Source: Dictyostelium discoideum | Lineage: Eukaryota | Length of the DNA: 64,000 bases | Direction: 5' to 3' | Assembly: GCA_000004695.1 (NCBI GenBank) | Contig: CM000151.3 | Coordinates: forward strand, 8,000,001-8,064,000 | Shown here: in pieces, positions 1 to 64,000 of the stretch | Position numbering within the stretch: position 1 is the stretch's first letter | Layout of the letters: each line of letters starts with the position of its first letter | Notes under the pieces: generated by a model | What the model was told of the DNA's origin: nothing | The model's database searches: none | What the model saw: only the letters and a program-made list of their open reading frames with translations | Made by a program: the position numbers and the translations under genes

Positions 1-58
1 ATATTTAAAAGTTATATAACCAAACATAATATTCTAACTTTTTTTTTTTTTTTAAAAA

Positions 59-60
<2 letters not shown>

Positions 61-109
<49 letters not shown>
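61..109. promoter_or_regulatory. A49 homopolymer 45 bp upstream of a gene start (Dictyostelium-type oligo(dA/dT) promoter-proximal tract)
   Basis: Direct reading. Similar A/T runs of 20-60 nt precede most ATGs in the window (19761-19781, 27641-27679, 43589-43660, 7068-7125/7141-7176 between convergent or divergent genes). Confidence 0.35.
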
Positions 110-110
<1 letters not shown>

Positions 111-154
111 TAGTATCAGTAAAATGGTCATTAAGATTCGAATTTGTTACACCA

Positions 155-376
155 ATGAAATCATCATATACACCTTATCAACCAATTCAATCTACAACCA
201 ATACAAATAATAATATTAATAATAATAATAATATGGTATCAAATAGATCTAATAGTAGTAATAATTTACCAATTTTAATAACTCCACCAAATACACCATC
301 ATCATTATCAAATACACCAACATCAGTATCACCAATAAAATCATCTACAAATAATTTAGAACCACATATTAATAAA

Positions 377-413
<37 letters not shown>

Positions 414-646
414 GTAATCACTCTAGAAATAATAGTGTTGAGAATTTAAATCATCAACAACATTTACAAGAATTACAACAACAAAAACAACAACAAAGGG
501 ATCATATAAATAGAGATTATGATGATGATGATAATCAAAGTAGTAGTCATTCTGAAAATGCAATTGTAAATGATGATACTTTAAGTAATAGTAGTAGTAA
601 TTTTTCATCTTCAACAAATAATAGTAAATTAAATACAACCCAAACA

Positions 647-677
<31 letters not shown>

Positions 678-718
678 CCAATAGCAATAATAATAATAAT
701 AATACCAATACCAATAGC

Positions 719-788
<70 letters not shown>

Positions 789-1018
789 TTAATAATAATA
801 ATAATCAAAATAATAAAAATAATAATAATCAAAATCAACAAACTTCATTAATTGCAAAGAAAAAGAAATTATTCCCACACCCAAATATTGGTGTCTTAAG
901 AGATGATGGTTCAGTACCAATAGTTGATACTTTACATTGGAGTTTACCAATTAGAGTTTTAGTTGGATTCCCACCTCATGAATTATTACATACAAATAAA
1001 AATGAATTAATTCTTTAA
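155..1018 (+). CDS. hypothetical Asn/Ser-rich low-complexity protein (287 aa)
   Basis: Continuous ORF from the ATG at 155, preceded by an A49 run at 61-109. Long (AAT)n tracts encode poly-N. Ends in non-repetitive sequence, LFPHPNIGVLRDDGSVPIVDTLHWSLPIRVLVGFPPHELLHTNKNELIL. No recognisable domain. Confidence 0.4.
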
Positions 1019-1156
1019 AAAAAAAAATAATAATAATTTATGTATATGTGTTTGTTTTTATTTTTTTTTAATTTTTTTTTTTTTTTTAATTTTTTTTTTT
1101 TTTTTTTTTTTTTATTATTTTATTATTATTATTATTATTATTTTAATTTTTCAAAT

Positions 1157-3005
1157 TTATTCTTGACCTTCTGGAACTGAAGAACCTCTCATACCTTTAC
1201 CAGCTTTAATAATTTCATCGATGAGGAGTAATTGAGAAGCGATAACAGGTGAAGAACGATAAACTTGTTTTAATACAGAATATTGATCGAAAATACCTTC
1301 ACTTACTGGATCCATTGGTTCACCTGATTCAACATCTAAACCGACGATATGACCCTTGGCGTATTCCTCTTGTAATTTAATGATGGTATCCATTGGATCG
1401 AAACCAGAGTTTTGAGCCAAAGTTTTTGGAACTACCAAAAGAGCATCGGCGAATGCTTGAATACCCAATTTGGTACGACCAGTGATAGTTTCTTTGAATT
1501 TCATTAAATCAGCATAAGCGGCGATTTGGAAAGCACCACCACCTGGTACAACACATTTATCTTCGATTGTGTTCTTAACGGCACGTAAACCGTCACGAAG
1601 GGCGTCTTTAATTTGTTCGATTTGATGCTTGGTTGGACCTTTAATTAAAACGGTACAAGAGAATGGATTCTTTACACCCTCAACAAATGTATATTTCTCT
1701 TCACCCAAGGTTTGTTCATAAACTAAATCTGCATGACCTAAACAATCTGGTGTTAAATCTTCCAATGAATTCATTGCTGTACCACCACATGCCAATGTTA
1801 AACGCTCCATATTTCTACGTTTGGCACGACGTAAACCCATTATACCTGCTTTTGCTAACATATCCAAACAAATTGGATCAATACCTTTTTGATTGATAAC
1901 AACGAAATTCTTATCTGGTGTATCACAAACATGATTCTTTAACTCTATAATTTGTCTACATTTTGCTGCAACTAATTTATGTTCACCATCAATCATTCTT
2001 GATCTAGTTTCATGATCTTTATATAAAAAGTTTGCATTAACTTCACTTTTTTTTTTTAAAAAAAAAAATAAAAAGTATTAGTAATGTTTATGTAGTATGT
2101 ATGTGTGTGTTTTTAATATTAATAATTGATTAAATATAAATATGTATAACATACGTTTTTTCATATTCTAAAGAAACATTACAAGTTAAAATGAAACAAT
2201 TTGTTAATTTCTTTGGCATATCAGGATGACGTGTACCATGATCTAAAACCAAACCTTTGATTAATGAACAATGACCATCGGTTCTATGTTGCATAGTCAT
2301 AATTTCAACCATGAATAAATCTAATGGTTGTTCAGGTTTATGAATTAATAAGAGAGCATCAACGACTTGTTCAGTTAATTGATCAGCTAAATCTGCTGGT
2401 AATTTAGTTCTTAATGATGTTTTTGCAATTGAAATCAATAATTCTCTATCCAATGTATCTTGTGAGGTTTGTTTGAATTCCTCTAAAAATGCTAAACAAC
2501 GATCTTTTGCTAATTCAAAACCTTCTGCAATAATTCTTGGATGAATATTCTCTTGTAAATAACGTTCTGATTGTTTTAATAATTCACCAATTGTAATAAC
2601 ATTAGTTGTTGTACCATCACCAGTAATATCATCTTGTGCTGTTGCTGTACGTGCAATTAATGCTGCTGTTGGATGTTGAATTTGCTTTTTTTTAAAAAAA
2701 AAAAATAAAAAAATAAAAATAATAAATAAATAAATAATATTAATATTAAATTTTTTTTTTTTTTTTTTTTTTTTTTTATATATTAAATTTTTAAAATAAC
2801 ATACCATTTCATGTAATAAAACTTTACCATCTTTAGTTAATTTAATATCACCACCACCACCAACTAACATTTTGAGTGTACCTCTTGGTCCTAAATTGGT
2901 TTTTAAGACATTTTGTAAACCTTTACCTGCTGAAATATTGAGCAACAATGCTTGACCTCTTCTAGAGTCTGCTGCTGCTCCTTGTTGTTTAATCATACTC
3001 AACAT
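1157..3005 (-). CDS. cct6: T-complex protein 1 subunit zeta (CCT6 chaperonin); join(3005..2805,2694..2155,2045..1157)
   Basis: The translation aligns along its full length with CCT-zeta: [45 protein letters not shown] | [26 protein letters not shown] ... [13 protein letters not shown] | [28 protein letters not shown] ... [11 protein letters not shown]. Intron 1 (2804..2695) runs gtat...ag. Intron 2 (2154..2046) runs gtatgt...ag and is phase 2. Total about 542 aa. Confidence 0.9.
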
Positions 3006-3420
3006 TTTCGTATATTTCTTTCTTTAGTTTATTGATTTAAACTTTAATACAAACAAATTGGTTCTGTTTTGTTTTTTAGAATTAAAGAAAAAGATCCAAA
3101 TAGTTTGGTTTTTTTTTTTTTTTTTTTTAAAAATAAATTTTCGCTCTCTTTGAAAAAAAAAATTGAAAAAAAAAAAAAAAAAAAAAATTTTGAAAAAATG
3201 GCCAAAAAATAAAAAAAAAAAAAAAAAATGAAAATTTTATTACTTTGAATTTCATTGCCCTTCCAAACATGGGTGAAAAAAAAAAAAAATAAAAATAAAA
3301 ATAGGAAAAAATAATATAAAAAAAAATAAAAAAAGGAAAAAATAAGATACACAATAATATAAAAAAACTGTAGTTCAGATTACTTTTTTTTTACTATTTT
3401 TATTTATTATTTTTATTTAT

Positions 3421-3460
<40 letters not shown>

Positions 3461-4047
3461 TTTTTTTTTAAAAGAAAGTAATTGATATTTACAAGAATCA
3501 AAACTATTTTACATTAATTCAAAAAAGGGATATAAAAATTTTGCTTCGCTATATGTAGTCTCAACCTAATTTAAATATTTTCATATCTCAAAAATTTGGT
3601 AGTAAAAAAAAAAAAAAAAAAAACCCACCTAATTGATAAAAAAGTAAAAAAAAAAATAAATAAACTAATAAATAACTTTACACCAAAATCTCTTTTCAAA
3701 TTATAAGAATCCCCTTAAATCAAAAATGTAATATATACACCAAATCCATCAACCACACTAAAACACAAACCACAAAAAAAAAAGTTTTACTTGGGGTTTT
3801 GGCACGTGACTTTTGTCAATAAAGGAAAATTAAAATAAAATATTTTGATTTTTTACCACTAAAATTTTTATATATTTGTATTTTTTTGAGAAAAGAAAAA
3901 AAAAAAAAAATTGATTAGAAAAAATAAAAAAAAAAAGTGTGTGTTTGTGTGTGGTTTAAATCACACATTGAAATTTACATATCACAAAATAAAAAGATAT
4001 TTCTTGTTGTTACTTGATTGGTTTTAATCAATAAATTTTTTTTTTTT

Positions 4048-4083
<36 letters not shown>

Positions 4084-4628
4084 GAACTTTAAATTCATTT
4101 TATTATAATTGCGATATGGTTAGTATTTAAATTTTATCGAATGTTTTTAATAAAAAAATTTTATGTGTATGTTTTCTTTTTTTTATTTTTTTTTTTTTGG
4201 CAGTTTTTGTGGAAAATTAAATCTCAAAAATAGAGATTAGTTTTTTTTTTTTTTTTCAAATTCTCGACATTAAAATTATAATATATTCAGTTTTATTTTG
4301 TGAATCTAAAGGGGTCATTTTACAAATTTTAAAAGCTCATATTATATATGGTTTTGGTTCTATAAGTTTTTTAAAGCCACGCACCAAAATGTATAATAAT
4401 CAATCAATCAAGCAATGATATTAATTTTATTGTTGGGTTTTTTTGTTCTCTTTGTGTGGGATTGTGTGCTTGATTGATGTGGTGGAATAATAATCAATAC
4501 TTTCACCCACTCACCTTTTTTTTTTATGAATATCATAATTTTTTTTTTTTTTTTTTTTCACAAAAAAATTAATTCTTCATCATAAAAAAGGTGTGGTTTT
4601 ACACTCAAAAAAGATAGAGGCCATTTTA

Positions 4629-4660
<32 letters not shown>

Positions 4661-4927
4661 CTTGATATTATTAAAATAATATAATTTTAAAATAAAAAAA
4701 TTTAAAATAAAAAAAACAAAATAAAAAATAAAAAATAAAAAAATAAAATTCACCATCACTAAATAATCTCTTTCTTTTAAAACTTTATCTTTTTTTTTTT
4801 TTTTTATTTTAATTTTTGGGATTACCCTCTTTTCTCTAATATCAACTTTAACATAATCCCTTTTCTTTTTTTAAATAAATAATATTTTTATTTTTAATTT
4901 TTTTTTTTTTAAAAATAAATTAAAAAT

Positions 4928-4959
<32 letters not shown>

Positions 4960-5049
4960 CCTTAAATCTTATTTTTTTTTTTTTTTTTTTTTCTTTTCTT
5001 TTCTTTTCTTTTTCATCCAAATTTAAATATTACTTATTTTTTTTAAAGA

Positions 5050-5415
5050 ATGTCACAAATTACAAATTTTATTAATAACCAATCAAATGATAATAATAAT
5101 AATAATAATAACAATAATATTAATACCAATAATAAAAGTGGAAATCTTTTATCCTTATCGAAGGAATCATCAATTTTGTTAATTATTCATTCAACTTCAT
5201 CTCCTGTAAATTATTTATCCCAAATAAATAATTCAAATAATTCAAATAATTCAAATAATTCAAACAATTCAAATAATTCTAATAATTTTAATAATAATAG
5301 TAATAATAATAATATTAATAATAATAATATAAATAATAACTATAATGCGAATAATAATAATAATAATATAAACAATAGTAATAGTAATAACAATATAAAT
5401 AATAATAACAACAAT

Positions 5416-5487
<72 letters not shown>

Positions 5488-5776
5488 TATAATAATATAA
5501 ACAACAATCAACAAAATAATCAATTACAACAACAAAAAATTAATAATACGAGTAGTGATAATATAAGTAATTTGATAACATCATTAAGTAATAATATAAA
5601 TAATTCAAATAATAAATATAATGGATCAACACCACCTTTTTCATCACCAAAATTAAATTCAACCAATACAACACCAAACTCAACACCTCCAAGTTTATCT
5701 TCATCACCATTAAACACATCAACCAATAGCCTTCAATTGCTATCAACAATGAGTCAACAGATTCAACAACAAATTC

Positions 5777-5817
<41 letters not shown>

Positions 5818-6684
5818 ACTCAACAACAACAACAAACTCAACCAAAATTACCAATTAATAATAATAATATTGATACATTAAAAACAAATCAATGTAAAAT
5901 TACAGATTGTATTGTTTGTGAAAATGGACCACCACCAAGTTTTGAAAAAGGTCAAGTACCAATTTGGGCACAAATTTTACATGTTGCATTATTTGCATTA
6001 ACAGAGTCATCAAAAATCACACAAAATAGATCACCAAATCAATTGGATGATAATTTAACACATGGAAAACGTTATTTTCATCTAAGAGATGATATATATG
6101 AATTTATAAATGTTCATTGGGATTTAATTTGTAAAAGAGAAAGAATTCAAAACTGGAAACATACAATTGGTATGACATTATCCCATTATCAAAATTTATT
6201 CCAAAATGGTTATCCAATCTTTCAAAACACTGGTTATTGGTGTTTGAAAGATGATGCTCCAAATCCATACACTTCTGATTTTATGGATAATTCAAGAAAA
6301 AGAAAATATTCTACAAAATTATCAAAAAAAAATAAACAATTACAACAACAACAATTACAACAACAACAACAACAACAATCACTACAACAATTAAATAATA
6401 GTAGTAGTAGTAGTAGTAGTGATGAAGATGAACTACAACAACTACAACAACTACAACAACAACCTAATAAAAGGTTAAATTCCTCACCTTCTTATGGCTC
6501 ACCATTAATACATGGAATGGAATCATTATTAAATTCAAACTCCTCATCACCATTAAGGTCTTTAACACCAAATCTAAGCTCATGTGGTTCACCACTTCAA
6601 TTGGCAATTACAAATAATAATCATAACAATGTAAATTATAATAATACTCTTAATAATAATAATAATAGTAATAATAATAGTAAC

Positions 6685-6745
<61 letters not shown>

Positions 6746-7029
6746 GTAATAATAATGGTAATAATAATAATATTAATAATAATGGTAATAATAATAGTGG
6801 TGGTGGTGGTAGCAGTAATTTTAGTATTGGTGGTTTATTGTCAAATGATGAAAGCGATATCAATATTAATAGTAACAATAATAATAACAATACATATTAT
6901 GAAAAATTTAAATGTATGGAAAAGGAATTGGATGATTGCAAAAACGAAGTAAGAGAATTACAAGATGAAATTTGTTTATTGCAAAATGAATTAAAAAATA
7001 ATAATCAACAACAACAACAAATTGTTTGA
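5050..7029 (+). CDS. hypothetical N/Q-rich protein with central Cys/His-rich globular region and C-terminal coiled coil (659 aa)
   Basis: Continuous ORF. Non-repetitive core CKITDCIVCENGPPPSFEKGQVPIWAQILHVALFALTESSK...KRYFHLRDDIYEFINVHWDLICKRERIQNWKHTIGMTLSHYQNLFQNGYPIFQNTGYWCLKDD. C-terminal heptad-like EKFKCMEKELDDCKNEVRELQDEICLLQNELKNN. Flanked by (AAT)n and (CAA)n tracts. Confidence 0.55.
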
Positions 7030-7064
7030 AATTAATCATCATTTTCAAAATTTTGTATATATTG

Positions 7065-7130
<66 letters not shown>

Positions 7131-7134
7131 GTGA

Positions 7135-7175
<41 letters not shown>

Positions 7176-7539
7176 CCTCTTCCATTCTTTTATTTTATAT
7201 ATATATTTATTATGCATATTAAAAAAAAATAAAAAAATAAAAAAATAAATAAATAAAAAAAACAAAAAAAAAAAAAAAAAAAAATGTAAAATAAAAAACC
7301 AGAAGAATTTTTAAAACTTAAAGGTTGGTTTTATTTATTTTTTATTTTTATTTTATTTTTTATTTATTCATTAATTTATTTATTTATTTAATTTTTTATT
7401 TTTATTTTTTTTAATATTTATTTATTTTTAATGAACCAATAAATTGAACTGAAAATATTCATCAAATTTTTTTTTTTAAAAAAAAAAAGTGGATTTTTAA
7501 ATCTAGGTTTCTATTATCCCAAAAAAAATAACCATTTAT

Positions 7540-7575
<36 letters not shown>

Positions 7576-7719
7576 TTTTTTTTATTATTATTATTTATTT
7601 ATTTATTACTATCATTATTTTTTTTTTTTTTTTAATTTCTTTTTTTTTTCTTTTTCTGATTTCTTTTTTCGCAAAAACAATAATAAAAATTAAAAAAAAA
7701 AAAAATTTAAAAAAAAAAA

Positions 7720-7759
<40 letters not shown>

Positions 7760-8206
7760 TAAAATTAAATAAATAGTAATATAATAATAAATTATATATT
7801 AAACCAGATTAATAAGAATTCATCCCTAAAAAAGAAAAAATAAAAATAAAAAAAAATAAAAATAAAAAAAAAAATAACAGACAATAAATTAAACAAAAAA
7901 AATTAAAAAAAGATTACCAGTGTAAAAAAAAACGAACATTTTTAAAAAAAAAAAAAAAAAAAATTTATTTAGTGAAAAAAAGAAATTAATTTTTATTTTC
8001 CAAAGCAATAGTCTGTTTAACCAGGCAAATTTTTTTTGATTTTTTTTTTTTTTTTTTTTTTAATTTTTTTTTTTTTTTTTTAAAAAAGTGAAATTTTTTT
8101 TTTTTTTTTATATTTTTTTTTTTTTTAATTTTTTGTTAAATTTAAATTATTTAGTTTTTTTTTTTTTTTTTCTTATATCTTTTTTCATATATATAAATAA
8201 ATTAAA

Positions 8207-10029
8207 ATGGTTGGATTTGAAGATCATATCGCAGCTATCACAAGAAACTATCAAGTTAACCCACGTTTAGATTATAGAACTGTTACAGCAGTAAATGGTC
8301 CACTCGTTATTTTAGATAATATCAGAGGTCCAAAATTCTCTGAAATTGTAACTTTAACTTTAGGTGATGGTACTCAAAGAAAAGGTCAAGTTTTGGAAAT
8401 CCAAGGTAAAAGAGCTGTTGTACAAGTATGTATTTAATTAATTTTAAAAAAAAAAAATAATAATATAATTTTTTTAAAAAAAAAAAAAAAAAAACCACAG
8501 ATTTTTTTATTTTTTTTAAATTTTACTTTTTACTTCTTTCTTATTTTTCATTTTATTATTTTTTATTTTTAATTTTAATGAATTAATTTACTAATAAATT
8601 TTTTTTTTTTTTTTTTTTTTTATTTTTTAAAAAAAAAATCAAAAAGGTTTTCGAAGGTACAATTGGTATTGATGCCAAACACACTCGTTGTGAATTCTCT
8701 GGTGATATTTTAAAGATGCCAGTATCAGAAGATTCATTAGGTCGTATTTTCAATGGTTCAGGTAAACCAGTTGATAAAGGTCCAAATGTTTTAGCTGAAG
8801 AATACTTAGATATTCAAGGTCAACCAATCAATCCATCAGTTAGAGTTTACCCACAAGAAATGATTCAAACTGGTATCTCTGCTATTGATACTATGAATTC
8901 AATTGCTCGTGGTCAAAAGATTCCAATTTTCTCTGCTGCAGGTTTACCACACAATGAAGTAAGTATAATAAAAATTATATACACAATCATACATGCATAT
9001 ATATAAAATCGCAAATAATAAAAATTAATTTATTAATTTAATTTTTATTTATTTATTTTTTTTTTTTTTTAATAATAGATTGCCGCTCAAATTTGTCGTC
9101 AAGCTGGTTTAGTTAAAAAATCAGGTAAAGGTGTTATTGATGATCATGAAGATAATTTTGCTATTGTATTCGCAGCTATGGGTGTTAATATGGAAACTGC
9201 ATCATTTTTCAAACGTGATTTCGAAGAATCAGGTTCTATGGATAGAACTGCTCTCTTCCTTAATTTAGCAGATCATCCAACCATCGAACGTATTATTACT
9301 CCACGTCTTGCATTGACCACCGCCGAATATCTTGCATATCAATGTGAAAAACACGTTTTAGTTCTTTTAACCGATATGTCTTCATATGCTGATGCTCTTC
9401 GTGAGGTATCTGCTGCTCGTGAAGAAGTACCAGGTCGTCGTGGTTATCCAGGTTATATGTATACAGATCTTTCAACCATTTACGAACGTGCTGGTCGTAT
9501 TCAAGGTCGTAATGGTTCTATCACTCAAATTCCAATTTTGACTATGCCAAATGATGATATTACCCATCCAATTCCAGATTTAACTGGTTACATTACTGAA
9601 GGTCAAATTTTCATTGATCGTCAAATCAATAACAGACAAATCTACCCACCAATCAATGTATTACCATCACTTTCTCGTCTTATGAAATCCGCCATTGGTG
9701 ACGACATGACCCGTGGCGATCACTCTGAAGTCTCAAATCAAATGTATGCCAACTATGCCATCGGTAAAGATGTCCAAGCTATGAAAGCTGTCGTTGGTGA
9801 GGAAGCACTTTCTTCTGAAGATAAACTCTACTTAGAATTTTTAGAACGTTTCGAATCTAGCTTTGTCGGTCAAAACCATTATGAAAATCGTGATATCTTT
9901 AATTCATTGGATCTTGGTTGGTCTTTATTAAGAACTTTCCCAAGCAATCTCCTCAAACGTATCACTGAAAAAACTATTAAACAATACTATTCACGTTCAT
10001 CAAAGGGTACTGTAGATTCAACTAACTAA
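8207..10029 (+). CDS. vatB: V-type proton ATPase subunit B; join(8207..8425,8647..8958,9079..10029)
   Basis: Unmistakable V-ATPase B sequence: ...RAVVQV | [45 protein letters not shown]...AAGLPHNE | [12 protein letters not shown]...[57 protein letters not shown]...[12 protein letters not shown]. Donors are gtatgt at 8426 and gtaagt at 8959. Acceptors are ...aaaaag at 8645-8646 and ...aataatag at 9077-9078. Total 493 aa. C-ending codon bias typical of a highly expressed gene. Confidence 0.92.
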
Positions 10030-10616
10030 ATTTTAAAAAGAAAAAAATATAAATCAAAAAAAAAAAAATAAAATAAAATCTAAAAATAAAATAAAATAAA
10101 AAAAAATTTTAAAAATAAAACTTTTAAAAAAAAAAAAAAAAAAAAATTAAAATTGTAAATCATCATTTTTAAAATAAATCTTTTAATATTTGAGTTTTTA
10201 CATCACTTTTTTTTAAAAAAATCTATTTTATTTTTTTAAATTAAATTCTTTGTCACCATTATAGATTTTAAATTTACTAATAATAAATTTTTTTTTTTTT
10301 TTTCTTAAAATAAAATTCAATAATTGAATAAAAAAAATAAAAAAATAAAAGAGAATTTGTAAAAAATAATAATAGAAAAAAAAAAATTAAAAATAAACAG
10401 TATTTAAATCTTTTTATTTATAAAATAAAAAATTAAAATAATCCCAAAACAATTTTGGAATTTGACAAAAAAAAAAAAAAATTGCCAACCCACCAAAAAA
10501 AAATGAGACACCCAAAAAAATTGCCAACCACCCAAAAAAAAAAAAAAAAATAGAAATAAAAGAACAAGGAGGTTTAGAAATTTTTTATACATAAAAAAAA
10601 GTAAATTTATTATTAT

Positions 10617-12183
10617 CTACAAAGCCATATTTTTTATTCCACCTTCAATTTGAGAAGCAGTACAAATTTGTTTGGTAAAGAAATTTTGGTGTTTATGTTG
10701 GTGTTGATATTGTAATTGTTCTTGTTGTAGCTGAAATTGCATTTTTTGAATTTTAAATTGTTCGAGTTGGATTTGATATTCTTTCTCTGATTCATCAAAT
10801 TCATTATTATTATTATCATTATTATTATTATGTTGTTCTAAATATTGTTGTTTTTGTTGATGTAACATTTGTTGTTTTTCTTGTTGTTGTTGAGGTTGTT
10901 GTTTCAATTCTATAAAATTTGGTTGTTGCATTTTTTGTTGTAATTGGTTTTGTCTTAATTTTTGTTTTTCTTTTTGAATGATTAAAACTTTTTCTTTTTC
11001 AGCCAATAAATTTTTTAAGGTTTCAATTTCATTTTCAAAGTCATCAATTTCTATGACACCATATTTAATCAATGGATGTTCTAATAATTGTTCAGCAGAA
11101 GGTCTTACGGAAGGATCAGGATGAATCATTGATTTAATTAATTGCCAAAATTCTGTTGAGAAATCATTCTTATTATCATCGTATATTGAATCTTCCTTTT
11201 CAAATGATAGTATACCATTTCTAATTGAGTCCCATTCCATGCCAGACTTTGGTAATGGTTTACATCTTGCCAATTCATATAAGGTACAACCCAATGAAAA
11301 GATATCACTTTTTTTCAAAGCAGACATATCGTCGTGTAATAATTCTCTTGATAAGTATCTACTATCACCTTCTGAATAGATTTTTGTATTGGTTGCTTCA
11401 TTTAATAAACCCAAATCACCAATTTTAAATGTTATACTATTAAAATTAATTTTATTACCATCAATTATTAAATAATTATTTTGATTATTATTATTTTGAT
11501 TATCTACATTATTATTATTATTATTATTACAATTGTTATTATTTACACTATTTGTTGTTGTTATAAAGTTATCAAGATCATTTTCAGTTGTTTTAATTTT
11601 ACTTTTGAAATAACTATCACTACCATTACTACTATTATTAATGGAGCAAGTATTGTTATTATTAGTGATGATTTGATTTTGATTACATTTATAAATTATA
11701 TATATATTTTCAGGTTTAATATCTAAATGAACTAAACCCAAAGAATGAATATAAACAATACCGGTAAGGATTTGTTTTGCCAATAAGAGTAAATTTGATT
11801 CGGATTGTTTAATATGTTCAGTTACCCATTTATAAATATTACCACCATTACAATGTTCCATTTGAATGAATATATGACTATCTTCTTCCCAAGCATTAAA
11901 ATATCTAACGATATTGGTATGATCTTTAATTGCAGATAAACCATAAACTTCCCTCAATACTATATCACGATCTTTTTGACCTTTTAATGGTTTTTTGGTT
12001 TTCTTTATTGCATATAGACATCCATCAATTCTATGTCTAACCTTATAAACATGACCAAAACTACCCTCACCAATTAAATCCAATTCTTGAAAAGTATGTT
12101 TATATAATGAAAATTTAGTTATTAAATTATTATCAATATTTTGTGAATTATTATTATTATTATTACAGGTATCGTCATTATTA

Positions 12184-12223
<40 letters not shown>

Positions 12224-12853
12224 CATTATTATTATTACTGGCATTATTATTATTGTTATTATTATTTACAAGTTGAAATGAAGGACATGGTTTATTCAAT
12301 GATTGCAATCTACCCTCTTCTGTAAAAGGATTAACATTTGCAATTAGGGATGATATAGAATTTGGACCATTGTTATTGTTATTGTTATTATTTACATTAT
12401 TATTATTAGCATTATTATTATTGTTATTATTTACATTTGAAGTCATTGAAGTTGACCTTTTTCTATTTGTTCTTTCTTCAGCCAATCTTATAAAAACTGG
12501 TTCAAATTTTGGAGAGGAATAATTATTTCTTTTTAATGATGGTGTTGGAGGTGGTGATGGTGTTGGTGACATTGAGAAAGAGTTTTCATTGAATGCCCTT
12601 TGATCGGGTCTTACTCTTTTTACCTCTGTTGATGGAAAGGTATTTCCTTTGTTATAACTACCATTCGATAGGAATCTACTATGATTTCCAGTAATATTAT
12701 TTATATTATGTCCATTCATCATTGAACCATTTGCTGACCATGATACTGGTGATGTTGGTAATGATGATGAAAATATTTGATCCTCTTCATTATTATTATT
12801 ATTATTATAATTATTATTGATATTATTGATATTATTATTATTGATATTATTGA

Positions 12854-12893
<40 letters not shown>

Positions 12894-13018
12894 TAAATTA
12901 TTATATATTCTATTATTATTTATTGGTCTTATATTCATACTATTTGTTGAACTATTATTAATAAATGATAAAGGTGTAAATGATGGAACTTTAAATTCAT
13001 TTGTTTGTTGTGATTGTG

Positions 13019-13049
<31 letters not shown>

Positions 13050-13203
13050 AGAGGATGGAGATGAATATAAAATTGGACTTGAAGGAAACATATTTGTTTT
13101 AGTTGATGATAGAGATGCTGAAGCTGGATAAATTGGTTGGTCGTCATTATCATCATGAAATAGTCTTCTGCCTTTTCTTAAATGATGATGATGGCTATTA
13201 TTA

Positions 13204-13265
<62 letters not shown>

Positions 13266-13613
13266 GCTACCACTAATTGGTATACTATTACTATTATTTA
13301 AATGATGCACTATATTATTATTGGTATTATTATTATTATTGTTATTAGTTGGAGAAGAATCACAGTCACTTTGTGTTGGAGAGGATGATTGTTGTTGTTG
13401 TTGTTGTTTTTGATCTTCACAATTTGAAAGTTCACTTAAAAGTAGTGTATTGAATGAATTTTGTTGATCCTTTGATTCTTCATAAGATGACATATGTATA
13501 AACTCTCGATTTTGATCAAAATCATCATCATCGTCATCATCGTCATAAGAGAAAAGTGTGGTTCTTTTCTTGGTGATATATTTTTTTTTTTCTGATTGAG
13601 ATGGAAAATCCAT
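10617..13613 (-). CDS. Wee1/Myt1-family protein kinase with long low-complexity N-terminus and kinase-insert (998 aa)
   Basis: Kinase core LIGEGSFGHVYKVRHRIDGCLYAIKKTKKPLKGQKDRDIVLREVYGLSAIKDHTNIVRYFNAWEEDSHIFIQMEHCNGGNIY...HSLGLVHLDIKPENIYI...KIGDLGLL closely parallels Wee1 ([33 protein letters not shown]...LREVYAHAVLG...VVRYFSAWAEDDHMLIQNEYCNGGSL...HSMSLVHMDIKPSNIFI). An insert of about 100 aa of N-rich sequence lies between the catalytic loop and DLG. C-terminal Q-rich coiled coil. Confidence 0.8.
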
Positions 13614-13953
13614 TTTTCTCTCTATTTTTTTTATTTATTATTGTTGATTATTATTTTTATTTTTTTTTTTTTAAAAAAAAAAAAAACTTATATTAATTAT
13701 TTTATTTTATTTTATTTTATTTTTTTTATTTTTATTTTTTTTATTTTTATTTTTATTTTTTTTATTTTTATTTTTATTTTTATTTTTATTTTTAAAATTA
13801 ATAGGATTTTATTTTAATTTTTTATTAAAATAAAATTAAAAAACCCGAAAAAAAAAAAAAATTAAAAAAATTAAAAAATTTAAAAAAAAAAAAAAAAATT
13901 GTTAAAGTTGGAAGAAAAAAAATTTGATTATAACTTGTGTTTGAAGAAGAAAG

Positions 13954-14001
<48 letters not shown>

Positions 14002-14307
14002 AAAAAAAAAAACCAAAAATTTTTCGTATTTTTTTTTTTTGGGAAACTGACCAAAACCGATGGAATTTTTTTATTTTATTTTATTTTATTTTTTTTTTTT
14101 TTTACTTGGCCACAATTGTTTTATTTCAAAAAAAAAAAAAAAATAAATTTAAATTGGAAACCCAAAACCTTGGTTTTCTGGTCTGAAATTTTTGAAAATG
14201 AAAAAAAAAAAAAAAATTTAAAATTTAAAAAAAAAAAAGAACTGCGAATGGGTTTATGTTAAGTTTCAATACATACTATTCCAAATTAAAATAATATTGT
14301 ACATACA

Positions 14308-14340
<33 letters not shown>

Positions 14341-14344
<4 letters not shown>

Positions 14345-14353
14345 AAAAAAAAA

Positions 14354-14445
<92 letters not shown>

Positions 14446-14460
14446 TAATAATAAAAATAA
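14341..14460. repeat. non-coding (AAT)n microsatellite, about 39 perfect units
   Basis: Direct reading in an intergenic region with no supported ORF (the 14297..14479 track ORF is the repeat itself). Confidence 0.85.
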
Positions 14461-14616
14461 TAATAAAAATAATAATTAAAATATAACCATATTTGGCGCC
14501 AAATAATAGATATTACATACTTAATGGAAAACGAAGAGAATTATTTGTGTAAATTTTCATAAAATAAAAAAAAAAAAAAAAAAAAAAAATTAAAACCCAA
14601 TTAATAGTAAATAAAG

Positions 14617-14651
<35 letters not shown>

Positions 14652-15184
14652 TTTAAATAACCCAATTAATAATAAAAAAAAAAAAAAAAAATAAAAAAAG
14701 AAAAGAAAAAAAAGAAAAAAATTATGATTCCATTGGATGTTTAGTGTGTGTGTGTGATTTTTTTTATTTTTTTTTTTTTATTTTTTATTATTTTTTTTAT
14801 TTTAACTCCATCATGTTCGTGCGTGTAGATATTGCGATTATTGGTAATAACAATCACTACTACACTAATAACAATACCAGCTGTTTAATTGAGTTTTTAA
14901 ATTAAAAAAAAAAGGAAAAAAAAAAAAAAAATTGAAAATTTGCAACTTTCGCTTTATATTTAGGGATTTTTTTTTTAACATCAATTTTTTTTTTTCTGAT
15001 TAGGTATGAAAATAATATCTTTAATAAAACAATTTTATTTTTATTTTTTATTTTTTTTATTTTTTTAATTTCCCACACAAAAGAATAAATGCTTCCCACT
15101 GTCCCCTCAACCAAAATTTTAATTTCCCATCACTTTCAAATAAAAAAAATAAAAAAAATTAAAATGATTGTTTTTTTAAATTTC

Positions 15185-15217
<33 letters not shown>

Positions 15218-15351
15218 AAAAGAAAAAAAAAAAAAAAAATTAAAATAATAGCTTTTGGATTTCTTTTGTTTTTGAGAGTTTGGAAATTAGTTTATTATTT
15301 TTTTTTCTTGATAATAAAAGAATCCAAAATAACCTCTTTAATTGTAAAGAG

Positions 15352-15386
<35 letters not shown>

Positions 15387-15512
15387 GAAATCCAATTAAA
15401 TTCCACTTTTTTTTTTTTATTTTTTTGGTTTTACCCAAAATTTTTTTTTCTTTGAAAATGTAATAATATTAAAAATTAGTGAAGCAAAAACTGGAATTGG
15501 GATTAAACCTGA

Positions 15513-15548
<36 letters not shown>

Positions 15549-15588
15549 AGCTAATTAAATAAAACAAATAAAAAAATTAATTTTTTTT

Positions 15589-15660
15589 TTTACACTTTTT
15601 TATTGAAGTTGCATAAAGTTTTTTTTTTTACACTTTTTTATTGAAGTTGCATAAAGTTTT
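15589..15660. repeat. perfect tandem duplication of a unit of about 36 bp (tacacttttttattgaagttgcataaagttttttttt, two copies)
   Basis: Seen directly at 15590-15625 and 15626-15661. It lies immediately 3' of the stop of the membrane-protein gene (minus strand). Confidence 0.8.
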
Positions 15661-15732
15661 TTTTTTTTTATTTTTTTATTATTTTTATTTTTTTATTTTT
15701 TATTTTTTTATTTTTTTTTTTTATTATTTTTT

Positions 15733-18119
15733 TTAATTAACCTTTAATTTATTTTTGTAAAAAATAAAAGCAGCAATTAATAAAACAAAAGCTAAGAAGG
15801 AACCAACAATTATCAATGCTAATTTAAGTTTTGACATTGATGGTGATGGATGAGAAGTTATTGGATAATCTGAAACATAAATAAAGAATTTTGATAATGT
15901 TGCAGTATTTGTAGAAATAACTGATGATAATAAATTATTATTCATTGAACCTGTATCGATACTACCGCCACCATAACTACTACTACTACTAGCACTGTTA
16001 CTACTACTACTACTACTACTAGAACCACCACCACTATTTGGATTATTTGAAGATGGAGTTATTAAAGATATTTCAGTATATAATCTTTTTGCAATAAAAT
16101 ATTGATCGGTAATCATTGAAATTTGAGTTGAATTAAACCAAACTGGTTGAGTACCAGCAATTTGTTCTTTTGATAATACATATTCATTTTTCATTGATGT
16201 ATTAAATAATCTATAAAAATTAATATATTCACTTGATAAACTCCATGTAACTGGATTACTAATTTTTAACTATTATTTATTATTATTATTTATTATTATT
16301 ATTAGTAAAAATATTATATATAATATTATTATTATTTGTTTTTAAAAAAAAGGTTTAAATACATTACATTTGGATTATTTAACCAATATTTAAAATTAAA
16401 ATTTGGAGTTGGATTATTTACAGCAAAGAAACAATCTAAATTGAATTTAAAAGATGGTGAAGAGTTTTTAGTGAATGTGAAACAATGAGATTGAGAGAGA
16501 ATGAAATTATCACCTGAACAATTTGGTTTTGGTGATACTAAATTTAATTCACAAATGATTGGTGTTTGTTTATTACATAGCTTTCCCATATAATCCATTG
16601 GACATTCACAAGAATAACTTGGTAAATCTCTTGAACAATTTAAAGATGCTGATCCAGTCACTTTGTAAGAGATTGAACAATTACTATTCTTATTATTACA
16701 AATTAAACTGATATCTATAATTGGTTCAACTGATGATGAACATGGATAATTTTGAACAATACAATCACCATTTGCAATTGATTGATTATATTGTTTATAT
16801 TTATTTGTTGGTACTACCACACCATCACAAACTAATCTTTCATTTGTACATTGAAATCCAAACATATCAATCTTATCTCCAAATTGTGTATTACCATCAC
16901 ATACTAAATCATCAATTTTACAATCACTCAAATATTCTTTATCACATTGAAATTTAATTGTATTACACTGATTTAATCCATATAATGATTTAAAATCATA
17001 AATTTTAATAAAACTAAATGAATTTGGACAATAAATCTAAAATAAAATAAAAAAAAGAGTAAAGGGGGAGGAGGAAAGAGCGAAAGAGCGAAAGGGGAGG
17101 GAAAGAGGGGAAGAGGAAGGGGGAAGAGGGGAAGAGTGGAAGGTTAGAAATATAAAATATATTTTTTTATTTATTATTATTATTTTAAAAAAAAATAACT
17201 TACAGAATTAATTTGACAAGTATCATAATTAAAAGTTGCATTATAAGGAGTTGAAGTTGTAATTGTTATATTTTGACCATTACATTTCATTTCATTAATA
17301 TAACAAACTTGACCTTGACAAGTATTTGTCAAAGTTGGAGTAGTTACTAAAACACCAGAATTACAAATTGAAGCAATGTTTGAACCATAAAGTTTACTAT
17401 CGATACTATTAATATTATTATCATCATCATTATTATTATTAATTGAACTTTTTAAAAGATTATTTGATTTTTGTTGTAATTGCTCTTTATTATTTTCAAA
17501 CCATTCTTCTAAATCCTCAGTGATTGGATGTTTACCCAACTCTTTACCAATTAATTGATTTAATTTATTTTCATCAGCCGATAAGAAATTTCTATTGATT
17601 TTATTATTGTTATTGTTATTGCTATTACTATTAAATGTTTTGAATTGGTGGTTTGCCTTATTACCATATCTAGCTTGTTTCTTTTCTAACTGTTTTAATT
17701 GTTGTTGTGCAATTATTGAATTTGAAGGCGACAATAACGGTGATGGTGTATAATGCTCATAATAATAATTTTCATCATGTATTTCGTTATCACTACTATC
17801 ACCATTATCATTATTTAACTTTTTCTTTTTATTTAATTCTCTTTTTGATTTTAATTGATTTTTAAAATTACCATTCTTTAAAGATTCAATGAATTCACCA
17901 AATTGTTGAATTGAGTTACTAATATCACTGAAATGGTCATTATGATAAAATAATCTGTTACCCATTTGTTCAAATAATGATGGTGGTGCTTTGTTACTAC
18001 TAAAACTATTAAATCCACCAACACCACCATTTGCTAAATTATTTTTATCCATATCTAAATTTGTATCTTCTCTACTATTACTATATGAATCTGCTATTCC
18101 ATTATGGTATGATTTTTTA

Positions 18120-18186
<67 letters not shown>

Positions 18187-18280
18187 TACTGTTGCTATTA
18201 CTATTTATATTAAAATCATTTCCATTCGTTATTGATATAATTATAGATATTATTAATAATAATTTTAATATTATTTTCAT
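15733..18280 (-). CDS. predicted type-I membrane protein: signal peptide, N-rich region, Cys-rich extracellular domain, Ser-rich stalk, C-terminal TM; join(18280..17204,17036..16368,16269..15733)
   Basis: Three minus-strand ORFs joined by phase-0 introns. Exon 1 ends ...DTCQINS before gtaagt at 17203. Exon 2 begins ttttag|ATTTATTGTCC (IYCPNSF...) and ends ...WLNNPN before gtaatg at 16367. Exon 3 begins aaatag|TTAAAAATT (LKISNPVTWS...). N-terminus MKIILKLLLIISIIISITNG is signal-like. Many spaced Cys (C..C patterns). C-terminal LALIIVGSFLAFVLLIAAFIFYKNK is a TM segment. About 760 aa. Confidence 0.55.
17057..17150. repeat. polypurine (GA/GGA-rich) tract of about 95 bp, 0% pyrimidine over long stretches, inside intron 1 of the membrane-protein gene
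   Basis: gagtaaagggggaggaggaaagagcgaaagagcgaaaggggagggaaagaggggaagaggaagggggaagaggggaagagtggaagg. On the transcribed (minus) strand this is a C/T tract ending about 20 nt upstream of the 3' splice site at 17037. Confidence 0.85.
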
Positions 18281-18545
18281 TTTTAAATTATTATTATTAT
18301 TATTTATTATTTATTATTTATTATTACTATAAAGAAATGAAGTTTTTATTATTATAATATTACTATTATTATTATTATATTTTAGGTTTTTTTTTTTTTT
18401 TTTTTTTTTTAGATTTTAGTTAAATTAATTAAAATTGGAATGAAACAATGTGTGTCTGTAAATAATTGGTTTTTAAAAAAATAAATTAATATAGGTTTTC
18501 TTGAGATTATCACAATTAATATTTCTTTTTAATAAAATACCAAAT

Positions 18546-18582
<37 letters not shown>

Positions 18583-19251
18583 AATTATTTCAGACTTAAA
18601 AACACACACAAGCACAAAAACACACAATAAAAATAATAAATTAATAGAAAATAATAGATTATTTATAAATACAACTATACAAAATAATCAAATTACGATT
18701 ATATCAAAAACAAACAATTCGTGTAAATAAAAGTGAAAAGGAATTTTTTTTTGTTAAAAAAAAAATAAAAAAAAAAAAAAAAAAAATAAAAAAAATATAA
18801 AATTAAAATAAAAAAATAAAAAATAAAAAAAAATCATTTGCAACCTTGTATGCGCCAAAAAAAAAAAAAATCAAAATTTAATTATTTTTGTCCATGCAAT
18901 GTCAACAACCTACCACCATTTTCTCTCAAATTATTATTATTTTTTTTTATTTTGAAAATGATTTTATTTTTAAAAAAGGAGAATGAGTTAAATCCAATCA
19001 TTTGCCTAAATACAGTAAGAGTGGATATTTTTTAAAAAAAAAAAAAAAAAAAAAAAATTGAAAAATAAAAATCAAATAAAAACATTTTTTTGTTAATTTT
19101 TTTTTTTATTAAAACAATATCTTTTCTTTTTTTTTTTATATATAATTATTAATTTTTTTTTTAATTACTTTAACAAAAAACTAATGATTTTGGTGACAGG
19201 ATTTTATAATTACTATAATGGCTTGTTCTTTAATAGATAATTATTTGAATG

Positions 19252-19285
<34 letters not shown>

Positions 19286-19781
19286 TGCTGATGTTAAAAA
19301 ACCAACAAGAGATGGAGAGACAAAAGAGTTTTAGTTTTATGAAATCTAAAACAAAAAAAATAAAAAAAAAAATTTAAAAAAAAAGTGCAAAAACTCAGAT
19401 TTTAATTATTGGGGTCTAAATACTAATGATTACTATTGGTTAACAGCTTTAATAATTAAAAAAATAACCTTTTTTTTTTTTAATTTTAAATATAAATTTG
19501 GATAAAATGTAAAAACCACACTTGCCAACCAAACTTTTTTTTTTTTTTTTTTTGTTATTTAATTTTTATTTTTTGTTATTTAATTTTTATTTTTTATTTA
19601 TTTTTTTTGCTTTTATTTAACCACCAACAATTTAATTTTTTTTTTTTAATTTTTTTTTAATTATTATTATCATTAATTTATATATTAATTAATAGTAAAA
19701 TCATTTTTTATTATTATTATTTTTTTTTAAAATATAAATAATAAAATTTTGTTTAGAAAAAAAAAAAAAAAAAAAAAAAAA

Positions 19782-20888
19782 ATGGAAATTGATATTGAAA
19801 AATTACCAATTATTGATATTTCATCTTTTCAAAATAATGAAAATGATAAAAATCAAGTTGCCAAAGAAATTAATAAAGCATGTAAAGAGTATGGATTTTT
19901 TTATATAAAGAATCATGGAGTTGATCAAGAATTAATTGAAAATTTACAAAATGTAATTAAAAAATTCTTTTCTTTGCCACTTGAAATCAAAATGAAATGG
20001 AAAATGGGACTTACCAATAGAGAATGGCTCGGATTCTTCAAAGTCGGTCAAGAAATTACTTATGGTCAAGTCGATTGGAAAGAAGGTTGCTATTACTCCT
20101 CAGAGATGGATGGTGATATTAATACAATCCATAATGTTCCATTATACCCAACCGCTGAACAAGAGGAACAATATGAGATCCAAGGTTTTAAAAGCACAAT
20201 TCATACCTATATCGAAAAGTTAACTCATTTATCTCAACAAATAATTGAAGCAATTTCATTAAGTTTAAATCTTCCTCAAGATTATTTCTTCAAGAATTAC
20301 ACATATGATCCATTCATTCTAATGGGACTACTTCATTATCCATCATTTCATCATCAAGAACAAGAAGAAGAGCAAGAAGACGATGAAAGTAATAATGGAG
20401 GAAAAAAATCACCAAATCCTGATGAATCAAAGAAACCAGAAGTTGAAAAATTTGGAACTGGACAACATACTGATTGGGGTTTATTAACTGTACTTTATCA
20501 AGATGATGTCGGTGGTTTGCAAGTTAAATCTAAGAATTCTGAAGAGTATATCGATGCACCACCAATTCCAGGTACTTTTATTTGCAACATTGGTGATATG
20601 TTGGATAAAATGACTGGTGGTTATTATCTTTCAAATCTTCATCGTGTAAAGTATAATAAAAGTGGTCGTGATCGTTTCTCAATTCCATTCTTTTTAGACC
20701 CATCTCTTAATTCAATTCCAAAATTAATTCCAAACTATGATCAACTAAGCCAATTTGCTGATAAACCAGAAAGATGGGATAAACAAAATATTCATGAATT
20801 TGATGGTACCTATGGTCAATATTTTATTAAAAAAATTGGTCGTGTTTTTCCAGATTATGTTTATAAAAAAAGTGGTGAATTAGTTTAA
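19782..20888 (+). CDS. 2-oxoglutarate/Fe(II)-dependent dioxygenase (isopenicillin-N-synthase-like superfamily), about 368 aa
   Basis: ORF with ATG at 19782, just after an A-run. N-terminal DIOX_N-like LPIIDISSFQNNEND...EINKACKEYGFFYIKNHGVDQELIENLQNVIKKFFSLPLEIKMK. C-terminal HTDWGLLTVLYQDDVGGLQV...NIGDMLDKMTGGYYLSNLHRV carries an HxD...H iron-binding motif. Confidence 0.8.
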   Translation: MEIDIEKLPIIDISSFQNNENDKNQVAKEINKACKEYGFFYIKNHGVDQELIENLQNVIKKFFSLPLEIKMKWKMGLTNREWLGFFKVGQEITYGQVDWKEGCYYSSEMDGDINTIHNVPLYPTAEQEEQYEIQGFKSTIHTYIEKLTHLSQQIIEAISLSLNLPQDYFFKNYTYDPFILMGLLHYPSFHHQEQEEEQEDDESNNGGKKSPNPDESKKPEVEKFGTGQHTDWGLLTVLYQDDVGGLQVKSKNSEEYIDAPPIPGTFICNIGDMLDKMTGGYYLSNLHRVKYNKSGRDRFSIPFFLDPSLNSIPKLIPNYDQLSQFADKPERWDKQNIHEFDGTYGQYFIKKIGRVFPDYVYKKSGELV

Positions 20889-21039
20889 AACCCAAGAAAA
20901 TTTTAAAAAAAAAAAATAATTATTTAAATAAATTATTTCAATATTATTTCATTTACTTATTTTTTTTTTTTAAAAATTTAAAAAAAAAAAAAAAAAAATC
21001 AATTATTTATTTTTATCTATATGTTTTTTTAAAATTTTA

Positions 21040-26228
<5,189 letters not shown>

Positions 26229-26830
26229 CTAAAAAAAAATAATAAAAAAATAAAATAAAATAAATATTTTAGAATTGATATAAATAATTATAAAAATATA
26301 TATAATTTTTATTTTAAAATTTATATACCAACCTATATAATAATGGACTATTTATAATATCTAATAATAATTTTAAAATTTTAATTTTAATTGTATTTGT
26401 GCAAAATGTGGATGAAGTAAGTTCGGTAATGCTTTGAACACCAACTTTAACAATTCTATTTTATATAAATAATAATAATAACAAGTGTCATTAAAAAAAA
26501 AAAAAAAATTTTATAGTATTTTGTTTTTTTTTTTTTTTTATTTTATTTTTTAGATTATATGAAGTAAATTCAAATAAATCAAATGAGGAATTTTTTTTTT
26601 TTTTATTTATTTTTTTTTAATAAAATCAAAAGTTAGAAGTACTATAAAAAGAAATCTCAAAAATAAACAAAACAAAAGGAAAAAAAAAAAAAAACAAAAA
26701 AAAATATGACTAAATTCAAAAATCTTTTTTTTTTTTCTTTTTTCCTTTTTTGTTTTGTTTATTTTGTTTTTATTTATAAACATTACAAAAAAGGAAAAAA
26801 AATGAAGAGATATTTTTGAAAGATAAAACG

Positions 26831-26867
<37 letters not shown>

Positions 26868-27213
26868 TTCACGCCTATAGTCTTGATGAGATGTTTCAAT
26901 TAATGAGAAACATGTTGTAATTGCTTCATTAAATTCCTCTTTCTTTTAATTTGTAGTTGTTGTAATTGTTCTTGTTGTTGTTGTAAAGTTAGTGAGGTGT
27001 TATTATTATTATTATTCGAAATTGAGGAAGTGGTGATATTTTGTGGTTGTTGCATTATTTTTATTTTTTTAATTTTTATTTAAAGTATTATTATTTTTGG
27101 TGAATATTGTTAAGAGAGAAGGGGGCAAAGAGGCATATATAATAGTATATCCACAAAAAAAAAAAAAAAAAATTTATTTGTAGAATGGTTTATAAACAAA
27201 AACAAAAAAAAAA

Positions 27214-27250
<37 letters not shown>

Positions 27251-27614
27251 AAATTATAAAAATTTTTGAAAAAAAAAATAAAAAAAAATAAAAAAAAAAA
27301 AAAAAAAAAAAAAAAATAAATAAAAATAAAAATAAATTAAAAAAATCATTTGTTGATCAAAAAATTTTTTTTTTTTTTATAATAACAAAATATCACATTT
27401 ATATAAAAAAATAAAAAAACCTTTTTATAATTTTTACTTAATATTGTATTAATATAGAAAAAAAAAAAAAAATATTAAAAAAAACAATTGTTTTTTTTTT
27501 TTTTTTTTTGTAGTTGTTGTATATTATAATTTTTTTTTTTTTTTTTTTTCTTTTCTTCTTTCTAAAAAAAAAAAAAAAAGCATAATAATAATTATTATTA
27601 TTTATTTGTGTATA

Positions 27615-27650
<36 letters not shown>

Positions 27651-27685
27651 CATATAATCTATTAAAAAAAAAAAAAAAAAGAAAT

Positions 27686-30600
27686 ATGACAAGTTCTGAT
27701 AGTAGTGTAAATACTACATCGAGTAGTTTCGGAAATATTTCAATATCATCACCAAATCATAGTAGTTCAACACCACCTTTAAATAATGGAAATGGTAATA
27801 ATGTTAGTGCATCAGAAACTGAATTAAAGAAACATGTTTTATACTCTTTACAATGTTTAGATGAAAAAACTTTAACTTTAAAAGTGAAATTGGATCATTT
27901 AAATAAACTAGTAGAATTAAAGAAATCAATACCAGATTTAAATAAATTAGGAATATCACCAACACAATTATATAAAAGGTAATTTAATTTTAAAATTTAA
28001 TTAATTAATTAATTATTATAAATTTATAAACTAATCATCATTTTTTTTTTTTATTTTTTTTATTTATTTTAGTGTAAGACCATTTATAGCATTACCACCA
28101 AAAACAATTAGAACAGCAGGATTAAGAGTAATGAGATATTATTTAAGTAATTCAAATAATGTTAAAGAATTATTAGATTTAAAAGTACAATATTTTATAA
28201 CACGTTCATTGGAACGTGATAAACATTCAGAACCTGAAAGAATTCAAGCATTAAAAATCATACGTACAATTATGGAAATTGATTGTTCATTAATGCCACA
28301 TTGCTTTGTGAAAGGTTTAGTATCAATTGCAGAGAATCAAGAGGATAATTTCTGTAGAGTTTGTCTTGAATGTCTAACAGAGATCTCAATTCGTAATCCA
28401 CAAATTTCATCACATTGTGGTGGTATTCGTACTGTTTTCGATGCGGTTTTGGATCCATTCTATCAAGGTATTCAAGAATCCCTTTTAATTTGTATATTAT
28501 ATTTATTAAGTGATAAAGATACTAGAATTTATATTAGACCAAAATCTGATTTAGAAGTAAGTTGATTTTTTAAAATAAAATAAAATAAAAAAACAAAAAC
28601 AAAAATTCCAATTATTAACATATATTATTTTAAATAATATCAATAAAGATTATATTAGCACCATTAACAAATTCATTTAATATTGGTGTTAAATTAAAAG
28701 GTGCAAGTAAAGAAAAAGAAAAAGAAAAAGAAAAAGAAGATGAAGTTGCAATGAAAAAATGGACAGCAAGTTCAAAAGCTGTTTTAACATTAATTAAAAG
28801 TTGGATTGGTATTATATCTTTAAATTCTGATGATCAAGGTTTAAAATCTGTAGTTGATACATTAAGAATGCCACAAATTGAATTACAAGTAAGTTTTTTA
28901 TTACAATTTATTTATTTTTATTTATTTATTTATATATTAATTTTTATTTCTTTAAAGGAAAAAGCTTTAGATTCAATTTTTGAAATTTTTAGAGTACAAT
29001 TACCAAAAAGTATTCAAGAAACATTTGGACCACAAAAAGCAACACAAACATTTAATTTTGGATCAGAGACATTACAAGATTTACCAAGTAGAACTAGATC
29101 ATTAAGACATAATCTATTGAATAATTATTTATCGGTATTGTTGATAGCATTTATTGATAATGGACTAATTGAGGGATTGGTTTATTTGGGTAATTATGTT
29201 GCCAATAGGGATGGTATGAGTGAGCAAGAGAAAGAATGTTCAAAGAATATCTCATTAAAGAGTACAGTATTATTGGCGGAACTATTACATATGTCAAATG
29301 CATTATTACCACCATCACAATGTGCAAAATTACAAACACTACCATCATTGGTGAATTCTGCAATTTCGTTTAGATTAGACCCAAGATTAAGATCATCTTC
29401 AAATACCATGGTAACCAATTTACATAGTTATTCACATAACAAATCAAGTACAACCCTAATGGATAGCACATTGGCAATTGGATTAACTGGTGCCAATAAA
29501 TGGCGTCGTATTAAAGGTCAAGATCGTAGATTGGATAAGGTTGATGATGTGAAAATGAAGATGGAGTGGCATATGGACGATAACCAATTTCAACAGAAAA
29601 TCAAGGACACTCAAGTACTCGTCACTAAAGATTACCAAAAATGGTCATGGGAATTAATGTTTGAATTGTTGGAAGGACCTTTGAACAATCCTCAACATTT
29701 ATCAAATACATTGAAAACCAAATTCATTAAAAGAATCTTATCATTTCTACGTCCAAATAAGAAACTATTCTCAACAATGGCTTGGACAACTGAAAATTTA
29801 AAATATGTTCGTACTGCTTGTGTAGCATTGGAAGTTTTAATCTCTCATGAAATTGGTTTCGATTTTCTTAAAGATAATAAAACTATAATTCAAATCGCCG
29901 ATATGTTAAAAGTGGAATTAGATTATAATATTAAACCACCACCATCATCATCCTCATCATCAGAAAATAAAAAAGATAATGTACGTTTATTGAATCCAGA
30001 AAAAGTTTTAAAAACAATGTCTCGTGAATACTTTACAATGTTGGGTACATTGAGTAGTAATTTATTAGGTTTGGAAATATTAGCACGTAATAACATTTTC
30101 GATTATATTAAACCATTGGCTGAATTGCCTGGTAGGGATGATCTTTCTCATTTAATTATGACAAGCTTGGATTACAATGTTAATGGTGCCTCCAGAACGA
30201 TTCTTCAAAAGATTTTAACTTCAAGTTCAAGAGTAGTACGTTATTTGGCAACCAAGTATTTAAGATTCCTTTTAAGATCTGGTGTACAAGATTTCTCAAA
30301 TTGGGGTGTAGAGTTATTAGTTCAACAATTGAATGATGTGGATGCAAAAGTTAGTGCACTATCATTGAATGTATTGGATGAGGCATGTGATGATCCATCA
30401 TGTTTGGAAGTTTTAATAGATTTGAAACCAAATCTATTGAAATTGGGTAAACCTGGTAAATCATTGTTATTACGTTTCTTATCCTCTCCAAAAGGTTTAG
30501 AGAATCTATTACAAAATAATGGTTTCGTTGAACAAGAAGAACAACTATGGATTACAAGTGAAAATGCAACCTATGTAAATGCAATAGAATCGGCAGTCTC

Positions 30601-31387
30601 TGAATCATTATCACCAAGTGTTTGGAGATTTAAAGAAGCACCTGATGGTAGTAGTACTAGTGGTGTCTATTTACCACCACATTTCTTTGGTGAATTAGCA
30701 AAAACTGAAAAAGGTTGTCAATTAATTAGAAAATCAAATAACTATCAAAGATTTTTAAAAATCATTCAAGATCCAACCGCTAAACAATTGGATAAAAGAG
30801 CATCGTTAATCGCAATTGGTCATATTGGTTCTTCTGTCGATGGTTATTCATTCGTTAAAGAAAGTGATACAATCAAACTATTGATTGGAATAGCAGAGAA
30901 ATCTCAATGTTTGGCATTACGTAGTACTTGTTTCTATGCTTTGGGTATGATTTCATGTATTGAAGAAGCTCAACCAATCTTTAATTCCTTTGGTTGGGAA
31001 TCACCATCAGATTTAAACTCTAGAATCTTGTTACCAAAGGATTTAAAGAATTCAACTTTCCTAAGTGTACCACAATATCAATATCAAGGTAGTTGGGCTG
31101 ATCATTCATTTGAAACTTTACCATCAAATCATTTCTCTGATCCAATTAAAAATGAAATCATTTCTTTTGTTGGTAATTTATCTTCACATATCACTGCTGA
31201 AGGTGCTTCAAAGAATTTAAAACGTTTAAAAATCAAATATCCTGATCATTTTGCAACAAGTGAAATTTTAAATGCAGTTTTCATTTTATTAAATACTTTT
31301 AAATATCGTTTAGGTGCTAGAAGATTCATTTATGATTTATTTGATGTTGCAATATTTTCATCTGATCCATATCATGATTTAAATTAA
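27686..31387 (+). CDS. piaA: Rictor homologue (TORC2 subunit Pianissimo); join(27686..27978,28073..28556,28649..28879,28952..31387)
   Basis: Aligns with Rictor: VRPFIALPPKTIRTAGLRVMRYYLSNSNNVKELLDLKVQYFITRSLER matches VRAAGLRALRYLIQDSSILQKVLKLKVDYLIARCID. WGVELLVQQLNDVDAKVSALSLNVLDEACDDPSCLEVLIDLKPNLLKLGKPGKSLLLRFLSSPKG matches WGIELLVTQLHDKNKTISSEALDILDEACEDKANL...LLLLRFLSIPKG. Donors are gtaatt at 27979 (phase 2), gtaagt at 28557 and gtaagt at 28880. Acceptors are at 28071-72, 28647-48 and 28950-51. Summed CDS is 3444 nt, 1147 aa plus stop, close to the roughly 1148 aa recalled for PiaA. Confidence 0.85.
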
Positions 31388-31397
31388 ATTTTTTTTC

Positions 31398-31448
<51 letters not shown>

Positions 31449-31620
31449 AATCTTTTTTTGTATTAATAATAATAAAAAAAAAAATATATATTTATTCACT
31501 TATAAAATCATAATAATAATAATAAAAAAAAAAAAAAAAATAATGGTAATAAAAAAAAAAATAATAATAAAAAAAAACAAATAAAAAATATAATGTACTA
31601 ATAAAAAAAATTCAGATATA

Positions 31621-31659
<39 letters not shown>

Positions 31660-32216
31660 TTTCAAACCAATAACATTGTTTTTCAAAACATCGAAACCTT
31701 TTATTTATTTACTTTAATTTATTTTTTATTTTGTTTTTTTATTTTATTTTTTTTTTAAGATAAAATTCAAACTTGACAAAAAAAAAAAAAGAAAAAAAAA
31801 AATTAACGTTTAATTCTTTAAAATTCTTTTTTTTTTTTTTTTTATTATTCGGAAAGAACCTGGTTTGAATTAGTCATTAATTCCATGCTGAATTTCTTTT
31901 TTGGATAAAATTTTTATAAAAAAAAAAAAAAAAATTTTCGAAAATTGAAAGATGTTTTGTTTCAACATTATCGCAACATACTCATTTTTTTTATCAAATT
32001 TCCAAAAAATATCATTTTGATTTTATTTTAATTTTATTTTTTTTATTTTTTTTTTATTTTTATTTTTTTTTTTTTTATTTTTTTTATTTTTTTTTTAATC
32101 CAAAAGTTTTTTTGAAATTTACAAAAAGTTTTTTTTTTTTTTATTCATTTTTTATTTTTATTTTTATTTTTAAGACGAAAAGATATATAAATATTTAAAC
32201 AAAAAAAAAAAACAAT

Positions 32217-32765
32217 ATGGTAAGTTTCTCTTTTTTTTATTTTTATTTCTTTATTTTTTTATTATTTATTTCTTTTTTATTTTATTTTCACGCACACACA
32301 CACCTGAAATAAATAAATTAATAATGAAAATTTCTGATAATAAATTATCCCCCCACCATAGTTGTACTTGTTTAATAATAATAAATAAACAATCGATAAA
32401 TCAATTATCATAAAATTTAGTACACCTTAATCTTCCAGAATGATTTTTTTTATTTTTTTGTTTTTTTTTTTTTTTTTTTTTTTCCAAATTTTTATTTTTT
32501 AATTATTTTTTTTTTATTTTTTTTATTTTTTTTTTTTTTATTATTTTATTTTTTTTTTTGTCGCTTAACAGTACTGAAATTTAAAAGGAAATTTTTTTTT
32601 TTTCATTTATTTAATTTTAAACAAAGAGTGGATATTTTCTAAAAAAAATAAAAATAAAAATGGAAATGGTACATATTAAAATTCATTTTGACAAAAAAAG
32701 AAAAAAAATAATACACTCACAAAAAATCAATAAGAGTTTTTTTTTTTTTATTTATTTATTTATTT

Positions 32766-32834
<69 letters not shown>

Positions 32835-33990
32835 AATTATTACTAATATATTTATTAATATATTTATTATTTATTTTAATATTTTATAGGAAGGATTTGA
32901 TCATGTTACATTTTGGGTTGGTAATGCATTACAAGCAGCAACTTATTACATTGCTAGATTTGGATTTCAAAATTTAGCTTATAGTGGTTTAGAAACTGGT
33001 AATCGTCAATTCGCCACTCATGTTATCCATCAAAACAACATTATTATGGCTTTTACATCACCATTAACTGGTGACAACAAAGATTATGCAGACCACATGA
33101 TGAGACATGGTGATGGTGTCAAAGATATTGCTTTCAACGTTAAAGATGTACAACACATTTATGATGAAGCAGTTAAAGCAGGAGCTCAATCAGTTAAAGA
33201 ACCACATCAAATTAAAGACGAACATGGTATTGTTACATTAGCAACTATCATGAGTCCATATGGTGAAACTACACATACTTTTGTTGATAGATCTCAATAT
33301 AAAGGTGCATTCTTACCAGGTTTCACATACAAGGTCGCTTCAGATCCATTATCAAATATCACCGAACCAGTTGGCCTCAACTTAATAGATCATGTCGTTT
33401 CAAATCATGCAGATAAAATGATGGAACCAGTCGTTCAATGGTACGAAAAGGTTTTACAATTCCACCGTTTCTGGTCAGTTGATGACAAAACCATTCATAC
33501 CGAATATTCATCATTAAGATCAGTCGTAGTTGCTGATAAGTCTGAAAAAGTTAAATTACCAATTAATGAACCAGCCAATGGTATTAGAAAGAGTCAAATT
33601 CAAGAATACGTAGATTTCTACAATGGTGCTGGTGTTCAACATATCGCCTTAAAGACTGATAACATCATTGATGCTATCTCAAAATTAAGATCTCGTGGTG
33701 TCTCTTTCCTCACTGTTCCAAAAACATACTATACATCACTCAGAGAGAAATTACAACACTCTTCATTAGAAATTAAAGAAGATTTGGACACTTTAGAGAA
33801 ATTACACATTTTAATCGATTATGATGACAAAGGTTATCTTTTACAAATCTTTACAAATAATGTTGAAGATAAACCAACTGTTTTCTTTGAAATTATCCAA
33901 AGAAACAACCATGATGGTTTCGGTGCTGGTAACTTTAAATCCCTCTTTGAAGCAATCGAAAGACAACAAGAAACTCGTGGAAACTTATAG
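32217..33990 (+). CDS. hpd: 4-hydroxyphenylpyruvate dioxygenase; join(32217..32219,32890..33990)
   Basis: Exon 2 aligns along its full length with 4HPPD: EGFDHVTFWVGNALQAATYYIARFGFQNLAYSGLETGNRQFATHVI ... HGDGVKDIAFNV ... LQFHRFWSVDDKTIHTEYSSLRSVVVA ... QIQEYVDFYNGAGVQHIALKTDNI ... LLQIFT ... IQRNNHDGFGAGNFKSLFEAIE. The in-frame ORF is open upstream to an acceptor tatag at 32888-89. The only upstream ATG in splice context is aaacaATG|gtaagt at 32217, so exon 1 is just ATG (phase 0). The model gives 367 codons, consistent with the family length. Confidence 0.75.
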
Positions 33991-34297
33991 GTGTGTCTCA
34001 ATTACAAATGTTCTTTATTATTAACTAAATAACATTACAATATATCAAAATAAATAATAAATAAATACTCTATTTAAAAAGTAATTTTTTAATAGTAAAC
34101 AAATTAAAAAAAAAAAAAAAAACAAAAAATTATCTCCTTTAAACATTTTAATTTCTTCTTTATTTATAAACAATGTGTTACAAATTATTACAACCCCAAT
34201 TTCAACATATTATTGAATTATAAGTTGGATTGGACACTTTAGAGAAATTACACATTTTAATAAGTTATAATATTTTATTAATTATTTATTTGTTTAT

Positions 34298-35225
34298 TTA
34301 TAATAATTTAATGAAATCAAATGTTTGAACATCGTTAGTATTGGTTACAGATTTGAAAGTGATAACGATATTACCAGATTCAAATGACCATGACCAATGA
34401 GCGTTCAAGTTAGCATCATGTTTAATGACGATTGTATGATTTGTAGTTGCTTCTTGAACTGCTTCTAAGATCATTTCATCAGCACAACGTTTGGCAAGAT
34501 TAGCAGCGACCTTTTCGACGATACCAGCAAAGATATGACCAAAACTATTCTTTAAATCATCTGCAACTTTTGGATAAACAGTTTCTAATGATGATTCATC
34601 AATTGACCAATCTGATGATGATTTTAATGCTTTTTTAACTGCTGATAAATTATCTTTCATTTTTTGTTCATTTGTTTTAATATTTAAACGAGTCATTAAA
34701 GTATAAACACCTTGAGTTGGAATAATAGTCTCTAATTTGAATGTGTTAACATCATTTGTGTTACAAATCTTTGGACGGAATAAAACTCTACAATCACCAT
34801 TCTCAAATTGATATTTCCAATAGGATTCCAACTTTTCATCAGCACAAACAAAAACGAATTTCTTATTTGGAACAGCTGCTAAAAATGCTTCTTTAATTAA
34901 TGGATCTGCACCGACTTTTACCATATTCTTTGCAAGATTACCAACTACATCTTTGTAAAAGATACTTCCACAACTATTAGTAACCCATGAATCATTACAT
35001 TTAGTAATAATATCTTCAAAATCAAATTCAATTGAAAATGGTTCACCTAATGATTTTTCGATTGATGCTAAATTAGTTTTTAAAGATTCTTCATTATCTT
35101 TTAATGATTTTCTATAAATATTATAAATTTAATTATTAATTAATATTTATATTAATTATTAAATGGAATATAATTATTATTATTTTTATTATTTATATTT
35201 ACCTTGAGGTTAAGGCGAGAGGCAT
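34298..35225 (-). CDS. uncharacterised two-domain protein family, copy A (278 aa); join(35225..35203,35111..34298)
   Basis: Exon 1 is ATGCCTCTCGCCTTAACCTCAAG|gtaaat. Exon 2 follows the acceptor tatttatag and begins A AAA TCA TTA AAA GAT... Protein MPLALTSRKSLKDNEESLKTNLASIEKSLGEPFSIEFDFEDIITKCNDSW...TNTNDVQTFDFIKLL. Copy-specific residues DPLIKE, CRVLF, IIPTQG. Confidence 0.8.
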
Positions 35226-35894
35226 TTTAAAAGTTTTTTTTTTATTAATATTGAAATATTATTTAGTTTAAGGTTTTTGTTTTGAATTATTTGGTAATAA
35301 AAAAAAAAAAAAAAAAATATTCACATTTTTATACTTAAAAAATAGAAAAAAATTAGATTAAAAAAATCCAGAAATATTTAAAAATATTAAATAAAAAATA
35401 TAATTATGAATTTTAAGAATGTAATTGGAATAGTTTTTTTTTTTTTTTAAAAAAATATCTTGTTTTTTTGTTTTAAAAAAAAAAAAAATATTTTAATTTG
35501 TATTTTTTTATTTTTTTTTTTTTTTTTTGGATCGGGTATCTTTAAAAAAAAAAAAAATTGATAATAAGATAATTTTTAAATTTTAATTTATTTTGTTACG
35601 AAATGAATTAAATTCATTATATATATAAATGTGTATTTTTTTTTTTTTTATTATTTATTTTAATTATTTGAATATAATGAGTTTAAAATAAACTATGGTT
35701 TGCCATATCGAAGTTTATTAAAAAATAAAAAAAGACTTAAAAAATTAAATTTGAAAAATAATAAAAAATAATAACAATTCCGTCCATTCAATTAAAAAAA
35801 AAAAAAAGATATGAATAGATATAGATAATTTAAAAAACTAAATTAAAATGTGAAATTTTATTTTTAAATGATTAATTTAAATTATTTTCTTTTA

Positions 35895-36000
35895 TCTAGA
35901 AATTGTCCAAAGAAACAATCATGATGGTTTCGGTGGTTGTAACTATAAGTCTCTCTTTGAGAAAATCGAGGAAAGTTATAATAAATTACAATCATGGTCT
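35895..36000 (+). pseudogene. degenerate duplicated fragment of the hpd 3' end (last about 35 codons plus 3' flank continuing to about 36090)
   Basis: 35897-36090 (gaaattgtccaaagaaacaatcatgatggtttcggtggttgtaactataagtctctctttgag...aatactctatttaaaaataattttttaatagtaaac) is a diverged, frameshifted copy of hpd 33890-34090 (gaaattatccaaagaaacaaccatgatggtttcggtgctggtaactttaaatccctctttgaa...aatactctatttaaaaagtaattttttaatagtaaac). Confidence 0.8.
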
Positions 36001-36178
36001 CAATTACAAAAGTTCCTTATTATTGGTTGAATATCAATATAAATTAATACTCTATTTAAAAATAATTTTTTAATAGTAAACTAACAAAAAAAAAATCAAA
36101 AAACAATCACCTTTTTATACTTTTAATTTCTTCTTTATTTTTTAACAATGTGTTTAATAATATTAGTAGCTTTTTTAT

Positions 36179-37106
36179 TTATAATAATTTAATGAAATCA
36201 AATGTTTGAACATCGTTAGTATTGGTTACAGATTTGAAAGTGATAACGATATTACCAGATTCAAATGACCATGACCAATGAGCATTCAAGTTAGCATCAT
36301 GTTTAATTACGATTGTATGATTTGTAGTTGCTTCTTGAACTGCTTCTAAGATCATTTCATCAGCACAACGTTTGGCGAGATTTGCAGCGACCTTTTCGAC
36401 GATACCAGCAAAGATATGACCAAAACTATTCTTTAAGTCGTCAGCAACTTTTGGATAAACAGTTTCTAATGATGATTCATCAATTGACCAATCTGATGAT
36501 GATTTTAATGCTTTTTTAACTGCTGATAAATTATCTTTCATTTTTTGTTCATTTGTTTTAATATTTAAACGAGTCATTAAAGTATAAACACCTTGAGATG
36601 GAATGATTGTTTCTAATTTGAATGTGTTAACATCATTTGTGTTACAAATCTTTGGACGGAATAAAATTCTACAATCACCATTCTCAAATTGATATTTCCA
36701 ATAGGATTCCAACTTTTCATCAGCACAAACAAAAACGAATTTCTTATTTGGAACAGCTGCTAAAAATGCTTCTTTAACTAATGAATCTGCACCGACTTTT
36801 ACCATATTCTTTGCAAGATTACCAACTACATCTTTATAAAAGATACTTCCACAACTATTAGTAACCCATGAATCGTTACATTTAGTAATAATATCTTCAA
36901 AATCAAATTCAATTGAAAATGGTTCACCCAATGATTTTTCGATTGATGCTAAATTAGTTTTTAAAGATTCTTCATTATCTTTTAATGATTTTCTAAAAAT
37001 AAAATAAAATAAATTATTAATTAAAATTTATATTAATTATTAAATGAAGCATTATTATTATTATTTTTATTATTTATATTTACCTTGAGGTTAAGGCGAG
37101 AGGCAT
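36179..37106 (-). CDS. uncharacterised two-domain protein family, copy B; join(37106..37084,36992..36179)
   Basis: Same two-exon structure as copy A (exon 1 is 23 nt, donor gtaaat at 37083, acceptor ttttag at 36994-93). Residues DSLVKE, CRILF, IIPSQG. Confidence 0.8.
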
Positions 37107-37398
37107 TTTAAAAGTTTTTTTTTTATTAATATTAAAATATTATTTATTAGTTTAAGGTTTTTGTTTTGAATTATTTGATAATAAAAAAAAAAAAAAAAAA
37201 ATTTACATTTTTATACTTATGAAATTAGAAAAAAAATAGATTAAAATCCAGAAATATTTAAAAATATCAAAAAAAACAAATAAAATTATTAATTTTAAGA
37301 ATGTAATTGGAATGGTTTTATTTTTTTTTTACACTTATAAATTAGAAAAAAAATAGATTTGAAAATATCTAGATTTTTTTTTTTTTTTTTTTTTTTGG

Positions 37399-37429
<31 letters not shown>

Positions 37430-37542
37430 AATATCTTAATTTGTTTTATTTTTTTTTTTTTTTTTTTTTTTTTTGGGTTGGTGTGCTTTAAAAAAAACAA
37501 AAAATAACAATGAAAAAAATAAACTCTTTTTGGGTTGAGGTG

Positions 37543-37579
<37 letters not shown>

Positions 37580-37640
37580 TGAACAGATAATTTCAAACAC
37601 TAAATTAAAATATGAAATTTTATTTTTTAAATGTTTAATT

Positions 37641-38672
37641 TCAATTATTTCTTTTTTCTAAATTAATTTTAAATTCGTTTGGTTTAAAAGAGAAACCAAA
37701 TATAGGTTTATCACAAATCTTTGAATTTTCAATTAAAGGTAATAGCTTAAAGTTTAAAACAAGGTTTGAAAGTGAAATGTATAATTCATCTTGAGAGAAA
37801 CCCATACCAATACAATTTTTAACACCAATTCCATATGGAAAATAATTATTTGAATGAGAATCTTGATCAAGGAATCTCTCTGGTTTAAATTGGTCAGGTG
37901 AATCCCAATAGTTTTCATCTCTAAATATTGAATAAAGTGATTGAATGATTTGAGTACCTTTTGGAATTTTCAAAGATCCACCATTAATTTCAAATGATTG
38001 ATTTACTTGACGAGGTACACCAAATGGTACAGGTGGATATAATCTCAAAACTTCTTTTAAAGCTGCATTAAATAATGGTGTTTGATTTCTATTTGAAAGT
38101 TTAATCATCGCTGTTGTCGTTTCCAATGTTGATTTTAATTCATTATAAATTTTATCTTGATAATCAAGATTATTTACCATTGTTAAAATGAACCATTCAG
38201 CAGTACTTGAATTTGTTTCTGTGCCAGCTAAAATTAATTCATTTACCATTGGGATGATTGAACTTTGTTCTTCTTTACCACCAACTTTTCTATATTCAAT
38301 AATCAATGAATCCAAAACATCTCTTGCATTATTTAAATCAATTGATTCAGAATGTTCTAAATAATATTTTGTTAAAATCTTTTTCAAAGAATCTGCTGGA
38401 TGACCAAACATTTTTAAATATAAAAAATAGAATGGTTTTGTAAATATTAAATAATTTACAATTAATGTATCTGCTAAATAATCAAATAATTCTCTAATTG
38501 CTAATAAAACTTTTCCTTGTTCTTCATTTACACCTTCATAAATATTTTCAATACGTCTTGAAAATACATAATCAAAAATAATATTTGAATAAAAGTTCAT
38601 AAAATTTGATCTTGGTGAAAACTTTTAAAAAAAAAAAAAAAAAAAATTAATAAACCAAGTAATGTTTTTAAC

Positions 38673-38727
<55 letters not shown>

Positions 38728-39242
38728 GTACTACTTACAGATTGACCAGATTTTTCAATAAATTTCATATATGTAATTAAATCAATTGTTTCTTTTTCTA
38801 TTGAAGATGAAAGTGATTTAACTTTTCTACCAGTAAATGATTTCATTAAAATATCACGATGAAATTGCCAATAATTTTCATCGGCAGTGACAATACCTCT
38901 AAATCTATTTCCTATTACATTTGTTGATGGTGATTTAACTCTTGTATTTAATGATTCTGGATTCTTTAAATAAATTTCTTTCATTGTATTTGTATCATAA
39001 ATTGCCAATGTCAATTGATCACAAAACCAATATTTGATTATTTTACCATTGTTATCACCATCTTTATATAGTTTACTATCATTTTGAAATACTAAATGTG
39101 TATCATCTTTTAAATGTAATAATGAACCTACTAATGGTAATGCCAAGGGTCCTTTAAATTGTCTATTACTAAAATTTTTATATAAAAAATCAAAAATTAA
39201 ATAAAAAATTATTGAAATTATTAAAATAATTAAAATTGACAT
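37641..39242 (-). CDS. cytochrome P450 monooxygenase; join(39242..38739,38621..37641)
   Basis: N-terminal membrane anchor MSILIILIISIIFYLIFDF. Heme-binding signature FPYGIGVKNCIGMGFSQDE near the C-terminus. PERF-like KPERFLD. Donor GQS|gtaagt at 38738, acceptor ttttttaaaag at 38623-22. Exon 2 begins FSPRSNFMNFYS. About 494 aa. Confidence 0.8.
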
Positions 39243-39643
39243 TTTAATATGCTTTGGTATCTTATAAAAAATAAAAAAATAAAAAATAAAAAAAAAAAAC
39301 AAAAAAAAAAAAAAAAAAAAAGGTGAAAGAAAAAAAAAAAAAAATATCTAAACTACTGTAAAAAAAAAAAATAAAAAAAAAATAAAAATAAAATAAATCT
39401 TTTTTTGGTTAAAAAACTAATTTTAAACATTGTTATAAATCTAAAATTTTCCATATGGTAAATAAAAAAAAAAAAATAATAATAATTCAAAAAACAAATA
39501 TAAATTATAAAAGATTATAAAATTCTTAAAAATTAAAAATGTTTTTTTTTTTTTTTTTTTTTATTATTATATTATTATTTAAATAAATAGATATATTACA
39601 AATTTTTATTTTTTATATATTATTAATTAATTAATTAATTAAT

Positions 39644-42189
39644 TTATCTAATTAATTCAATTAAAGAATTTTGTTGAAATTTACCAAAATTTCTAGCATA
39701 ATTATCTAATTCTCTAATCAATAATGGTGAATTAATTCTAATTTTTTTTAAAGTTTCATTTTTTGTATTTAAAATTTTAAATAAATCGAAATCGATTTGA
39801 CTAATAGTATCCATACAAATTCTTTTTAATCTTTTAACCATGAAACCATCGGCAACTTGCATTAGAATACAAATATTATCAAATGAAGTTAAAGTTTCTT
39901 CAAAATTTAAAATATCTTCTTTCTTTAATTTTTGTTGATTTCCATCGATGTTATTTGTTGTTTTTGGAACATTTTTTAATAAAATTTCATTATTTGATAA
40001 AACCATTTGTTCCAAATGATATTCACAAAGATATTTTAAATCTTCAATCATGAATCTATCAGCCAAACAAAGTATATCTATAGCATTATCATCATTGATA
40101 ATCTCTTCATTATTACCATAGATATATTGAAGTAATAGTTTGAAAGTTTCTTTGGAAGAGATATCATTTTCATCTTTACCACTTACAATGAATTCCATTT
40201 GATCCTTCTCTTTGAATGAACATTCAAACATTGTTTTAAAATAAAGATTTCTTTGAGTTAAAATGAATTTATGAGCGTAAATTGAAGAGGTATCAGATTC
40301 TTTGATTTTGAATGAAATATCAGCTTTGGTTAATTCATCAACTGCTTGAATTAATTGTTTACTAAATTCTGAAGGTGGTATTTTCTCGGTGAGTCTTAAT
40401 CTATAGGTATAACGTTTACAAATGGCTGATAATCTTTCAATTCCCATCTTTTCAGCATATTTACCCAATTCAATTCTTAAATGTGGTGCAATCACTAAAT
40501 GATCAGTATATAAATATTGTAAAAAACCAATGAAAATTTGATATTTAACTGAATTGCCTAAATCAATAATTTTAATTTCTTCACCATTTTCATTAAATTC
40601 TTTTTCTTCTTCTTTTTCTTCTTCTTTTTCTTCCTTAGCCACAACAACTTGTTTATTATTTGAATATTGATTAATAAATCTTGATGAAAATAAAATTATT
40701 GAATATAATTTTTGGCAACGTGATTTTATAAATAATGAATGAGAATAAATTTTCTTATCTTGAACTTTAAATATTAAATCTGCATACTTCTTTTCATTAA
40801 TTAATGATTTATAATCATAAGCAAATGAAGTTACATCGGAACATCTTACAACGATTGTATGTTTTTCACCGGCTGTGATCGATGCAATTTCTTCACCAGA
40901 TAGAGAAGTGATTAATTGTGGTACCAATTGAAATCTTTTATTACCTAAACCCAATGCACCAGAACTACCCCAACCCCATTGATAAACTTCATTCTCATCA
41001 GTTACAACGATTGTATGTAAATGACCACATGCTACATTTTTAATTTTTTTAGTTTCTAATGATTTAACCACTATTGGTATTGAATATTTGAAATGATTAT
41101 CTCTTCCACCGAAATCCAAATGTTGAGTTTCTTCTGTGCTACCCAATTGACCATATTCTCCATGACCAAATGCATACAATAGACCTTGGACGCTTCTAAC
41201 CATAGTGAAATTGGAACCACATGCAACTTGAGCTATTCTTTCATTTAATTCTACAAACTGTTGAATTTTCTTTGGATGAAGGTAACTCTTTACATTACCA
41301 TGACCCAATTGACCGAAAACACCAAGTCCCCAACTATAAACTTCACCTTGATCGGTGATGGCACAAATATGTTGACGACCACATACAACACTAACAATGT
41401 TCACATCGATTAATGTTTTCACCAATTGTGGTGTAGAATGAAACCAACGATTACCTAAACCCAATTGACCCTTTTCATTGAATCCCCATGTATATAAACG
41501 ACCAGATTTAGTAACGGCTGCACTAAATGCCCAACCACCACTCACATCTACCACTTCCTCTGGTATATCTTGAATTTGCATTGGAATGGTTTGATTTAAA
41601 TCAATGATTTTACCCAAATGCTTACTCTTTGATTGTGCACTATTGGATGCTTCCTTATCTTCATCATCATCCTTTGGTTTTGTACCACCATTGGCATCGT
41701 ATGCCTTCTTTTCACCCGATAGATATTGTGAAACTGATGCCTCTATAATTCTTTGAGATGATAATCTTGGCATTTCAATTAAACCATTGGTTGATTGTAT
41801 ATCCAATGATGATTGTGACTCGTCTAATCGATGTAGTTGACCCCATTCATAAACTTTACCCATATCAGTCAATGCTAAACTATGAAAATTACCACATGCT
41901 ACCTTTATAATTCTTTCATGTTGTAAACTTTTAATCAATGTTGGTTTTGCTACAAACATTACTTTATCACTACCACCATACCCTTGACCAATACCTAATT
42001 GACCTTCTTTTGATCTACCCCATGAATAAACATCTCCAAATCTTGATACAGCCAATGAATGTGCTTCACCTGATACTGTTTGTATAATTCTTTTACCTAA
42101 TAATCCTTCAATAACTGTTGGTTCTAAACATTCTTTAATTGAATCATGTCCTAACTGCCCATTTTTTGATTGTCCAACACTTAAAACTA

Positions 42190-42225
<36 letters not shown>

Positions 42226-42304
42226 ATGATTAATATAATTTATGTTGAACATTCAGAAAATAGTAAAAATAAAAAAAATAAAAATAAAAAAACTTACCTG
42301 ACAT
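39644..42304 (-). CDS. RCC1-repeat + tandem BTB/POZ domain protein (RCBTB-like); join(42304..42298,42186..39644)
   Basis: The track ORF starts at a TTG. The reading frame continues upstream (SVGQSKNGQLGHDSIKECLEPTVIEGLLGKRIIQTVSGEAHSLAVSRFGDVYSWGRSKEGQLGIG...) to the acceptor ttattag at 42188-87. The only matching start is the 7-nt exon ATGTCAG|gtaagt at 42304..42298 (phase 1), which gives MSVLSVGQS... The N-terminal 450 aa carry repeated RCC1 blades (YSWG/YTWG/YEWG...GQLG). The C-terminal half has two BTB-like segments (ADLIFKVQDKKIYSHSLFIKSRCQKL...; SSIYAHKFILTQRNLYFKTMFECSFKE...). Confidence 0.75.
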
Positions 42305-43017
42305 TTTATTATTTTTATTTTAATATTATATTTATATTTATGTTTATATGTTTTTTATTTGTTTTGATAATTTTTAATAAATTTTTTTTTTTTTTTTTTT
42401 TTAACTTTATTTTTTTTTTTTGTAAAATTAAATTTAAAAAAATAAAATAAATTAAAAATTAAATTTTAGAATTCTATAGAAAGAATTTTTCCTTTTATAG
42501 TAAGTTTTTGTTTTTTTTATTTTTGTTGTTTTTATAAAAAAAAAAAGGTTTTTGTTTTATTATTATTTTTGTTTTTTTATTTTTATTTTTGTTTTTTTTT
42601 ATTATAAAAGAAAAATGGATTTGAAAATAAATATTTTAAAAAAATTAAAATTAATTTTATGAAAAAAAAAAAATATTGAGTATGAGTGAATTAATAATCA
42701 ATAATGAAAATAAAAAAAAAAAAAAAAACTAATTCGTCTTTCTTTTTAAATTAAAAAAAAAAAAATAAAAACCAATTATTTATTATTTTTTATTTTTATC
42801 TTTTTTTTATTATTTTTTTTATATCAAGTAAATTAAATTATTATACCAAGTAAATAAAATAATACCCCAATAAAATGATAAAGTTCTTCTCAATTTCAAA
42901 GAATGTACCTGTTTTTTATTGATAAAATTTGAAAAATTAAAAAAAAAAAAAATAAAATTAGAAAAAAAATATTTTTTTTAATTTTATTTTCATTTTTTTT
43001 TATTTAATTTTTTTTTT

Positions 43018-43058
<41 letters not shown>

Positions 43059-43661
43059 TAATTTTTCAAAAATTGAGATATTTATTTCGCATATGTTTTA
43101 GTAAAAATAAGCCAAAATTAGTTTTTGGGTTTTGTTGGCATTTGTTTGTTTTTTGAGTATTAATTACATTTTTTAGTTTGAATATTTTTTTATTATTATT
43201 ATTATTTTTATTTGTTATTTATTATTATTGTTATTATTATTATTTTTTTTTTTTTTTGAGTTTTTCATTTTTGTGTTGCAAAACACAAATAAAAAAACAT
43301 GTCACACACCCATTCAGTTTATAATAAAAAAAAAAAAAAAAAAAAAGAAAAAAAAAGAAAATAAAAAAAAGTGGGATTTTCATTTTTTTTTTTTTTTTTT
43401 TTTCAATCATTTATTTTTATTTTTGTCATCAACATATTAATATATAATTATTTTTAAATCTCGTTTTAATAATTCCCCACTTTTTTTGTTTTTTTTTTTT
43501 TTTGCATAATTAATTTTAATTTTTATTTTTTTTTTCTGTACATATAATTTATTAAAAAAAATAAAAATAAAAAATAAAAAATAAAAATATAAAATAAAAA
43601 AAAAAAAAAAAAAAAAAATAAAATAATATAAAATAAAAAAAAAAAAAAAAAAAAAAAAAAA

Positions 43662-45683
43662 ATGAAAGATATTTGGAAATCAGCAAGAAAAGGTGATTTA
43701 GCAAAGATTAAAAAGTATATACCAGGCACAAAATTTAAAGTTGATGAATTAGATAAAGAGAATAGATCAATTCTTCATCATGCGATTGATGGTGACCAAT
43801 TACAAATGGTAAATTATTTATTAGAACAAGGTGCAAATATAAATTTAAAAGATCCTAAATCTGGTGATACTGTATGTATTTAATAATTATAAATAAATAA
43901 AATATATTATTATTATTTTTTTTTTTTTCTAATAGAAAAACATATGTTAATTATTAATTATTATTTTTTATTTATAATTTAGCCAATTTTAATGTCATTA
44001 AAAAAAATTAATGCAATTGATAAACAAGAAGATATTGCAATTTTATTAGTTAATAAAGGTGCAGATTTAGATGTTGAATCAAGAGAGAGAAAGAATGTTG
44101 AAAGATATGTTGATGCATGTCCAAAACGTTTTCAAATAAAGTATAAAGATGCAATTACACAAAAGTTTAAAAATAAATATCCACCAAAGGCAATTGCACC
44201 AGCAAGTCCAGCTACTCAAGTTCTTTTAGCGCAAACTGCAGGTTTACCACCACCTTCACCAAAACCAAATCCACCACCACCACAACAGCAAGAAAACACT
44301 GCTACATCATCAATTATATCAACTGTCGAACCAAGACCATATGTAAATTCAAATGGTGAAACAGTTGTAAGATCAACTAATGAAATGGATTTAATTTTAC
44401 AAGAATCATTGTTAGGTGATGATTTTGATAAAGAACAAGATTTGAATATAATTTGGATGGAAGTTGCATTTAGAGCATCAATCGTTTCCATTAGGTCTGA
44501 GAAAGTTAGATATGACGATATCACCAAAGCCACCGATCAATGTGGTAATATTTTAATACATTTGCTATCAATCATTGGTAATTCAGAGACAACATCGTTC
44601 ATGGAGACTGTAAAGAATCAAGAAGCTGTAAACTCAATTCAAGAACGTGTTAAAAACGTTAAGGAGGGTATCAAACTCCGACTGTTCTCTAGAATTGATC
44701 ATTCTGAATTAATTAGATTAGTTGCAGCTTTAATTGGTTCATTACATTGGATTTACAATTGCTGGTCAGAGGTCCCACAAGACGATATCAATAGATCAAT
44801 TGCCGAATGTGCCTTGTCATGTCGTGTTGCAATGAATTCAGTTACAACTCATACACCATTCCAGTTGGGTGTTTTAACAAATATTGCAAAACTTTTAAAA
44901 AATATTTCAACTAAAGTTTTCATTACTCGTACTCCAGAGGATGCAAAGAAGTTATCAGATTCTTGTTTTGTTATCTCTTCAACTTTTAAATCATTAATGG
45001 TTCTATCGGTAGTGAATGATGTCAAACAAAAATCAGCTGAAAATATCATCTCATTAGGTCGTTCAATCGCCGAACAATTATCAATATTAAAATTACAATC
45101 AACTTCAATCTTACCTTCAAGAGTTGGTCAAAATTTATCATCAAAAGAAGAACGTGAGTTAAATGAATCTGCTTCAAATCAATTACGTTCATCAATTGAT
45201 TATTATATTTCAAATAATAAATCTGATACAACTACTACTACTACAACTACAACTACAACTACAAATAGTGAGAATAATAATATTACAGATTTAATTTCAT
45301 CACCAAAAAGATTACCAAAAGAAGATAAAACATTACCATTATTAGCAAATATTGAAAAATCAATTTCAATGTTAATGGGATTTACAACTGAAGATAGAAA
45401 TATTCAAATGGCAATTCCAGTTCATATGATTGCAAAGGATATTCATGAACTTAGAACTATATTATTAGAATACATTAAAGAACAATCTGATAGTTTATCT
45501 GAAGAATTTAAAGATCAAATTACAAATGCTATCAATTGTTCTGCTCATTTTTCAACTCAACAATTATTCTCTGTATCTGCTTTAATTTGTCATAATAGAA
45601 TTACTGATATCTCACAATTAGGTTATTCTTCTCGTAATATTGCTGCTTGTTGTTGTATTTTAATTGATTCATTCTGTTTTTAA
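43662..45683 (+). CDS. ankyrin-repeat protein with large C-terminal domain of unknown function; join(43662..43871,43983..45683)
   Basis: Exon 1 reads MKDIWKSARKGDLAKIKKYIPGTKFKVDELDKENRSILHHAIDGDQLQMVNYLLEQGANINLKDPKSGDT, then gtatgt at 43872. The acceptor aatttag at 43981-82 leads into PILMSLKKINAIDKQEDIAILLVNKGADLD, an ankyrin GDTP...A...G consensus that spans the junction. About 636 aa. Contains T11 and a Pro-rich linker. Confidence 0.7.
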
Positions 45684-45818
45684 AAAATAAATAAATAATA
45701 AATAAATAATAAATAAATAATAAATAAATAAATAAATAAAATTTGTAAAATAAAATATTAATTTATAATAAAATAAATCAATTTATTTTTTCCCTGAAAG
45801 TAAAATAAAATTAATTAA

Positions 45819-45843
45819 TTAATCTCGAAAATGAATTTTTAAG

Positions 45844-45896
<53 letters not shown>

Positions 45897-47222
45897 GAAA
45901 TTATTAAAATTATTAATATTAAAATTATTCTTTAAATTTTTTGATAGTGATAAAAATGTTAATGAAATTGGTAATTTAATTTTTAATAAATTTTCAATTG
46001 AATAATTATTATTTAATATTAAATGAGTTAATGTTGATGGTAATATATTATCTTGATCAAATGGTTGATTAAAATTTATATTTTCTAAAAGGTTAAATAT
46101 TTTTAAACCATTTGGTAATATGTTTGTATCAATTTTTGAATTGAAATAACCAATGATTGAAAATTCAATTAAACTTGTTAAACATTGTAATAATGAACCA
46201 ATATAATAATTTAAATTTAAATTTAATCTTTTACATGTGAATTCAATCAAGTCAAATGCAATTTCAAATTTTTTAATTGAATTACTTGGTGATAGTATAG
46301 ATGGAGTTAATGGTATTTGTAAATCATAAATTTGTAAATTCTCAACTGTTGATGGTATTGAATTTGGTAGAAATTTCATATCTTTTGAATAACATTCTAA
46401 ATTTATTAATGATGGTGGTAGTGATTCATGAGTAATTTCTAATTTATTAGTATTATTATTTTCATTTTCATTTTCATTAATATAATACATCATAGTTAAT
46501 GATTTTACATTTATTGGTATAACATTTTTAACAAGTTTATTACATTTTAAAATCACTTCTAAATTAATTATTGAATTTGGTAATACTGAAATATCAAAAC
46601 CTTCTCTGTAACTATTTAATACTAAATTTTTAATACCATTTGGTATATCACCAATTTTTAAAATTGAATCACCATTATTCCACTCATTTATAAATGTTAT
46701 TGATTCTAATGTACTTGGAAATTTAATTGTATCTTTTGAAATTTTTGGACATTTTAAAAATGTTATTTCTTTAATATTATTTGGAATTAAATAATCATTA
46801 CCTTTACTATAATCAGTTTCATTAATTACAACATTTTTAACTGACTTAATTGTTGATGGTAATAGGAAAAGAGGAGTTGTGGAAACGAGTATGTTATTAT
46901 TAAATGTTAAACTAATTCCAAATTCAATTATTTCAACTCCAAATGGTATTAAACAACTTGCAATATTTGAAATTGATTGTTCTTTAAATACTATTTTATT
47001 TAATACACCATTTTTATTATTTGGTAAAAAACACTTTTCATTTATTGATTCATTACCTTTATATATTAATGTTCTAATATATTCCTTATTTTCATATTCA
47101 ATTAATGATGTTAAATTTAAAAATGTTACAATTTCATTTTTTTCATATAATAATTTAAACTCTAAAATCATTTTTAACAAATAAACATTTCTCCAAACCT
47201 TAAAAAATAATTTATCTTTCAT
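45819..47222 (-). CDS. FNIP-repeat (Dictyostelium-type leucine-rich repeat) protein, 467 aa
   Basis: Continuous ORF. Repeated approximately 22-residue units of the form LP.(S/N/G)I(K/E).L.(F/L)... (IPNNIKEITFLKCP, LPNSIINLEVIL, LPNSIPSTVENLQIY, LPNGLKIFNLLENINFNQPF). Coordinates are taken from the ORF track because of the ±1 local inconsistency noted in this stretch. Confidence 0.7.
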
Positions 47223-47663
47223 TATTTGATTTTTTTTTTTAAGAATTTCAAAAGGAAGAGTTTGAAAAATTCATTATCGATTTCACAAATAATAAAATTT
47301 CAGTCCAATTTTTACAATTAAAATTTTTTATTTATTATTTTTCAATTTTTAGATTAGAGGTAATAAAAATAAAATAAAATAAAATAAAAAAAAAATTAAA
47401 ATTAAAATTAAAAAAAAAAAACAAGATATTTTCATTGGTTAAAAAAAAAAAATATCTTTTTTATTAAAAAAAAAAAAAAAACATTCCAACTACATTCTTA
47501 AAAATAATAATTTTATTTTTTTAAATATTTCCAATTCTAAATCTATTTTATTTCTATTATTATTTTTTTTATTTTATTTTTTATAAGTATAAAATGTAAA
47601 TTTTTTTTTTTTTTTTCCAATCAATTCAACAAACTTTAAACTAATCAATACAATAAATTAAAA

Positions 47664-48590
47664 ATGCCTCTCGCTTTAACTTCAAGGTAAAAAAAAAAAA
47701 AAAAAAAAAATTATAATTCATTTAGTGGTTAATAATTTAAAATTACTAATTTAAATTAAATTTATTTAATTTATAGAAAATCATTAAAAGATAATGAAGA
47801 ATCTTTAAAAACTAATTTAGCATCAATTGAAAAATCATTGGGTGAACCATTTTCAATTGAATTTGATTTTGAAGATATTATTACTAAATGTAATGATTCA
47901 TGGGTTACTAATAGTTGTGGAAGTATCTTTTATAAAGATGTAGTTGGTAATCTTGCAAAGAATATGGTAAAAGTCGGTGCAGATTCATTAATTAAAGAAG
48001 CATTTTTAGCAGCTGTTCCAAATAAGAAATTTGTTTTTGTTTGTGCTGATGAAAAGTTGGAATCCTATTGGAAATATCAATTTGAGAATGGTGATTGTAG
48101 AATTTTATTCCGTCCAAAGATTTGTAACACTAATGATGTTAACACATTCAAATTAGAGACAATCATTCCATCTCAAGGTGTTTATACTTTAATGACTCGT
48201 TTAAATATTAAAACAAATGAACAAAAAATGAAAGATAATTTATCAGCAGTTAAAAAAGCATTAAAATCATCATCAGATTGGTCAATTGATGAATTATCAT
48301 TAGAAACTGTTTATCCAAAAGTTGCCGACGACTTAAAGAATAGCTTTGGTCATATCTTTGCTGGTATCGTCGAAAAGGTCGCTGCAAATCTCGCCAAACG
48401 TTGTGCTGATGAAATGATCTTAGAAGCAGTTCAAGAAGCAACTACAAATCATACAATCGTTATTAAACATGATGCTAACTTGAACGCTCATTGGTCATGG
48501 TCATTTGAATCTGGTAATATCGTTATCACTTTCAAATCTGTAACCAATACTAACGATGTTCAAACATTTGATTTCATTAAATTATTATAA
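47664..48590 (+). CDS. uncharacterised two-domain protein family, copy C; join(47664..47686,47777..48590)
   Basis: Exon 1 ATGCCTCTCGCTTTAACTTCAAG|gtaaaa has synonymous changes relative to the other copies. Acceptor ttatag at 47775-76. Residues DSLIKE, IIPSQG, IDELSLE. Confidence 0.8.
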
Positions 48591-49270
48591 ATAAATAAAA
48601 AAAGCTATTAATATTATTAAACACATTGTTAAGAAATAAAAAAGAAATTAAAAAGTATTAAAAGGTGATTGTTTGTTGATTTTTTATTTGTTTATTTATT
48701 GTTTATCATTTAAAAATTAATTTAGTGTTTTAAATTATCAATTTCTATTCATATCTTTTTTTTTTTTCTCATTTAACTGAATGGATGGAATTGTTATTAT
48801 TTTTCAAATTTATTTTTTAAAGTCTTTTTTTATTTTTAATAAACTTCGATATGTTAAACTATTTTTTATTTTAAACCGTTTAATACAAATAATTATAATA
48901 AATAATTGAAATATATAACAAAATAAATTAAAATTAAAGATTAAATTCTATTGTCAATTTTTTAAAAAGAGTGTATAATAATAAAAAAAATAGTATAGAT
49001 AAAATATTAAGTAGATATGTGATTATCTATTTTTTTTTTTTTTTCATTTGGAAATTTAGACAATTCAAACACTATGTTATTCATACATCAAAAATTAAGA
49101 TATTATTTTAGTTTTATTTTTTATTTTTTTTTATTTTTTATTTTTTTTAACGATACCCCTATAAAAAAAAAAAAAAAATAAAAAAAAAAAAAATAAGATA
49201 TTTTTAAAAAAAAAAAAAAAATAAAAAAAAACAAGTCCAGATATTTTTTTTTAAAAAAAAAAAAAAAAAA

Positions 49271-49388
49271 TCATTCCAATTACATTCTTGAAATTAATAA
49301 TTTTATTTTTTATCTAATATTTTTAAATATTTCTGGATTTTTAATCTATTTTTTTTCTATTTTTATAAGTATAAAAATGTAAATATTT
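49271..49388 (+). promoter_or_regulatory. conserved promoter module shared by the five-copy family, representative copy D; equivalents at 47481..47600 (C), 50995..51110 (E), 35322..35432 (A, minus strand) and 37204..37317 (B, minus strand)
   Basis: Near-identical blocks lie 80-200 bp upstream of each ATG: TCATTCCAATTACATTCTT(G/A)AAA(T/A)TAATAATTTTATTTT, then ...TTTAAATATTTCTGGATTTTTAATCTATTTTTTTTCTATTTTTATAAGTATAAAA(A)TG(T/G)AAAT. Conservation is far above the surrounding poly-A/T spacer. Confidence 0.5.
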
Positions 49389-49468
49389 TTTTTTTTATTA
49401 TTATCAAATAATTCAAAACAAAAACCTTAAACTAATAATATTTAAATATTAATAAAAAAACATTTAAA

Positions 49469-49496
49469 ATGCCTCTCGCCTTAACCTCAAGGTAAG

Positions 49497-49527
<31 letters not shown>

Positions 49528-50399
49528 GCTTCATTTAATAATTAATATAAATTTTAATTAATAATTTAATTTATTTTATTTTTAGAAAATCATTAAAAGA
49601 TAATGAAGAATCTTTAAAAACTAATTTAGCATCAATTGAAAAATCATTGGGTGAACCATTTTCAATTGAATTTGATTTTGAAGATATTATTACTAAATGT
49701 AACGATTCATGGGTTACTAATAGTTGTGGAAGTATCTTTTATAAAGATGTAGTTGGTAATCTTGCAAAGAATATGGTAAAAGTCGGTGCAGATTCATTAA
49801 TTAAAGAAGCATTTTTAGCAGCTGTTCCAAATAAGAAATTCGTTTTTGTTTGTGCTGATGAAAAGTTGGAATCCTATTGGAAATATCAATTTGAGAATGG
49901 TGATTGTAGAATTTTATTCCGTCCAAAGATTTGTAACACAAATGATGTTAACACATTCAAATTAGAAACAATCATTCCATCTCAAGGTGTTTATACTTTA
50001 ATGACTCGTTTAAATATTAAAACAAATGAACAAAAAATGAAAGATAATTTATCAGCAGTTAAAAAAGCATTAAAATCATCATCAGATTGGTCAATTGATG
50101 AATCATCATTAGAAACTGTTTATCCAAAAGTTGCTGACGACTTAAAGAATAGTTTTGGTCATATCTTTGCTGGTATCGTCGAAAAGGTCGCTGCAAATCT
50201 CGCCAAACGTTGTGCTGATGAAATGATCTTAGAAGCAGTTCAAGAAGCAACTACAAATCATACAATCGTAATTAAACATGATGCTAACTTGAATGCTCAT
50301 TGGTCATGGTCATTTGAATCTGGTAATATCGTTATCACTTTCAAATCTGTAACCAATACTAACGATGTTCAAACATTTGATTTCATTAAATTATTATAA
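49469..50399 (+). CDS. uncharacterised two-domain protein family, copy D; join(49469..49491,49586..50399)
   Basis: Exon 1 is 23 nt then gtaaga. Acceptor tttag at 49584-85. Residues DSLIKE, IIPSQG, IDESSLE. Confidence 0.8.
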
Positions 50400-51192
50400 A
50401 TAAACAAAAAAAGCTATTAATAATTAAAACACATTGTTAAAAAATAAAGAATAAATTAAGTATAAAAAGGTGATTGTTTGTTGATTTTTTTTTATTTGTT
50501 TTTTATTGTTCAAAGTCTTTTTTTTTAATAATAATCGATATGTTAAACTATTTTTTATTTTAAACTCCTTTAAATACAAATAATAAAAATAAATAATTTT
50601 ATCCAAAAAAAAAAAAGAAAAAAAAATGAATTATAATTCATTGTGTAACAAAATAAATTAAAATTAAAAATAATATCTTATTATTATATTTTAAAAAAGA
50701 GTGTATAATAGATAAAAAACTAAAAAAAGTATTGATAAAATATTAAGTAGATTATCTTTTTTTTTTTTTTTTTTTTTTTCTTTTTGAAATTAAGATAATT
50801 CAAACACTATTTATTCATTACATCAAGTATTATAAAGAATTAAAAGATATCATTATATTTTTCTTTTTTTTTTTTTTTAACGATACCCCTATCCAAAAAA
50901 AAATAAAAAATAAAAAAAAAAAAACAAAAAAAAATAAAAAATAAAAAAAAAATAATATAAAAACCAAAATCCAGATATTTTTTATAAAAAAAAATCATTC
51001 CAATTACATTCTTAAAATTAATTATTTTATTTGTTATTTAATATTTTTAAATATTTCTGGATTTTTAATCTATTTTTTTTCTATTTTTATAAGTATAAAA
51101 TGGAAATTTTTTTTTTTTTAATTATCAAATAATTCAAAACAAAACAAACTAATAAATAATATTTTAATAATAATAAAAAAAAAACTCTTAAA

Positions 51193-52121
51193 ATGCCTCT
51201 CGCCTTAACCTCAAGGTAAAAATAAATAATAAAAATAAAAATAATAATAATATTTCATATAAAAATTAATAAAAATTTATTAATAAATAAATTTATTTTA
51301 TTTTTAGAAAATCATTAAAAGATAATGAAGAATCTTTAAAAACTAATTTAGCATCAATCGAAAAATCATTGGGTGAACCATTTTCAATTGAATTTGATTT
51401 TGAAGATATTATTACTAAATGTAACGATTCATGGGTTACTAATAGTTGTGGAAGTATCTTTTACAAAGATGTAGTTGGTAATCTTGCAAAGAATATGGTA
51501 AAAGTCGGTGCAGATCCATTAATTAAAGAAGCATTTTTAGCAGCTGTTCCAAATAAGAAATTTGTTTTTGTTTGTGCTGACGAAAAGTTGGAATCCTATT
51601 GGAAATATCAATTTGAGAATGGTGATTGTAGAATTTTATTCCGTCCAAAGATTTGTAACACAAATGATGTTAACACATTCAAATTAGAAACAATCATTCC
51701 AACTCAAGGTGTTTATACTTTAATGACTCGTTTAAATATTAAAACAAACGAACAAAAAATGAAAGATAATTTATCAGCAGTTAAAAAAGCATTAAAATCA
51801 TCATCAGATTGGTCAATTGATGAATCATCATTAGAAACTGTTTATCCAAAAGTTGCAGATGATTTAAAGAATAGTTTTGGTCATATCTTTGCTGGTATCG
51901 TCGAAAAGGTAGCTGCTAATCTCGCCAAACGTTGTGCTGATGAAATGATCTTAGAAGCAGTTCAAGAAGCAACTACAAATCATACAATCGTCATTAAACA
52001 TGATGCTAACTTGAACGCTCATTGGTCATGGTCATTTGAATCTGGTAATATCGTTATCACTTTCAAATCTGTAACCAATACTAACGATGTTCAAACATTT
52101 GATTTCATTAAATTATTATAA
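51193..52121 (+). CDS. uncharacterised two-domain protein family, copy E; join(51193..51215,51308..52121)
   Basis: Exon 1 is 23 nt then gtaaaa. Acceptor tttttag at 51306-07. Residues DPLIKE, IIPTQG, which match copy A. Confidence 0.8.
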
Positions 52122-52228
52122 ATAAACAAATAAACAATAAAACATTTTAAAAAACGAGTAATAATAAAATATGTTCAAATCTTTCGAAAGATTTTAATTT
52201 TTTTGACATTATTTATTTGGTTTGATTC

Positions 52229-52263
<35 letters not shown>

Positions 52264-52659
52264 TGCACTTTTATCTATAAAAATAAAATTATACATTACA
52301 TAATTTACCTTTTTCTAATCAAAATATAATTTATTTTTTAATTATTGGTCTGTGAAAATAAGCAGATTTTTTTTTTCCCAACTGTAGTGAAAATTTTCAG
52401 CAGTGCAGGGAAAAAAGGGAGTTTAATACCTGATGGCAGTAATGGGTTAATTGGCAATTGTCTATCAATTGTTTCATTTGGAAATTGCAGGACTGATAAA
52501 ATAAAAAAATAAAAATTGTATATTAACTTTAAAACGTAAAGATATTTAATATACAATATAAATATTTTAAAAAATCAATAAAATAAAAATAATTTATTTA
52601 TTTTCTTTTTCTAAATATATATATAAAAGTATTTTTAACTATTGTTATTATTATTATTA

Positions 52660-60701
<8,042 letters not shown>

Positions 60702-61385
60702 TTTTTTTTTTTTTTTTTTTTTTTTTTTATCTATCTCTTCTTTTTATTTTTTTTTTTTTTGTTTTTTATTTTTTTATTTTTTTTTTTTTTTTAATTTTGT
60801 TTTGTTTTGTTTTAATTATTTGTTATGTTGATTATTAATTTAAAAGTTGTGGAAAAAATGTAGTAAATTTAAATTTAAAATAAAAATAAAAAAAATAAAA
60901 AAATTAAAAAAATAAAAAAAATAAAAAAAATTATGTGTAATGTGTGATGTAGAAAAAAAAAAAAAAAAAAAAAAAAAAGTGTAAAAAATTATATATATAT
61001 ATTATTTATCAAATAAAATAAAAAATAAAATAAAATAAAATTAAAATTAAAATAAAAATAAAATAAAAAAAAAAAATAGAAAAAAAAAAAAAAAGTTTTT
61101 CAACAACGTCAAACACAATGAAATTATAAAGTTTTATTAATATTAAAAAAAAAATAGTTATATATGTGCGTGTATGTGTGTGTGAGTGTGAATGTATTTG
61201 TGTGAAAGACGAGAAAAGTATAAAAAAAAAATAAAAAAATAAAAAATAAAAAATAAAAAATAAAAAAAAAATAAAAAAAATATAAAAAAAAACAAAAAAA
61301 AAAAAATTTTTGTTAACTGATAATGTAATTATTTCTTTTTTTTTTTTTTTTTTTTATTATGTGAAATTCCCAGTTCAATTACTCG

Positions 61386-61422
<37 letters not shown>

Positions 61423-61827
61423 ATCCGAAGATATTTATAACATTTGTGGTTTTTCAATAAATACCCAACCAATTCATTGTTTTTTTGTGGAAAGCAAGTT
61501 TAAAAAAAAAAAAAGAATATTCTATAAAAAAAATATAAAAAGATCTTTTTATCTTTTTTTCTGATCAATAATTTTATTTTTAGAATTTAATTATTTACCA
61601 TTCATTTTTTGTGATTGGTTTTTTTTTTTTAATTTTGAAGAATGATGGGTAGTTAATAAATTTTAAATAGATTGGTTTGATCAAATTGTTGTTTATTTAT
61701 ATTCATTTTTTTTTAAAAAAAAAAGATAAATTTGTGAACAGAATAAAAAATTAAAATTAAATAGTTATTACCTTTTTTTTATTTTTATTTTTATATATTT
61801 TTTTTAATTTTTGGGTGATCTGGATTA

Positions 61828-61858
<31 letters not shown>

Positions 61859-62322
61859 GGGATTTATAAGAAAAAATAAAAAAAATATTCCAAAGCAATT
61901 TTTTTTATTTTTTTTAAGAAAACTCAAAAATACACAAAATCATATAAAATATAAAAAATATTAATGTAATTATATATAAAATATGATCTGTTTTTTTTTT
62001 TTTTTTTTTTTTTTTCTAATCAAAAATTTTATTTACATATATATTTTTTTTTATTTTAATGTTTTTATCAATAAAGTTTCAGAAAAGAAATATAACAAAT
62101 TATTTTGACCAAAAAAAAAATAAAAAAAATAAAAAAAATAAAAAATAAAAAAAAATAAAAAAAAAGAAATTCTTAGTAGTAAAAAAATTATATTCCACCA
62201 AAAATAAATTAATTCGGCCTTTAATTAAAAATTAAAAGTTAATTAAAAAAATAGAAAAAAATAATAAAAAACCTTACAAATCACAAGGTTGTGTTAAATC
62301 AAAAACTCGTTTAAAACTGTTT

Positions 62323-62359
<37 letters not shown>

Positions 62360-62562
62360 TTTTATATAAAAAAAATAAAATAAAAAAAAAAAAATTCAAT
62401 TCCTAATTTTAGTTATTTCGAAACTTTACAACTTTGAGTCTCCAAAAAATCAAACAATCATGAAAAGCTATTTATTCATATATGGTAAATTTATTAATAT
62501 GATGTTGGCGGTTATTTTTCAAAGAACATGATTTTTTTTTGTAATATATTATTTTTTTTTTA

Positions 62563-62609
<47 letters not shown>

Positions 62610-63350
62610 GGGCCCACTATTTTTTATAATAAAATTATTGAATACTATCAAAAAAAATTAAATAGATAGGTCAAAAACAAAAAAAATTAAAAAAAAAAAA
62701 ATTAAAAATAATTAAAAATAATAGTATCCAATTTTAGGATATTTTTTATAAAAAAAAGGATATTTCAAAAAAAAAAAAAAAAAAAAATCCTTCAAATTCT
62801 CCCCCATCATTATTGAGATACACGCACCTTTTAATTTTTTTTTTTTATTTTTTTTTTTTTTTTTATTTTTCAAGAATTTAGAATTGTTTTTTTTTTATTC
62901 ATTTTTTTTTATGAAAAAGGTATTCACAAAAGACAATATGAATTGGGAGCGGAGAGAATAATTGTAAGCATTGGAAATGAATCTTAACTGGATGTGAAAA
63001 AAAAAAAAATAAAAGAAAAAAAAAAAAAAATGATCACATTTGAACAAAAACAATTTTCATCATTTTCATTTTCATTTTTTTTTTTTTTTTTTTTTTAATA
63101 TTTTGTATTTCCTAAAGTGTTGTACATTTATAAATTGTTATTTTTTTTTTTATTTTTATTTTTTTTGTTGGCACGTGCGAGAAGTTTTTACCTTTTAATC
63201 TATCTCAACTTTTTTTTTTTTTTTTTTTTTCTTCAAACACTCATATACAATTAATAACCTACAAATTTTTTTTTTATATACTTTTTATAAACAATTACAA
63301 TAAAATCACCAACAGCCATTATTGCCAATTTATCACTTATTGTTTTGTTC

Positions 63351-63384
<34 letters not shown>

Positions 63385-63744
63385 AAAAAAAATAAAAAAA
63401 ATAAAAACCCTTAATCTTTTTTTTTTTTTTTTTTTTTTTTCCAATTTTTTTTTTTTTTTTTATTTTATTTAAATAAAAGAAATTCTATTACATTTACCAC
63501 CCTCATAACCACTCCCCCAACACCACCTTCAAGAAAAAAAAAAATAAAATAAAAAAAATAAATAAATAAAAAAGTGTATTAAAAATTCAAATATTTAAAA
63601 AGAAAGAAAGAAAAAAAAATAAAAAATAAAAAATAAAAAAAAATAACTGTACATTCACATATTAATATTCATTACCCGCCATTTGCTTGTGTTATTGTAA
63701 TTTATTATAAAAACACTATCAACTTAACATTGGCAGTGCCTAAT

Positions 63745-63802
<58 letters not shown>

Positions 63803-64000
63803 AATTTTTAAATATTTTATTAATTGTATGTTTCAAAAAATATTTATTGAAAAAAAAAGGAAAAAACAAATAAAAATAAAATTTAAAAAAATAAAATAAG
63901 TGGGAGAGAAAGAAAAGAGAACAAAAATAAACACCAAAAAAAAAAAAAAAAAAAAAAAAAACCTCTTTTCAATTAATTGGATTTTTATGCATTTCTACAT

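What the first reader, a model, noticed from the sequence alone, without database searches (positions are those of the whole stretch)
34224..36090. hpd-derived filler DNA at the duplication junctions: a 200-bp degenerate hpd 3' end plus a separate 32-bp hpd fragment
Between copies A and B, 35895-36090 is a diverged copy of the last exon end and 3' flank of hpd (33890-34090). It encodes [24 protein letters not shown]... where authentic hpd encodes [24 protein letters not shown], and it is frameshifted. Just 3' of copy A, 34231-34262 (ttggacactttagagaaattacacattttaat) repeats hpd 33784-33815 exactly, and this piece is absent from the equivalent flank of copy B. The tandem unit was therefore originally the hpd tail plus a family gene. 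The proximal junction has been further remodelled, which fits microhomology-mediated repair.
Basis: seen in the sequence. Interest (0 to 1): 0.6.

Follow-up and report, generated by a model that had tools for sequence, protein, structure and literature searches.

The report
Old duplication scar plus recent patch
Two stray pieces of the hpd gene in Dictyostelium discoideum chromosome 2 are real, but ordinary: one is the decayed scar of an old tandem duplication, and the other is a recent 32-base repair patch copied from hpd 446 bases away.

Summary
The window is D. discoideum AX4 chromosome 2. It reads hpd(+), family copies A and B(-), a P450(-), and further on copies C, D and E(+).

Both observations are real. 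Coordinates need small shifts: the exact 32-mer is 33784-33815 = 34230-34261, and the hpd relic starts at 35899.

The roughly 200-bp relic is not filler DNA.
- It runs in the same order as the hpd tail, the hpd 3' flank, the family 3'UTR and the family gene.
- At 35898|35899 it directly abuts a copy of the P450 gene's last codons and 3' flank.
- The A-B junction is therefore the scar of one head-to-tail duplication of about 1.8-2.0 kb, with breakpoints inside both neighbouring genes.
- A further-decayed version of the scar exists in one D. cf. discoideum assembly. Most other junctions have lost it.

The 32-mer is a separate and much younger event.
- It occurs only in AX4 and in a near-identical independent assembly, probably AX2.
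- It replaces about 15 bp found at the same site in four other strains.
- Its right edge ends in a TTTAAT microhomology and its left edge carries a doubled TTGGA.

Both are known kinds of event. Interest is low to moderate.

The parts
32217..33990 (+). hpd (4-hydroxyphenylpyruvate dioxygenase, Q76NV5). Exon 1 is the ATG at 32217-32219, the intron is 32220-32889, and exon 2 is 32890-33990 including the stop.
   Evidence: The spliced translation (367 aa) is an exact match to D. discoideum AX4 hpd. Pfam finds Glyoxalase/HPPD domains.
33784..33815 (+). Donor of the 32-bp patch, inside hpd exon 2. It encodes ..LDTLEKLHILI..
   Evidence: Exact 32-mer. It is conserved in hpd of every strain examined: 0 mismatches in L002 and L003, and 97% identity in L004 and 91% in L005 and L006. 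hpd is therefore the source.
33889..34099 (+). Parent of the relic: hpd codons 335-367, the stop codon, and the hpd 3' flank.
   Evidence: Alignment to 35899-36075.
34100..34297 (-). 3' flank/UTR of family copy A ('A-type'). It is conserved at the hpd-proximal copy in all strains of the discoideum clade.
   Evidence: The stretch 34100-34191 aligns to B's 36076-36166 with 26% substitutions.
34227..34261 (+). Lineage-specific hpd-derived patch: GGA + TTGGACACTTTAGAGAAATTACACAT + TTTAAT. It replaces about 15 bp (TATAACAATTTAAAA in L002). The right edge, TTTAAT at 34256-34261, is shared by donor and recipient. The left edge carries a TTGGA|TTGGA doubling.
   Evidence: Present only in AX4 and L007. 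The orthologous flanks of L002, L003, L004 and L008 lack it.
34298..35225 (-). Family copy A. It is DDB_G0277417 as inferred from accession order. 278 aa, with the intron at 35112-35202.
35794..35898 (-). Relic of the P450 3' flank plus its last codons. The coding relic is about 35878-35898 (P450 ...LEKRNN*). It ends at the founding junction.
   Evidence: Matches 37562-37660 at 85% over 106 columns. One search gives 90% over 49. Alignment; translations.
35899..36075 (+). hpd relic: coding-derived about 35899-35975, then the decayed hpd 3' flank to about 36075. Non-functional, with replacement changes, deletions and no upstream exon.
   Evidence: Of the 11 differences, 6 fall at codon positions 1 and 2 (read directly from the sequences).
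36076..36178 (-). 3'UTR of copy B ('B-type'), shared with copies C and D.
36179..37106 (-). Family copy B. It is DDB_G0277415 as inferred from accession order. 278 aa, with the intron at 36993-37083.
37562..37660 (-). Parent of the P450 relic: the P450 3' flank and last codons. The P450 stop codon is at 37641-37643.
47664..52121 (+). Distal inverted array: copy C 47664-48590, copy D 49469-50399, copy E 51193-52121. The C-D and D-E junctions lack the hpd relic ('short type').

Best explanation
There are two unrelated mutational events of known kinds.

Event 1 is old. In an ancestor whose gene order was hpd(+), a single family gene(-), P450(-), a segment of about 1.8-2.0 kb was duplicated head to tail. 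Its left breakpoint fell in hpd codon 335 and its right breakpoint about 5 codons before the P450 stop.
- The new junction (35898|35899) therefore joins a P450 3'-end relic to an hpd 3'-end relic. Both relics are non-functional and have decayed since.
- The join was illegitimate. At most a few bases of AT-rich microhomology (AAATT) are visible, so it was not homologous unequal crossing-over (inference).
- Later amplification, an inverted copy of the array, unequal crossing-over and gene conversion spread 'B-type' units.
- In most junctions, about 200 bp between the near-repeats TTTTTAAATGAT and TTTTTTAATAGT were deleted, which removed the relics.

Event 2 is recent and confined to the lineage of the NC4-derived lab strains. 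A break or stalled fork arose in the AT-rich spacer 37-71 bp downstream of copy A's stop codon.
- It was repaired by copying about 29-32 nt from hpd exon 2, 446 bp upstream and in the same orientation.
- The copy re-joined at a TTTAAT microhomology, with an abortive first priming that left the doubled TTGGA.
- About 15 bp of the original sequence were lost.
- This is a templated insertion of the kind made by polymerase-theta-type or synthesis-dependent microhomology-mediated end joining. The enzyme is inferred, not shown.
For: Shown for event 1:
- The relic is collinear with its parent: hpd tail, hpd flank, family UTR, family gene.
- It directly abuts the P450-tail relic.
- The relic shows no selective constraint: 6 of its 11 differences lie at codon positions 1 and 2, and it carries deletions.
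- D. cf. discoideum L004 has the same P450-flank|hpd-relic junction, further deleted. It shares 5 derived substitutions with the AX4 relic in 124 columns; my own estimate of the chance expectation is about 0.5.
- Two D. citrinum assemblies have a single family copy next to the P450 in the AX4 orientation.
- All non-proximal copies share the B-type UTR, while every hpd-proximal copy has the A-type.
- The short junctions equal the long junction minus the interval between two near-identical 12-mers.

Shown for event 2:
- The 32-mer is exact, with 0 of 100 shuffles matching.
- It is present in the independent assembly L007.
- It is absent from the orthologous site in L002, L003, L004 and L008, where a different 15-16 bp sit between the same flanking sequences AAGTT and TTTAAT.
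- The donor sequence is conserved as coding sequence in all strains.
Against: - The relic is missing from the CR116C/OT3A-type D. discoideum assemblies and from L008, so at least one loss, and probably more than one, must be assumed.
- The relics of AX4 and L004 differ by about 25%, more than orthologous non-coding DNA of these two genomes (5-11%). In L004 the relic lies between copies 2 and 3, not 1 and 2. They may descend from paralogous copies of the founding junction rather than being strict orthologues.
- D. citrinum has an unrelated FNIP-repeat gene between hpd and the family gene, so direct hpd-family adjacency in the ancestor is inferred, not observed.
- The founding junction has diverged too far to read its microhomology reliably.
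- For the patch, the left edge is not a clean microhomology join, and no repair enzyme has been tested in Dictyostelium.
Confidence: 0.85

Rival explanations
1. The roughly 200-bp hpd piece is true filler: a fragment captured or copied into a pre-existing A-B junction during repair.
For: Most junctions in AX4 and in other strains lack it, so the short junction could in principle be the original state.
Against: - The piece continues without a break into the hpd 3' flank and then into the family UTR and gene, in the parental order and orientation.
- Its other side is a P450 coding relic, exactly as expected at a head-to-tail join.
- The short junction is explained by one deletion between two near-identical 12-mers.
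- The relic is as diverged as the oldest non-coding parts of the units, 15-26%.
Confidence: 0.03
2. The long junction (with the relic) and the short junction arose from two independent duplications with nearly the same end points.
For: The short junction ends just outside both genes, which could be a second, cleaner duplication of the same gene.
Against: - It needs two events with breakpoints within about 25 bp (P450 side) and about 200 bp (hpd side) of each other.
- Long- and short-junction units share the derived B-type UTR, distinct from the A-type.
- L004 shows an intermediate, partly deleted relic, so decay by deletion is seen directly.
Confidence: 0.08
3. The 32-bp patch is a short-tract ectopic gene conversion (homology-driven copying) rather than an end-joining templated insertion.
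For: - Donor and recipient lie in cis, in the same orientation and 446 bp apart.
- The inferred ancestral recipient AAGTTTATAACAATTTAAAATTTAAT has patchy similarity to the donor AAGATTTGGACACTTTAGAG...TTTAAT.
- One of two extra substitutions just right of the patch matches the donor (read from the sequences).
Against: - There is no extended homology on either side.
- Length changed by a net 14 bp gain.
- The left edge has a TTGGA doubling that conversion does not predict.
Confidence: 0.15
4. The repeats are chance AT-rich similarity or an assembly error in the AX4 reference.
For: The genome is about 22% G+C, and the self-comparison is full of low-complexity matches.
Against: - 0 of 100 shuffles matched.
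- E = 1e-43 for the relic.
- Both features were reproduced in an independent long-read assembly.
Confidence: 0.01
5. The patch is functional. Because copy A is transcribed from the minus strand, its 3'UTR would carry 32 nt perfectly antisense to hpd mRNA and could couple the two genes through RNA interference.
For: - The patch lies 37-68 nt downstream of A's stop codon, in antisense orientation to A's transcript.
- Dictyostelium has RNAi machinery (general knowledge).
Against: - Three AATAAA signals lie between the stop codon and the patch, so the mRNA may end before it.
- The patch is restricted to one lineage.
- There are no expression or small-RNA data.
- A neutral repair scar explains everything seen.
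Confidence: 0.03

Closest known systems
Truncated gene fragments at tandem segmental-duplication breakpoints (partial-gene or 'junction' pseudogenes)
   Same: It is a head-to-tail duplicate whose boundary cuts neighbouring genes. The fragment is collinear with its parent, lacks a 5' part, and decays without constraint.
   Different: - Both neighbouring genes (hpd and the P450) left 3'-end relics fused at one point, so both breakpoints can be read to the base.
- The relic has survived in only a minority of array junctions.
Templated insertions ('filler DNA') at double-strand-break repair junctions, as described for polymerase-theta-mediated or synthesis-dependent microhomology-mediated end joining in plants, Drosophila, C. 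elegans and mammals (e.g. PMC5466332, PMC7165422, PMC9097270)
   Same: This applies to the 32-bp patch only:
- it is short;
- it is identical to a template a few hundred bp away in cis;
- original bases were lost;
- there is microhomology at one edge and a stuttered re-priming (TTGGA TTGGA) at the other.
   Different: - It is seen here as a natural variant in Dictyostelium, not at an induced break.
- The polymerase is unknown. D. discoideum has only Pol-domain PolQ-like genes of untested function (PMC7515707).
- The roughly 200-bp relic does not belong to this class.
Concerted evolution and structural turnover of tandem or inverted gene arrays, e.g. the tgrBC hotspot of Dictyostelium (PMC12745789)
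   Same: The locus shows copy-number change, inversion between inverted arrays, and recombination or gene conversion among paralogues within a genome.
   Different: - This is a different, uncharacterised 278-aa dictyostelid-specific family.
- Here the coding sequences are kept nearly identical rather than diversified.

Membership tests
Tandem-duplication junction relic (partial-gene pseudogene) | The fragment and its flank are collinear with the parent gene end and with the next gene of the unit, in the same orientation. | tested here: met
   33889-34190 aligns with 35899-36165 and the alignment continues into copies A and B.
Tandem-duplication junction relic (partial-gene pseudogene) | The fragment's outer edge abuts sequence from the far end of the duplicated unit (a head-to-tail join). 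| tested here: met
   35794-35898 is a copy of 37562-37660, which is the P450 3' flank plus its last codons.
Tandem-duplication junction relic (partial-gene pseudogene) | The fragment is truncated and free of coding constraint. | tested here: met
   Only 33 codons' worth is present. There are replacement changes at 6 of the 11 differing sites, then deletions and loss of frame.
Tandem-duplication junction relic (partial-gene pseudogene) | An outgroup carries the unduplicated arrangement. | tested here: inconclusive
   D. citrinum (two assemblies) has one family copy next to the P450, but an unrelated FNIP-repeat gene separates it from hpd.
Templated insertion / filler DNA at a repair junction | A short insert identical to a nearby template in cis. 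| tested here: met
   For the 32-mer: an exact copy 446 bp away in the same orientation. For the roughly 200-bp relic this feature is not met, because it is part of the duplicated unit.
Templated insertion / filler DNA at a repair junction | It is a derived state: orthologous sites lack the insert and carry other bases that were lost. | tested here: met
   L002, L003, L004 and L008 have 15-16 different bp between the same flanks.
Templated insertion / filler DNA at a repair junction | Microhomology between template and recipient at the insert edges. | tested here: inconclusive
   The right edge, TTTAAT, is shared by donor and recipient. The left edge shows only TT, plus a TTGGA doubling.
Templated insertion / filler DNA at a repair junction | Dependence on polymerase theta or alternative end joining. 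| not testable with these tools
   Needs genetics. Only PolQ-like Pol-domain genes are reported in D. discoideum (PMC7515707).
Processed (retro-copied) pseudogene | A copy of the mRNA only, with a poly(A) tail, target-site duplication and no flanking genomic DNA. | tested here: not met
   The relic continues through the intergenic flank into the neighbouring gene.
Functional 4-hydroxyphenylpyruvate dioxygenase | A full two-domain HPPD/glyoxalase fold. | tested here: not met
   The relic covers only the last 24 recognisable residues. The intact gene at 32217-33990 does match.

The most novel reading that the evidence does not exclude
The 32-nt patch places a perfect antisense copy of an hpd coding segment in the 3'UTR of the convergent family gene A. 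In the NC4/AX2/AX4 lineage, A's transcript (or read-through from hpd) could then trigger RNAi-type cross-regulation of tyrosine catabolism. This would be a newly born trans-antisense regulator created by a repair accident.
Probability: 0.03. Interest if true: 0.5.

Novelty: new member of a known kind. Interest (0 to 1): 0.22.

Why it matters
- The A-B junction preserves both breakpoints of the duplication that founded a gene array now varying from 1 to 4 proximal copies. It gives a clock that gene conversion has not reset, unlike the coding copies. It also shows that the array began as an illegitimate, non-homologous join.
- The 32-bp patch is a clean natural example of templated-insertion repair in a social amoeba. 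This pathway has not been characterised there, and the patch is a convenient lineage marker for NC4-derived lab strains.
- Neither feature changes what is known about how genomes evolve.

Tried and rejected
- Pfam on the family protein gave no hit. Homologues occur only in dictyostelids and all are 'hypothetical'.
- A literature search for the six DDB_G identifiers found nothing.
- tRNA, Rfam and tandem-repeat scans around the region found nothing relevant.
- P0001 (DDB_G0271254) turned out to be a paralogue at an unrelated locus.
- I searched for the relic in the distal array of the inverted-type strain (L009) and in L002, L003, L008, L005 and L006. It was absent.
- BLAST suggested that the hpd similarity extends about 36 bp left of the 32-mer (68 bp at 84% against L003's hpd). 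I rejected this because that stretch, ATTATTGAATTATAAGTT, is ancestral flank present in L002 and L003 without the patch.
- I tried to read microhomology at the founding junction. P450 ...TCTA|AATTA against hpd ...TTTG|AAATTA gives anything from 0 to about 5 bp depending on later substitutions, so it is unresolved.
- Dating is rough. The relic differs from its parent by 15-20%. hpd third positions differ by 8% between AX4 and D. cf. discoideum, and by 19% between AX4 and D. citrinum. The relic seems to evolve faster than the constrained comparators, so only 'older than the AX4 / D. cf. discoideum split' is firm.

Full report
**Identity of the window.** The sequence is about 22% G+C. The spliced hpd product (ATG at 32217-32219, intron, exon 32890-33990) is an exact match to D. 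discoideum AX4 4-hydroxyphenylpyruvate dioxygenase, Q76NV5. The neighbouring 278-aa proteins are exact matches to DDB_G0277415, 417, 421 and 423 on the 8.48-Mb chromosome 2.

The layout is:
- hpd (+);
- family copy A (-, 34298-35225);
- copy B (-, 36179-37106);
- a cytochrome P450 (-, stop codon at 37641);
- an RCC1/BTB gene (-);
- an Ank-gene orthologue (+);
- a FNIP-repeat gene (-);
- copies C, D and E (+, 47664-52121).

The family has no Pfam domain and occurs only in dictyostelids.

**Check of the observation.** The 32-mer TTGGACACTTTAGAGAAATTACACATTTTAAT occurs at 33784-33815 and at 34230-34261 and nowhere else. No shuffle out of 100 gave a match.

The hpd-like stretch aligns as 35899-36165 against 33889-34190, 72% over 303 columns, E = 1e-43. 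Its first 72 bp are ungapped with 11 mismatches. Both features recur in an independent long-read assembly that is 99.4-99.6% identical to the window (L007, GCA_054883475.1), so they are not assembly errors. From the strain list of PMC12745789, L007 is probably AX2-214; that assignment is my inference.

**What the roughly 200-bp piece is.** The alignment does not stop at the end of the hpd-derived part. It runs on through the hpd 3' flank into the family gene's 3'UTR and into the gene, in parental order and orientation.

On its other side, 35794-35898 is a copy of 37562-37660 (85%). That parent interval is the 3' flank and last codons of the P450 gene...LEKRNN* in the P450, decayed at the junction. 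So at 35898|35899 a P450 3'-end relic is fused directly to an hpd 3'-end relic, with nothing in between.

This is the signature of one head-to-tail duplication of the segment running from hpd codon 335 to about 5 codons before the P450 stop. Today's units are 33889-35898 (2010 bp) and 35899-37660 (1762 bp). 'Filler DNA' is therefore the wrong label. The piece is the truncated left end of the duplicated unit.

The relic carries replacement changes at 6 of its 11 differing sites and then deletions, so it is not under coding constraint. The microhomology at the join cannot be read with confidence after 15% divergence. At most AAATT is shared.

**Comparative evidence.** I retrieved the orthologous locus from nine assemblies of the PMC12745789 set.

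- One D. cf. discoideum genome (L004) has three proximal copies. Between copies 2 and 3 it has the same P450-flank|hpd-relic junction, further deleted. It shares 5 derived substitutions with the AX4 relic in 124 comparable columns, against 12 and 16 private ones. I estimate about 0.5 shared changes would be expected by chance. The junction therefore predates the split of these lineages.
- hpd third-position divergence is 8% for that split, 4-5% to the other D. discoideum strains and 19% to D. citrinum.
- Two D. citrinum genomes have a single family copy next to the P450 in the AX4 orientation. An unrelated FNIP-repeat gene sits between it and hpd.
- Every hpd-proximal copy has an 'A-type' 3' flank. 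Nearly all other copies, in all strains, share a 'B-type' UTR (exceptions: the terminal copies AX4 E and L009_16398, and L004 copy 2). Most of their junctions are a 'short type' that equals the AX4 A-B junction minus the interval between the near-repeats TTTTTAAATGAT and TTTTTTAATAGT.

The simplest history is one founding duplication, then amplification of the B-type unit, then loss of the relics by deletion in most junctions. The relic is absent from L002, L003/L009 and L008, which requires loss during array turnover.

One caveat applies. The AX4 and L004 relics differ more (about 25%) than orthologous non-coding DNA of these genomes (5-11%). They may therefore descend from paralogous copies of the founding junction.

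**What the 32-bp piece is.** Most of the roughly 90 bp that A's flank has and B's lacks is simply the ancestral A-type flank, present in L002, L003, L004 and L008.

What is unique to AX4 and L007 is GGATTGGACACTTTAGAGAAATTACACAT. It sits between AAGTT and TTTAAT, where the other strains have about 15 bp such as TATAACAATTTAAAA.

- The donor is coding sequence conserved in every strain, so the direction of copying is hpd to flank.
- Identity is 32/32, so the event is recent.
- The right edge, TTTAAT, is common to donor and recipient.
- The left edge reads TTGGA|TTGGAC, as if priming on the template happened twice.
- Two further substitutions lie within 8 bp to the right of the patch.

This matches templated insertion during microhomology-mediated break repair or template switching. 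The enzyme is unknown. D. discoideum has PolQ-like polymerase-domain genes whose function has not been explored (PMC7515707). A short-tract ectopic conversion is a weaker alternative.

The event has nothing to do with the duplication, and the hpd-A boundary is not a duplication junction.

**Dating caveat.** The coding copies cannot be used as a clock.
- Third-position differences among the five AX4 copies are 0.4-5.8%, while introns, upstream regions and UTRs differ by 4-50%.
- Exon 2 differs by 2-20 of 814 sites between paralogues within a genome. It differs by 28-43 sites between the hpd-proximal copies of different genomes.

The coding regions are being homogenised by gene conversion.

**Verdict.** Both are new examples of well-known kinds of mutation.

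Noticed in passing
window 37641-47222; L002/L010, L003/L009, L008 versus L004, L007, L005, L011: The block P450, RCC1/BTB, Ank, FNIP lies between inverted arrays of the family gene. It is inverted in three assemblies of the discoideum clade relative to AX4, the probable AX2 assembly, one D. cf. discoideum and both D. citrinum. Both orientations occur in D. discoideum and in D. cf. discoideum, so the inversion looks recurrent and mediated by the inverted repeats.
   Followed up: partly
window 34298-37106 and 47664-52121; L002-L009: The family shows concerted evolution. The five AX4 proteins are at least 98% identical. Exon 2 differs less between paralogues within a genome (2-20 of 814 sites) than between positional orthologues (28-43 of 814), while introns and flanks are 10-28% apart. 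Proximal copy number varies from 1 to 4 among strains.
   Followed up: partly
window 48591-49468 (C-D) and 50400-51192 (D-E); L002, L003, L009 junctions: Most inter-copy junctions are a 'short type' that looks like the A-B junction after a deletion of about 200 bp between TTTTTAAATGAT and TTTTTTAATAGT. D-E has a further deletion. One L009 junction has a local tandem doubling of the GATATGAATAG...AAATAATAAAC motif.
   Followed up: partly
L005 11884-13239; L011 12000-13871: D. citrinum carries a FNIP-repeat gene between hpd and its single family copy. This gene has no counterpart in the AX4 window: only 27% identity to the AX4 FNIP protein and no nucleotide match.
   Followed up: partly
window 34262-34297 (minus strand): Three AATAAA signals lie within about 30 nt downstream of copy A's stop codon, just before the hpd-derived patch. 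It is therefore unclear whether the patch is transcribed as part of A's 3'UTR.
   Followed up: no
window 37470-37577: There is a 57-bp unit repeated 1.9 times (TTTTTGGGTTGAGGTGCTTTAAAA...) in the upstream region of copy B, flanked by long A and T runs. It is absent from the corresponding part of copy A's upstream region.
   Followed up: no
window 32217-32889: The first exon of hpd is the ATG alone, followed by a 670-bp intron full of long T runs. A second public model of the protein is 369 aa instead of 367 aa, so the 5' end is annotated in two ways.
   Followed up: no

Follow-up and report, generated by a model that had tools for sequence, protein, structure and literature searches.

The DNA analysed here (the window) is a stretch of 64,000 nucleotides of chromosome 2 of Dictyostelium discoideum AX4 (contig CM000151.3; positions 8,000,001 to 8,064,000). 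It carries five genes that each encode a protein of 278 aa, all of them transcribed outward from a central block of 10,557 bp (coordinates 37107–47663, from the ATG of copy B to the ATG of copy C). The left array, on the minus strand, consists of an outer copy A (DDB_G0277417; 34298–35225), which adjoins the HPPD gene, and an inner copy B (DDB_G0277415; 36179–37106), which adjoins a cytochrome P450 gene. The right array, on the plus strand, consists of an inner copy C (DDB_G0277425; 47664–48590), a middle copy D (DDB_G0277423; 49469–50399) and an outer copy E (DDB_G0277421; 51193–52121), which is convergent with a gene for Atg2 (PF13329, E 2e-136).

Copy A is made up of a 23-nt exon 1, a 91-nt intron and exon 2. 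The exon-1 string has exactly five occurrences in the window (0 expected by chance), at 35203–35225 and 37084–37106 on the minus strand and at 47664–47686, 49469–49491 and 51193–51215 on the plus strand, with 2 synonymous mismatches in copy C. All introns are GT..AG introns of 90–94 nt in phase 2, and their removal leaves five intact ORFs whose products differ from one another at 1–4 positions. The coding sequences have 27 variable sites, 22 of them synonymous, and the inverted-repeat arms are 850–946 nt long and 94–99% complementary. Copy A is closest to copy E (11 nt differences in the coding sequence), and copies B and D, which form an arm of 911 nt that is 99% complementary, differ by only 2 nt and are thus near-identical; the exact protein of copy D is also encoded in strain ACTFIW. 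Copy C is the most diverged of the five in its promoter, intron and exon 1, and shares a 441-bp divergent intergenic region with the FNIP gene of the central block.

An upstream module of ~250 nt aligned between all five copies (35226–35480 and 37107–37361 on the minus strand for A and B; 47409–47663, 49214–49468 and 50938–51192 on the plus strand for C, D and E). Each module contains CATTCCAAYTACATTCTT once, at about -190 to -210, together with a TATAAGTATAAAA box and CAAATAATTCAAAACAAAAACCTTAAACT. There are five occurrences of CATTCCAAYTACATTCTT in the window, where 0 are expected, and the same motif also precedes the DDB_G0271254 orthologue and the copies of other strains. The description given by an earlier, sequence-only reading, of near-identical copies in mirror-image arrays that keep a common exon 1, phase-2 intron and promoter module, is accurate.

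The central block holds the four genes which that reading had assigned to it. Pfam matches identified the cytochrome P450 (about 37641–39302, minus strand), a protein with RCC1 repeats and a BTB domain (from about 39644 to 42055 or beyond, minus strand) and a FNIP-repeat protein (45819–47222, minus strand), and the ankyrin-repeat protein (main exon 43992–45683, plus strand) was recognised through Pfam annotation precomputed for its orthologue.

The protein family and its expression

The window protein has no Pfam match and no sequence match in the PDB, and a sequence check agreed with the earlier statement that it has neither a signal-like N-terminus nor a transmembrane segment. It had also been described as matching no named family; this stands, with the qualification that it falls in a sizeable family of protist proteins (331 cluster representatives; 1–5 tandem domains per protein), which is represented in Physarum, Percolomonas, Cavenderia, Heterostelium and Acytostelium. 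Two domains are present in 115 of the 188 relatives collected, and fusions to a PH domain (three proteins) or to TPR and SH3 domains (one protein) were seen. Conservation in the family falls mostly on Gly and hydrophobic positions, with R, N, D, K, E and N in addition.

The N-terminal and C-terminal halves of the protein share 37% identity (E 1e-20), and the AF2 model (pLDDT 93, pTM 0.82) has the order alpha1-beta1-alpha2-alpha3-alpha4-beta2-beta3-beta4 present twice. The product is predicted to be a 31-kDa soluble cytosolic protein of two ~140-aa alpha/beta domains. The same 278-aa two-domain architecture is found in the paralogues DDB_G0271254 and DDB_G0281617, with which the five copies share 91–97% identity over 100% coverage (E 1e-167 to 1e-175). 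The paralogues lie at separate loci, and the Gaa1/phosphodiesterase locus has an array of its own, at a dS of about 0.55 from the one described here. A dictyBase note lists the paralogue DDB_G0281613 as a 'centrosomal component', a hint of some other role in the cell.

The family copies are expressed. A look at expression data, as had been proposed from the sequence, showed that on infection with Legionella pneumophila copy A is induced with log2 fold changes of 3.5 at 1 hpi and 7.1 at 6 hpi (PMC6902447, Additional file 3), copy C with 2.7 and 2.8, and copy E with 3.2 and 4.2 (PMC6902447). The paralogues DDB_G0281613/617 are also Legionella-induced (PMC6902447, Additional files 3 and 6), and many developmental or starvation genes are co-induced in the same RNA-seq study. 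Copies B and D are absent from its differential-expression lists, probably due to multi-mapping reads.

Orientation of the central block and exchange between copies

The possibility that the arrays are a collapse or duplication artefact, raised with the original description, can be set aside because an independent Nanopore assembly (GCA_054883475.1; 99.4–99.6% identical) reproduces the left array directly and, according to the accession list of exact matches, encodes all five exact proteins. The assemblies compared were made de novo from Nanopore and Illumina data, as described in PMC12745789, and orientations were read at the assembly level from gene tables and from megablast and tblastn synteny.

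The order in AX4 is RICTOR+ HPPD+ [A- B-] P450- ... FNIP- [C+ D+ E+] Atg2-. In ACTFIR, where the locus is internal to a single contig of 4.9 Mb, the order is Atg2(+) [4 copies -] P450- RCC1- ANK+ FNIP- [2 copies +] HPPD- RICTOR-, and in ACTFIW it is ...FNIP- [4 copies +] HPPD- RICTOR-. In the long-read assemblies of two wild D. discoideum isolates, the central block is thus inverted with respect to its flanking genes (HPPD/RICTOR and Atg2). This bears out the earlier idea that inversion could be driven by the inverted arrays; for amplification of the block itself, suggested at the same time, no evidence was found. D. cf. discoideum and D. citrinum have the AX4 orientation, and D. dimigraforme was left out of the scoring as its flank is a PKS gene, not Atg2. 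The number of copies per array, a comparison likewise proposed from the sequence, ranged from 1 to 4 across the assemblies.

The breakpoints lie inside the arrays, as the inner spacers accompany the block, leaving the outer ones with the flanks. The spacer between HPPD and copy A (33991–34297), which stays with HPPD/RICTOR in the inverted strains, is 94% identical to the spacers that separate HPPD from the nearest copy in ACTFIR and ACTFIW, and the spacer between copy E and Atg2 (52122–52659), which stays with Atg2 in the inverted strain, has 95% identity to the c6-X spacer of ACTFIR and 92% to the c-X spacer of ACTFIY. The inverted segment comprises the central block and the innermost family copies, and megablast blocks show that the unique sequence on either side of the breakpoints is otherwise collinear. 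A single inversion event is enough for these data, and recurrent flipping is not demonstrated.

The locus had been described as recently amplified, a claim that comparison with other species does not support. In D. dimigraforme the same block is bordered on either side by inverted copies, with an identical protein encoded on each side, and the right-hand side of the arrangement, the side seen, is present in D. citrinum and D. cf. discoideum. Because the arrangement is common to these species, the near-identity of the copies is better explained by ongoing gene conversion, unequal crossing-over and purifying selection. Copies within a genome, including those across the block, are closer to each other than to those of other strains or species in the distance matrix and in dS, which is 0.05–0.10 within a genome, 0.13–0.15 between strains and 0.37–0.45 between species. 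The copies are under strong purifying selection (dN/dS 0.02–0.09), and the pattern points to concerted evolution under that selection. The near-identity of B and D, which runs from the intron to the stop codon, is read as a recent exchange or gene-conversion tract.

Alternative explanations

As near-identical inverted repeats are a classic cause of mis-orientation, the opposite orientation in ACTFIR and ACTFIW, or else that in AX4, might be an assembly artefact and not a real polymorphism. The orientations were read from assemblies, and the ACTFIW contig begins exactly at the junction of the P450 gene and the array, so the region is hard to assemble. However, these two independent assemblies agree with each other, the ACTFIR contig contains the whole locus, four assemblies (the AX4 Sanger reference, the 99.5%-identical Nanopore assembly, D. 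cf. discoideum and D. citrinum) agree on the other orientation, and the boundary spacers behave exactly as repeat-mediated inversion predicts. The arrays are also only about 3–7 kb, well inside Nanopore read lengths (method in PMC12745789), and an artefact is highly unlikely. If the inversion is real, it could be a functional switch that alters expression of the block genes or of the family copies and is kept by selection. Both orientations persist in one interbreeding species, since AX2 forms macrocysts with CR116C and OT3A (reported in PMC12745789), and the innermost copies switch array membership upon inversion. A switch is nonetheless scarcely credible, as each gene's own promoter travels with it and the inner spacers accompany the block, so that no promoter-gene junction is altered, and there is no recombinase gene or specific site at the locus. 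That the copies became alike through recent independent amplification in each lineage, with no gene conversion between them, would agree with the low within-genome dS and with the variation in copy number between strains, which requires duplication and loss to be active. However, both D. discoideum and D. dimigraforme have copies to the left and right of the block, and this, together with inner promoter spacers (FNIP-copy and P450-copy) that are orthologous between D. discoideum strains, places the origin of the two-sided arrangement before splits at a dS of about 0.4; re-creating inverted copies on both sides independently in each lineage would be unparsimonious. The B–D identity tract, moreover, ends at the intron and the stop codon, with flanks only 60–90% identical, which is typical of conversion and not of whole-unit duplication, and independent amplification seems rather improbable.

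Instead of a binding module, the protein could also be a divergent enzyme, either a thioester-forming module like the HECT C-lobe or a zincin-like hydrolase, and the best fold matches, to the HECT C-lobe and to zincin-like structures, make enzymatic ancestry possible. However, the HECT profile (PF00632) matched neither the window protein nor any of 37 diverse members at E up to 1. The candidate for the HECT catalytic cysteine, C124, is kept only in dictyostelid domain-1 sequences, is replaced by Thr in domain 2 and differs from the residue conserved there in the family-wide consensus. For a zincin-like metallopeptidase, no HExxH metal-binding motif or variant was found in the protein. An enzymatic role is quite unlikely and, because no family-wide conserved Cys/His or metal motif is present, the most likely function is a non-enzymatic one, as a module for binding or scaffolding at the cortex or a membrane-signalling interface. 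This functional reading is a weak one, drawn from domain fusions in distant homologues, the absent catalytic motifs and one RNA-seq study.

Proposed recombination at the arrays and its relation to known systems

Taken jointly, an old pair of inverted tandem arrays, formed by one gene family and dynamically maintained, the recombination mechanism set out below and a binding or scaffold function for the product have a probability of roughly 70%. Homologous recombination among repeat units of ~0.9–1.8 kb would be the common driver. Unequal crossing-over within an array would change copy number, and non-crossover gene conversion within and between arrays would homogenise the coding region, the B–D tract in AX4 being a likely example. 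A crossover between oppositely oriented copies, a form of non-allelic homologous recombination (NAHR), would invert everything between them and would also shift inner copies from one array to the other. As the genes are induced by Legionella, it is proposed that multi-copy dosage may be used in a stress or infection response. A bolder and rather unlikely extension is that the ~140-aa repeat is an undescribed cytosolic domain of amoeboid protists, lacking both a Pfam model and a convincing PDB relative, that acts in a cell-autonomous response to intracellular bacteria such as Legionella, the arrays serving as a dosage device that keeps copies identical, tunes their number and repeatedly flips the block as a by-product.

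Inversions by NAHR between inverted segmental duplications are known from human Xq28 (FLNA-EMD) and from other recurrent inversion polymorphisms. As there, high-identity inverted repeats surround a unique gene block, both orientations occur in one species, and the breakpoints lie inside the repeats with the block genes intact. Here, however, each repeat is itself a short array in which a functional gene that is expressed recurs in tandem, with 0.9-kb units at a 1.7–1.9-kb period, and exchange therefore also moves gene copies between arrays; a single event would suffice here. Gene conversion between arms and concerted evolution are likewise familiar from palindromes and inverted arrays such as those of the primate Y chromosome, in which, as here, paralogues in opposite orientation are closer within a genome than orthologues are between species, with bounded tracts. 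In contrast to those palindromes, the arms at this locus are not continuous, and homology is essentially limited to promoter and gene, the spacers being much more diverged. Within Dictyostelium, tgrB1/tgrC1 is a structurally hyperdynamic gene-family locus (PMC12745789), where local duplication, recombination and inversion affect a multigene locus in the same set of genomes. High polymorphism and diversification mark the tgr genes, whereas the present family is homogenised and under strong purifying selection, and the present locus is not named in the term-matched passages of that paper.

Repeat-mediated inversion and concerted evolution are already well known and the genes were already annotated as hypothetical, so current understanding is not overturned. 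The locus is a compact natural example, in a tractable haploid Dictyostelium, of copy-number change, inter-array conversion and inversion at one site, usable for measuring recombination rates between repeated copies, and it calls for caution when reads are mapped to these genes or knockouts of them are made. The protist-wide domain, which combines a confidently predicted structure with strong purifying selection and induction by Legionella and has no known relatives, could reasonably be targeted in functional studies of how amoebae respond to stress or infection.

Architecture of the five-copy locus

The window is AT-rich (14–31% GC in 2-kb windows), and the 23-nt exon 1 string of the family gene was found five times in it with no further occurrences, where none would be expected by chance. 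Once GT..AG introns of 90–94 nt were spliced out, five intact 278-aa ORFs were obtained, two on the minus strand (copy A, DDB_G0277417, 34298–35225; copy B, DDB_G0277415, 36179–37106) and three on the plus strand (copy C, DDB_G0277425, 47664–48590; copy D, DDB_G0277423, 49469–50399; copy E, DDB_G0277421, 51193–52121). All five predicted proteins are matched exactly by AX4 gene products, which places the window on chromosome 2 of D. discoideum AX4, and they differ from one another at 1–4 positions, with 22 of the 27 variable sites in the coding sequences being synonymous. Copy B is also present in the Rosengarten list. The arrays point away on both sides from a central block of 10,557 bp that encodes a P450, an RCC1 and BTB domain protein and a FNIP-repeat protein identified using Pfam, and an ankyrin protein assigned via the Pfam annotation of an orthologous gene model. 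The mirror-image arrangement described in the sequence-only reading was thus confirmed.

The arrays are bordered by genes for HPPD and RICTOR on the left and Atg2 on the right. The large single-copy genes for RICTOR/piaA (TORC2; 26468–31387, plus strand) and Atg2 (autophagy; 52660–60024, minus strand) remained intact and in collinear order in every assembly compared, with the D. dimigraforme flank carrying a polyketide synthase gene instead of atg2. Homology between the repeat units is 95–100% in exon 2 and about 80–95% in the 230 nt upstream, where copy C is more divergent and can still be aligned, and it falls off rapidly past the stop codon. An independent Nanopore assembly that is 99.4–99.6% identical to the window reproduced the left array and its flanks and, according to an accession list, codes for exact matches to all five proteins. 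It follows that the arrays are real and not a collapse or duplication artefact.

An 18-nt motif, CATTCCAAYTACATTCTT, was found once upstream of each copy (35415–35432, 37297–37314, 47482–47499, 49272–49289 and 50996–51013), about 190–210 nt before the gene. It also precedes family copies in other strains, and the orthologue of the single-copy paralogue DDB_G0271254 (comparison locus L001, 9791–9808). This motif is a candidate shared cis-regulatory element.

The protein family and its expression

The family protein (31.3 kDa, pI 5.7) includes no hydrophobic segment (maximum Kyte-Doolittle score over 19 residues of 1.09) and no HExxH motif. Its N- and C-terminal halves share homology (37% identity, E 1e-20), and an AlphaFold2 model built from 14 sequences (pLDDT 93, pTM 0.82) predicts the fold alpha1-beta1-alpha2-alpha3-alpha4-beta2-beta3-beta4 twice per protein. 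Pfam searches with the window protein and 37 diverse relatives returned only sub-threshold, inconsistent matches and no family, the PDB contained no match by phmmer or by profile, and a Foldseek search of the PDB found nothing. The earlier view that the protein belongs to no named family was therefore upheld for Pfam and PDB. However, when 1.84 billion cluster representatives were searched with a profile, 331 relatives were identified (154 with E values up to 1e-10), and the protein does belong to a wider family.

Domains were counted in 188 family proteins, consisting of the 150 best-scoring of the 331 profile hits together with close homologues and cluster members. Two domains were present in 115 of these and a single domain in 34, while three, four and five domains were found in 21, 11 and 7, respectively. 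Among the named sources are all major dictyostelid groups, together with Physarum and the heterolobosean Percolomonas. Domain fusions, which were considered informative, are rare: three proteins carry a PH domain at the N-terminus, and one carries TPR and SH3 domains. The family-wide consensus (LpL..RKNIrd.e ... G ... D ... G ... KDemvKEAF ... Y ... G.L ... N) is made up mainly of structural residues. The domain family is conserved among protists and has no name; its structure is predicted with confidence, and none of its potential relatives is convincing.

Outside the window, D. discoideum encodes a 695-aa paralogue, DDB_G0290465 (P0040/P0192), with five tandem copies of the domain. According to supplement file 2 of PMC11367525, where it was the only one listed of the IDs looked up, this gene is expressed in growing cells and goes down by about 5 log2 units (about 30-fold) in development. 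Paper texts searched using the five gene IDs, UniProt IDs and paralogue IDs included no mention of any of these other than DDB_G0290465 as a weak hit in an O-fucose pull-down table (PMC11507795). The supplements of PMC6198379 and PMC7078664 contained no entries for six IDs looked up.

Induction of family genes by L. pneumophila is recorded as log2 fold changes by Kjellin et al. 2019 (PMC6902447, Additional files 3 and 6). The values at 1 and 6 hpi, respectively, were 3.5 and 7.1 for copy A, 3.2 and 4.2 for copy E, 2.7 and 2.8 for copy C, 1.6 and 5.7 for the paralogue DDB_G0281617, and 2.4 and 6.3 for the paralogue DDB_G0281613, which is termed a 'centrosomal component' in dictyBase text quoted in the same files. 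In Additional file 6, the column before the two L. pneumophila columns, presumed to represent M. marinum infection, was non-significant for the copies and DDB_G0281617. Copies B and D were not in the differential lists of these two files and, as they are nearly identical, this fits the loss of multi-mapping reads. As many developmental genes are co-induced in this dataset, induction of the family may be a response to stress or starvation rather than pathogen-specific. The shared upstream motif could possibly underlie the co-induction by Legionella. Tentatively, the product might serve in the cytosol as a module for binding or scaffolding that stress or infection can induce.

Orientation of the central block among genomes

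Long-read assemblies built de novo from Nanopore and Illumina data by Holland et al. 2025 (PMC12745789) provided the orthologous regions, and gene orders were derived by marker tblastn and megablast. The order in AX4 is RICTOR+ HPPD+ [A- B-] P450- RCC1BTB- ANK+ FNIP- [C+ D+ E+] Atg2-. In the wild strain ACTFIR (GCA_054859385.1), where the region is in one 4.9-Mb contig, the order is Atg2+ [4 copies -] P450- RCC1BTB- ANK+ FNIP- [2 copies +] HPPD- RICTOR-, and in the wild strain ACTFIW (GCA_054859355.1) it is P450- RCC1BTB- ANK+ FNIP- [4 copies +] HPPD- RICTOR-. As FNIP is at the HPPD-facing end in both wild strains whereas P450 occupies this position in AX4, the orientation of the block between its flanks is reversed in the wild strains. 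The FNIP-copy and P450-copy spacers moved with the block, while the copy-HPPD (94% identity) and copy-Atg2 (95%) spacers stayed with the flanks, placing the breakpoints inside the arrays. This is where they would be expected if the inversion arose via homologous recombination between copies of opposite orientation, and at assembly level the proposal that the inverted arrays could drive inversion was borne out.

In D. cf. discoideum ACTFIY and D. citrinum ACTFIU, FNIP faces Atg2 as in AX4, so by parsimony the ancestral orientation is that of AX4. In D. purpureum (L011) the genomic context is different and of no help in polarising the arrangement. A single inversion suffices to account for the data. 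It is highly likely, subject to read-level confirmation, that recombination between the repeats has inverted the block at least once and that D. discoideum is polymorphic for this inversion.

The ACTFIW contig (JBTAPG010000054.1; L002, 3.98 Mb, record positions 153–1811) starts close to the 3' end of the P450 gene (about 240 nt away), exactly where the Atg2-side array is expected to begin, and the other half was not recovered in this genome. The break could be due to the length of the array or to heterogeneity in orientation. Joining the end of contig 74 (JBTAPG010000074.1; L004) to this start was rejected as the copies would be in the wrong orientation and those in contig 74 are of a divergent type belonging to a second family locus. 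In D. dimigraforme (JBTAPM010000055.1; L008, 12279–21030, and L009), an initial assignment of the inverted orientation was dropped because the flanking 2635-aa gene encodes a polyketide synthase and not Atg2, making orientation unscorable. On the P450 side, this genome has a head-to-head pair of copies, a gene for a CfaA_B_C-like secreted protein and the polyketide synthase gene. HPPD was not found within 10 kb on the side away from P450. The polyketide synthase in place of Atg2 and the absence of a nearby HPPD indicate further rearrangements around the locus in that species.

Copy number and homogenisation of the arrays

Comparison across strains and dictyostelids, as the sequence-only reading had proposed, revealed 1–4 copies per array, with 2+3 in AX4, 2+4 in ACTFIR, four on the HPPD side (the only side seen) in ACTFIW, and one on the Atg2 side in both ACTFIY and ACTFIU. 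As array sizes differ among genomes, unequal exchange is also active. In ACTFIY, the 1.48-kb spacer that separates FNIP from the single full copy contains sequence resembling array spacers and also a 126-aa gene model (L007, 8741–9121), which may be a remnant of a lost or truncated copy. In ACTFIU, a 630-aa gene (L010, 11066–12958) lies between the single copy and atg2; it had no Pfam match, and tblastn ruled out membership of the family.

Mean dS was 0.05–0.10 between copies within one genome, 0.13–0.15 between D. discoideum strains, 0.20 between AX4 and D. cf. discoideum, and 0.37–0.45 between these and D. dimigraforme. The low divergence within genomes had been read as recent amplification. 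However, the two-sided arrangement is common to these taxa, and in D. dimigraforme the same central block is found between oppositely oriented copies, with an identical protein encoded on both sides. The low within-genome divergence is therefore attributable to homogenisation and not to youth. The AX4 copies pair in a mirror-like fashion, as only 2 nt separate B from D and 11 nt separate A from E, and the B-D tract extends over 911 nt (99% match) from the intron to just beyond the stop codon, with flanks that are 60–90% identical. In ACTFIR, the FNIP-adjacent copy differs from a copy in the opposite array by only 6 nt. Among copies dN/dS was 0.02–0.09, indicating that the protein is under strong constraint.

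The second family locus lies beside the Gaa1 and phosphodiesterase genes in ACTFIW (L004; JBTAPG010000074.1, 5969–13790), where the contig ends within the array, and in D. citrinum ACTFIV (L012; 7628–12639). It has one minus-strand copy head-to-head with two to three plus-strand copies, and in AX4 it probably corresponds to the region of DDB_G0281613/617. Within each genome, the copies at this second locus are homogenised (8–25 nt differences), whereas about 80 nt (mean dS about 0.5–0.55) separate them from the copies in the window.

Literature searched by gene and protein IDs included no description of such a mechanism at the window locus, though it is well known in kind. With high confidence, subject to read-level confirmation, two inverted tandem arrays are maintained here by recombination, and the locus shows copy-number change, inter-array conversion and inversion.

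What the first reader, a model, noticed from the sequence alone, without database searches (positions are those of the whole stretch)
34298..52121. Mirror-symmetric sharing of variants between copies: outer copies A and E match each other, inner copies B and D match each other
The diagnostic residues are DPLIKE with IIPTQG in A and E, the outermost copies on each side. They are DSL(V/I)KE with IIPSQG in B and D, the inner copies. Copy C is an extra D-like copy with S-to-L at IDELSLE and synonymous changes in exon 1. This pattern is what is expected if a two-gene array (outer type plus inner type) was duplicated as an inverted, palindromic copy. Inter-arm gene conversion would produce the same pattern. 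Independent tandem expansion on each side would not.
Basis: seen in the sequence. Interest (0 to 1): 0.65.

Follow-up and report, generated by a model that had tools for sequence, protein, structure and literature searches.

The report
Gene-converting inverted gene arrays, flipping core
Five near-identical copies of an uncharacterised Dictyostelium gene sit as two inverted arrays around a 10.5-kb four-gene core; the arrays exchange sequence and flip the core between strains, a well-known behaviour of inverted repeats.

Summary
The window is D. discoideum AX4 chromosome 2. Five 278-aa paralogs (DDB_G0277415/417 on the minus strand, 421/423/425 on the plus strand) differ at five residues. P78 and T140 occur in A and E; S78 and S140 occur in B, C and D. 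Exon-2 trees group (A,E) at 91.5% and (B,D) at 99% bootstrap.

The favoured origin, an inverted duplication of a two-gene array, is not supported.
- D. citrinum has one copy per arm around the same four-gene core (P450, RCC1-BTB, ankyrin, FNIP). D. dimigraforme has two per arm.
- Copies cluster by genome, not by position, which indicates concerted evolution.
- B and D differ at 3 of 889 nt in a sharply bounded tract, but by about 11% just upstream.
- The B-to-A and D-to-E spacers are only about 72% alike over part of their length.
- A and E are only modestly close (11 of 814), and mostly share ancestral states.
- C is the anchored FNIP-adjacent copy, not an extra D-like copy.

The core is inverted between genomes at least twice, and arm copy numbers vary (1 to 4). 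The best reading is an old inverted repeat with inter-arm gene conversion and crossover. This is a new example of a known mechanism.

The parts
34298..35225 (-). Copy A (outermost on the hpd side). It is 278 aa with P78, V117 and T140, and is one of DDB_G0277415/417.
   Evidence: Gene model. The exact protein is in the AX4 records.
36179..37106 (-). Copy B (inner copy, adjacent to the P450 gene). It carries S78, V80 and S140.
47664..48590 (+). Copy C (inner copy, adjacent to the FNIP-repeat gene). It carries S78, S140 and L181. Its promoter, exon 1 and intron are positionally orthologous to the FNIP-adjacent copies of strains ACTFIR and ACTFIW. Only exon 2 is homogenised with B and D.
   Evidence: (5' region 26-29% diverged from B and D; exon 2 differs by 1.1-1.35%)
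49469..50399 (+). Copy D (middle copy of the ATG2-side array). It carries S78 and S140.
51193..52121 (+). Copy E (outermost on the ATG2 side). It carries P78 and T140.
49513..50401 (+). D side of the B-D near-identity tract, inferred to be a gene-conversion tract. It has 3 differences in 889 nt and includes a 601-nt identical run (49801-50401). It covers the 3' part of the intron, exon 2 and 2 nt past the stop.
   Evidence: (I1: 911 nt, 99%)
36178..37065 (-). B side of the same tract.
37107..47663 (.). Central unique segment of about 10.5 kb. It holds P450 (-), RCC1-BTB (-), an ankyrin-repeat gene (+) and a FNIP-repeat gene (-). Its orientation relative to the hpd/RICTOR and ATG2 flanks differs between genomes.
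   Evidence: ORFs and Pfam. Gene order in other genomes. DNA collinearity.
35899..36165 (+). Degenerate copy of the hpd 3' end plus the hpd-A intergenic DNA (matches 33889-34190 at 72%). It lies inside the B-to-A spacer and is absent from the right arm. It marks a tandem duplication that happened on the hpd side.
   Evidence: visible in the alignment
33046..33990 (+). Outer flank on the left: the last exon of 4-hydroxyphenylpyruvate dioxygenase (hpd), convergent with A. RICTOR lies upstream at 28751-31387.
52660..55485 (-). Outer flank on the right: the 3' part of the ATG2 gene, convergent with E.
   Evidence: PF13329, E = 2.4e-136

Best explanation
The five genes are the two arms of an old inverted repeat. 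The arms flank a 10.5-kb four-gene core on D. discoideum chromosome 2. Each arm is a small tandem array whose copy number changes.

Homologous recombination between the inverted arms has two outcomes.
- Non-crossover events copy short tracts, essentially exon 2 and the 3' part of the intron, from one arm to the other. This keeps the coding sequences of both arms nearly identical within a genome (concerted evolution). Promoters, 5' intron and spacers stay diverged.
- Crossover events invert the core. When the register is unequal, they move copies from one arm to the other.

In AX4 the 'inner pair' B=D is the product of a very recent conversion of about 0.8-0.9 kb. C has had its exon 2 converted to the same type. 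A and E are older, partly eroded relatives that mostly keep ancestral alleles.

What is shown: the inverted architecture in three species, clustering by genome, the bounded B-D tract, both core orientations, and variable arm copy number.
What is inferred: that the molecular mechanism is intrachromatid homologous recombination, and that A and E were linked by a direct exchange.
For: 1. Age of the architecture. D. citrinum has copy(-)-FNIP-Ank-RCC1-P450-copy(+), one copy per arm. D. dimigraforme has copies on both sides of the same core.

2. Concerted evolution.
- The two citrinum copies differ at 5 of 814 exon-2 sites but by 62-75 from any discoideum copy.
- The dimigraforme inner pair differs by 8, against 58-62 to the citrinum positional orthologs.
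- The tree groups copies by genome: ACTFIY 100%, and all discoideum-complex copies together at 100% with the citrinum copy outside; the four dimigraforme copies lie outside these, at the root, where the tree was rooted on one of them. AX4 alone gets 66%.

3. Exon-limited homogenisation. The ratio of 5'-region divergence to exon-2 divergence is 4.3-8.8 for positional orthologs between strains. It is 43.7 for B-D, 41.4 for ACTFIR G3-H2in, 38.2 for the citrinum pair, 25.9 for the dimigraforme inner pair and 23.8 for C-D.

4. The B-D tract. There are 3 differences in 889 nt. Just 5' of it there are 29 differences in 231 nt, and just 3' there are 26 in 131. A Fisher test of gene body versus promoter against the other pairs gives p = 0.0008.

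5. Mosaicism. 24 of 55 incompatible site pairs among the five AX4 copies and 282 of 630 among 15 copies. Many AX4 variants are shared with copies of other strains.

6. Crossovers. The core is P450-toward-hpd in AX4, ACTFIY and D. citrinum. It is FNIP-toward-hpd in ACTFIR (one 4.9-Mb contig spans the whole locus), ACTFIW and ACTFIZ. DNA collinearity confirms this. On the RCC1-BTB tree (supports 72-100%) this needs at least two inversions.

7. Arm copy numbers, hpd side + ATG2 side: AX4 2+3, ACTFIR 2+4, ACTFIW 4+?, ACTFIY 3+1, ACTFIZ 1+?, D. citrinum 1+1.
Against: - A-E is weak evidence for exchange. Its 5':exon-2 ratio is 10.6, only just above the ortholog range, and its Fisher p is 0.88. Six of its eight shared exon-2 states equal the citrinum state.
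- My run-length (Sawyer-type) and interval tests on the five-copy alignment were not cleanly significant for B-D: global p = 0.07, and the best interval was ill-placed. Variable columns are dominated by C's diverged 5' region.
- A PHI-like test showed no spatial clustering of incompatibilities (p = 0.59). Some incompatibility could therefore be recurrent mutation at AT-rich synonymous sites.
- The inversion breakpoints could not be mapped inside the arrays, because spacer orthology is ambiguous.
- The ATG2-side arms of ACTFIW and ACTFIZ were not seen.
- The strain phylogeny rests on one core gene plus hpd identities.
Confidence: 0.8

Rival explanations
1. Reader's preferred model. A two-gene array (outer type plus inner type) was duplicated once as an inverted copy, giving A/E and B/D as duplicate pairs. 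C is a later tandem copy of D.
For: The exon-2 tree gives (A,E) 91.5% and (B,D) 99%. A and E uniquely share A-T-T at exon-2 sites 550/553/556. A and E also share the first 12-20 nt after the stop codon (I4).
Against: - D. citrinum has the inverted pair as 1+1 copies.
- The B-to-A and D-to-E spacers are about 72% identical over only about 300 of 800-950 nt. The hpd fragment is only in the B-to-A spacer.
- B and D differ by 10.7% in the 350 nt 5' of exon 2 but by 0.25% in exon 2.
- The 5' UTR, exon 1 and 5' intron group A with B.
- C's 5' half is orthologous to the FNIP-adjacent copy of other strains.
- No outer or inner type is conserved across strains.
Confidence: 0.06
2. For the A-E half of the pattern only. 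There was no direct A-E exchange. The terminal copies of each array take part least in homogenisation (an edge effect), so both simply retain ancestral alleles that B, C and D have lost.
For: The states shared by A and E at exon-2 sites 209, 395, 550, 553, 556 and 685 equal the D. citrinum states. P78 and T140 are ancestral. A-E has an ortholog-like 5':exon-2 ratio. In ACTFIR the hpd-side outer copy is also nearest to the ATG2-side outer copy, though only by 14 against 15-19.
Against: All 16 other discoideum-complex copies, including the outer ones, have C-C-C at sites 550/553/556. Independent retention in exactly two AX4 copies on opposite arms would need a very long-lived polymorphism despite rapid homogenisation. 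A and E also share derived C157 and T610. Bootstrap for (A,E) is 91.5%.
Confidence: 0.2
3. The shared variants are homoplasies or selection-driven convergence, with no exchange between copies.
For: High four-gamete incompatibility without spatial structure is compatible with some recurrent mutation.
Against: 20 of the 25 variable exon-2 sites are synonymous. Selection cannot explain genome-wise clustering of synonymous sites on arms that predate speciation, nor a 601-nt identical run between B and D flanked by more than 10% divergence.
Confidence: 0.03
4. Assembly artefact: collapsed or mis-joined repeats in the AX4 reference or in the new assemblies.
For: The ACTFIW contig starts right at the P450 gene, meaning the assembly broke at an arm.
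Against: An independent AX4-like assembly is collinear with window 24233-45284 at 99.4-99.6% and reproduces A and B. The exact C, D and E proteins occur in a second assembly. The ACTFIR, ACTFIY and D. citrinum loci each lie on single multi-megabase contigs spanning both arms.
Confidence: 0.02

Closest known systems
Palindromes with arm-to-arm gene conversion, such as human Y-chromosome palindromes (P6 study, PMC3723533: gene conversion keeps arms above 99.9% identical, with rare inversions)
   Same: Inverted arms lie around a unique spacer. Arms are kept alike within a lineage by non-reciprocal exchange. Occasional crossovers invert the spacer.
   Different: Here the arms are short tandem arrays of a 0.93-kb gene. 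Homogenisation is confined to about 0.9 kb (exon 2 and the 3' intron). Promoters and spacers are 10-30% diverged, arm identity is 98-99.7% rather than above 99.9%, and copy number per arm varies.
Recurrent inversion polymorphisms mediated by inverted repeats through non-allelic homologous recombination (human survey, PMC3961182; the Xq28 FLNA-EMD example is from my own knowledge)
   Same: A unique segment is bounded by inverted homologous sequences. Both orientations are present among genomes. Orientation does not follow phylogeny, which implies recurrence.
   Different: The organism is a haploid social amoeba. The repeats are functional gene arrays. The breakpoints regenerate intact hybrid genes. 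Frequencies in populations are unknown.
Concerted evolution of tandem or inverted multigene families through unequal crossing-over and gene conversion (general model, from my own knowledge)
   Same: Paralogs cluster by species. There are mosaic shared polymorphisms and copy-number turnover.
   Different: The tract limits coincide with the coding exon. The innermost copies keep position-specific, orthologous 5' regions across strains.

Membership tests
Inverted repeat / palindrome with arm-to-arm gene conversion | Two homologous arms in inverted orientation around a unique spacer | tested here: met
   A and B on the minus strand, C, D and E on the plus strand, around 37107-47663.
Inverted repeat / palindrome with arm-to-arm gene conversion | Arms are older than their sequence similarity implies: paralogs cluster by species | tested here: met
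   The same architecture occurs in D. citrinum and D. dimigraforme. Within-genome exon-2 differences are 2-23, against 56-85 between species. Trees.
Inverted repeat / palindrome with arm-to-arm gene conversion | Discrete conversion tracts with diverged flanks | tested here: met
   B-D has 3 differences in 889 nt, flanked by 12.6% and about 20% divergence. Ratio test; Fisher p = 0.0008. My Sawyer-type run test was only marginal.
Inverted repeat / palindrome with arm-to-arm gene conversion | Near-identity along the whole arm, as in Y palindromes (above 99.9%) | tested here: not met
   Spacers are 72-81% identical and promoters 10-29% diverged.
Inverted-repeat-mediated recurrent inversion (non-allelic homologous recombination) | Both orientations of the intervening segment exist among genomes | tested here: met
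   Orientation I in AX4, ACTFIY and D. citrinum. Orientation II in ACTFIR, ACTFIW and ACTFIZ. DNA-level confirmation.
Inverted-repeat-mediated recurrent inversion (non-allelic homologous recombination) | Recurrence: orientation is incongruent with phylogeny | tested here: met
   The RCC1-BTB tree is (dim,(cit I,(FIZ II,(FIY I,(AX4 I,(FIR II,FIW II)))))), with supports 72-100%. At least two events are needed. This rests on one gene plus the hpd identity ranking.
Inverted-repeat-mediated recurrent inversion (non-allelic homologous recombination) | Breakpoints map inside the repeats | tested here: inconclusive
   The unique flanks and the 5' regions of the innermost copies stay with their neighbours, so the breakpoints lie within the arrays. 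Spacer orthology is too ambiguous to place them.
   The B-to-A and D-to-E spacers are 72% identical over about 300 nt. The hpd fragment is only on the left.
   In the 5' UTR, exon 1 and 5' intron, A-B is the closest pair (11 differences in 163), against B-D 20 and A-E 25. Exon 2 gives (A,E) and (B,D).
Known protein family for the encoded 278-aa protein | Match to a curated domain or a solved fold | tested here: not met

The most novel reading that the evidence does not exclude
The 10.5-kb core (P450, RCC1-BTB, ankyrin, FNIP) bracketed by the inverted gene arrays is a recurrently flipping, possibly maintained, structural polymorphism. Its orientation or arm copy-number changes would have phenotypic consequences. 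These could include altered expression of the innermost copies or core genes, or local suppression of recombination between strains during the sexual cycle. Under this reading the arrays are kept as inverted repeats because of this, rather than being a neutral by-product.
Probability: 0.07. Interest if true: 0.7.

Novelty: new member of a known kind. Interest (0 to 1): 0.4.

Why it matters
It turns an odd residue pattern into a documented case of concerted evolution and recurrent inversion at a gene-array inverted repeat in a model amoeba. Three practical points follow.
- The AX4 reference orientation of this 10.5-kb core is not universal.
- Paralog trees at this locus do not reflect duplication history.
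- The locus is small enough (18 kb, testable with four junction PCRs) to measure rates of mitotic and meiotic inter-arm recombination and gene conversion in Dictyostelium.

It does not reveal a new mechanism, and the function of the encoded protein remains unknown.

Tried and rejected
- My first guess from memory, that these were the cAMP-regulated M3/prt genes, found no support. All sources call them hypothetical proteins, and a literature search gave nothing relevant. No paper mentions the five DDB_G identifiers.
- Whole-unit MAFFT alignment of the spacers was unreliable because the sequence is AT-rich and low in complexity. I switched to pairwise segment comparisons.
- The Sawyer-type maximal-run permutation test and an interval likelihood scan were dominated by C-specific variable columns. 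They gave marginal or ill-placed tracts and I do not rely on them.
- A PHI-like neighbour-incompatibility test showed no spatial signal (p = 0.59).
- I tried to map the inversion breakpoints by finding spacer orthologs across strains. The best matches were ambiguous: both the C-to-D and B-to-A spacers best match the ACTFIR G4-to-G3 spacer.
- The D. purpureum homolog is intronless and sits in a different gene context, so it is uninformative for this locus.
- ACTFIV protein P0049 turned out to lie at a different paralogous locus.
- Searches for a paper describing the new Dictyostelium assemblies or inversions in Dictyostelium found nothing.


Full report
**What is there**

The window is about 20% G+C. 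The five proteins are exact matches to D. discoideum AX4 chromosome-2 entries DDB_G0277415, 417, 421, 423 and 425, all annotated as hypothetical.

Each gene has a 23-nt exon 1, a 90-94-nt intron and an 814-nt exon 2, and encodes 278 aa.
- A: 35225..34298 (-)
- B: 37106..36179 (-)
- C: 47664..48590 (+)
- D: 49469..50399 (+)
- E: 51193..52121 (+)

The two arms point away from a 10.5-kb unique core that holds a P450 gene, an RCC1-BTB gene, an ankyrin-repeat gene and a FNIP-repeat gene. Outside A lie hpd and RICTOR. Outside E lies ATG2.

**Checking the observation**

- P78 and T140 occur in A and E.
- S78 and S140 occur in B, C and D.
- V80 is private to B, V117 to A, and L181 to C.

At nucleotide level, exon-2 differences are B-D 2, C-D 9, A-E 11 and B-C 11, with 14-18 for all other pairs. 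NJ bootstrap is 99% for (B,D) and 91.5% for (A,E).

An independent AX4-like assembly reproduces the left arm. The pattern is therefore real.

Its mirror order alone is not statistically remarkable. With two inter-arm pairs among 2+3 copies, half of the six possible pairings are nested.

**Comparative evidence**

I fetched the orthologous locus from other genomes.

| Genome | Arrangement |
|---|---|
| D. citrinum | ATG2 - copy(-) - FNIP - Ank - RCC1 - P450 - copy(+) - hpd - RICTOR; one copy per arm |
| D. dimigraforme | Two copies on each side of the same core |
| D. discoideum ACTFIR | 2 copies on the hpd side, 4 on the ATG2 side |
| D. discoideum ACTFIW | 4 copies on the hpd side; ATG2 side not seen |
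| D. cf. discoideum ACTFIY | 3+1 |
| D. cf. discoideum ACTFIZ | 1 copy on the hpd side; ATG2 side not seen |

The inverted architecture therefore predates these species, while the arrays expand and contract.

Exon-2 sequences nevertheless cluster by genome, not by position.
- The two citrinum arms differ at 5 of 814 sites but by 62-75 from any discoideum copy.
- The dimigraforme inner pair differs by 8, against 58-62 to citrinum positional orthologs.

Most of these sites are synonymous, so this is concerted evolution, not selection.

**Where homogenisation acts**

The 350 nt 5' of exon 2 (promoter, exon 1, intron) behave differently from exon 2. I compared 5' divergence with exon-2 divergence as a ratio.

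| Comparison | Ratio |
|---|---|
| Positional orthologs between strains | 4.3-8.8 |
| B-D | 43.7 |
| ACTFIR G3-H2in | 41.4 |
| Citrinum pair | 38.2 |
| Dimigraforme inner pair | 25.9 |
| C-D | 23.8 |
| A-E | 10.6 |
| D-E | 7.5 |
| A-B | 5.0 |

B and D differ at 3 of 889 nt between D 49513 and 50401 (B 37065-36178), including a 601-nt identical run. They differ at 29 of 231 nt just upstream and 26 of 131 just downstream. A Fisher test against other pairs gives p = 0.0008. This is the footprint of a recent, bounded inter-arm conversion.

The spacers do not mirror each other.
- The B-to-A and D-to-E spacers are about 72% identical over about 300 nt.
- Only the B-to-A spacer contains a degenerate copy of the hpd 3' end (35899-36165). 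The corresponding spacer in ACTFIY also contains one.

A whole-array palindromic duplication is therefore not the source of the present similarity.

**Copy C**

C's promoter, exon 1 and intron match the FNIP-adjacent copies of ACTFIR and ACTFIW. In those strains the FNIP-adjacent copy sits on the opposite (hpd-side) arm.

C's two exon-1 'changes' are the states found in D. citrinum and D. dimigraforme, so they are ancestral.

C is therefore the anchored innermost copy. Only its exon 2 has been converted to the B/D type. It is not an extra D-like duplicate.

**Copies A and E**

A and E share eight exon-2 states against B, C and D.
- Six of them (sites 209, 395, 550, 553, 556 and 685) equal the citrinum state, including P78 and T140.
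- Two (157 and 610) are derived, but are also polymorphic among copies of other strains.

The A-T-T haplotype at 550/553/556 is absent from all 16 other discoideum-complex copies. It is present in D. citrinum, including its second paralogous locus.

A-E kinship is thus real but old or partial. It could reflect an earlier exchange, or retention of ancestral alleles at the array edges. I give the edge-retention reading about 0.2.

Site patterns are strongly reticulate. Among the five AX4 copies 24 of 55 site pairs are incompatible, and among 15 copies 282 of 630 are.

**Inversions**

The core orientation differs between genomes.
- AX4, the AX4-like assembly, ACTFIY and D. citrinum have P450 facing the hpd-side arm.
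- ACTFIR, ACTFIW and ACTFIZ have FNIP facing the hpd-side arm.
- In ACTFIR one 4.9-Mb contig spans the whole locus.
- BLAST collinearity confirms the orientation difference at DNA level.

The core-gene tree is (dim,(cit,(FIZ,(FIY,(AX4,(FIR,FIW)))))), with supports 72-100%. The hpd identities give the same ranking. At least two independent inversions are therefore required.

Crossovers between inverted copies explain the flips. Crossovers in unequal register explain the redistribution of copies between arms; this part is inference.

**The protein**

- It consists of two homologous domains of about 135 aa.
- The AlphaFold model is confident, with pLDDT 91.7.
- A profile search finds 339 cluster representatives, including single-domain and multi-domain forms.
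- Its function remains unknown and is not needed for the verdict.

**Verdict**

- The gene-conversion alternative is supported.
- The palindromic two-gene duplication is not supported.
- The locus is a new example of a well-known class: inverted repeats undergoing arm-to-arm conversion and recurrent inversion (compare PMC3723533 and PMC3961182).
- I found no publication on this locus.

Noticed in passing
window 35899-36165 (compare 33889-34190): A degenerate (72%) copy of the last ~100 nt of the hpd coding sequence plus the hpd-A intergenic DNA sits in the B-to-A spacer. The tandem duplication on this arm therefore included part of the neighbouring gene. A similar fragment follows the P450-adjacent copy in ACTFIY (L005 10956-11185).
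   Followed up: partly
window 34230-34261 and 33784-33815: An exact 32-nt direct repeat links the hpd coding region and the ~107-nt stretch that lies between A's stop codon and the 3' flank common to all units. In ACTFIR and ACTFIW, 34198-34261 matches only inside hpd. A's private 3' insertion seems to derive from hpd coding sequence.
   Followed up: no
L012 5886-10903 (D. citrinum GCA_054859325.1, a different locus): A second cluster of the same family also has inverted copies, two on the minus strand and one on the plus strand. They differ from each other by only 8-12 of 814 exon-2 sites but by 65-67 from the citrinum copies of the studied locus. Inverted arrangement with local homogenisation may be a habit of this family.
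   Followed up: partly
L006 9225-9328 (ACTFIY, ATG2-side arm): A 104-nt remnant of the 3' end of a copy (96% identical) lies upstream of the single intact copy. It is probably the scar of an array contraction.
   Followed up: no
Introns of ACTFIY ATG2-side copy (L006) and D. dimigraforme P450-adjacent copy (L007): The intron carries a long (ATA)n microsatellite expansion in these two copies only (alignment).
   Followed up: no
Encoded protein, all five copies: The 278-aa protein is an internal duplication of a ~135-aa alpha/beta domain, each ending in W-x-W/Y-x-F-E-x-G...N-T-N-D-V-x-T-F. The AlphaFold model is confident (pLDDT 91.7) but has no convincing match in PDB. Relatives include single-domain (~140 aa) and multi-domain (up to 1116 aa, one with a PH domain) proteins.
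   Followed up: partly
L001 start (ACTFIW contig JBTAPG010000054.1, record position ~153): This multi-megabase contig begins right at the P450 gene. The assembly broke at the other repeat arm, so that strain's ATG2-side arm was not seen.
   Followed up: no
L007 12276-13089 (D. dimigraforme): The second copy on the P450 side is inverted relative to its neighbour. It shares a distinctive intron with the outer copy on the FNIP side (L008 10093-10906). This is an outer-outer resemblance in another species, but in direct rather than mirror orientation.
   Followed up: no

Follow-up and report, generated by a model that had tools for sequence, protein, structure and literature searches.

A probable RNA polymerase II promoter, duplicated with its gene, in a dictyostelid-specific gene family of Dictyostelium discoideum

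The window analysed here, a 64-kb stretch of chromosome 2 of D. discoideum AX4, contains five near-identical two-exon genes, copies A to E (Table 1). The 278-aa protein that they encode is uncharacterised and known from dictyostelids only; that of copy C is identical to DDB_G0277425. An initial annotation of this DNA described a conserved promoter module of about 130 bp travelling with every copy, marked by two motifs retained in all five units. A common block does occupy the promoter region of each copy, although it spans 105-113 bp from box 1 (motif 1) to the TATA box. Motif 1 and both ends of motif 2 are retained throughout, but the middle of motif 2 is not, since copy C lacks TTCTGGA. As had been reported, copies A and B carry the motifs as the reverse complement, with box 1 on the minus strand.

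Table 1. Coordinates of the five genes, their promoter elements and the spacers between units (positions within the window)
Feature	Position	Strand	Details
Gene copy A (DDB_G0277415)	34298..35225	-	278 aa
Gene copy B (DDB_G0277417)	36179..37106	-	278 aa
Gene copy C (DDB_G0277425)	47664..48590	+	exon 1 23 nt, intron 90 nt, exon 2 814 nt; 278 aa
Gene copy D (DDB_G0277423)	49469..50399	+	278 aa
Gene copy E (DDB_G0277421)	51193..52121	+	278 aa
Promoter copy A	35282..35460	-	AGATATTT 35453-35460; box 1 35411-35432 (TATTCC..., 1 mismatch)
Promoter copy A, proximal		-	box 2a 35368-35379; box 2b 35343-35359; TATA 35327-35334; T-run 35299-35317; leader 35282-35294
Promoter copy B	37166..37370	-	AGATATTT 37363-37370; extra box 2b 37343-37359; box 1 37293-37314
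Promoter copy B, proximal		-	box 2a 37248-37259; box 2b 37226-37242; TATA 37209-37216; T-run 37183-37201; leader 37166-37178
Promoter copy C	47424..47629	+	AGATATTT/AAATATCT elements 47424-47431, 47450-47457; box 1 47482-47503
Promoter copy C, proximal		+	box 2a diverged (AAATATTTCCAA) 47523-47534; box 2b 47540-47556; TATA GTATAAAA 47587-47594
Promoter copy C, 3' end		+	T-run 47601-47616; leader CCAATCAATTCAA 47617-47629
Promoter copy D	49196..49416	+	AGATATTT 49196-49203, 49239-49246; box 1 49272-49293; box 2a 49325-49336
Promoter copy D, proximal		+	box 2b 49343-49359; TATA 49369-49376; T-run 49386-49396; leader TCAAATAATTCAA 49404-49416
Promoter copy E	50973..51137	+	AGATATTT 50973-50980; box 1 50996-51017; box 2a 51049-51060
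Promoter copy E, proximal		+	box 2b 51067-51083; TATA 51093-51100; T-run 51107-51119; leader 51125-51137
C-D inter-unit spacer (5' of D promoter)	48591..49195	+	homologous to D-E spacer along its length
D-E inter-unit spacer (5' of E promoter)	50400..50972	+	3'UTR and several blocks common to C-D spacer
B-A inter-unit spacer	35461..36178	-	decayed hpd 3' end and P450 3' flank copies

Box 1 (CATTCCAAYTACATTCTTAAAA) occurs at exactly five sites in the window, with 0-1 mismatches, where shuffled sequences predict 0.03. All five sites lie 182-208 nt upstream of a ATGCCTCTCGC start codon. Its consensus, CATTCCAAYTACATTCTT, is confined to the chromosome-2 subfamily (type I); type II promoters lack it. 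Of eight matches to the box 1 core in 193 kb of Dictyostelium DNA, seven fall in family promoters, and the remaining one is another family promoter running off the D. citrinum locus L006. Within the box, a CATTCY word occurs twice at an 11-bp interval (CATTCC-AATTA-CATTCT), a consensus that the D. citrinum variant, CATTCT, still fits. CATTCY is also the site consensus of the TEA/ATTS factors (TEAD, AbaA, Tec1), and box 1 resembles their sites in carrying these words as CATTCC-N5-CATTCT. The system differs in its cognate factor, as Dictyostelia are listed as lacking the TEA/ATTS/TEF family of transcription factors (PMC6873476, Table 1). Box 1 therefore cannot act through TEA/ATTS factors, and this reading of the box was rejected.

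The 55-nt motif 2 is matched exactly only in D (49322-49376) and E (51046-51100); the closest match differs by 3 edits in B, by 4 in A and by at least 12 of 55 in copy C. Copy C has TTCCAAT in place of TTCTGGA, and about 20 extra T-rich bases between there and the TATA box. TTCTGGA itself is not conserved, the orthologues and paralogues reading TTCTGAA, TTCTTGA, TTCTTAT or TTCCAAT. It had been singled out together with CATTCCAA as an unusual G/C-containing island; however, the module has a GC content of 10-13% against 12-13% for the rest of the spacers, and the two words occur 15 and 17 times elsewhere in the 193 kb, much of it gene sequence. The conserved parts of motif 2 are AAATATTTCT and AATCT-T8-CTA. 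Together, box 2a (AAATATTTCTGRAT) and box 2b (AATCTWTTTTTTTTCTA) make up a composite proximal element, with a start-to-start offset of 17-20 nt in every promoter having both. Eight of the nine box 2a matches in the 193 kb lie in family promoters, and the ninth is again a family promoter running off L006.

A sense-strand TATA box, (A)GTATAAAA, is present in all five copies, with A/T tracts upstream and a T-run of 11-19 nt downstream that ends +26 to +35 from the TATA start. Its extended context is family-specific (AGTATAAAA, often then ATGTAA), and the leader start CAAATMATTCAA, 3' of the T-run, is also conserved. The sequence [AG]TATAAA precedes the ATG by 74-111 nt in 19 of 19 family promoters. 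What the initial annotation took for a terminal TATAAAA(A)TG is this TATA box followed by its T-run, and the ATG in it is no start codon, the true one lying that same 74-111 nt further on. In D. discoideum, a sense-strand poly-T tract surrounds or follows the TATA box (Chang et al. 2012, PMC3371697). TATAAA(A/T)(A/T) lies ~29 bp upstream of the start site (PMC3371697, citing Kimmel and Firtel 1983), and the poly-T ends ~2 bp short of that site (PMC3371697). The family's sense TATAAA(A/T)(A/T) and downstream T-run fit the geometry of this canonical core promoter, whereas the extended TATA context and the conserved leader are features of their own. The start site is predicted to lie just past the T-run, ~28-37 nt from the TATA start.

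Every copy has an ATG after its TATA box, as might be expected if the module were itself transcribed, be it as part of a long 5'UTR, of an upstream non-coding RNA or of a small ORF, and conserved at the RNA or peptide level. We regard this as highly improbable. In A, B, C and D the ATG is followed directly by a stop codon, in E it opens a 10-aa peptide, and the geometry of the TATA box and T-run puts the predicted start site downstream of the module. Rfam gave no match anywhere in the window at the gathering threshold, and the non-coding RNA reading was rejected on that result.

Retention of the motifs among the units had been offered as a sign of function, an argument that does not hold within the window. 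Among A, B, D and E, substitution levels are 0.037-0.075 in the module, 0.006-0.082 at synonymous sites, 0.021-0.068 in the 5'UTR and 0.044-0.112 in the intron. By this measure synonymous sites and the 5'UTR are as well conserved as the module, and the intron only somewhat less so; these four copies add no independent evidence of module constraint. The pattern that the initial annotation had named as refuting it, equal conservation across the whole inter-unit spacer, is largely what the window shows, the spacer being homologous throughout. The C-D and D-E spacers share 69% identity over their full length, counting indels, with several 90-100% blocks, and have in common the 3'UTR and the blocks GAGTGTATAAT, TATTAAGTAGAT, AATTCAAACACTAT and AACGATACCCCTAT. 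Most unit-to-unit differences are length changes in A or T runs. Self-BLAST of the whole window was dominated by low-complexity matches, and its unit-to-unit lines were used.

A P450 3' flank copy lies in the C-D spacer (48708-48767). The B-A spacer holds a decayed hpd 3' end (35770-36165 versus 33749-34190, 314/451 identical) and a further P450 3' flank copy (35794-35887 versus 37560-37650, 83/95 identical), and the duplicated unit was therefore larger than the promoter. Gene conversion has been active and has homogenised the coding regions: B and D differ at 2 of 814 nt in exon 2, whereas their flanks differ at ~5%. The promoter of copy C is an older version, nearer to the orthologues of other species than to the neighbouring copies. 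Within the window, comparison with C alone singles out box 1 and the TATA box. However, the homology of C with D and E starts just ~10-25 nt upstream of box 1, so the prominence of box 1 in C could partly be a duplication boundary.

Neutral-like divergence of the module, wholly homologous spacers, co-duplicated hpd and P450 flanks and ongoing gene conversion would all be expected if the units were simply young or homogenised, with no part of the module under selection. Because the module resembles synonymous sites, 5'UTR and intron, and the whole spacer is homologous, the window by itself cannot separate function from youth. Promoters of orthologues and paralogues, from D. citrinum, D. dimigraforme and other D. 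discoideum loci, settled the question. The comparison covered 19 family promoters from 10 sequence sources (the window and nine fetched loci) in four species; a further D. purpureum paralogue (P0024, L011) was left out, its gene model being chimeric or partial and lacking any recognisable family start.

In the orthologue trio of copy C, the syntenic D. citrinum locus (L006) and D. dimigraforme (L001), three-way identity is 76% in box 2a plus 2b and 88% in the TATA box. It is 33% far upstream, 31% in the 5'UTR, 39% in the intron, 25% in the 3' flank and 3% in the segment between box 1 and box 2. When 835 non-coding windows of 20 columns were ranked, box 2b, the TATA box and box 2a took the first three places. 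The only non-coding blocks conserved against unalignable flanks are box 2a, box 2b, the AGTATAAAA TATA box with its T-run and, in one subfamily, box 1. Between copy B and the D. citrinum promoter that occupies the same post-P450 position, only box 1 (~19/20) and box 2 align over ~380-430 nt. Type II paralogues, with ~91% protein identity and unrelated flanks, carry the same elements in the same order. That order (EE-like element, box 1, box 2a, box 2b, TATA, leader) is kept in all 19 promoters but the D. purpureum copy, in which the TATA box alone was matched and its context, AAGTATAAAATGG, is clearly kept.

The elements thus have a defined architecture, are conserved against diverged flanks and, in the DNA examined, are restricted to family promoters. 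Across D. discoideum, D. citrinum and D. dimigraforme, purifying selection acts on boxes 2a and 2b and on the TATA box. D. discoideum and D. citrinum are the one pair that shares a conserved box 1 and for which it qualifies as a footprint; the D. dimigraforme version has degenerated (~14/22 by eye; 42-47% as aligned). An account by youth or homogenisation alone is already contradicted by these cross-species data and is unlikely: syntenic D. citrinum and D. dimigraforme orthologues keep 2a, 2b and TATA, and D. citrinum also box 1, where introns, UTRs and other intergenic DNA are unalignable, and the type II order persists between unrelated flanks. The earlier proposal of candidate cis-regulatory elements fits the parts that are constrained across species in fixed order, but TTCTGGA is not part of the core and box 1 is subfamily-specific.

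Apparent conservation could also arise if non-repetitive stretches like CATTCCAATTACATTC mutated more slowly than slipping runs. The predominance of run-length changes among the units is consistent with such cold spots, as is box 1, where C differs from the others by substitutions at 1-2 of 22 positions, not significantly below the ~15% intron rate (binomial estimate). However, the equally complex 5'UTR past the leader, the intron (31-39%) and the inter-box segment (3%, three-way) are unconserved, and box 2b, itself containing a T8 run, keeps its length and flanks in most promoters. We therefore consider mutational cold spots decidedly unlikely. Box 2b and the nearby T-rich DNA might instead be mainly generic nucleosome-excluding poly-T, leaving only the TATA box and T-run truly specific, and the variable distance from box 2b to TATA (25 to 65 nt across the 19 promoters) would suit such a role. 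Yet the AATCT and CTA flanks and the fixed offset from 2a are conserved across subfamilies and species; a generic tract needs neither, which makes this explanation improbable.

Judged from its sequence, the block is an ordinary gene-family promoter, real and with constrained parts. We assign a probability of about 0.7 to reading it as the RNA polymerase II promoter of a gene family specific to dictyostelids, duplicated along with the gene. Each segment duplication, tandem or inverted, would have copied the promoter with its gene. Sequence-specific factors would bind box 2, box 1 and the AGATATTTT element and so determine when and how strongly the gene is expressed. The actin and discoidin I families of Dictyostelium are likewise multi-copy, with similar 5' flanks among their members. 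As in those families, tandem and dispersed copies here have similar promoters of their own, and each could be expressed independently, under the same programme. The present family differs in that its coding regions are homogenised by gene conversion whereas copy C retains an older promoter version.

The initial annotation predicted co-regulated, dosage-multiplied expression, of which co-regulation of the copies is plausible. Support comes from published proteomics: the DDB_G0277423 protein, found by mass spectrometry, is most abundant at aggregation, and a family protein is made and developmentally regulated (PMC12821622, Table S7). In the expression table of Kin et al. (2018), only DDB_G0271254 is present, at low values (0.05-5.8, columns undecoded), and a full-text literature search for six family gene IDs found no paper. 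The CA-rich elements and G-boxes bound by GBF, suggested earlier for comparison, are similar in being short G/C-containing islands in AT-rich promoters of developmentally regulated genes. They differ in their pentamers: CACCC, CACAC, GGGTG, GTGTG and similar words are missing from the module of every copy, and this reading was rejected. Words of the ACCCC or CACCC type appear far upstream only, in B, D and E.

Further upstream, family promoters carry the AGATATTTT / AAAATATCT element once or twice, on either strand. The density of AGATATTTT is 2.62 per kb in these promoters against 0.10 per kb in AT-rich control DNA, and the element is present in 15 of 20 family promoters, a count that overstates independence because many fetched promoters are recent paralogues. 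The top words of an unbiased 8-mer screen were GTATAAAA, AATCATTC, AGTATAAA, AATATTTC and AAAATATC, and only GTATAAAA and AATCATTC remained after a rough multiple-test correction. We take the 9-mer AAAATATCT / AGATATTTT to be the same as the plant evening element, which is bound by the single-Myb SHAQKYF factors CCA1/LHY/RVE; it also has a GATA core, both likenesses being resemblances of sequence alone. Both Myb/SANT and GATA factors form large families in Dictyostelia (PMC6873476). GtaC, however, prefers GATC in vitro (PMC4506546), in contrast to the GATA core here. The five window copies and the chromosome-3 paralogue DDB_G0281617 are absent from the GtaC targets in four supplementary files of that study; multi-copy genes are often dropped from analyses of this kind. 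A literature search for the AGATATTT word in Dictyostelium returned no relevant match. It is conceivable, though doubtful, that AGATATTTT and the fixed-spacing 2a/2b pair form an undescribed cis-unit of group-4 dictyostelids, recognised by a Myb (SHAQKYF-type) or GATA factor and driving aggregation-stage expression of this lineage-specific family. If so, promoter and coding sequence would evolve separately, with the coding sequence homogenised and copy C keeping the ancestral promoter.

Conservation among recent paralogues is no proof of function, and here only the orthologue comparison separated selection from youth. Boxes 2a, 2b and 1 and AGATATTTT emerge from that filter as concrete candidate cis-elements, a modest addition to the short list of defined Dictyostelium promoter elements that leaves the general picture unchanged. 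The copy B promoter carries, in addition, an upstream partial box 2b and a TATA-like sequence.

The five near-identical genes of D. discoideum AX4 in the window (A and B on the minus strand, C, D and E on the plus strand) belong to a young multi-copy family, and the block upstream of them is a real promoter, partly constrained and of an ordinary kind. Each gene has a 23-nt exon 1 (MPLALTS-), an intron of 90–94 nt and an 814-nt exon 2, in a window with a G+C content of 22%, and each encodes 278 aa. No Pfam domain was found in the family protein. Its homologues are nearly all dictyostelid, from D. citrinum, D. dimigraforme, D. purpureum (78%) and Acytostelium (40%), the exception being a 42% homologue from metagenome contigs. 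The protein is expressed and regulated, at a resolution that does not separate copies, as peptides are common to several of them. DDB_G0277423 is among the top proteins with an aggregation peak (logFC 6.56; PMC12821622 Table S7), and DDB_G0277415 is apparently detected mainly from aggregation to culmination, with column order inferred rather than taken from a header (PMC12821622).

The initial annotation described a promoter module of about 130 bp carrying two motifs in all five units. Motif 1 (box 1) bears this out, with five matches at 0–1 mismatches, one upstream of each copy, against 0.03 expected from shuffles. The 55-nt motif 2, running through TTCTGGA to the TATA box, is exact in D and E only, with 3 edits in B, 4 in A and at least 12 in C, where TTCCAAT replaces TTCTGGA and additional T-rich sequence intervenes between the box and the TATA box. 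The module measures 105–113 bp from box 1 to the TATA box, and its G+C content of 10–13%, against 12–13% in the surrounding spacers, means that it is not the G/C island proposed. Since TTCTGGA varies across family promoters (TTCTGAA, TTCTTGA, TTCTTAT, TTCCAAT), the G/G pointed out there is not the constrained part.

Within the window, conservation of the module mostly does not exceed that of neutral DNA. Across copies A, B, D and E, divergence by substitutions is 0.037–0.075 in the module, 0.006–0.082 at synonymous sites, 0.021–0.068 in the 5′UTR and 0.044–0.112 in the intron. The C–D and D–E spacers are homologous end to end (69% identity with indels counted) and have several 90–100% blocks in common besides the module. 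Equal conservation of the whole spacer, the alternative to selective retention, thus largely describes the window. Copy C alone offers a contrast, and a weak one: box 1 and the TATA box are 91–95% and 92–100% identical to the other copies, against 65–72% for the interval between them, 61–67% for the 5′UTR and 72–75% for the intron. One or two differences in 22 nt are not unusual when only substitutions are counted, and homology of C with D/E starts just 10–25 nt upstream of box 1.

Stronger grounds come from family loci fetched from D. dimigraforme (L001, L007, L010), D. citrinum (L005, L006, L009), D. purpureum (L002) and other D. discoideum positions (L003, L004). Copy C has syntenic counterparts in L006 and L001, where a P450, an Ank gene and a divergent FNIP gene, in this order, precede the family gene. 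Aligning this intergenic region across the three species gives 76% three-way identity for the proximal boxes 2a and 2b, AAATATTTCTGAAT...CAAATCTAATTT.TTTCT, and 88% for the TATA box AGTATAAAATGTAA, compared with 33% far upstream, 31% in the 5′UTR, 39% in the intron and 25% in the 3′ flank. When 835 non-coding 20-column windows were ranked, box 2b, the TATA box and box 2a took the first three places. Box 1 reads CATTCCAAATACATTCTT in D. citrinum and is degenerate in D. dimigraforme. At the left end of L006, the promoter of another family copy directly follows the P450 gene, positioned like copy B, and matches the B promoter only in box 1 (~19/20) and box 2. Conserved cis-elements are therefore supported by cross-species blocks, not by conservation within the window or by TTCTGGA as a core; the earlier observation is partly confirmed, and its interpretation partly supported, on grounds beyond what the window alone could give.

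Anchored on the TATA box, 19 family promoters share a common layout (table). Type II promoters (chromosome-3 paralogue L003 7031; copies in L005, L007, L009 and L010; L001 14235) lack box 1 and keep AAAATATCTATTTTTCAAATTATTTCT...CAAATCTWT8CTAATTT. No match to box 1 or box 2a was found in the second chromosome-3 promoter (L003 5001), which was left untyped. In the 193 kb searched, matches to the box 1 core and box 2a are confined to family promoters, and the density of AGATATTTT in these promoters is 2.62 per kb, against 0.10 per kb in AT-rich controls. An unbiased 8-mer screen of ten diverged promoters ranked GTATAAAA, AATCATTC, AGTATAAA, AATATTTC and AAAATATC highest; after rough multiple-test correction only the first two, perhaps three, remain. 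B and L004 carry an extra box 2 copy upstream of box 1, so the module itself is partly tandem-duplicated.

Features of the family genes, their promoters and the duplicated unit (window positions unless a locus is named; promoter elements relative to TATA start)
Feature	Position	Strand	Remark
Gene A	35225..34298	minus	DDB_G0277415, exact-sequence look-up
Gene B	37106..36179	minus	DDB_G0277417, exact-sequence look-up
Gene C	47664..48590	plus	DDB_G0277425, exact-sequence look-up
Gene D	49469..50399	plus	DDB_G0277423, exact-sequence look-up
Gene E	51193..52121	plus	DDB_G0277421, exact-sequence look-up
AGATATTT / AAATATCT	-94 to -220		one outlier copy at -320
Box 1	-97 to -117		type I only: window A–E, L004, L006
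Box 2a	-43 to -84
Box 2b	-25 to -65		always 17–20 nt after box 2a
[AG]TATAAA	0
T-run	after TATA box
Leader AATMATTCAA	+29 to +48
ATG	+74 to +111
Extra box 2b and TATA-like ATAAGTGTAAAA	37343-37375	minus	just 5′ of box 1, copy B
Complete extra box 2	L004 4727-4790		DDB_G0271254-like promoter
Decayed hpd 3′ end copy	35770-36165		314/451 identical to 33749-34190
P450 3′ flank copy, B–A spacer	35794-35887		83/95 identical to 37560-37650
P450 3′ flank copy, C–D spacer	48708-48767

The family core promoter matches the canonical Dictyostelium TATA/poly-T promoter, in which the start site follows TATAAA(A/T)(A/T) by ~29 bp and the 3′ end of a sense-strand poly-T by ~2 bp (PMC3371697). In A–E the T-run ends at +26 to +35, which identifies the end of motif 2, TATAAGTATAAAA(A)TG, as the TATA box; its ATG lies upstream of the predicted start site and in A–D would encode Met-stop. 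As upstream elements, boxes 2a and 2b, box 1 and AGATATTTT would presumably be bound by factors. No CAE or G-box words were found within the module. AAAATATCT, which includes a GATA core, has the sequence of the plant evening element, and box 1 resembles two TEA/ATTS CATTCY sites. The TEA/ATTS reading is ruled out by the absence of this factor family from Dictyostelia, where Myb and GATA factors are numerous (PMC6873476). The family genes were not found in the GtaC target tables searched (PMC4506546 supplementary files), and no specific factor was tied to AAAATATCT.

The promoter travelled inside a larger duplicated unit. In the B–A spacer, the hpd 3′ end and the P450 3′ flank are both present as decayed copies, and a piece of the P450 flank also occurs in the C–D spacer, so the unit had the P450 flank at one end and the hpd end at the other, with promoter and gene in between. 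The spacers between units are mosaics. By their shared variants, A groups with E and B with D, a pattern suggesting that a two-gene block underwent inverted segmental duplication. Between B and D, exon 2 shows 2 differences in 814 nt, against ~5% in intron, UTRs and promoter. The copy C coding sequence is 98–99% identical to A, B, D and E and only 91–92% identical to its syntenic D. citrinum and D. dimigraforme orthologues, to which its promoter and 5′UTR are similar. The contrast between coding regions, which evolve in concert, and flanks, which do not, points to gene conversion that is confined to coding sequence and also acts between inverted copies ~12 kb apart.

Three spaced T-run-AAAGCAC(C/A)...ACCCAAAA-A-run repeats lie in the interval from the P450 stop codon to the B promoter (37395-37546, minus), and in D, E and A related AACGATACCCCTAT and AAAGATACCCGATCC islands precede box 1 by ~110 nt; both resemble CA-rich or DUSE-like words. 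Upstream of copy C (47424-47457), AAGATATTTT and AAAATATCTT stand in inverted orientation to each other, their starts 26 nt apart. As the 441-bp intergenic region is common to copy C and the divergent FNIP-repeat gene (start codon 47222), this element could act for either of the two; a comparable inverted pair lies upstream of a 46%-identical homologue (L008, ~4671-4720). Long perfect 3-nt periodic repeats at 56121-58438 (self-BLAST, 100% identity at 3-nt shifts), within the large minus-strand ORF 55567..60024, probably encode homopolymeric amino-acid tracts, a common feature of Dictyostelium genes.

Follow-up and report, generated by a model that had tools for sequence, protein, structure and literature searches.

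The interval 47664-48590 on the forward strand of the 64,000-nucleotide stretch analysed here (the window; G+C content 22%) contains the two-exon gene DDB_G0277423, located on chromosome 2 of Dictyostelium discoideum AX4 and encoding a protein of 278 amino acids (Table 1). The protein deposited for this gene in the public protein collection (DDB_G0277423/Q8MP80) is identical at every residue to the spliced translation of the interval. The locus is already annotated and already present in proteomic tables, and is not a discovery in itself; all databases label the family merely as 'hypothetical'. The predicted product has a mass of 31.3 kDa, is acidic (pI 5.7) and has a GRAVY index of -0.19. It contains neither a transmembrane segment nor a signal peptide (the Kyte-Doolittle maximum over 19 residues does not exceed 1.09, and the N-terminus lacks hydrophobic character). 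These properties indicate a soluble product that is most likely cytosolic.

The window holds five copies of this gene, named c1 to c5 in Table 1 (the identifiers of the cluster are DDB_G0277415, -417, -421, -423 and -425, of which -423 is c1 and -425 is c2), each encoding 278 amino acids and each interrupted by an intron at the identical position. The fivefold amplification that had been claimed from the sequence alone is thus present. Three copies are direct and two are inverted, with 10.5 kb of unrelated genes between the two groups. Neighbouring genes with recognizable Pfam domains are listed in Table 1, while the open reading frame at 43992-45683 (563 amino acids) has no match in Pfam. The intron of c1 carries a run of 22 A just after its GT donor, which is absent from the four other copies.

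The coding sequences of the five copies are 97.6-99.8% identical (pairwise differences of 0.24-2.4%). Twenty-seven of 837 coding sites are variable, 22 of them synonymous and 5 nonsynonymous, and the proteins differ from one another by one to four residues. Repeat units delimited by blastn are 1.2-1.7 kb long and 87-95% identical. Mean pairwise identity is 0.95-1.00 in exon 2, approximately 0.7-0.85 in the intron, exon 1 and some 180 bp of upstream sequence, and mostly near background beyond; upstream of position 47481 it is approximately 0.3-0.5, save for one 50-column block at 0.67 (47338-47383). This pattern, with 22 synonymous against 5 nonsynonymous sites and exon 2 better conserved than its flanks, fits what purifying selection on a functional protein would be expected to leave.

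Of the three direct copies, c1 has diverged most, given this A run, a unique S181L replacement and T for C at several third codon positions. A string quoted for this protein in the earlier, sequence-only reading, DWSIDESSLETVY, belongs to the other four copies; c1 carries DWSIDELSLETVY, with Leu181. Copy-specific peptides exist (SSSDWSIDELSLETVYPK in c1 versus SSSDWSIDESSLETVYPK in the other copies), while ICNTNDVNTFK is common to the copies. Copies c2 (+) and c4 (-) also have nearly identical introns, and the near-identity of the two copies, despite their opposite orientations and a distance of 12 kb, suggests a recent duplication, possibly of an inverted block, or gene conversion. Copies c3 and c5 have variants in common (Pro78 and Thr140). 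The c4-c5 pair may have arisen as a simple inverted duplicate of the c2-c3 block, in view of the variants shared by c2 with c4 and by c3 with c5, but the blastn relationships of the units are mixed.

Tandemly amplified clusters of near-identical copies lying within a few kilobases, with coding sequences much better conserved than their flanks, are known in Dictyostelium for discoidin I and for hssA/2C/7E. The cluster described here likewise consists of near-identical copies within a few kilobases, although the DDB_G0277423 product is unrelated to the proteins encoded by those clusters, and the layout of three direct and two inverted copies on either side of unrelated genes is a further difference.

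Table 1. Features of DDB_G0277423 (copy c1), its sister copies and neighbouring genes in the window
Feature	Position	Strand	Remarks
Exon 1, copy c1	47664..47686	+	ATG plus 20 bases; MPLALTS(R)
Intron, copy c1	47687..47776	+	90 nt, GT...AG
Exon 2, copy c1	47777..48590	+	ends in TAA stop
Module 1, aa 1-139	47664..48170	+	split by the intron; domain HMM match 1-138, E=6.5e-56; AlphaFold: helices then sheet
Module 2, aa 140-278	48171..48587	+	domain HMM match 140-278, E=5.4e-51; AlphaFold pLDDT 95.9, pTM 0.89
Motif CNTNDVNTF, aa 124-132	48123..48149	+	includes Asn125
Motif TNTNDVQTF, aa 264-272	48543..48569	+	module 2 counterpart of CNTNDVNTF
Upstream region and 5' leader common to the five copies	47481..47663	+	mean pairwise identity ~0.67-0.84
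Copy c1	47664..48590	+	DDB_G0277423
Copy c2	49469..50399	+	DDB_G0277425, 278 aa
Copy c3	51193..52121	+	278 aa
Copy c4	36179..37106	-	278 aa; 2/837 coding nt differ from c2
Copy c5	34298..35225	-	278 aa
CCT chaperonin subunit	1157-1996		Pfam
V-type ATPase A/B subunit	9178-10029		Pfam
Rictor	28751-31387		Pfam
4-hydroxyphenylpyruvate dioxygenase	33046-33990		Pfam
Cytochrome P450	37641-39302		Pfam; two exons
RCC1-BTB protein	39644-42055		Pfam
FNIP-repeat protein	45819-47222		Pfam
ATG2	52660-60024		Pfam

A tandem pair of modules and its predicted fold

The sequence-only reading described the protein as an internal tandem duplication of a domain of about 120 amino acids. The two halves align with 37% identity and 56% positives over 131 amino acids (E=3e-21; BLASTP of residues 1-142 against residues 143-278), and their Smith-Waterman score of 174 is 28 standard deviations above that of shuffled sequences (mean 29.6, sd 5.0), none of 2000 shuffles scoring as high. 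The protein is thus a tandem two-domain protein, but the unit is longer than had been proposed. A module profile of 138 positions, built from the halves together with single-module homologs, aligns over its full length with residues 1-138 and again with residues 140-278, and therefore the repeat unit is approximately 138 amino acids long (138-139 as measured), has no linker and fills the whole protein. The motif TNTNDV(N/Q)TF, which was said to close each half, occurs as TNTNDVQTF in module 2, whereas module 1 reads CNTNDVNTF.

The module has no counterpart in the domain and structure libraries searched. A Pfam-A scan of the 278-residue protein returned no match. Among 20 distant members Pfam-A gave no match on the module either; what it did identify was a PH domain (in P0051 and in P0112) and, in P0025, P0104 and P0142, bare-threshold matches that lie in repeats or outside the module and have no relation to it. 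When 35 module representatives were scanned singly against Pfam, no family was matched by more than one of them. A sequence search of the PDB found nothing for the protein, and the best hit of the module profile, PsbQ (E=0.07), is not significant. Foldseek against the PDB likewise gave no significant match (best E=0.39).

A two-module AlphaFold2 model, computed from an alignment of eight sequences and covering the exon 2 part of the protein (270 of 278 residues), has a mean pLDDT of 85 and a pTM of 0.64. Modelled alone from a 33-sequence module alignment, module 2 reaches a pLDDT of 95.9 and a pTM of 0.89. As predicted, the module opens with two helices at its N-terminus, followed by one short strand, one short and one long helix, a further helix, three antiparallel strands and, after a (T/S/C)-N loop, two short helices that bear the NTNDV motif. 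DSSP assignments of the AlphaFold model, which place helices before a three-stranded sheet, agree with the helices-then-beta layout that had been read from the sequence of each half.

Across 213 module representatives, the most conserved positions are Gly113 (94%), Asn125 (90%), Gly56 (85%) and Gly30 (83%), and further conservation is found in a K-E-A triplet (approximately 70%) and at an R-K-N-I start (approximately 60%). The module alignment contains no invariant nucleophile, histidine or acid that could belong to a catalytic set; for this reason we infer that the module is non-catalytic. Gly113 and Asn125 are more likely to be structural than catalytic residues.

Distribution and history of the module family

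An exhaustive profile search covering 1.84 billion representative proteins identified 330 relatives at E<=1e-3, including 146 at E<=1e-10, in proteins of approximately 130 to 1116 amino acids. Only seven proteins came from a further, word-indexed search for homologs that used the module profile, and they added little. In a set of 194 sequences, near-complete modules number one in 48 proteins, two in 106, three in 16, four in 8 and five in 10. The sources include the dictyostelids D. discoideum, D. citrinum, D. dimigraforme, D. purpureum and Acytostelium, the Myxogastria Physarum and Echinostelium, the heterolobosean Percolomonas, the chytrid Borealophlyctis, whose protein consists of one module of 143 amino acids, and Ambispora (Glomeromycota). 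Environmental assemblies, with contigs of some 1 kb, supplied many further relatives, and all are labelled 'hypothetical'. The module occurs in amoebae, heteroloboseans and early-diverging fungi, and none was found among the animal, plant and Dikarya proteins in the named samples.

Orthologs of the two-module protein in D. purpureum and Acytostelium are 40-78% identical to it. Module 1 scores 242, 287 and 212 against the first modules of Acytostelium P0024, metagenome P0022 and P0036, respectively, versus 174 against its own module 2; module 2 scores 276, 297 and 253 against its counterparts in the same three proteins, likewise above its score with its own module 1. In a neighbour-joining tree (no bootstrap), the first modules of dictyostelid proteins, including those of the four- and five-module paralogs, form one clade and the later modules another. 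From the cross-species scores and the tree together it follows that the split between first and later modules is older than the divergence of the sampled dictyostelids and older than that of the two- and five-module paralogs.

In the same tree, the modules of one protein cluster together in P0049, P0057, P0064, Ambispora, Percolomonas and Echinostelium. This indicates that tandem multiplication probably took place independently outside the dictyostelids, or that modules there have undergone concerted evolution, a process that within proteins could mimic independent duplications. The duplication seen in DDB_G0277423 is thus ancient and belongs to the history of a widespread module occurring in one to five copies, rather than being private to this gene.

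The only recurrent domain fusion is that of an N-terminal PH domain to three to five modules, found in P0051 and its close relative P0192 from Percolomonas and in P0112 from an environmental assembly; the Percolomonas protein consists of an N-terminal PH domain and five modules. P0112 is less than 50% identical to P0051. The fusion accounts for two of about 150 representatives inspected, and these two may be related to each other.

D. discoideum itself has other, uncharacterised proteins with the same module, namely DDB_G0271254 and DDB_G0281617, with two modules, and DDB_G0290465, with five modules in 695 amino acids. All three start with MPLxL...RKSL, as does c1, and the two-module paralogs are 91-97% identical. 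Compared with the five-copy genes, DDB_G0290465 has three extra modules of the later type. Unlike the five-copy cluster of the window, the paralogs on chromosome 3 (DDB_G0281617 type) are two genes in tandem, each encoding 278 residues, at positions 3001-3906 and 5031-5956 of L002. Since these paralogs are also in tandem, local duplication of the 278-residue gene has occurred at more than one locus.

Codon usage and protein abundance

Codon usage was evaluated against D. discoideum tables that cover all genes, the 1000 genes with the highest expression and the 1000 with the lowest (PMC8321536 Table S3). The codon score is the mean log2 ratio of relative codon frequencies in the high set to those in the low set, and expectations were simulated at the same amino-acid composition. 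The five copies score 0.117-0.136 bits per codon, compared with expected values of -0.063 (sd 0.042) for the genome, 0.172 (sd 0.046) for the top 1000 genes and -0.151 (sd 0.038) for the bottom 1000. Their score is thus approximately 4 sd over the genome expectation and 1 sd under the top-1000 mean. The proportion of codons that end in C, which ranges from 0.108 in c1 to 0.119, is about 1.3-1.45 times the genome expectation (0.082, sd 0.016) and about 2 sd under that for the top 1000 (0.154, sd 0.021). The codon adaptation index with top-1000 weights is 0.79-0.81, above the values of approximately 0.71-0.73 that are expected under all three usage models. Because this index hardly tells the three classes (genome, high and low) apart in an AT-rich genome such as this, the log-likelihood ratio was relied on instead.

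Eight codons had been named as enriched in the coding sequence. Four of them are so in c1, with observed and expected counts of 8 and 2.6 for ATC, 5 and 2.2 for AAC, 3 and 1.0 for CGT, and 3 and 1.5 for GTC. GCC (2 and 2.1), GAC (2 and 1.5) and TTC (4 and 4.6), however, occur at the genome average, ACC is depleted (1 and 2.3), and no TAC, CAC or TGC occurs. The codon signal also comes from the avoidance of ATA and from a deficit of AGT and GTA. Third-position C/T changes account for many of the 22 synonymous differences among the copies, and the C-ending codons are therefore not fixed.

Within the window, the five-copy family ranks fourth of 21 gene classes by codon score. The V-ATPase (0.42), CCT (0.26) and 4-hydroxyphenylpyruvate dioxygenase (HPPD; 0.26) genes score higher, and the other 17 long open reading frames score no more than 0.06. 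Codon usage of the family is moderate and leans to the high-expression class: the bias claimed from the sequence is there, in that it exceeds the genome average, but to call it strong overstates it. The chromosome 3 paralogs have codon scores of approximately 0.01-0.05, and the ortholog of DDB_G0290465 in D. cf. discoideum (L001 1501-3825) has a score of 0.02 and a C-ending share of 0.077.

Three of the five copies are reported in a life-cycle proteome (PMC12821622 supplements). DDB_G0277421 is recorded in vegetative cells only (3.5-3.9e7, log2FC 6.96) and DDB_G0277423 at aggregation only (2.1e7 and 2.9e7, log2FC 6.56; Table S7 of PMC12821622), while DDB_G0277415 is recorded at 2.7e6 in vegetative cells, approximately 1e7 at the aggregation/mound stages, 6-8e6 at culmination and 2e6 in fruiting bodies. 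The top-25 tables of that study list DDB_G0277421 as vegetative-specific and DDB_G0277423 as aggregation-specific. The five proteins differ at so few residues that these 'stage-specific' patterns probably reflect, for the most part, the way in which each run assigned shared peptides among near-identical copies, and thus an artefact of protein inference.

Summed over copies, the family reaches approximately 3.5-4e7 in growth and aggregation and then falls; the values of individual copies depend on the assignment of shared peptides. Clathrin light chain is comparable, with about 3e7 in these data, NUBP1 is at about 5e7, rps27/rps28 at about 2.5e8 and spore-coat proteins at about 4e8 (PMC12821622). 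Family intensities of 1e7-4e7, with shared peptides split among the copies, are 5-10 times below those of the ribosomal and spore-coat proteins. The family is clearly expressed at mid-range abundance and is not top-tier. The earlier description of an abundant cytosolic protein holds for a soluble product that lacks a signal peptide and transmembrane segment and is detected by mass spectrometry, but its abundance is mid-range only.

The five-module paralog DDB_G0290465 reaches 2.2-3.2e8 in vegetative cells (PMC12821622), about ten times the two-module copies combined. This protein is far more abundant despite near-average codon usage, and codon bias is therefore a poor proxy for abundance in this family. 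The sole main-text mention of any gene or UniProt identifier of the family found in the literature is the weak enrichment (5.8-fold) of this paralog in the nucleocytoplasmic table of an anti-O-fucose pull-down. The label 'ser/thr kinase related' that it bears in the pull-down table is supported by nothing in the present analysis. Further omics supplements searched for these genes contained no entries for them.

Alternative explanations and proposed function

Multiple copies in an inverted layout, labelled 'hypothetical' in all databases, could reflect a repeat that is selfish or has no function, for example an array of pseudogenes or the cargo of a transposon. This is next to impossible, given that all five reading frames are intact, the intron position is conserved, synonymous variable sites outnumber nonsynonymous ones by 22 to 5, peptides are detected, and orthologs (40-78% identical) in D. 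purpureum and Acytostelium are accompanied by distant homologs in other phyla. The five copies and the codon bias might instead be those of a bulk, very abundant housekeeping protein of the ribosomal or actin class, for which a codon score 4 sd above the genome expectation and mass-spectrometric detection in both vegetative and aggregating cells can be cited. Such a protein is nevertheless improbable here: intensities of 1e7-4e7 compare poorly with those of rps27/rps28 and the spore-coat proteins in the same data set, the C-ending share is some 2 sd under the top-1000 expectation, three housekeeping genes of the window are clearly more biased, and the five-module paralog attains 2-3e8 with near-average codons.

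Two known folds have to be weighed for the module itself. The sequence-only reading had loosely likened each half to NTF2-like domains. The NTF2-like fold is a cone of about three helices packed on a curved sheet with five or six strands. The order of helices before strands is the only feature that the module has in common with the NTF2-like superfamily; the numbers of helices and strands differ and there is no structural match to NTF2-like proteins, so the predicted model effectively refutes this assignment, which is hardly tenable. The module might otherwise be a HECT C-lobe-like domain that has diverged and either carries or binds ubiquitin, or a protein resembling it, with the cysteine of the C-N-T-N-D loop as a thioester site. 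Some resemblance to the HECT E3 C-lobe (for example, UBR5, PDB 3pt3) exists, but Z is below 8 throughout at 6-7% sequence identity, and the best Foldseek match in the PDB has the E value of 0.39 given above. Only 44 of 213 representatives (21%) have Cys just before the near-invariant Asn; 51 have Thr there and 49 have Ser, and module 2 has Thr. Furthermore, there is no N-lobe or other region, the two modules filling the protein, and no Pfam HECT match. The resemblance does not amount to membership, as the module forms linker-free tandem arrays without a conserved catalytic Cys, and the HECT-like explanation is very unlikely. The weak similarity to the C-lobe still leaves room for a remote enzymatic or ubiquitin-related role.

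The reading we prefer, that of a translated five-copy family of two-module proteins whose module is a non-catalytic binding or scaffold unit, is on the whole rather probable. Its descriptive part, a genuine translated five-copy family of a two-module protein, is very probably correct. Its functional part, a non-catalytic binding or scaffold module with a partner possibly at the phosphoinositide membrane or cortex, is tentative. A binding or scaffold role is favoured by the lack of conserved catalytic residues, by the linker-free concatenation of variable numbers of modules and by the PH fusion, while the recurrence of the PH domain at the N-terminus hints at a partner at the membrane or cortex. 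Against it stand the rarity of the PH fusion and the fact that no partner, ligand, localisation or mutant phenotype came to light. Under the preferred reading, each module would act as a non-catalytic binding or scaffold unit, the number of tandem modules would set valency, the gene copy number would set dose, and the partner may reside at a phosphoinositide-bearing membrane or at the cell cortex. A wider proposal, that this is a new ancient eukaryotic binding domain whose one to five copies tune multivalent attachment to the membrane or cortex, with the dose raised by amplification during growth and early aggregation, is speculative and rather unlikely as a whole.

A practical point is that the published proteome's 'stage-specific' listing of two near-identical copies is probably artefactual. 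What is new is the definition of a compact, confidently foldable module of 138 amino acids without a Pfam or PDB counterpart, present one to five times per protein in several deep eukaryotic lineages. This definition is a sufficient basis for a new domain-family entry, and knockout or localisation work in a tractable organism can be planned from it.
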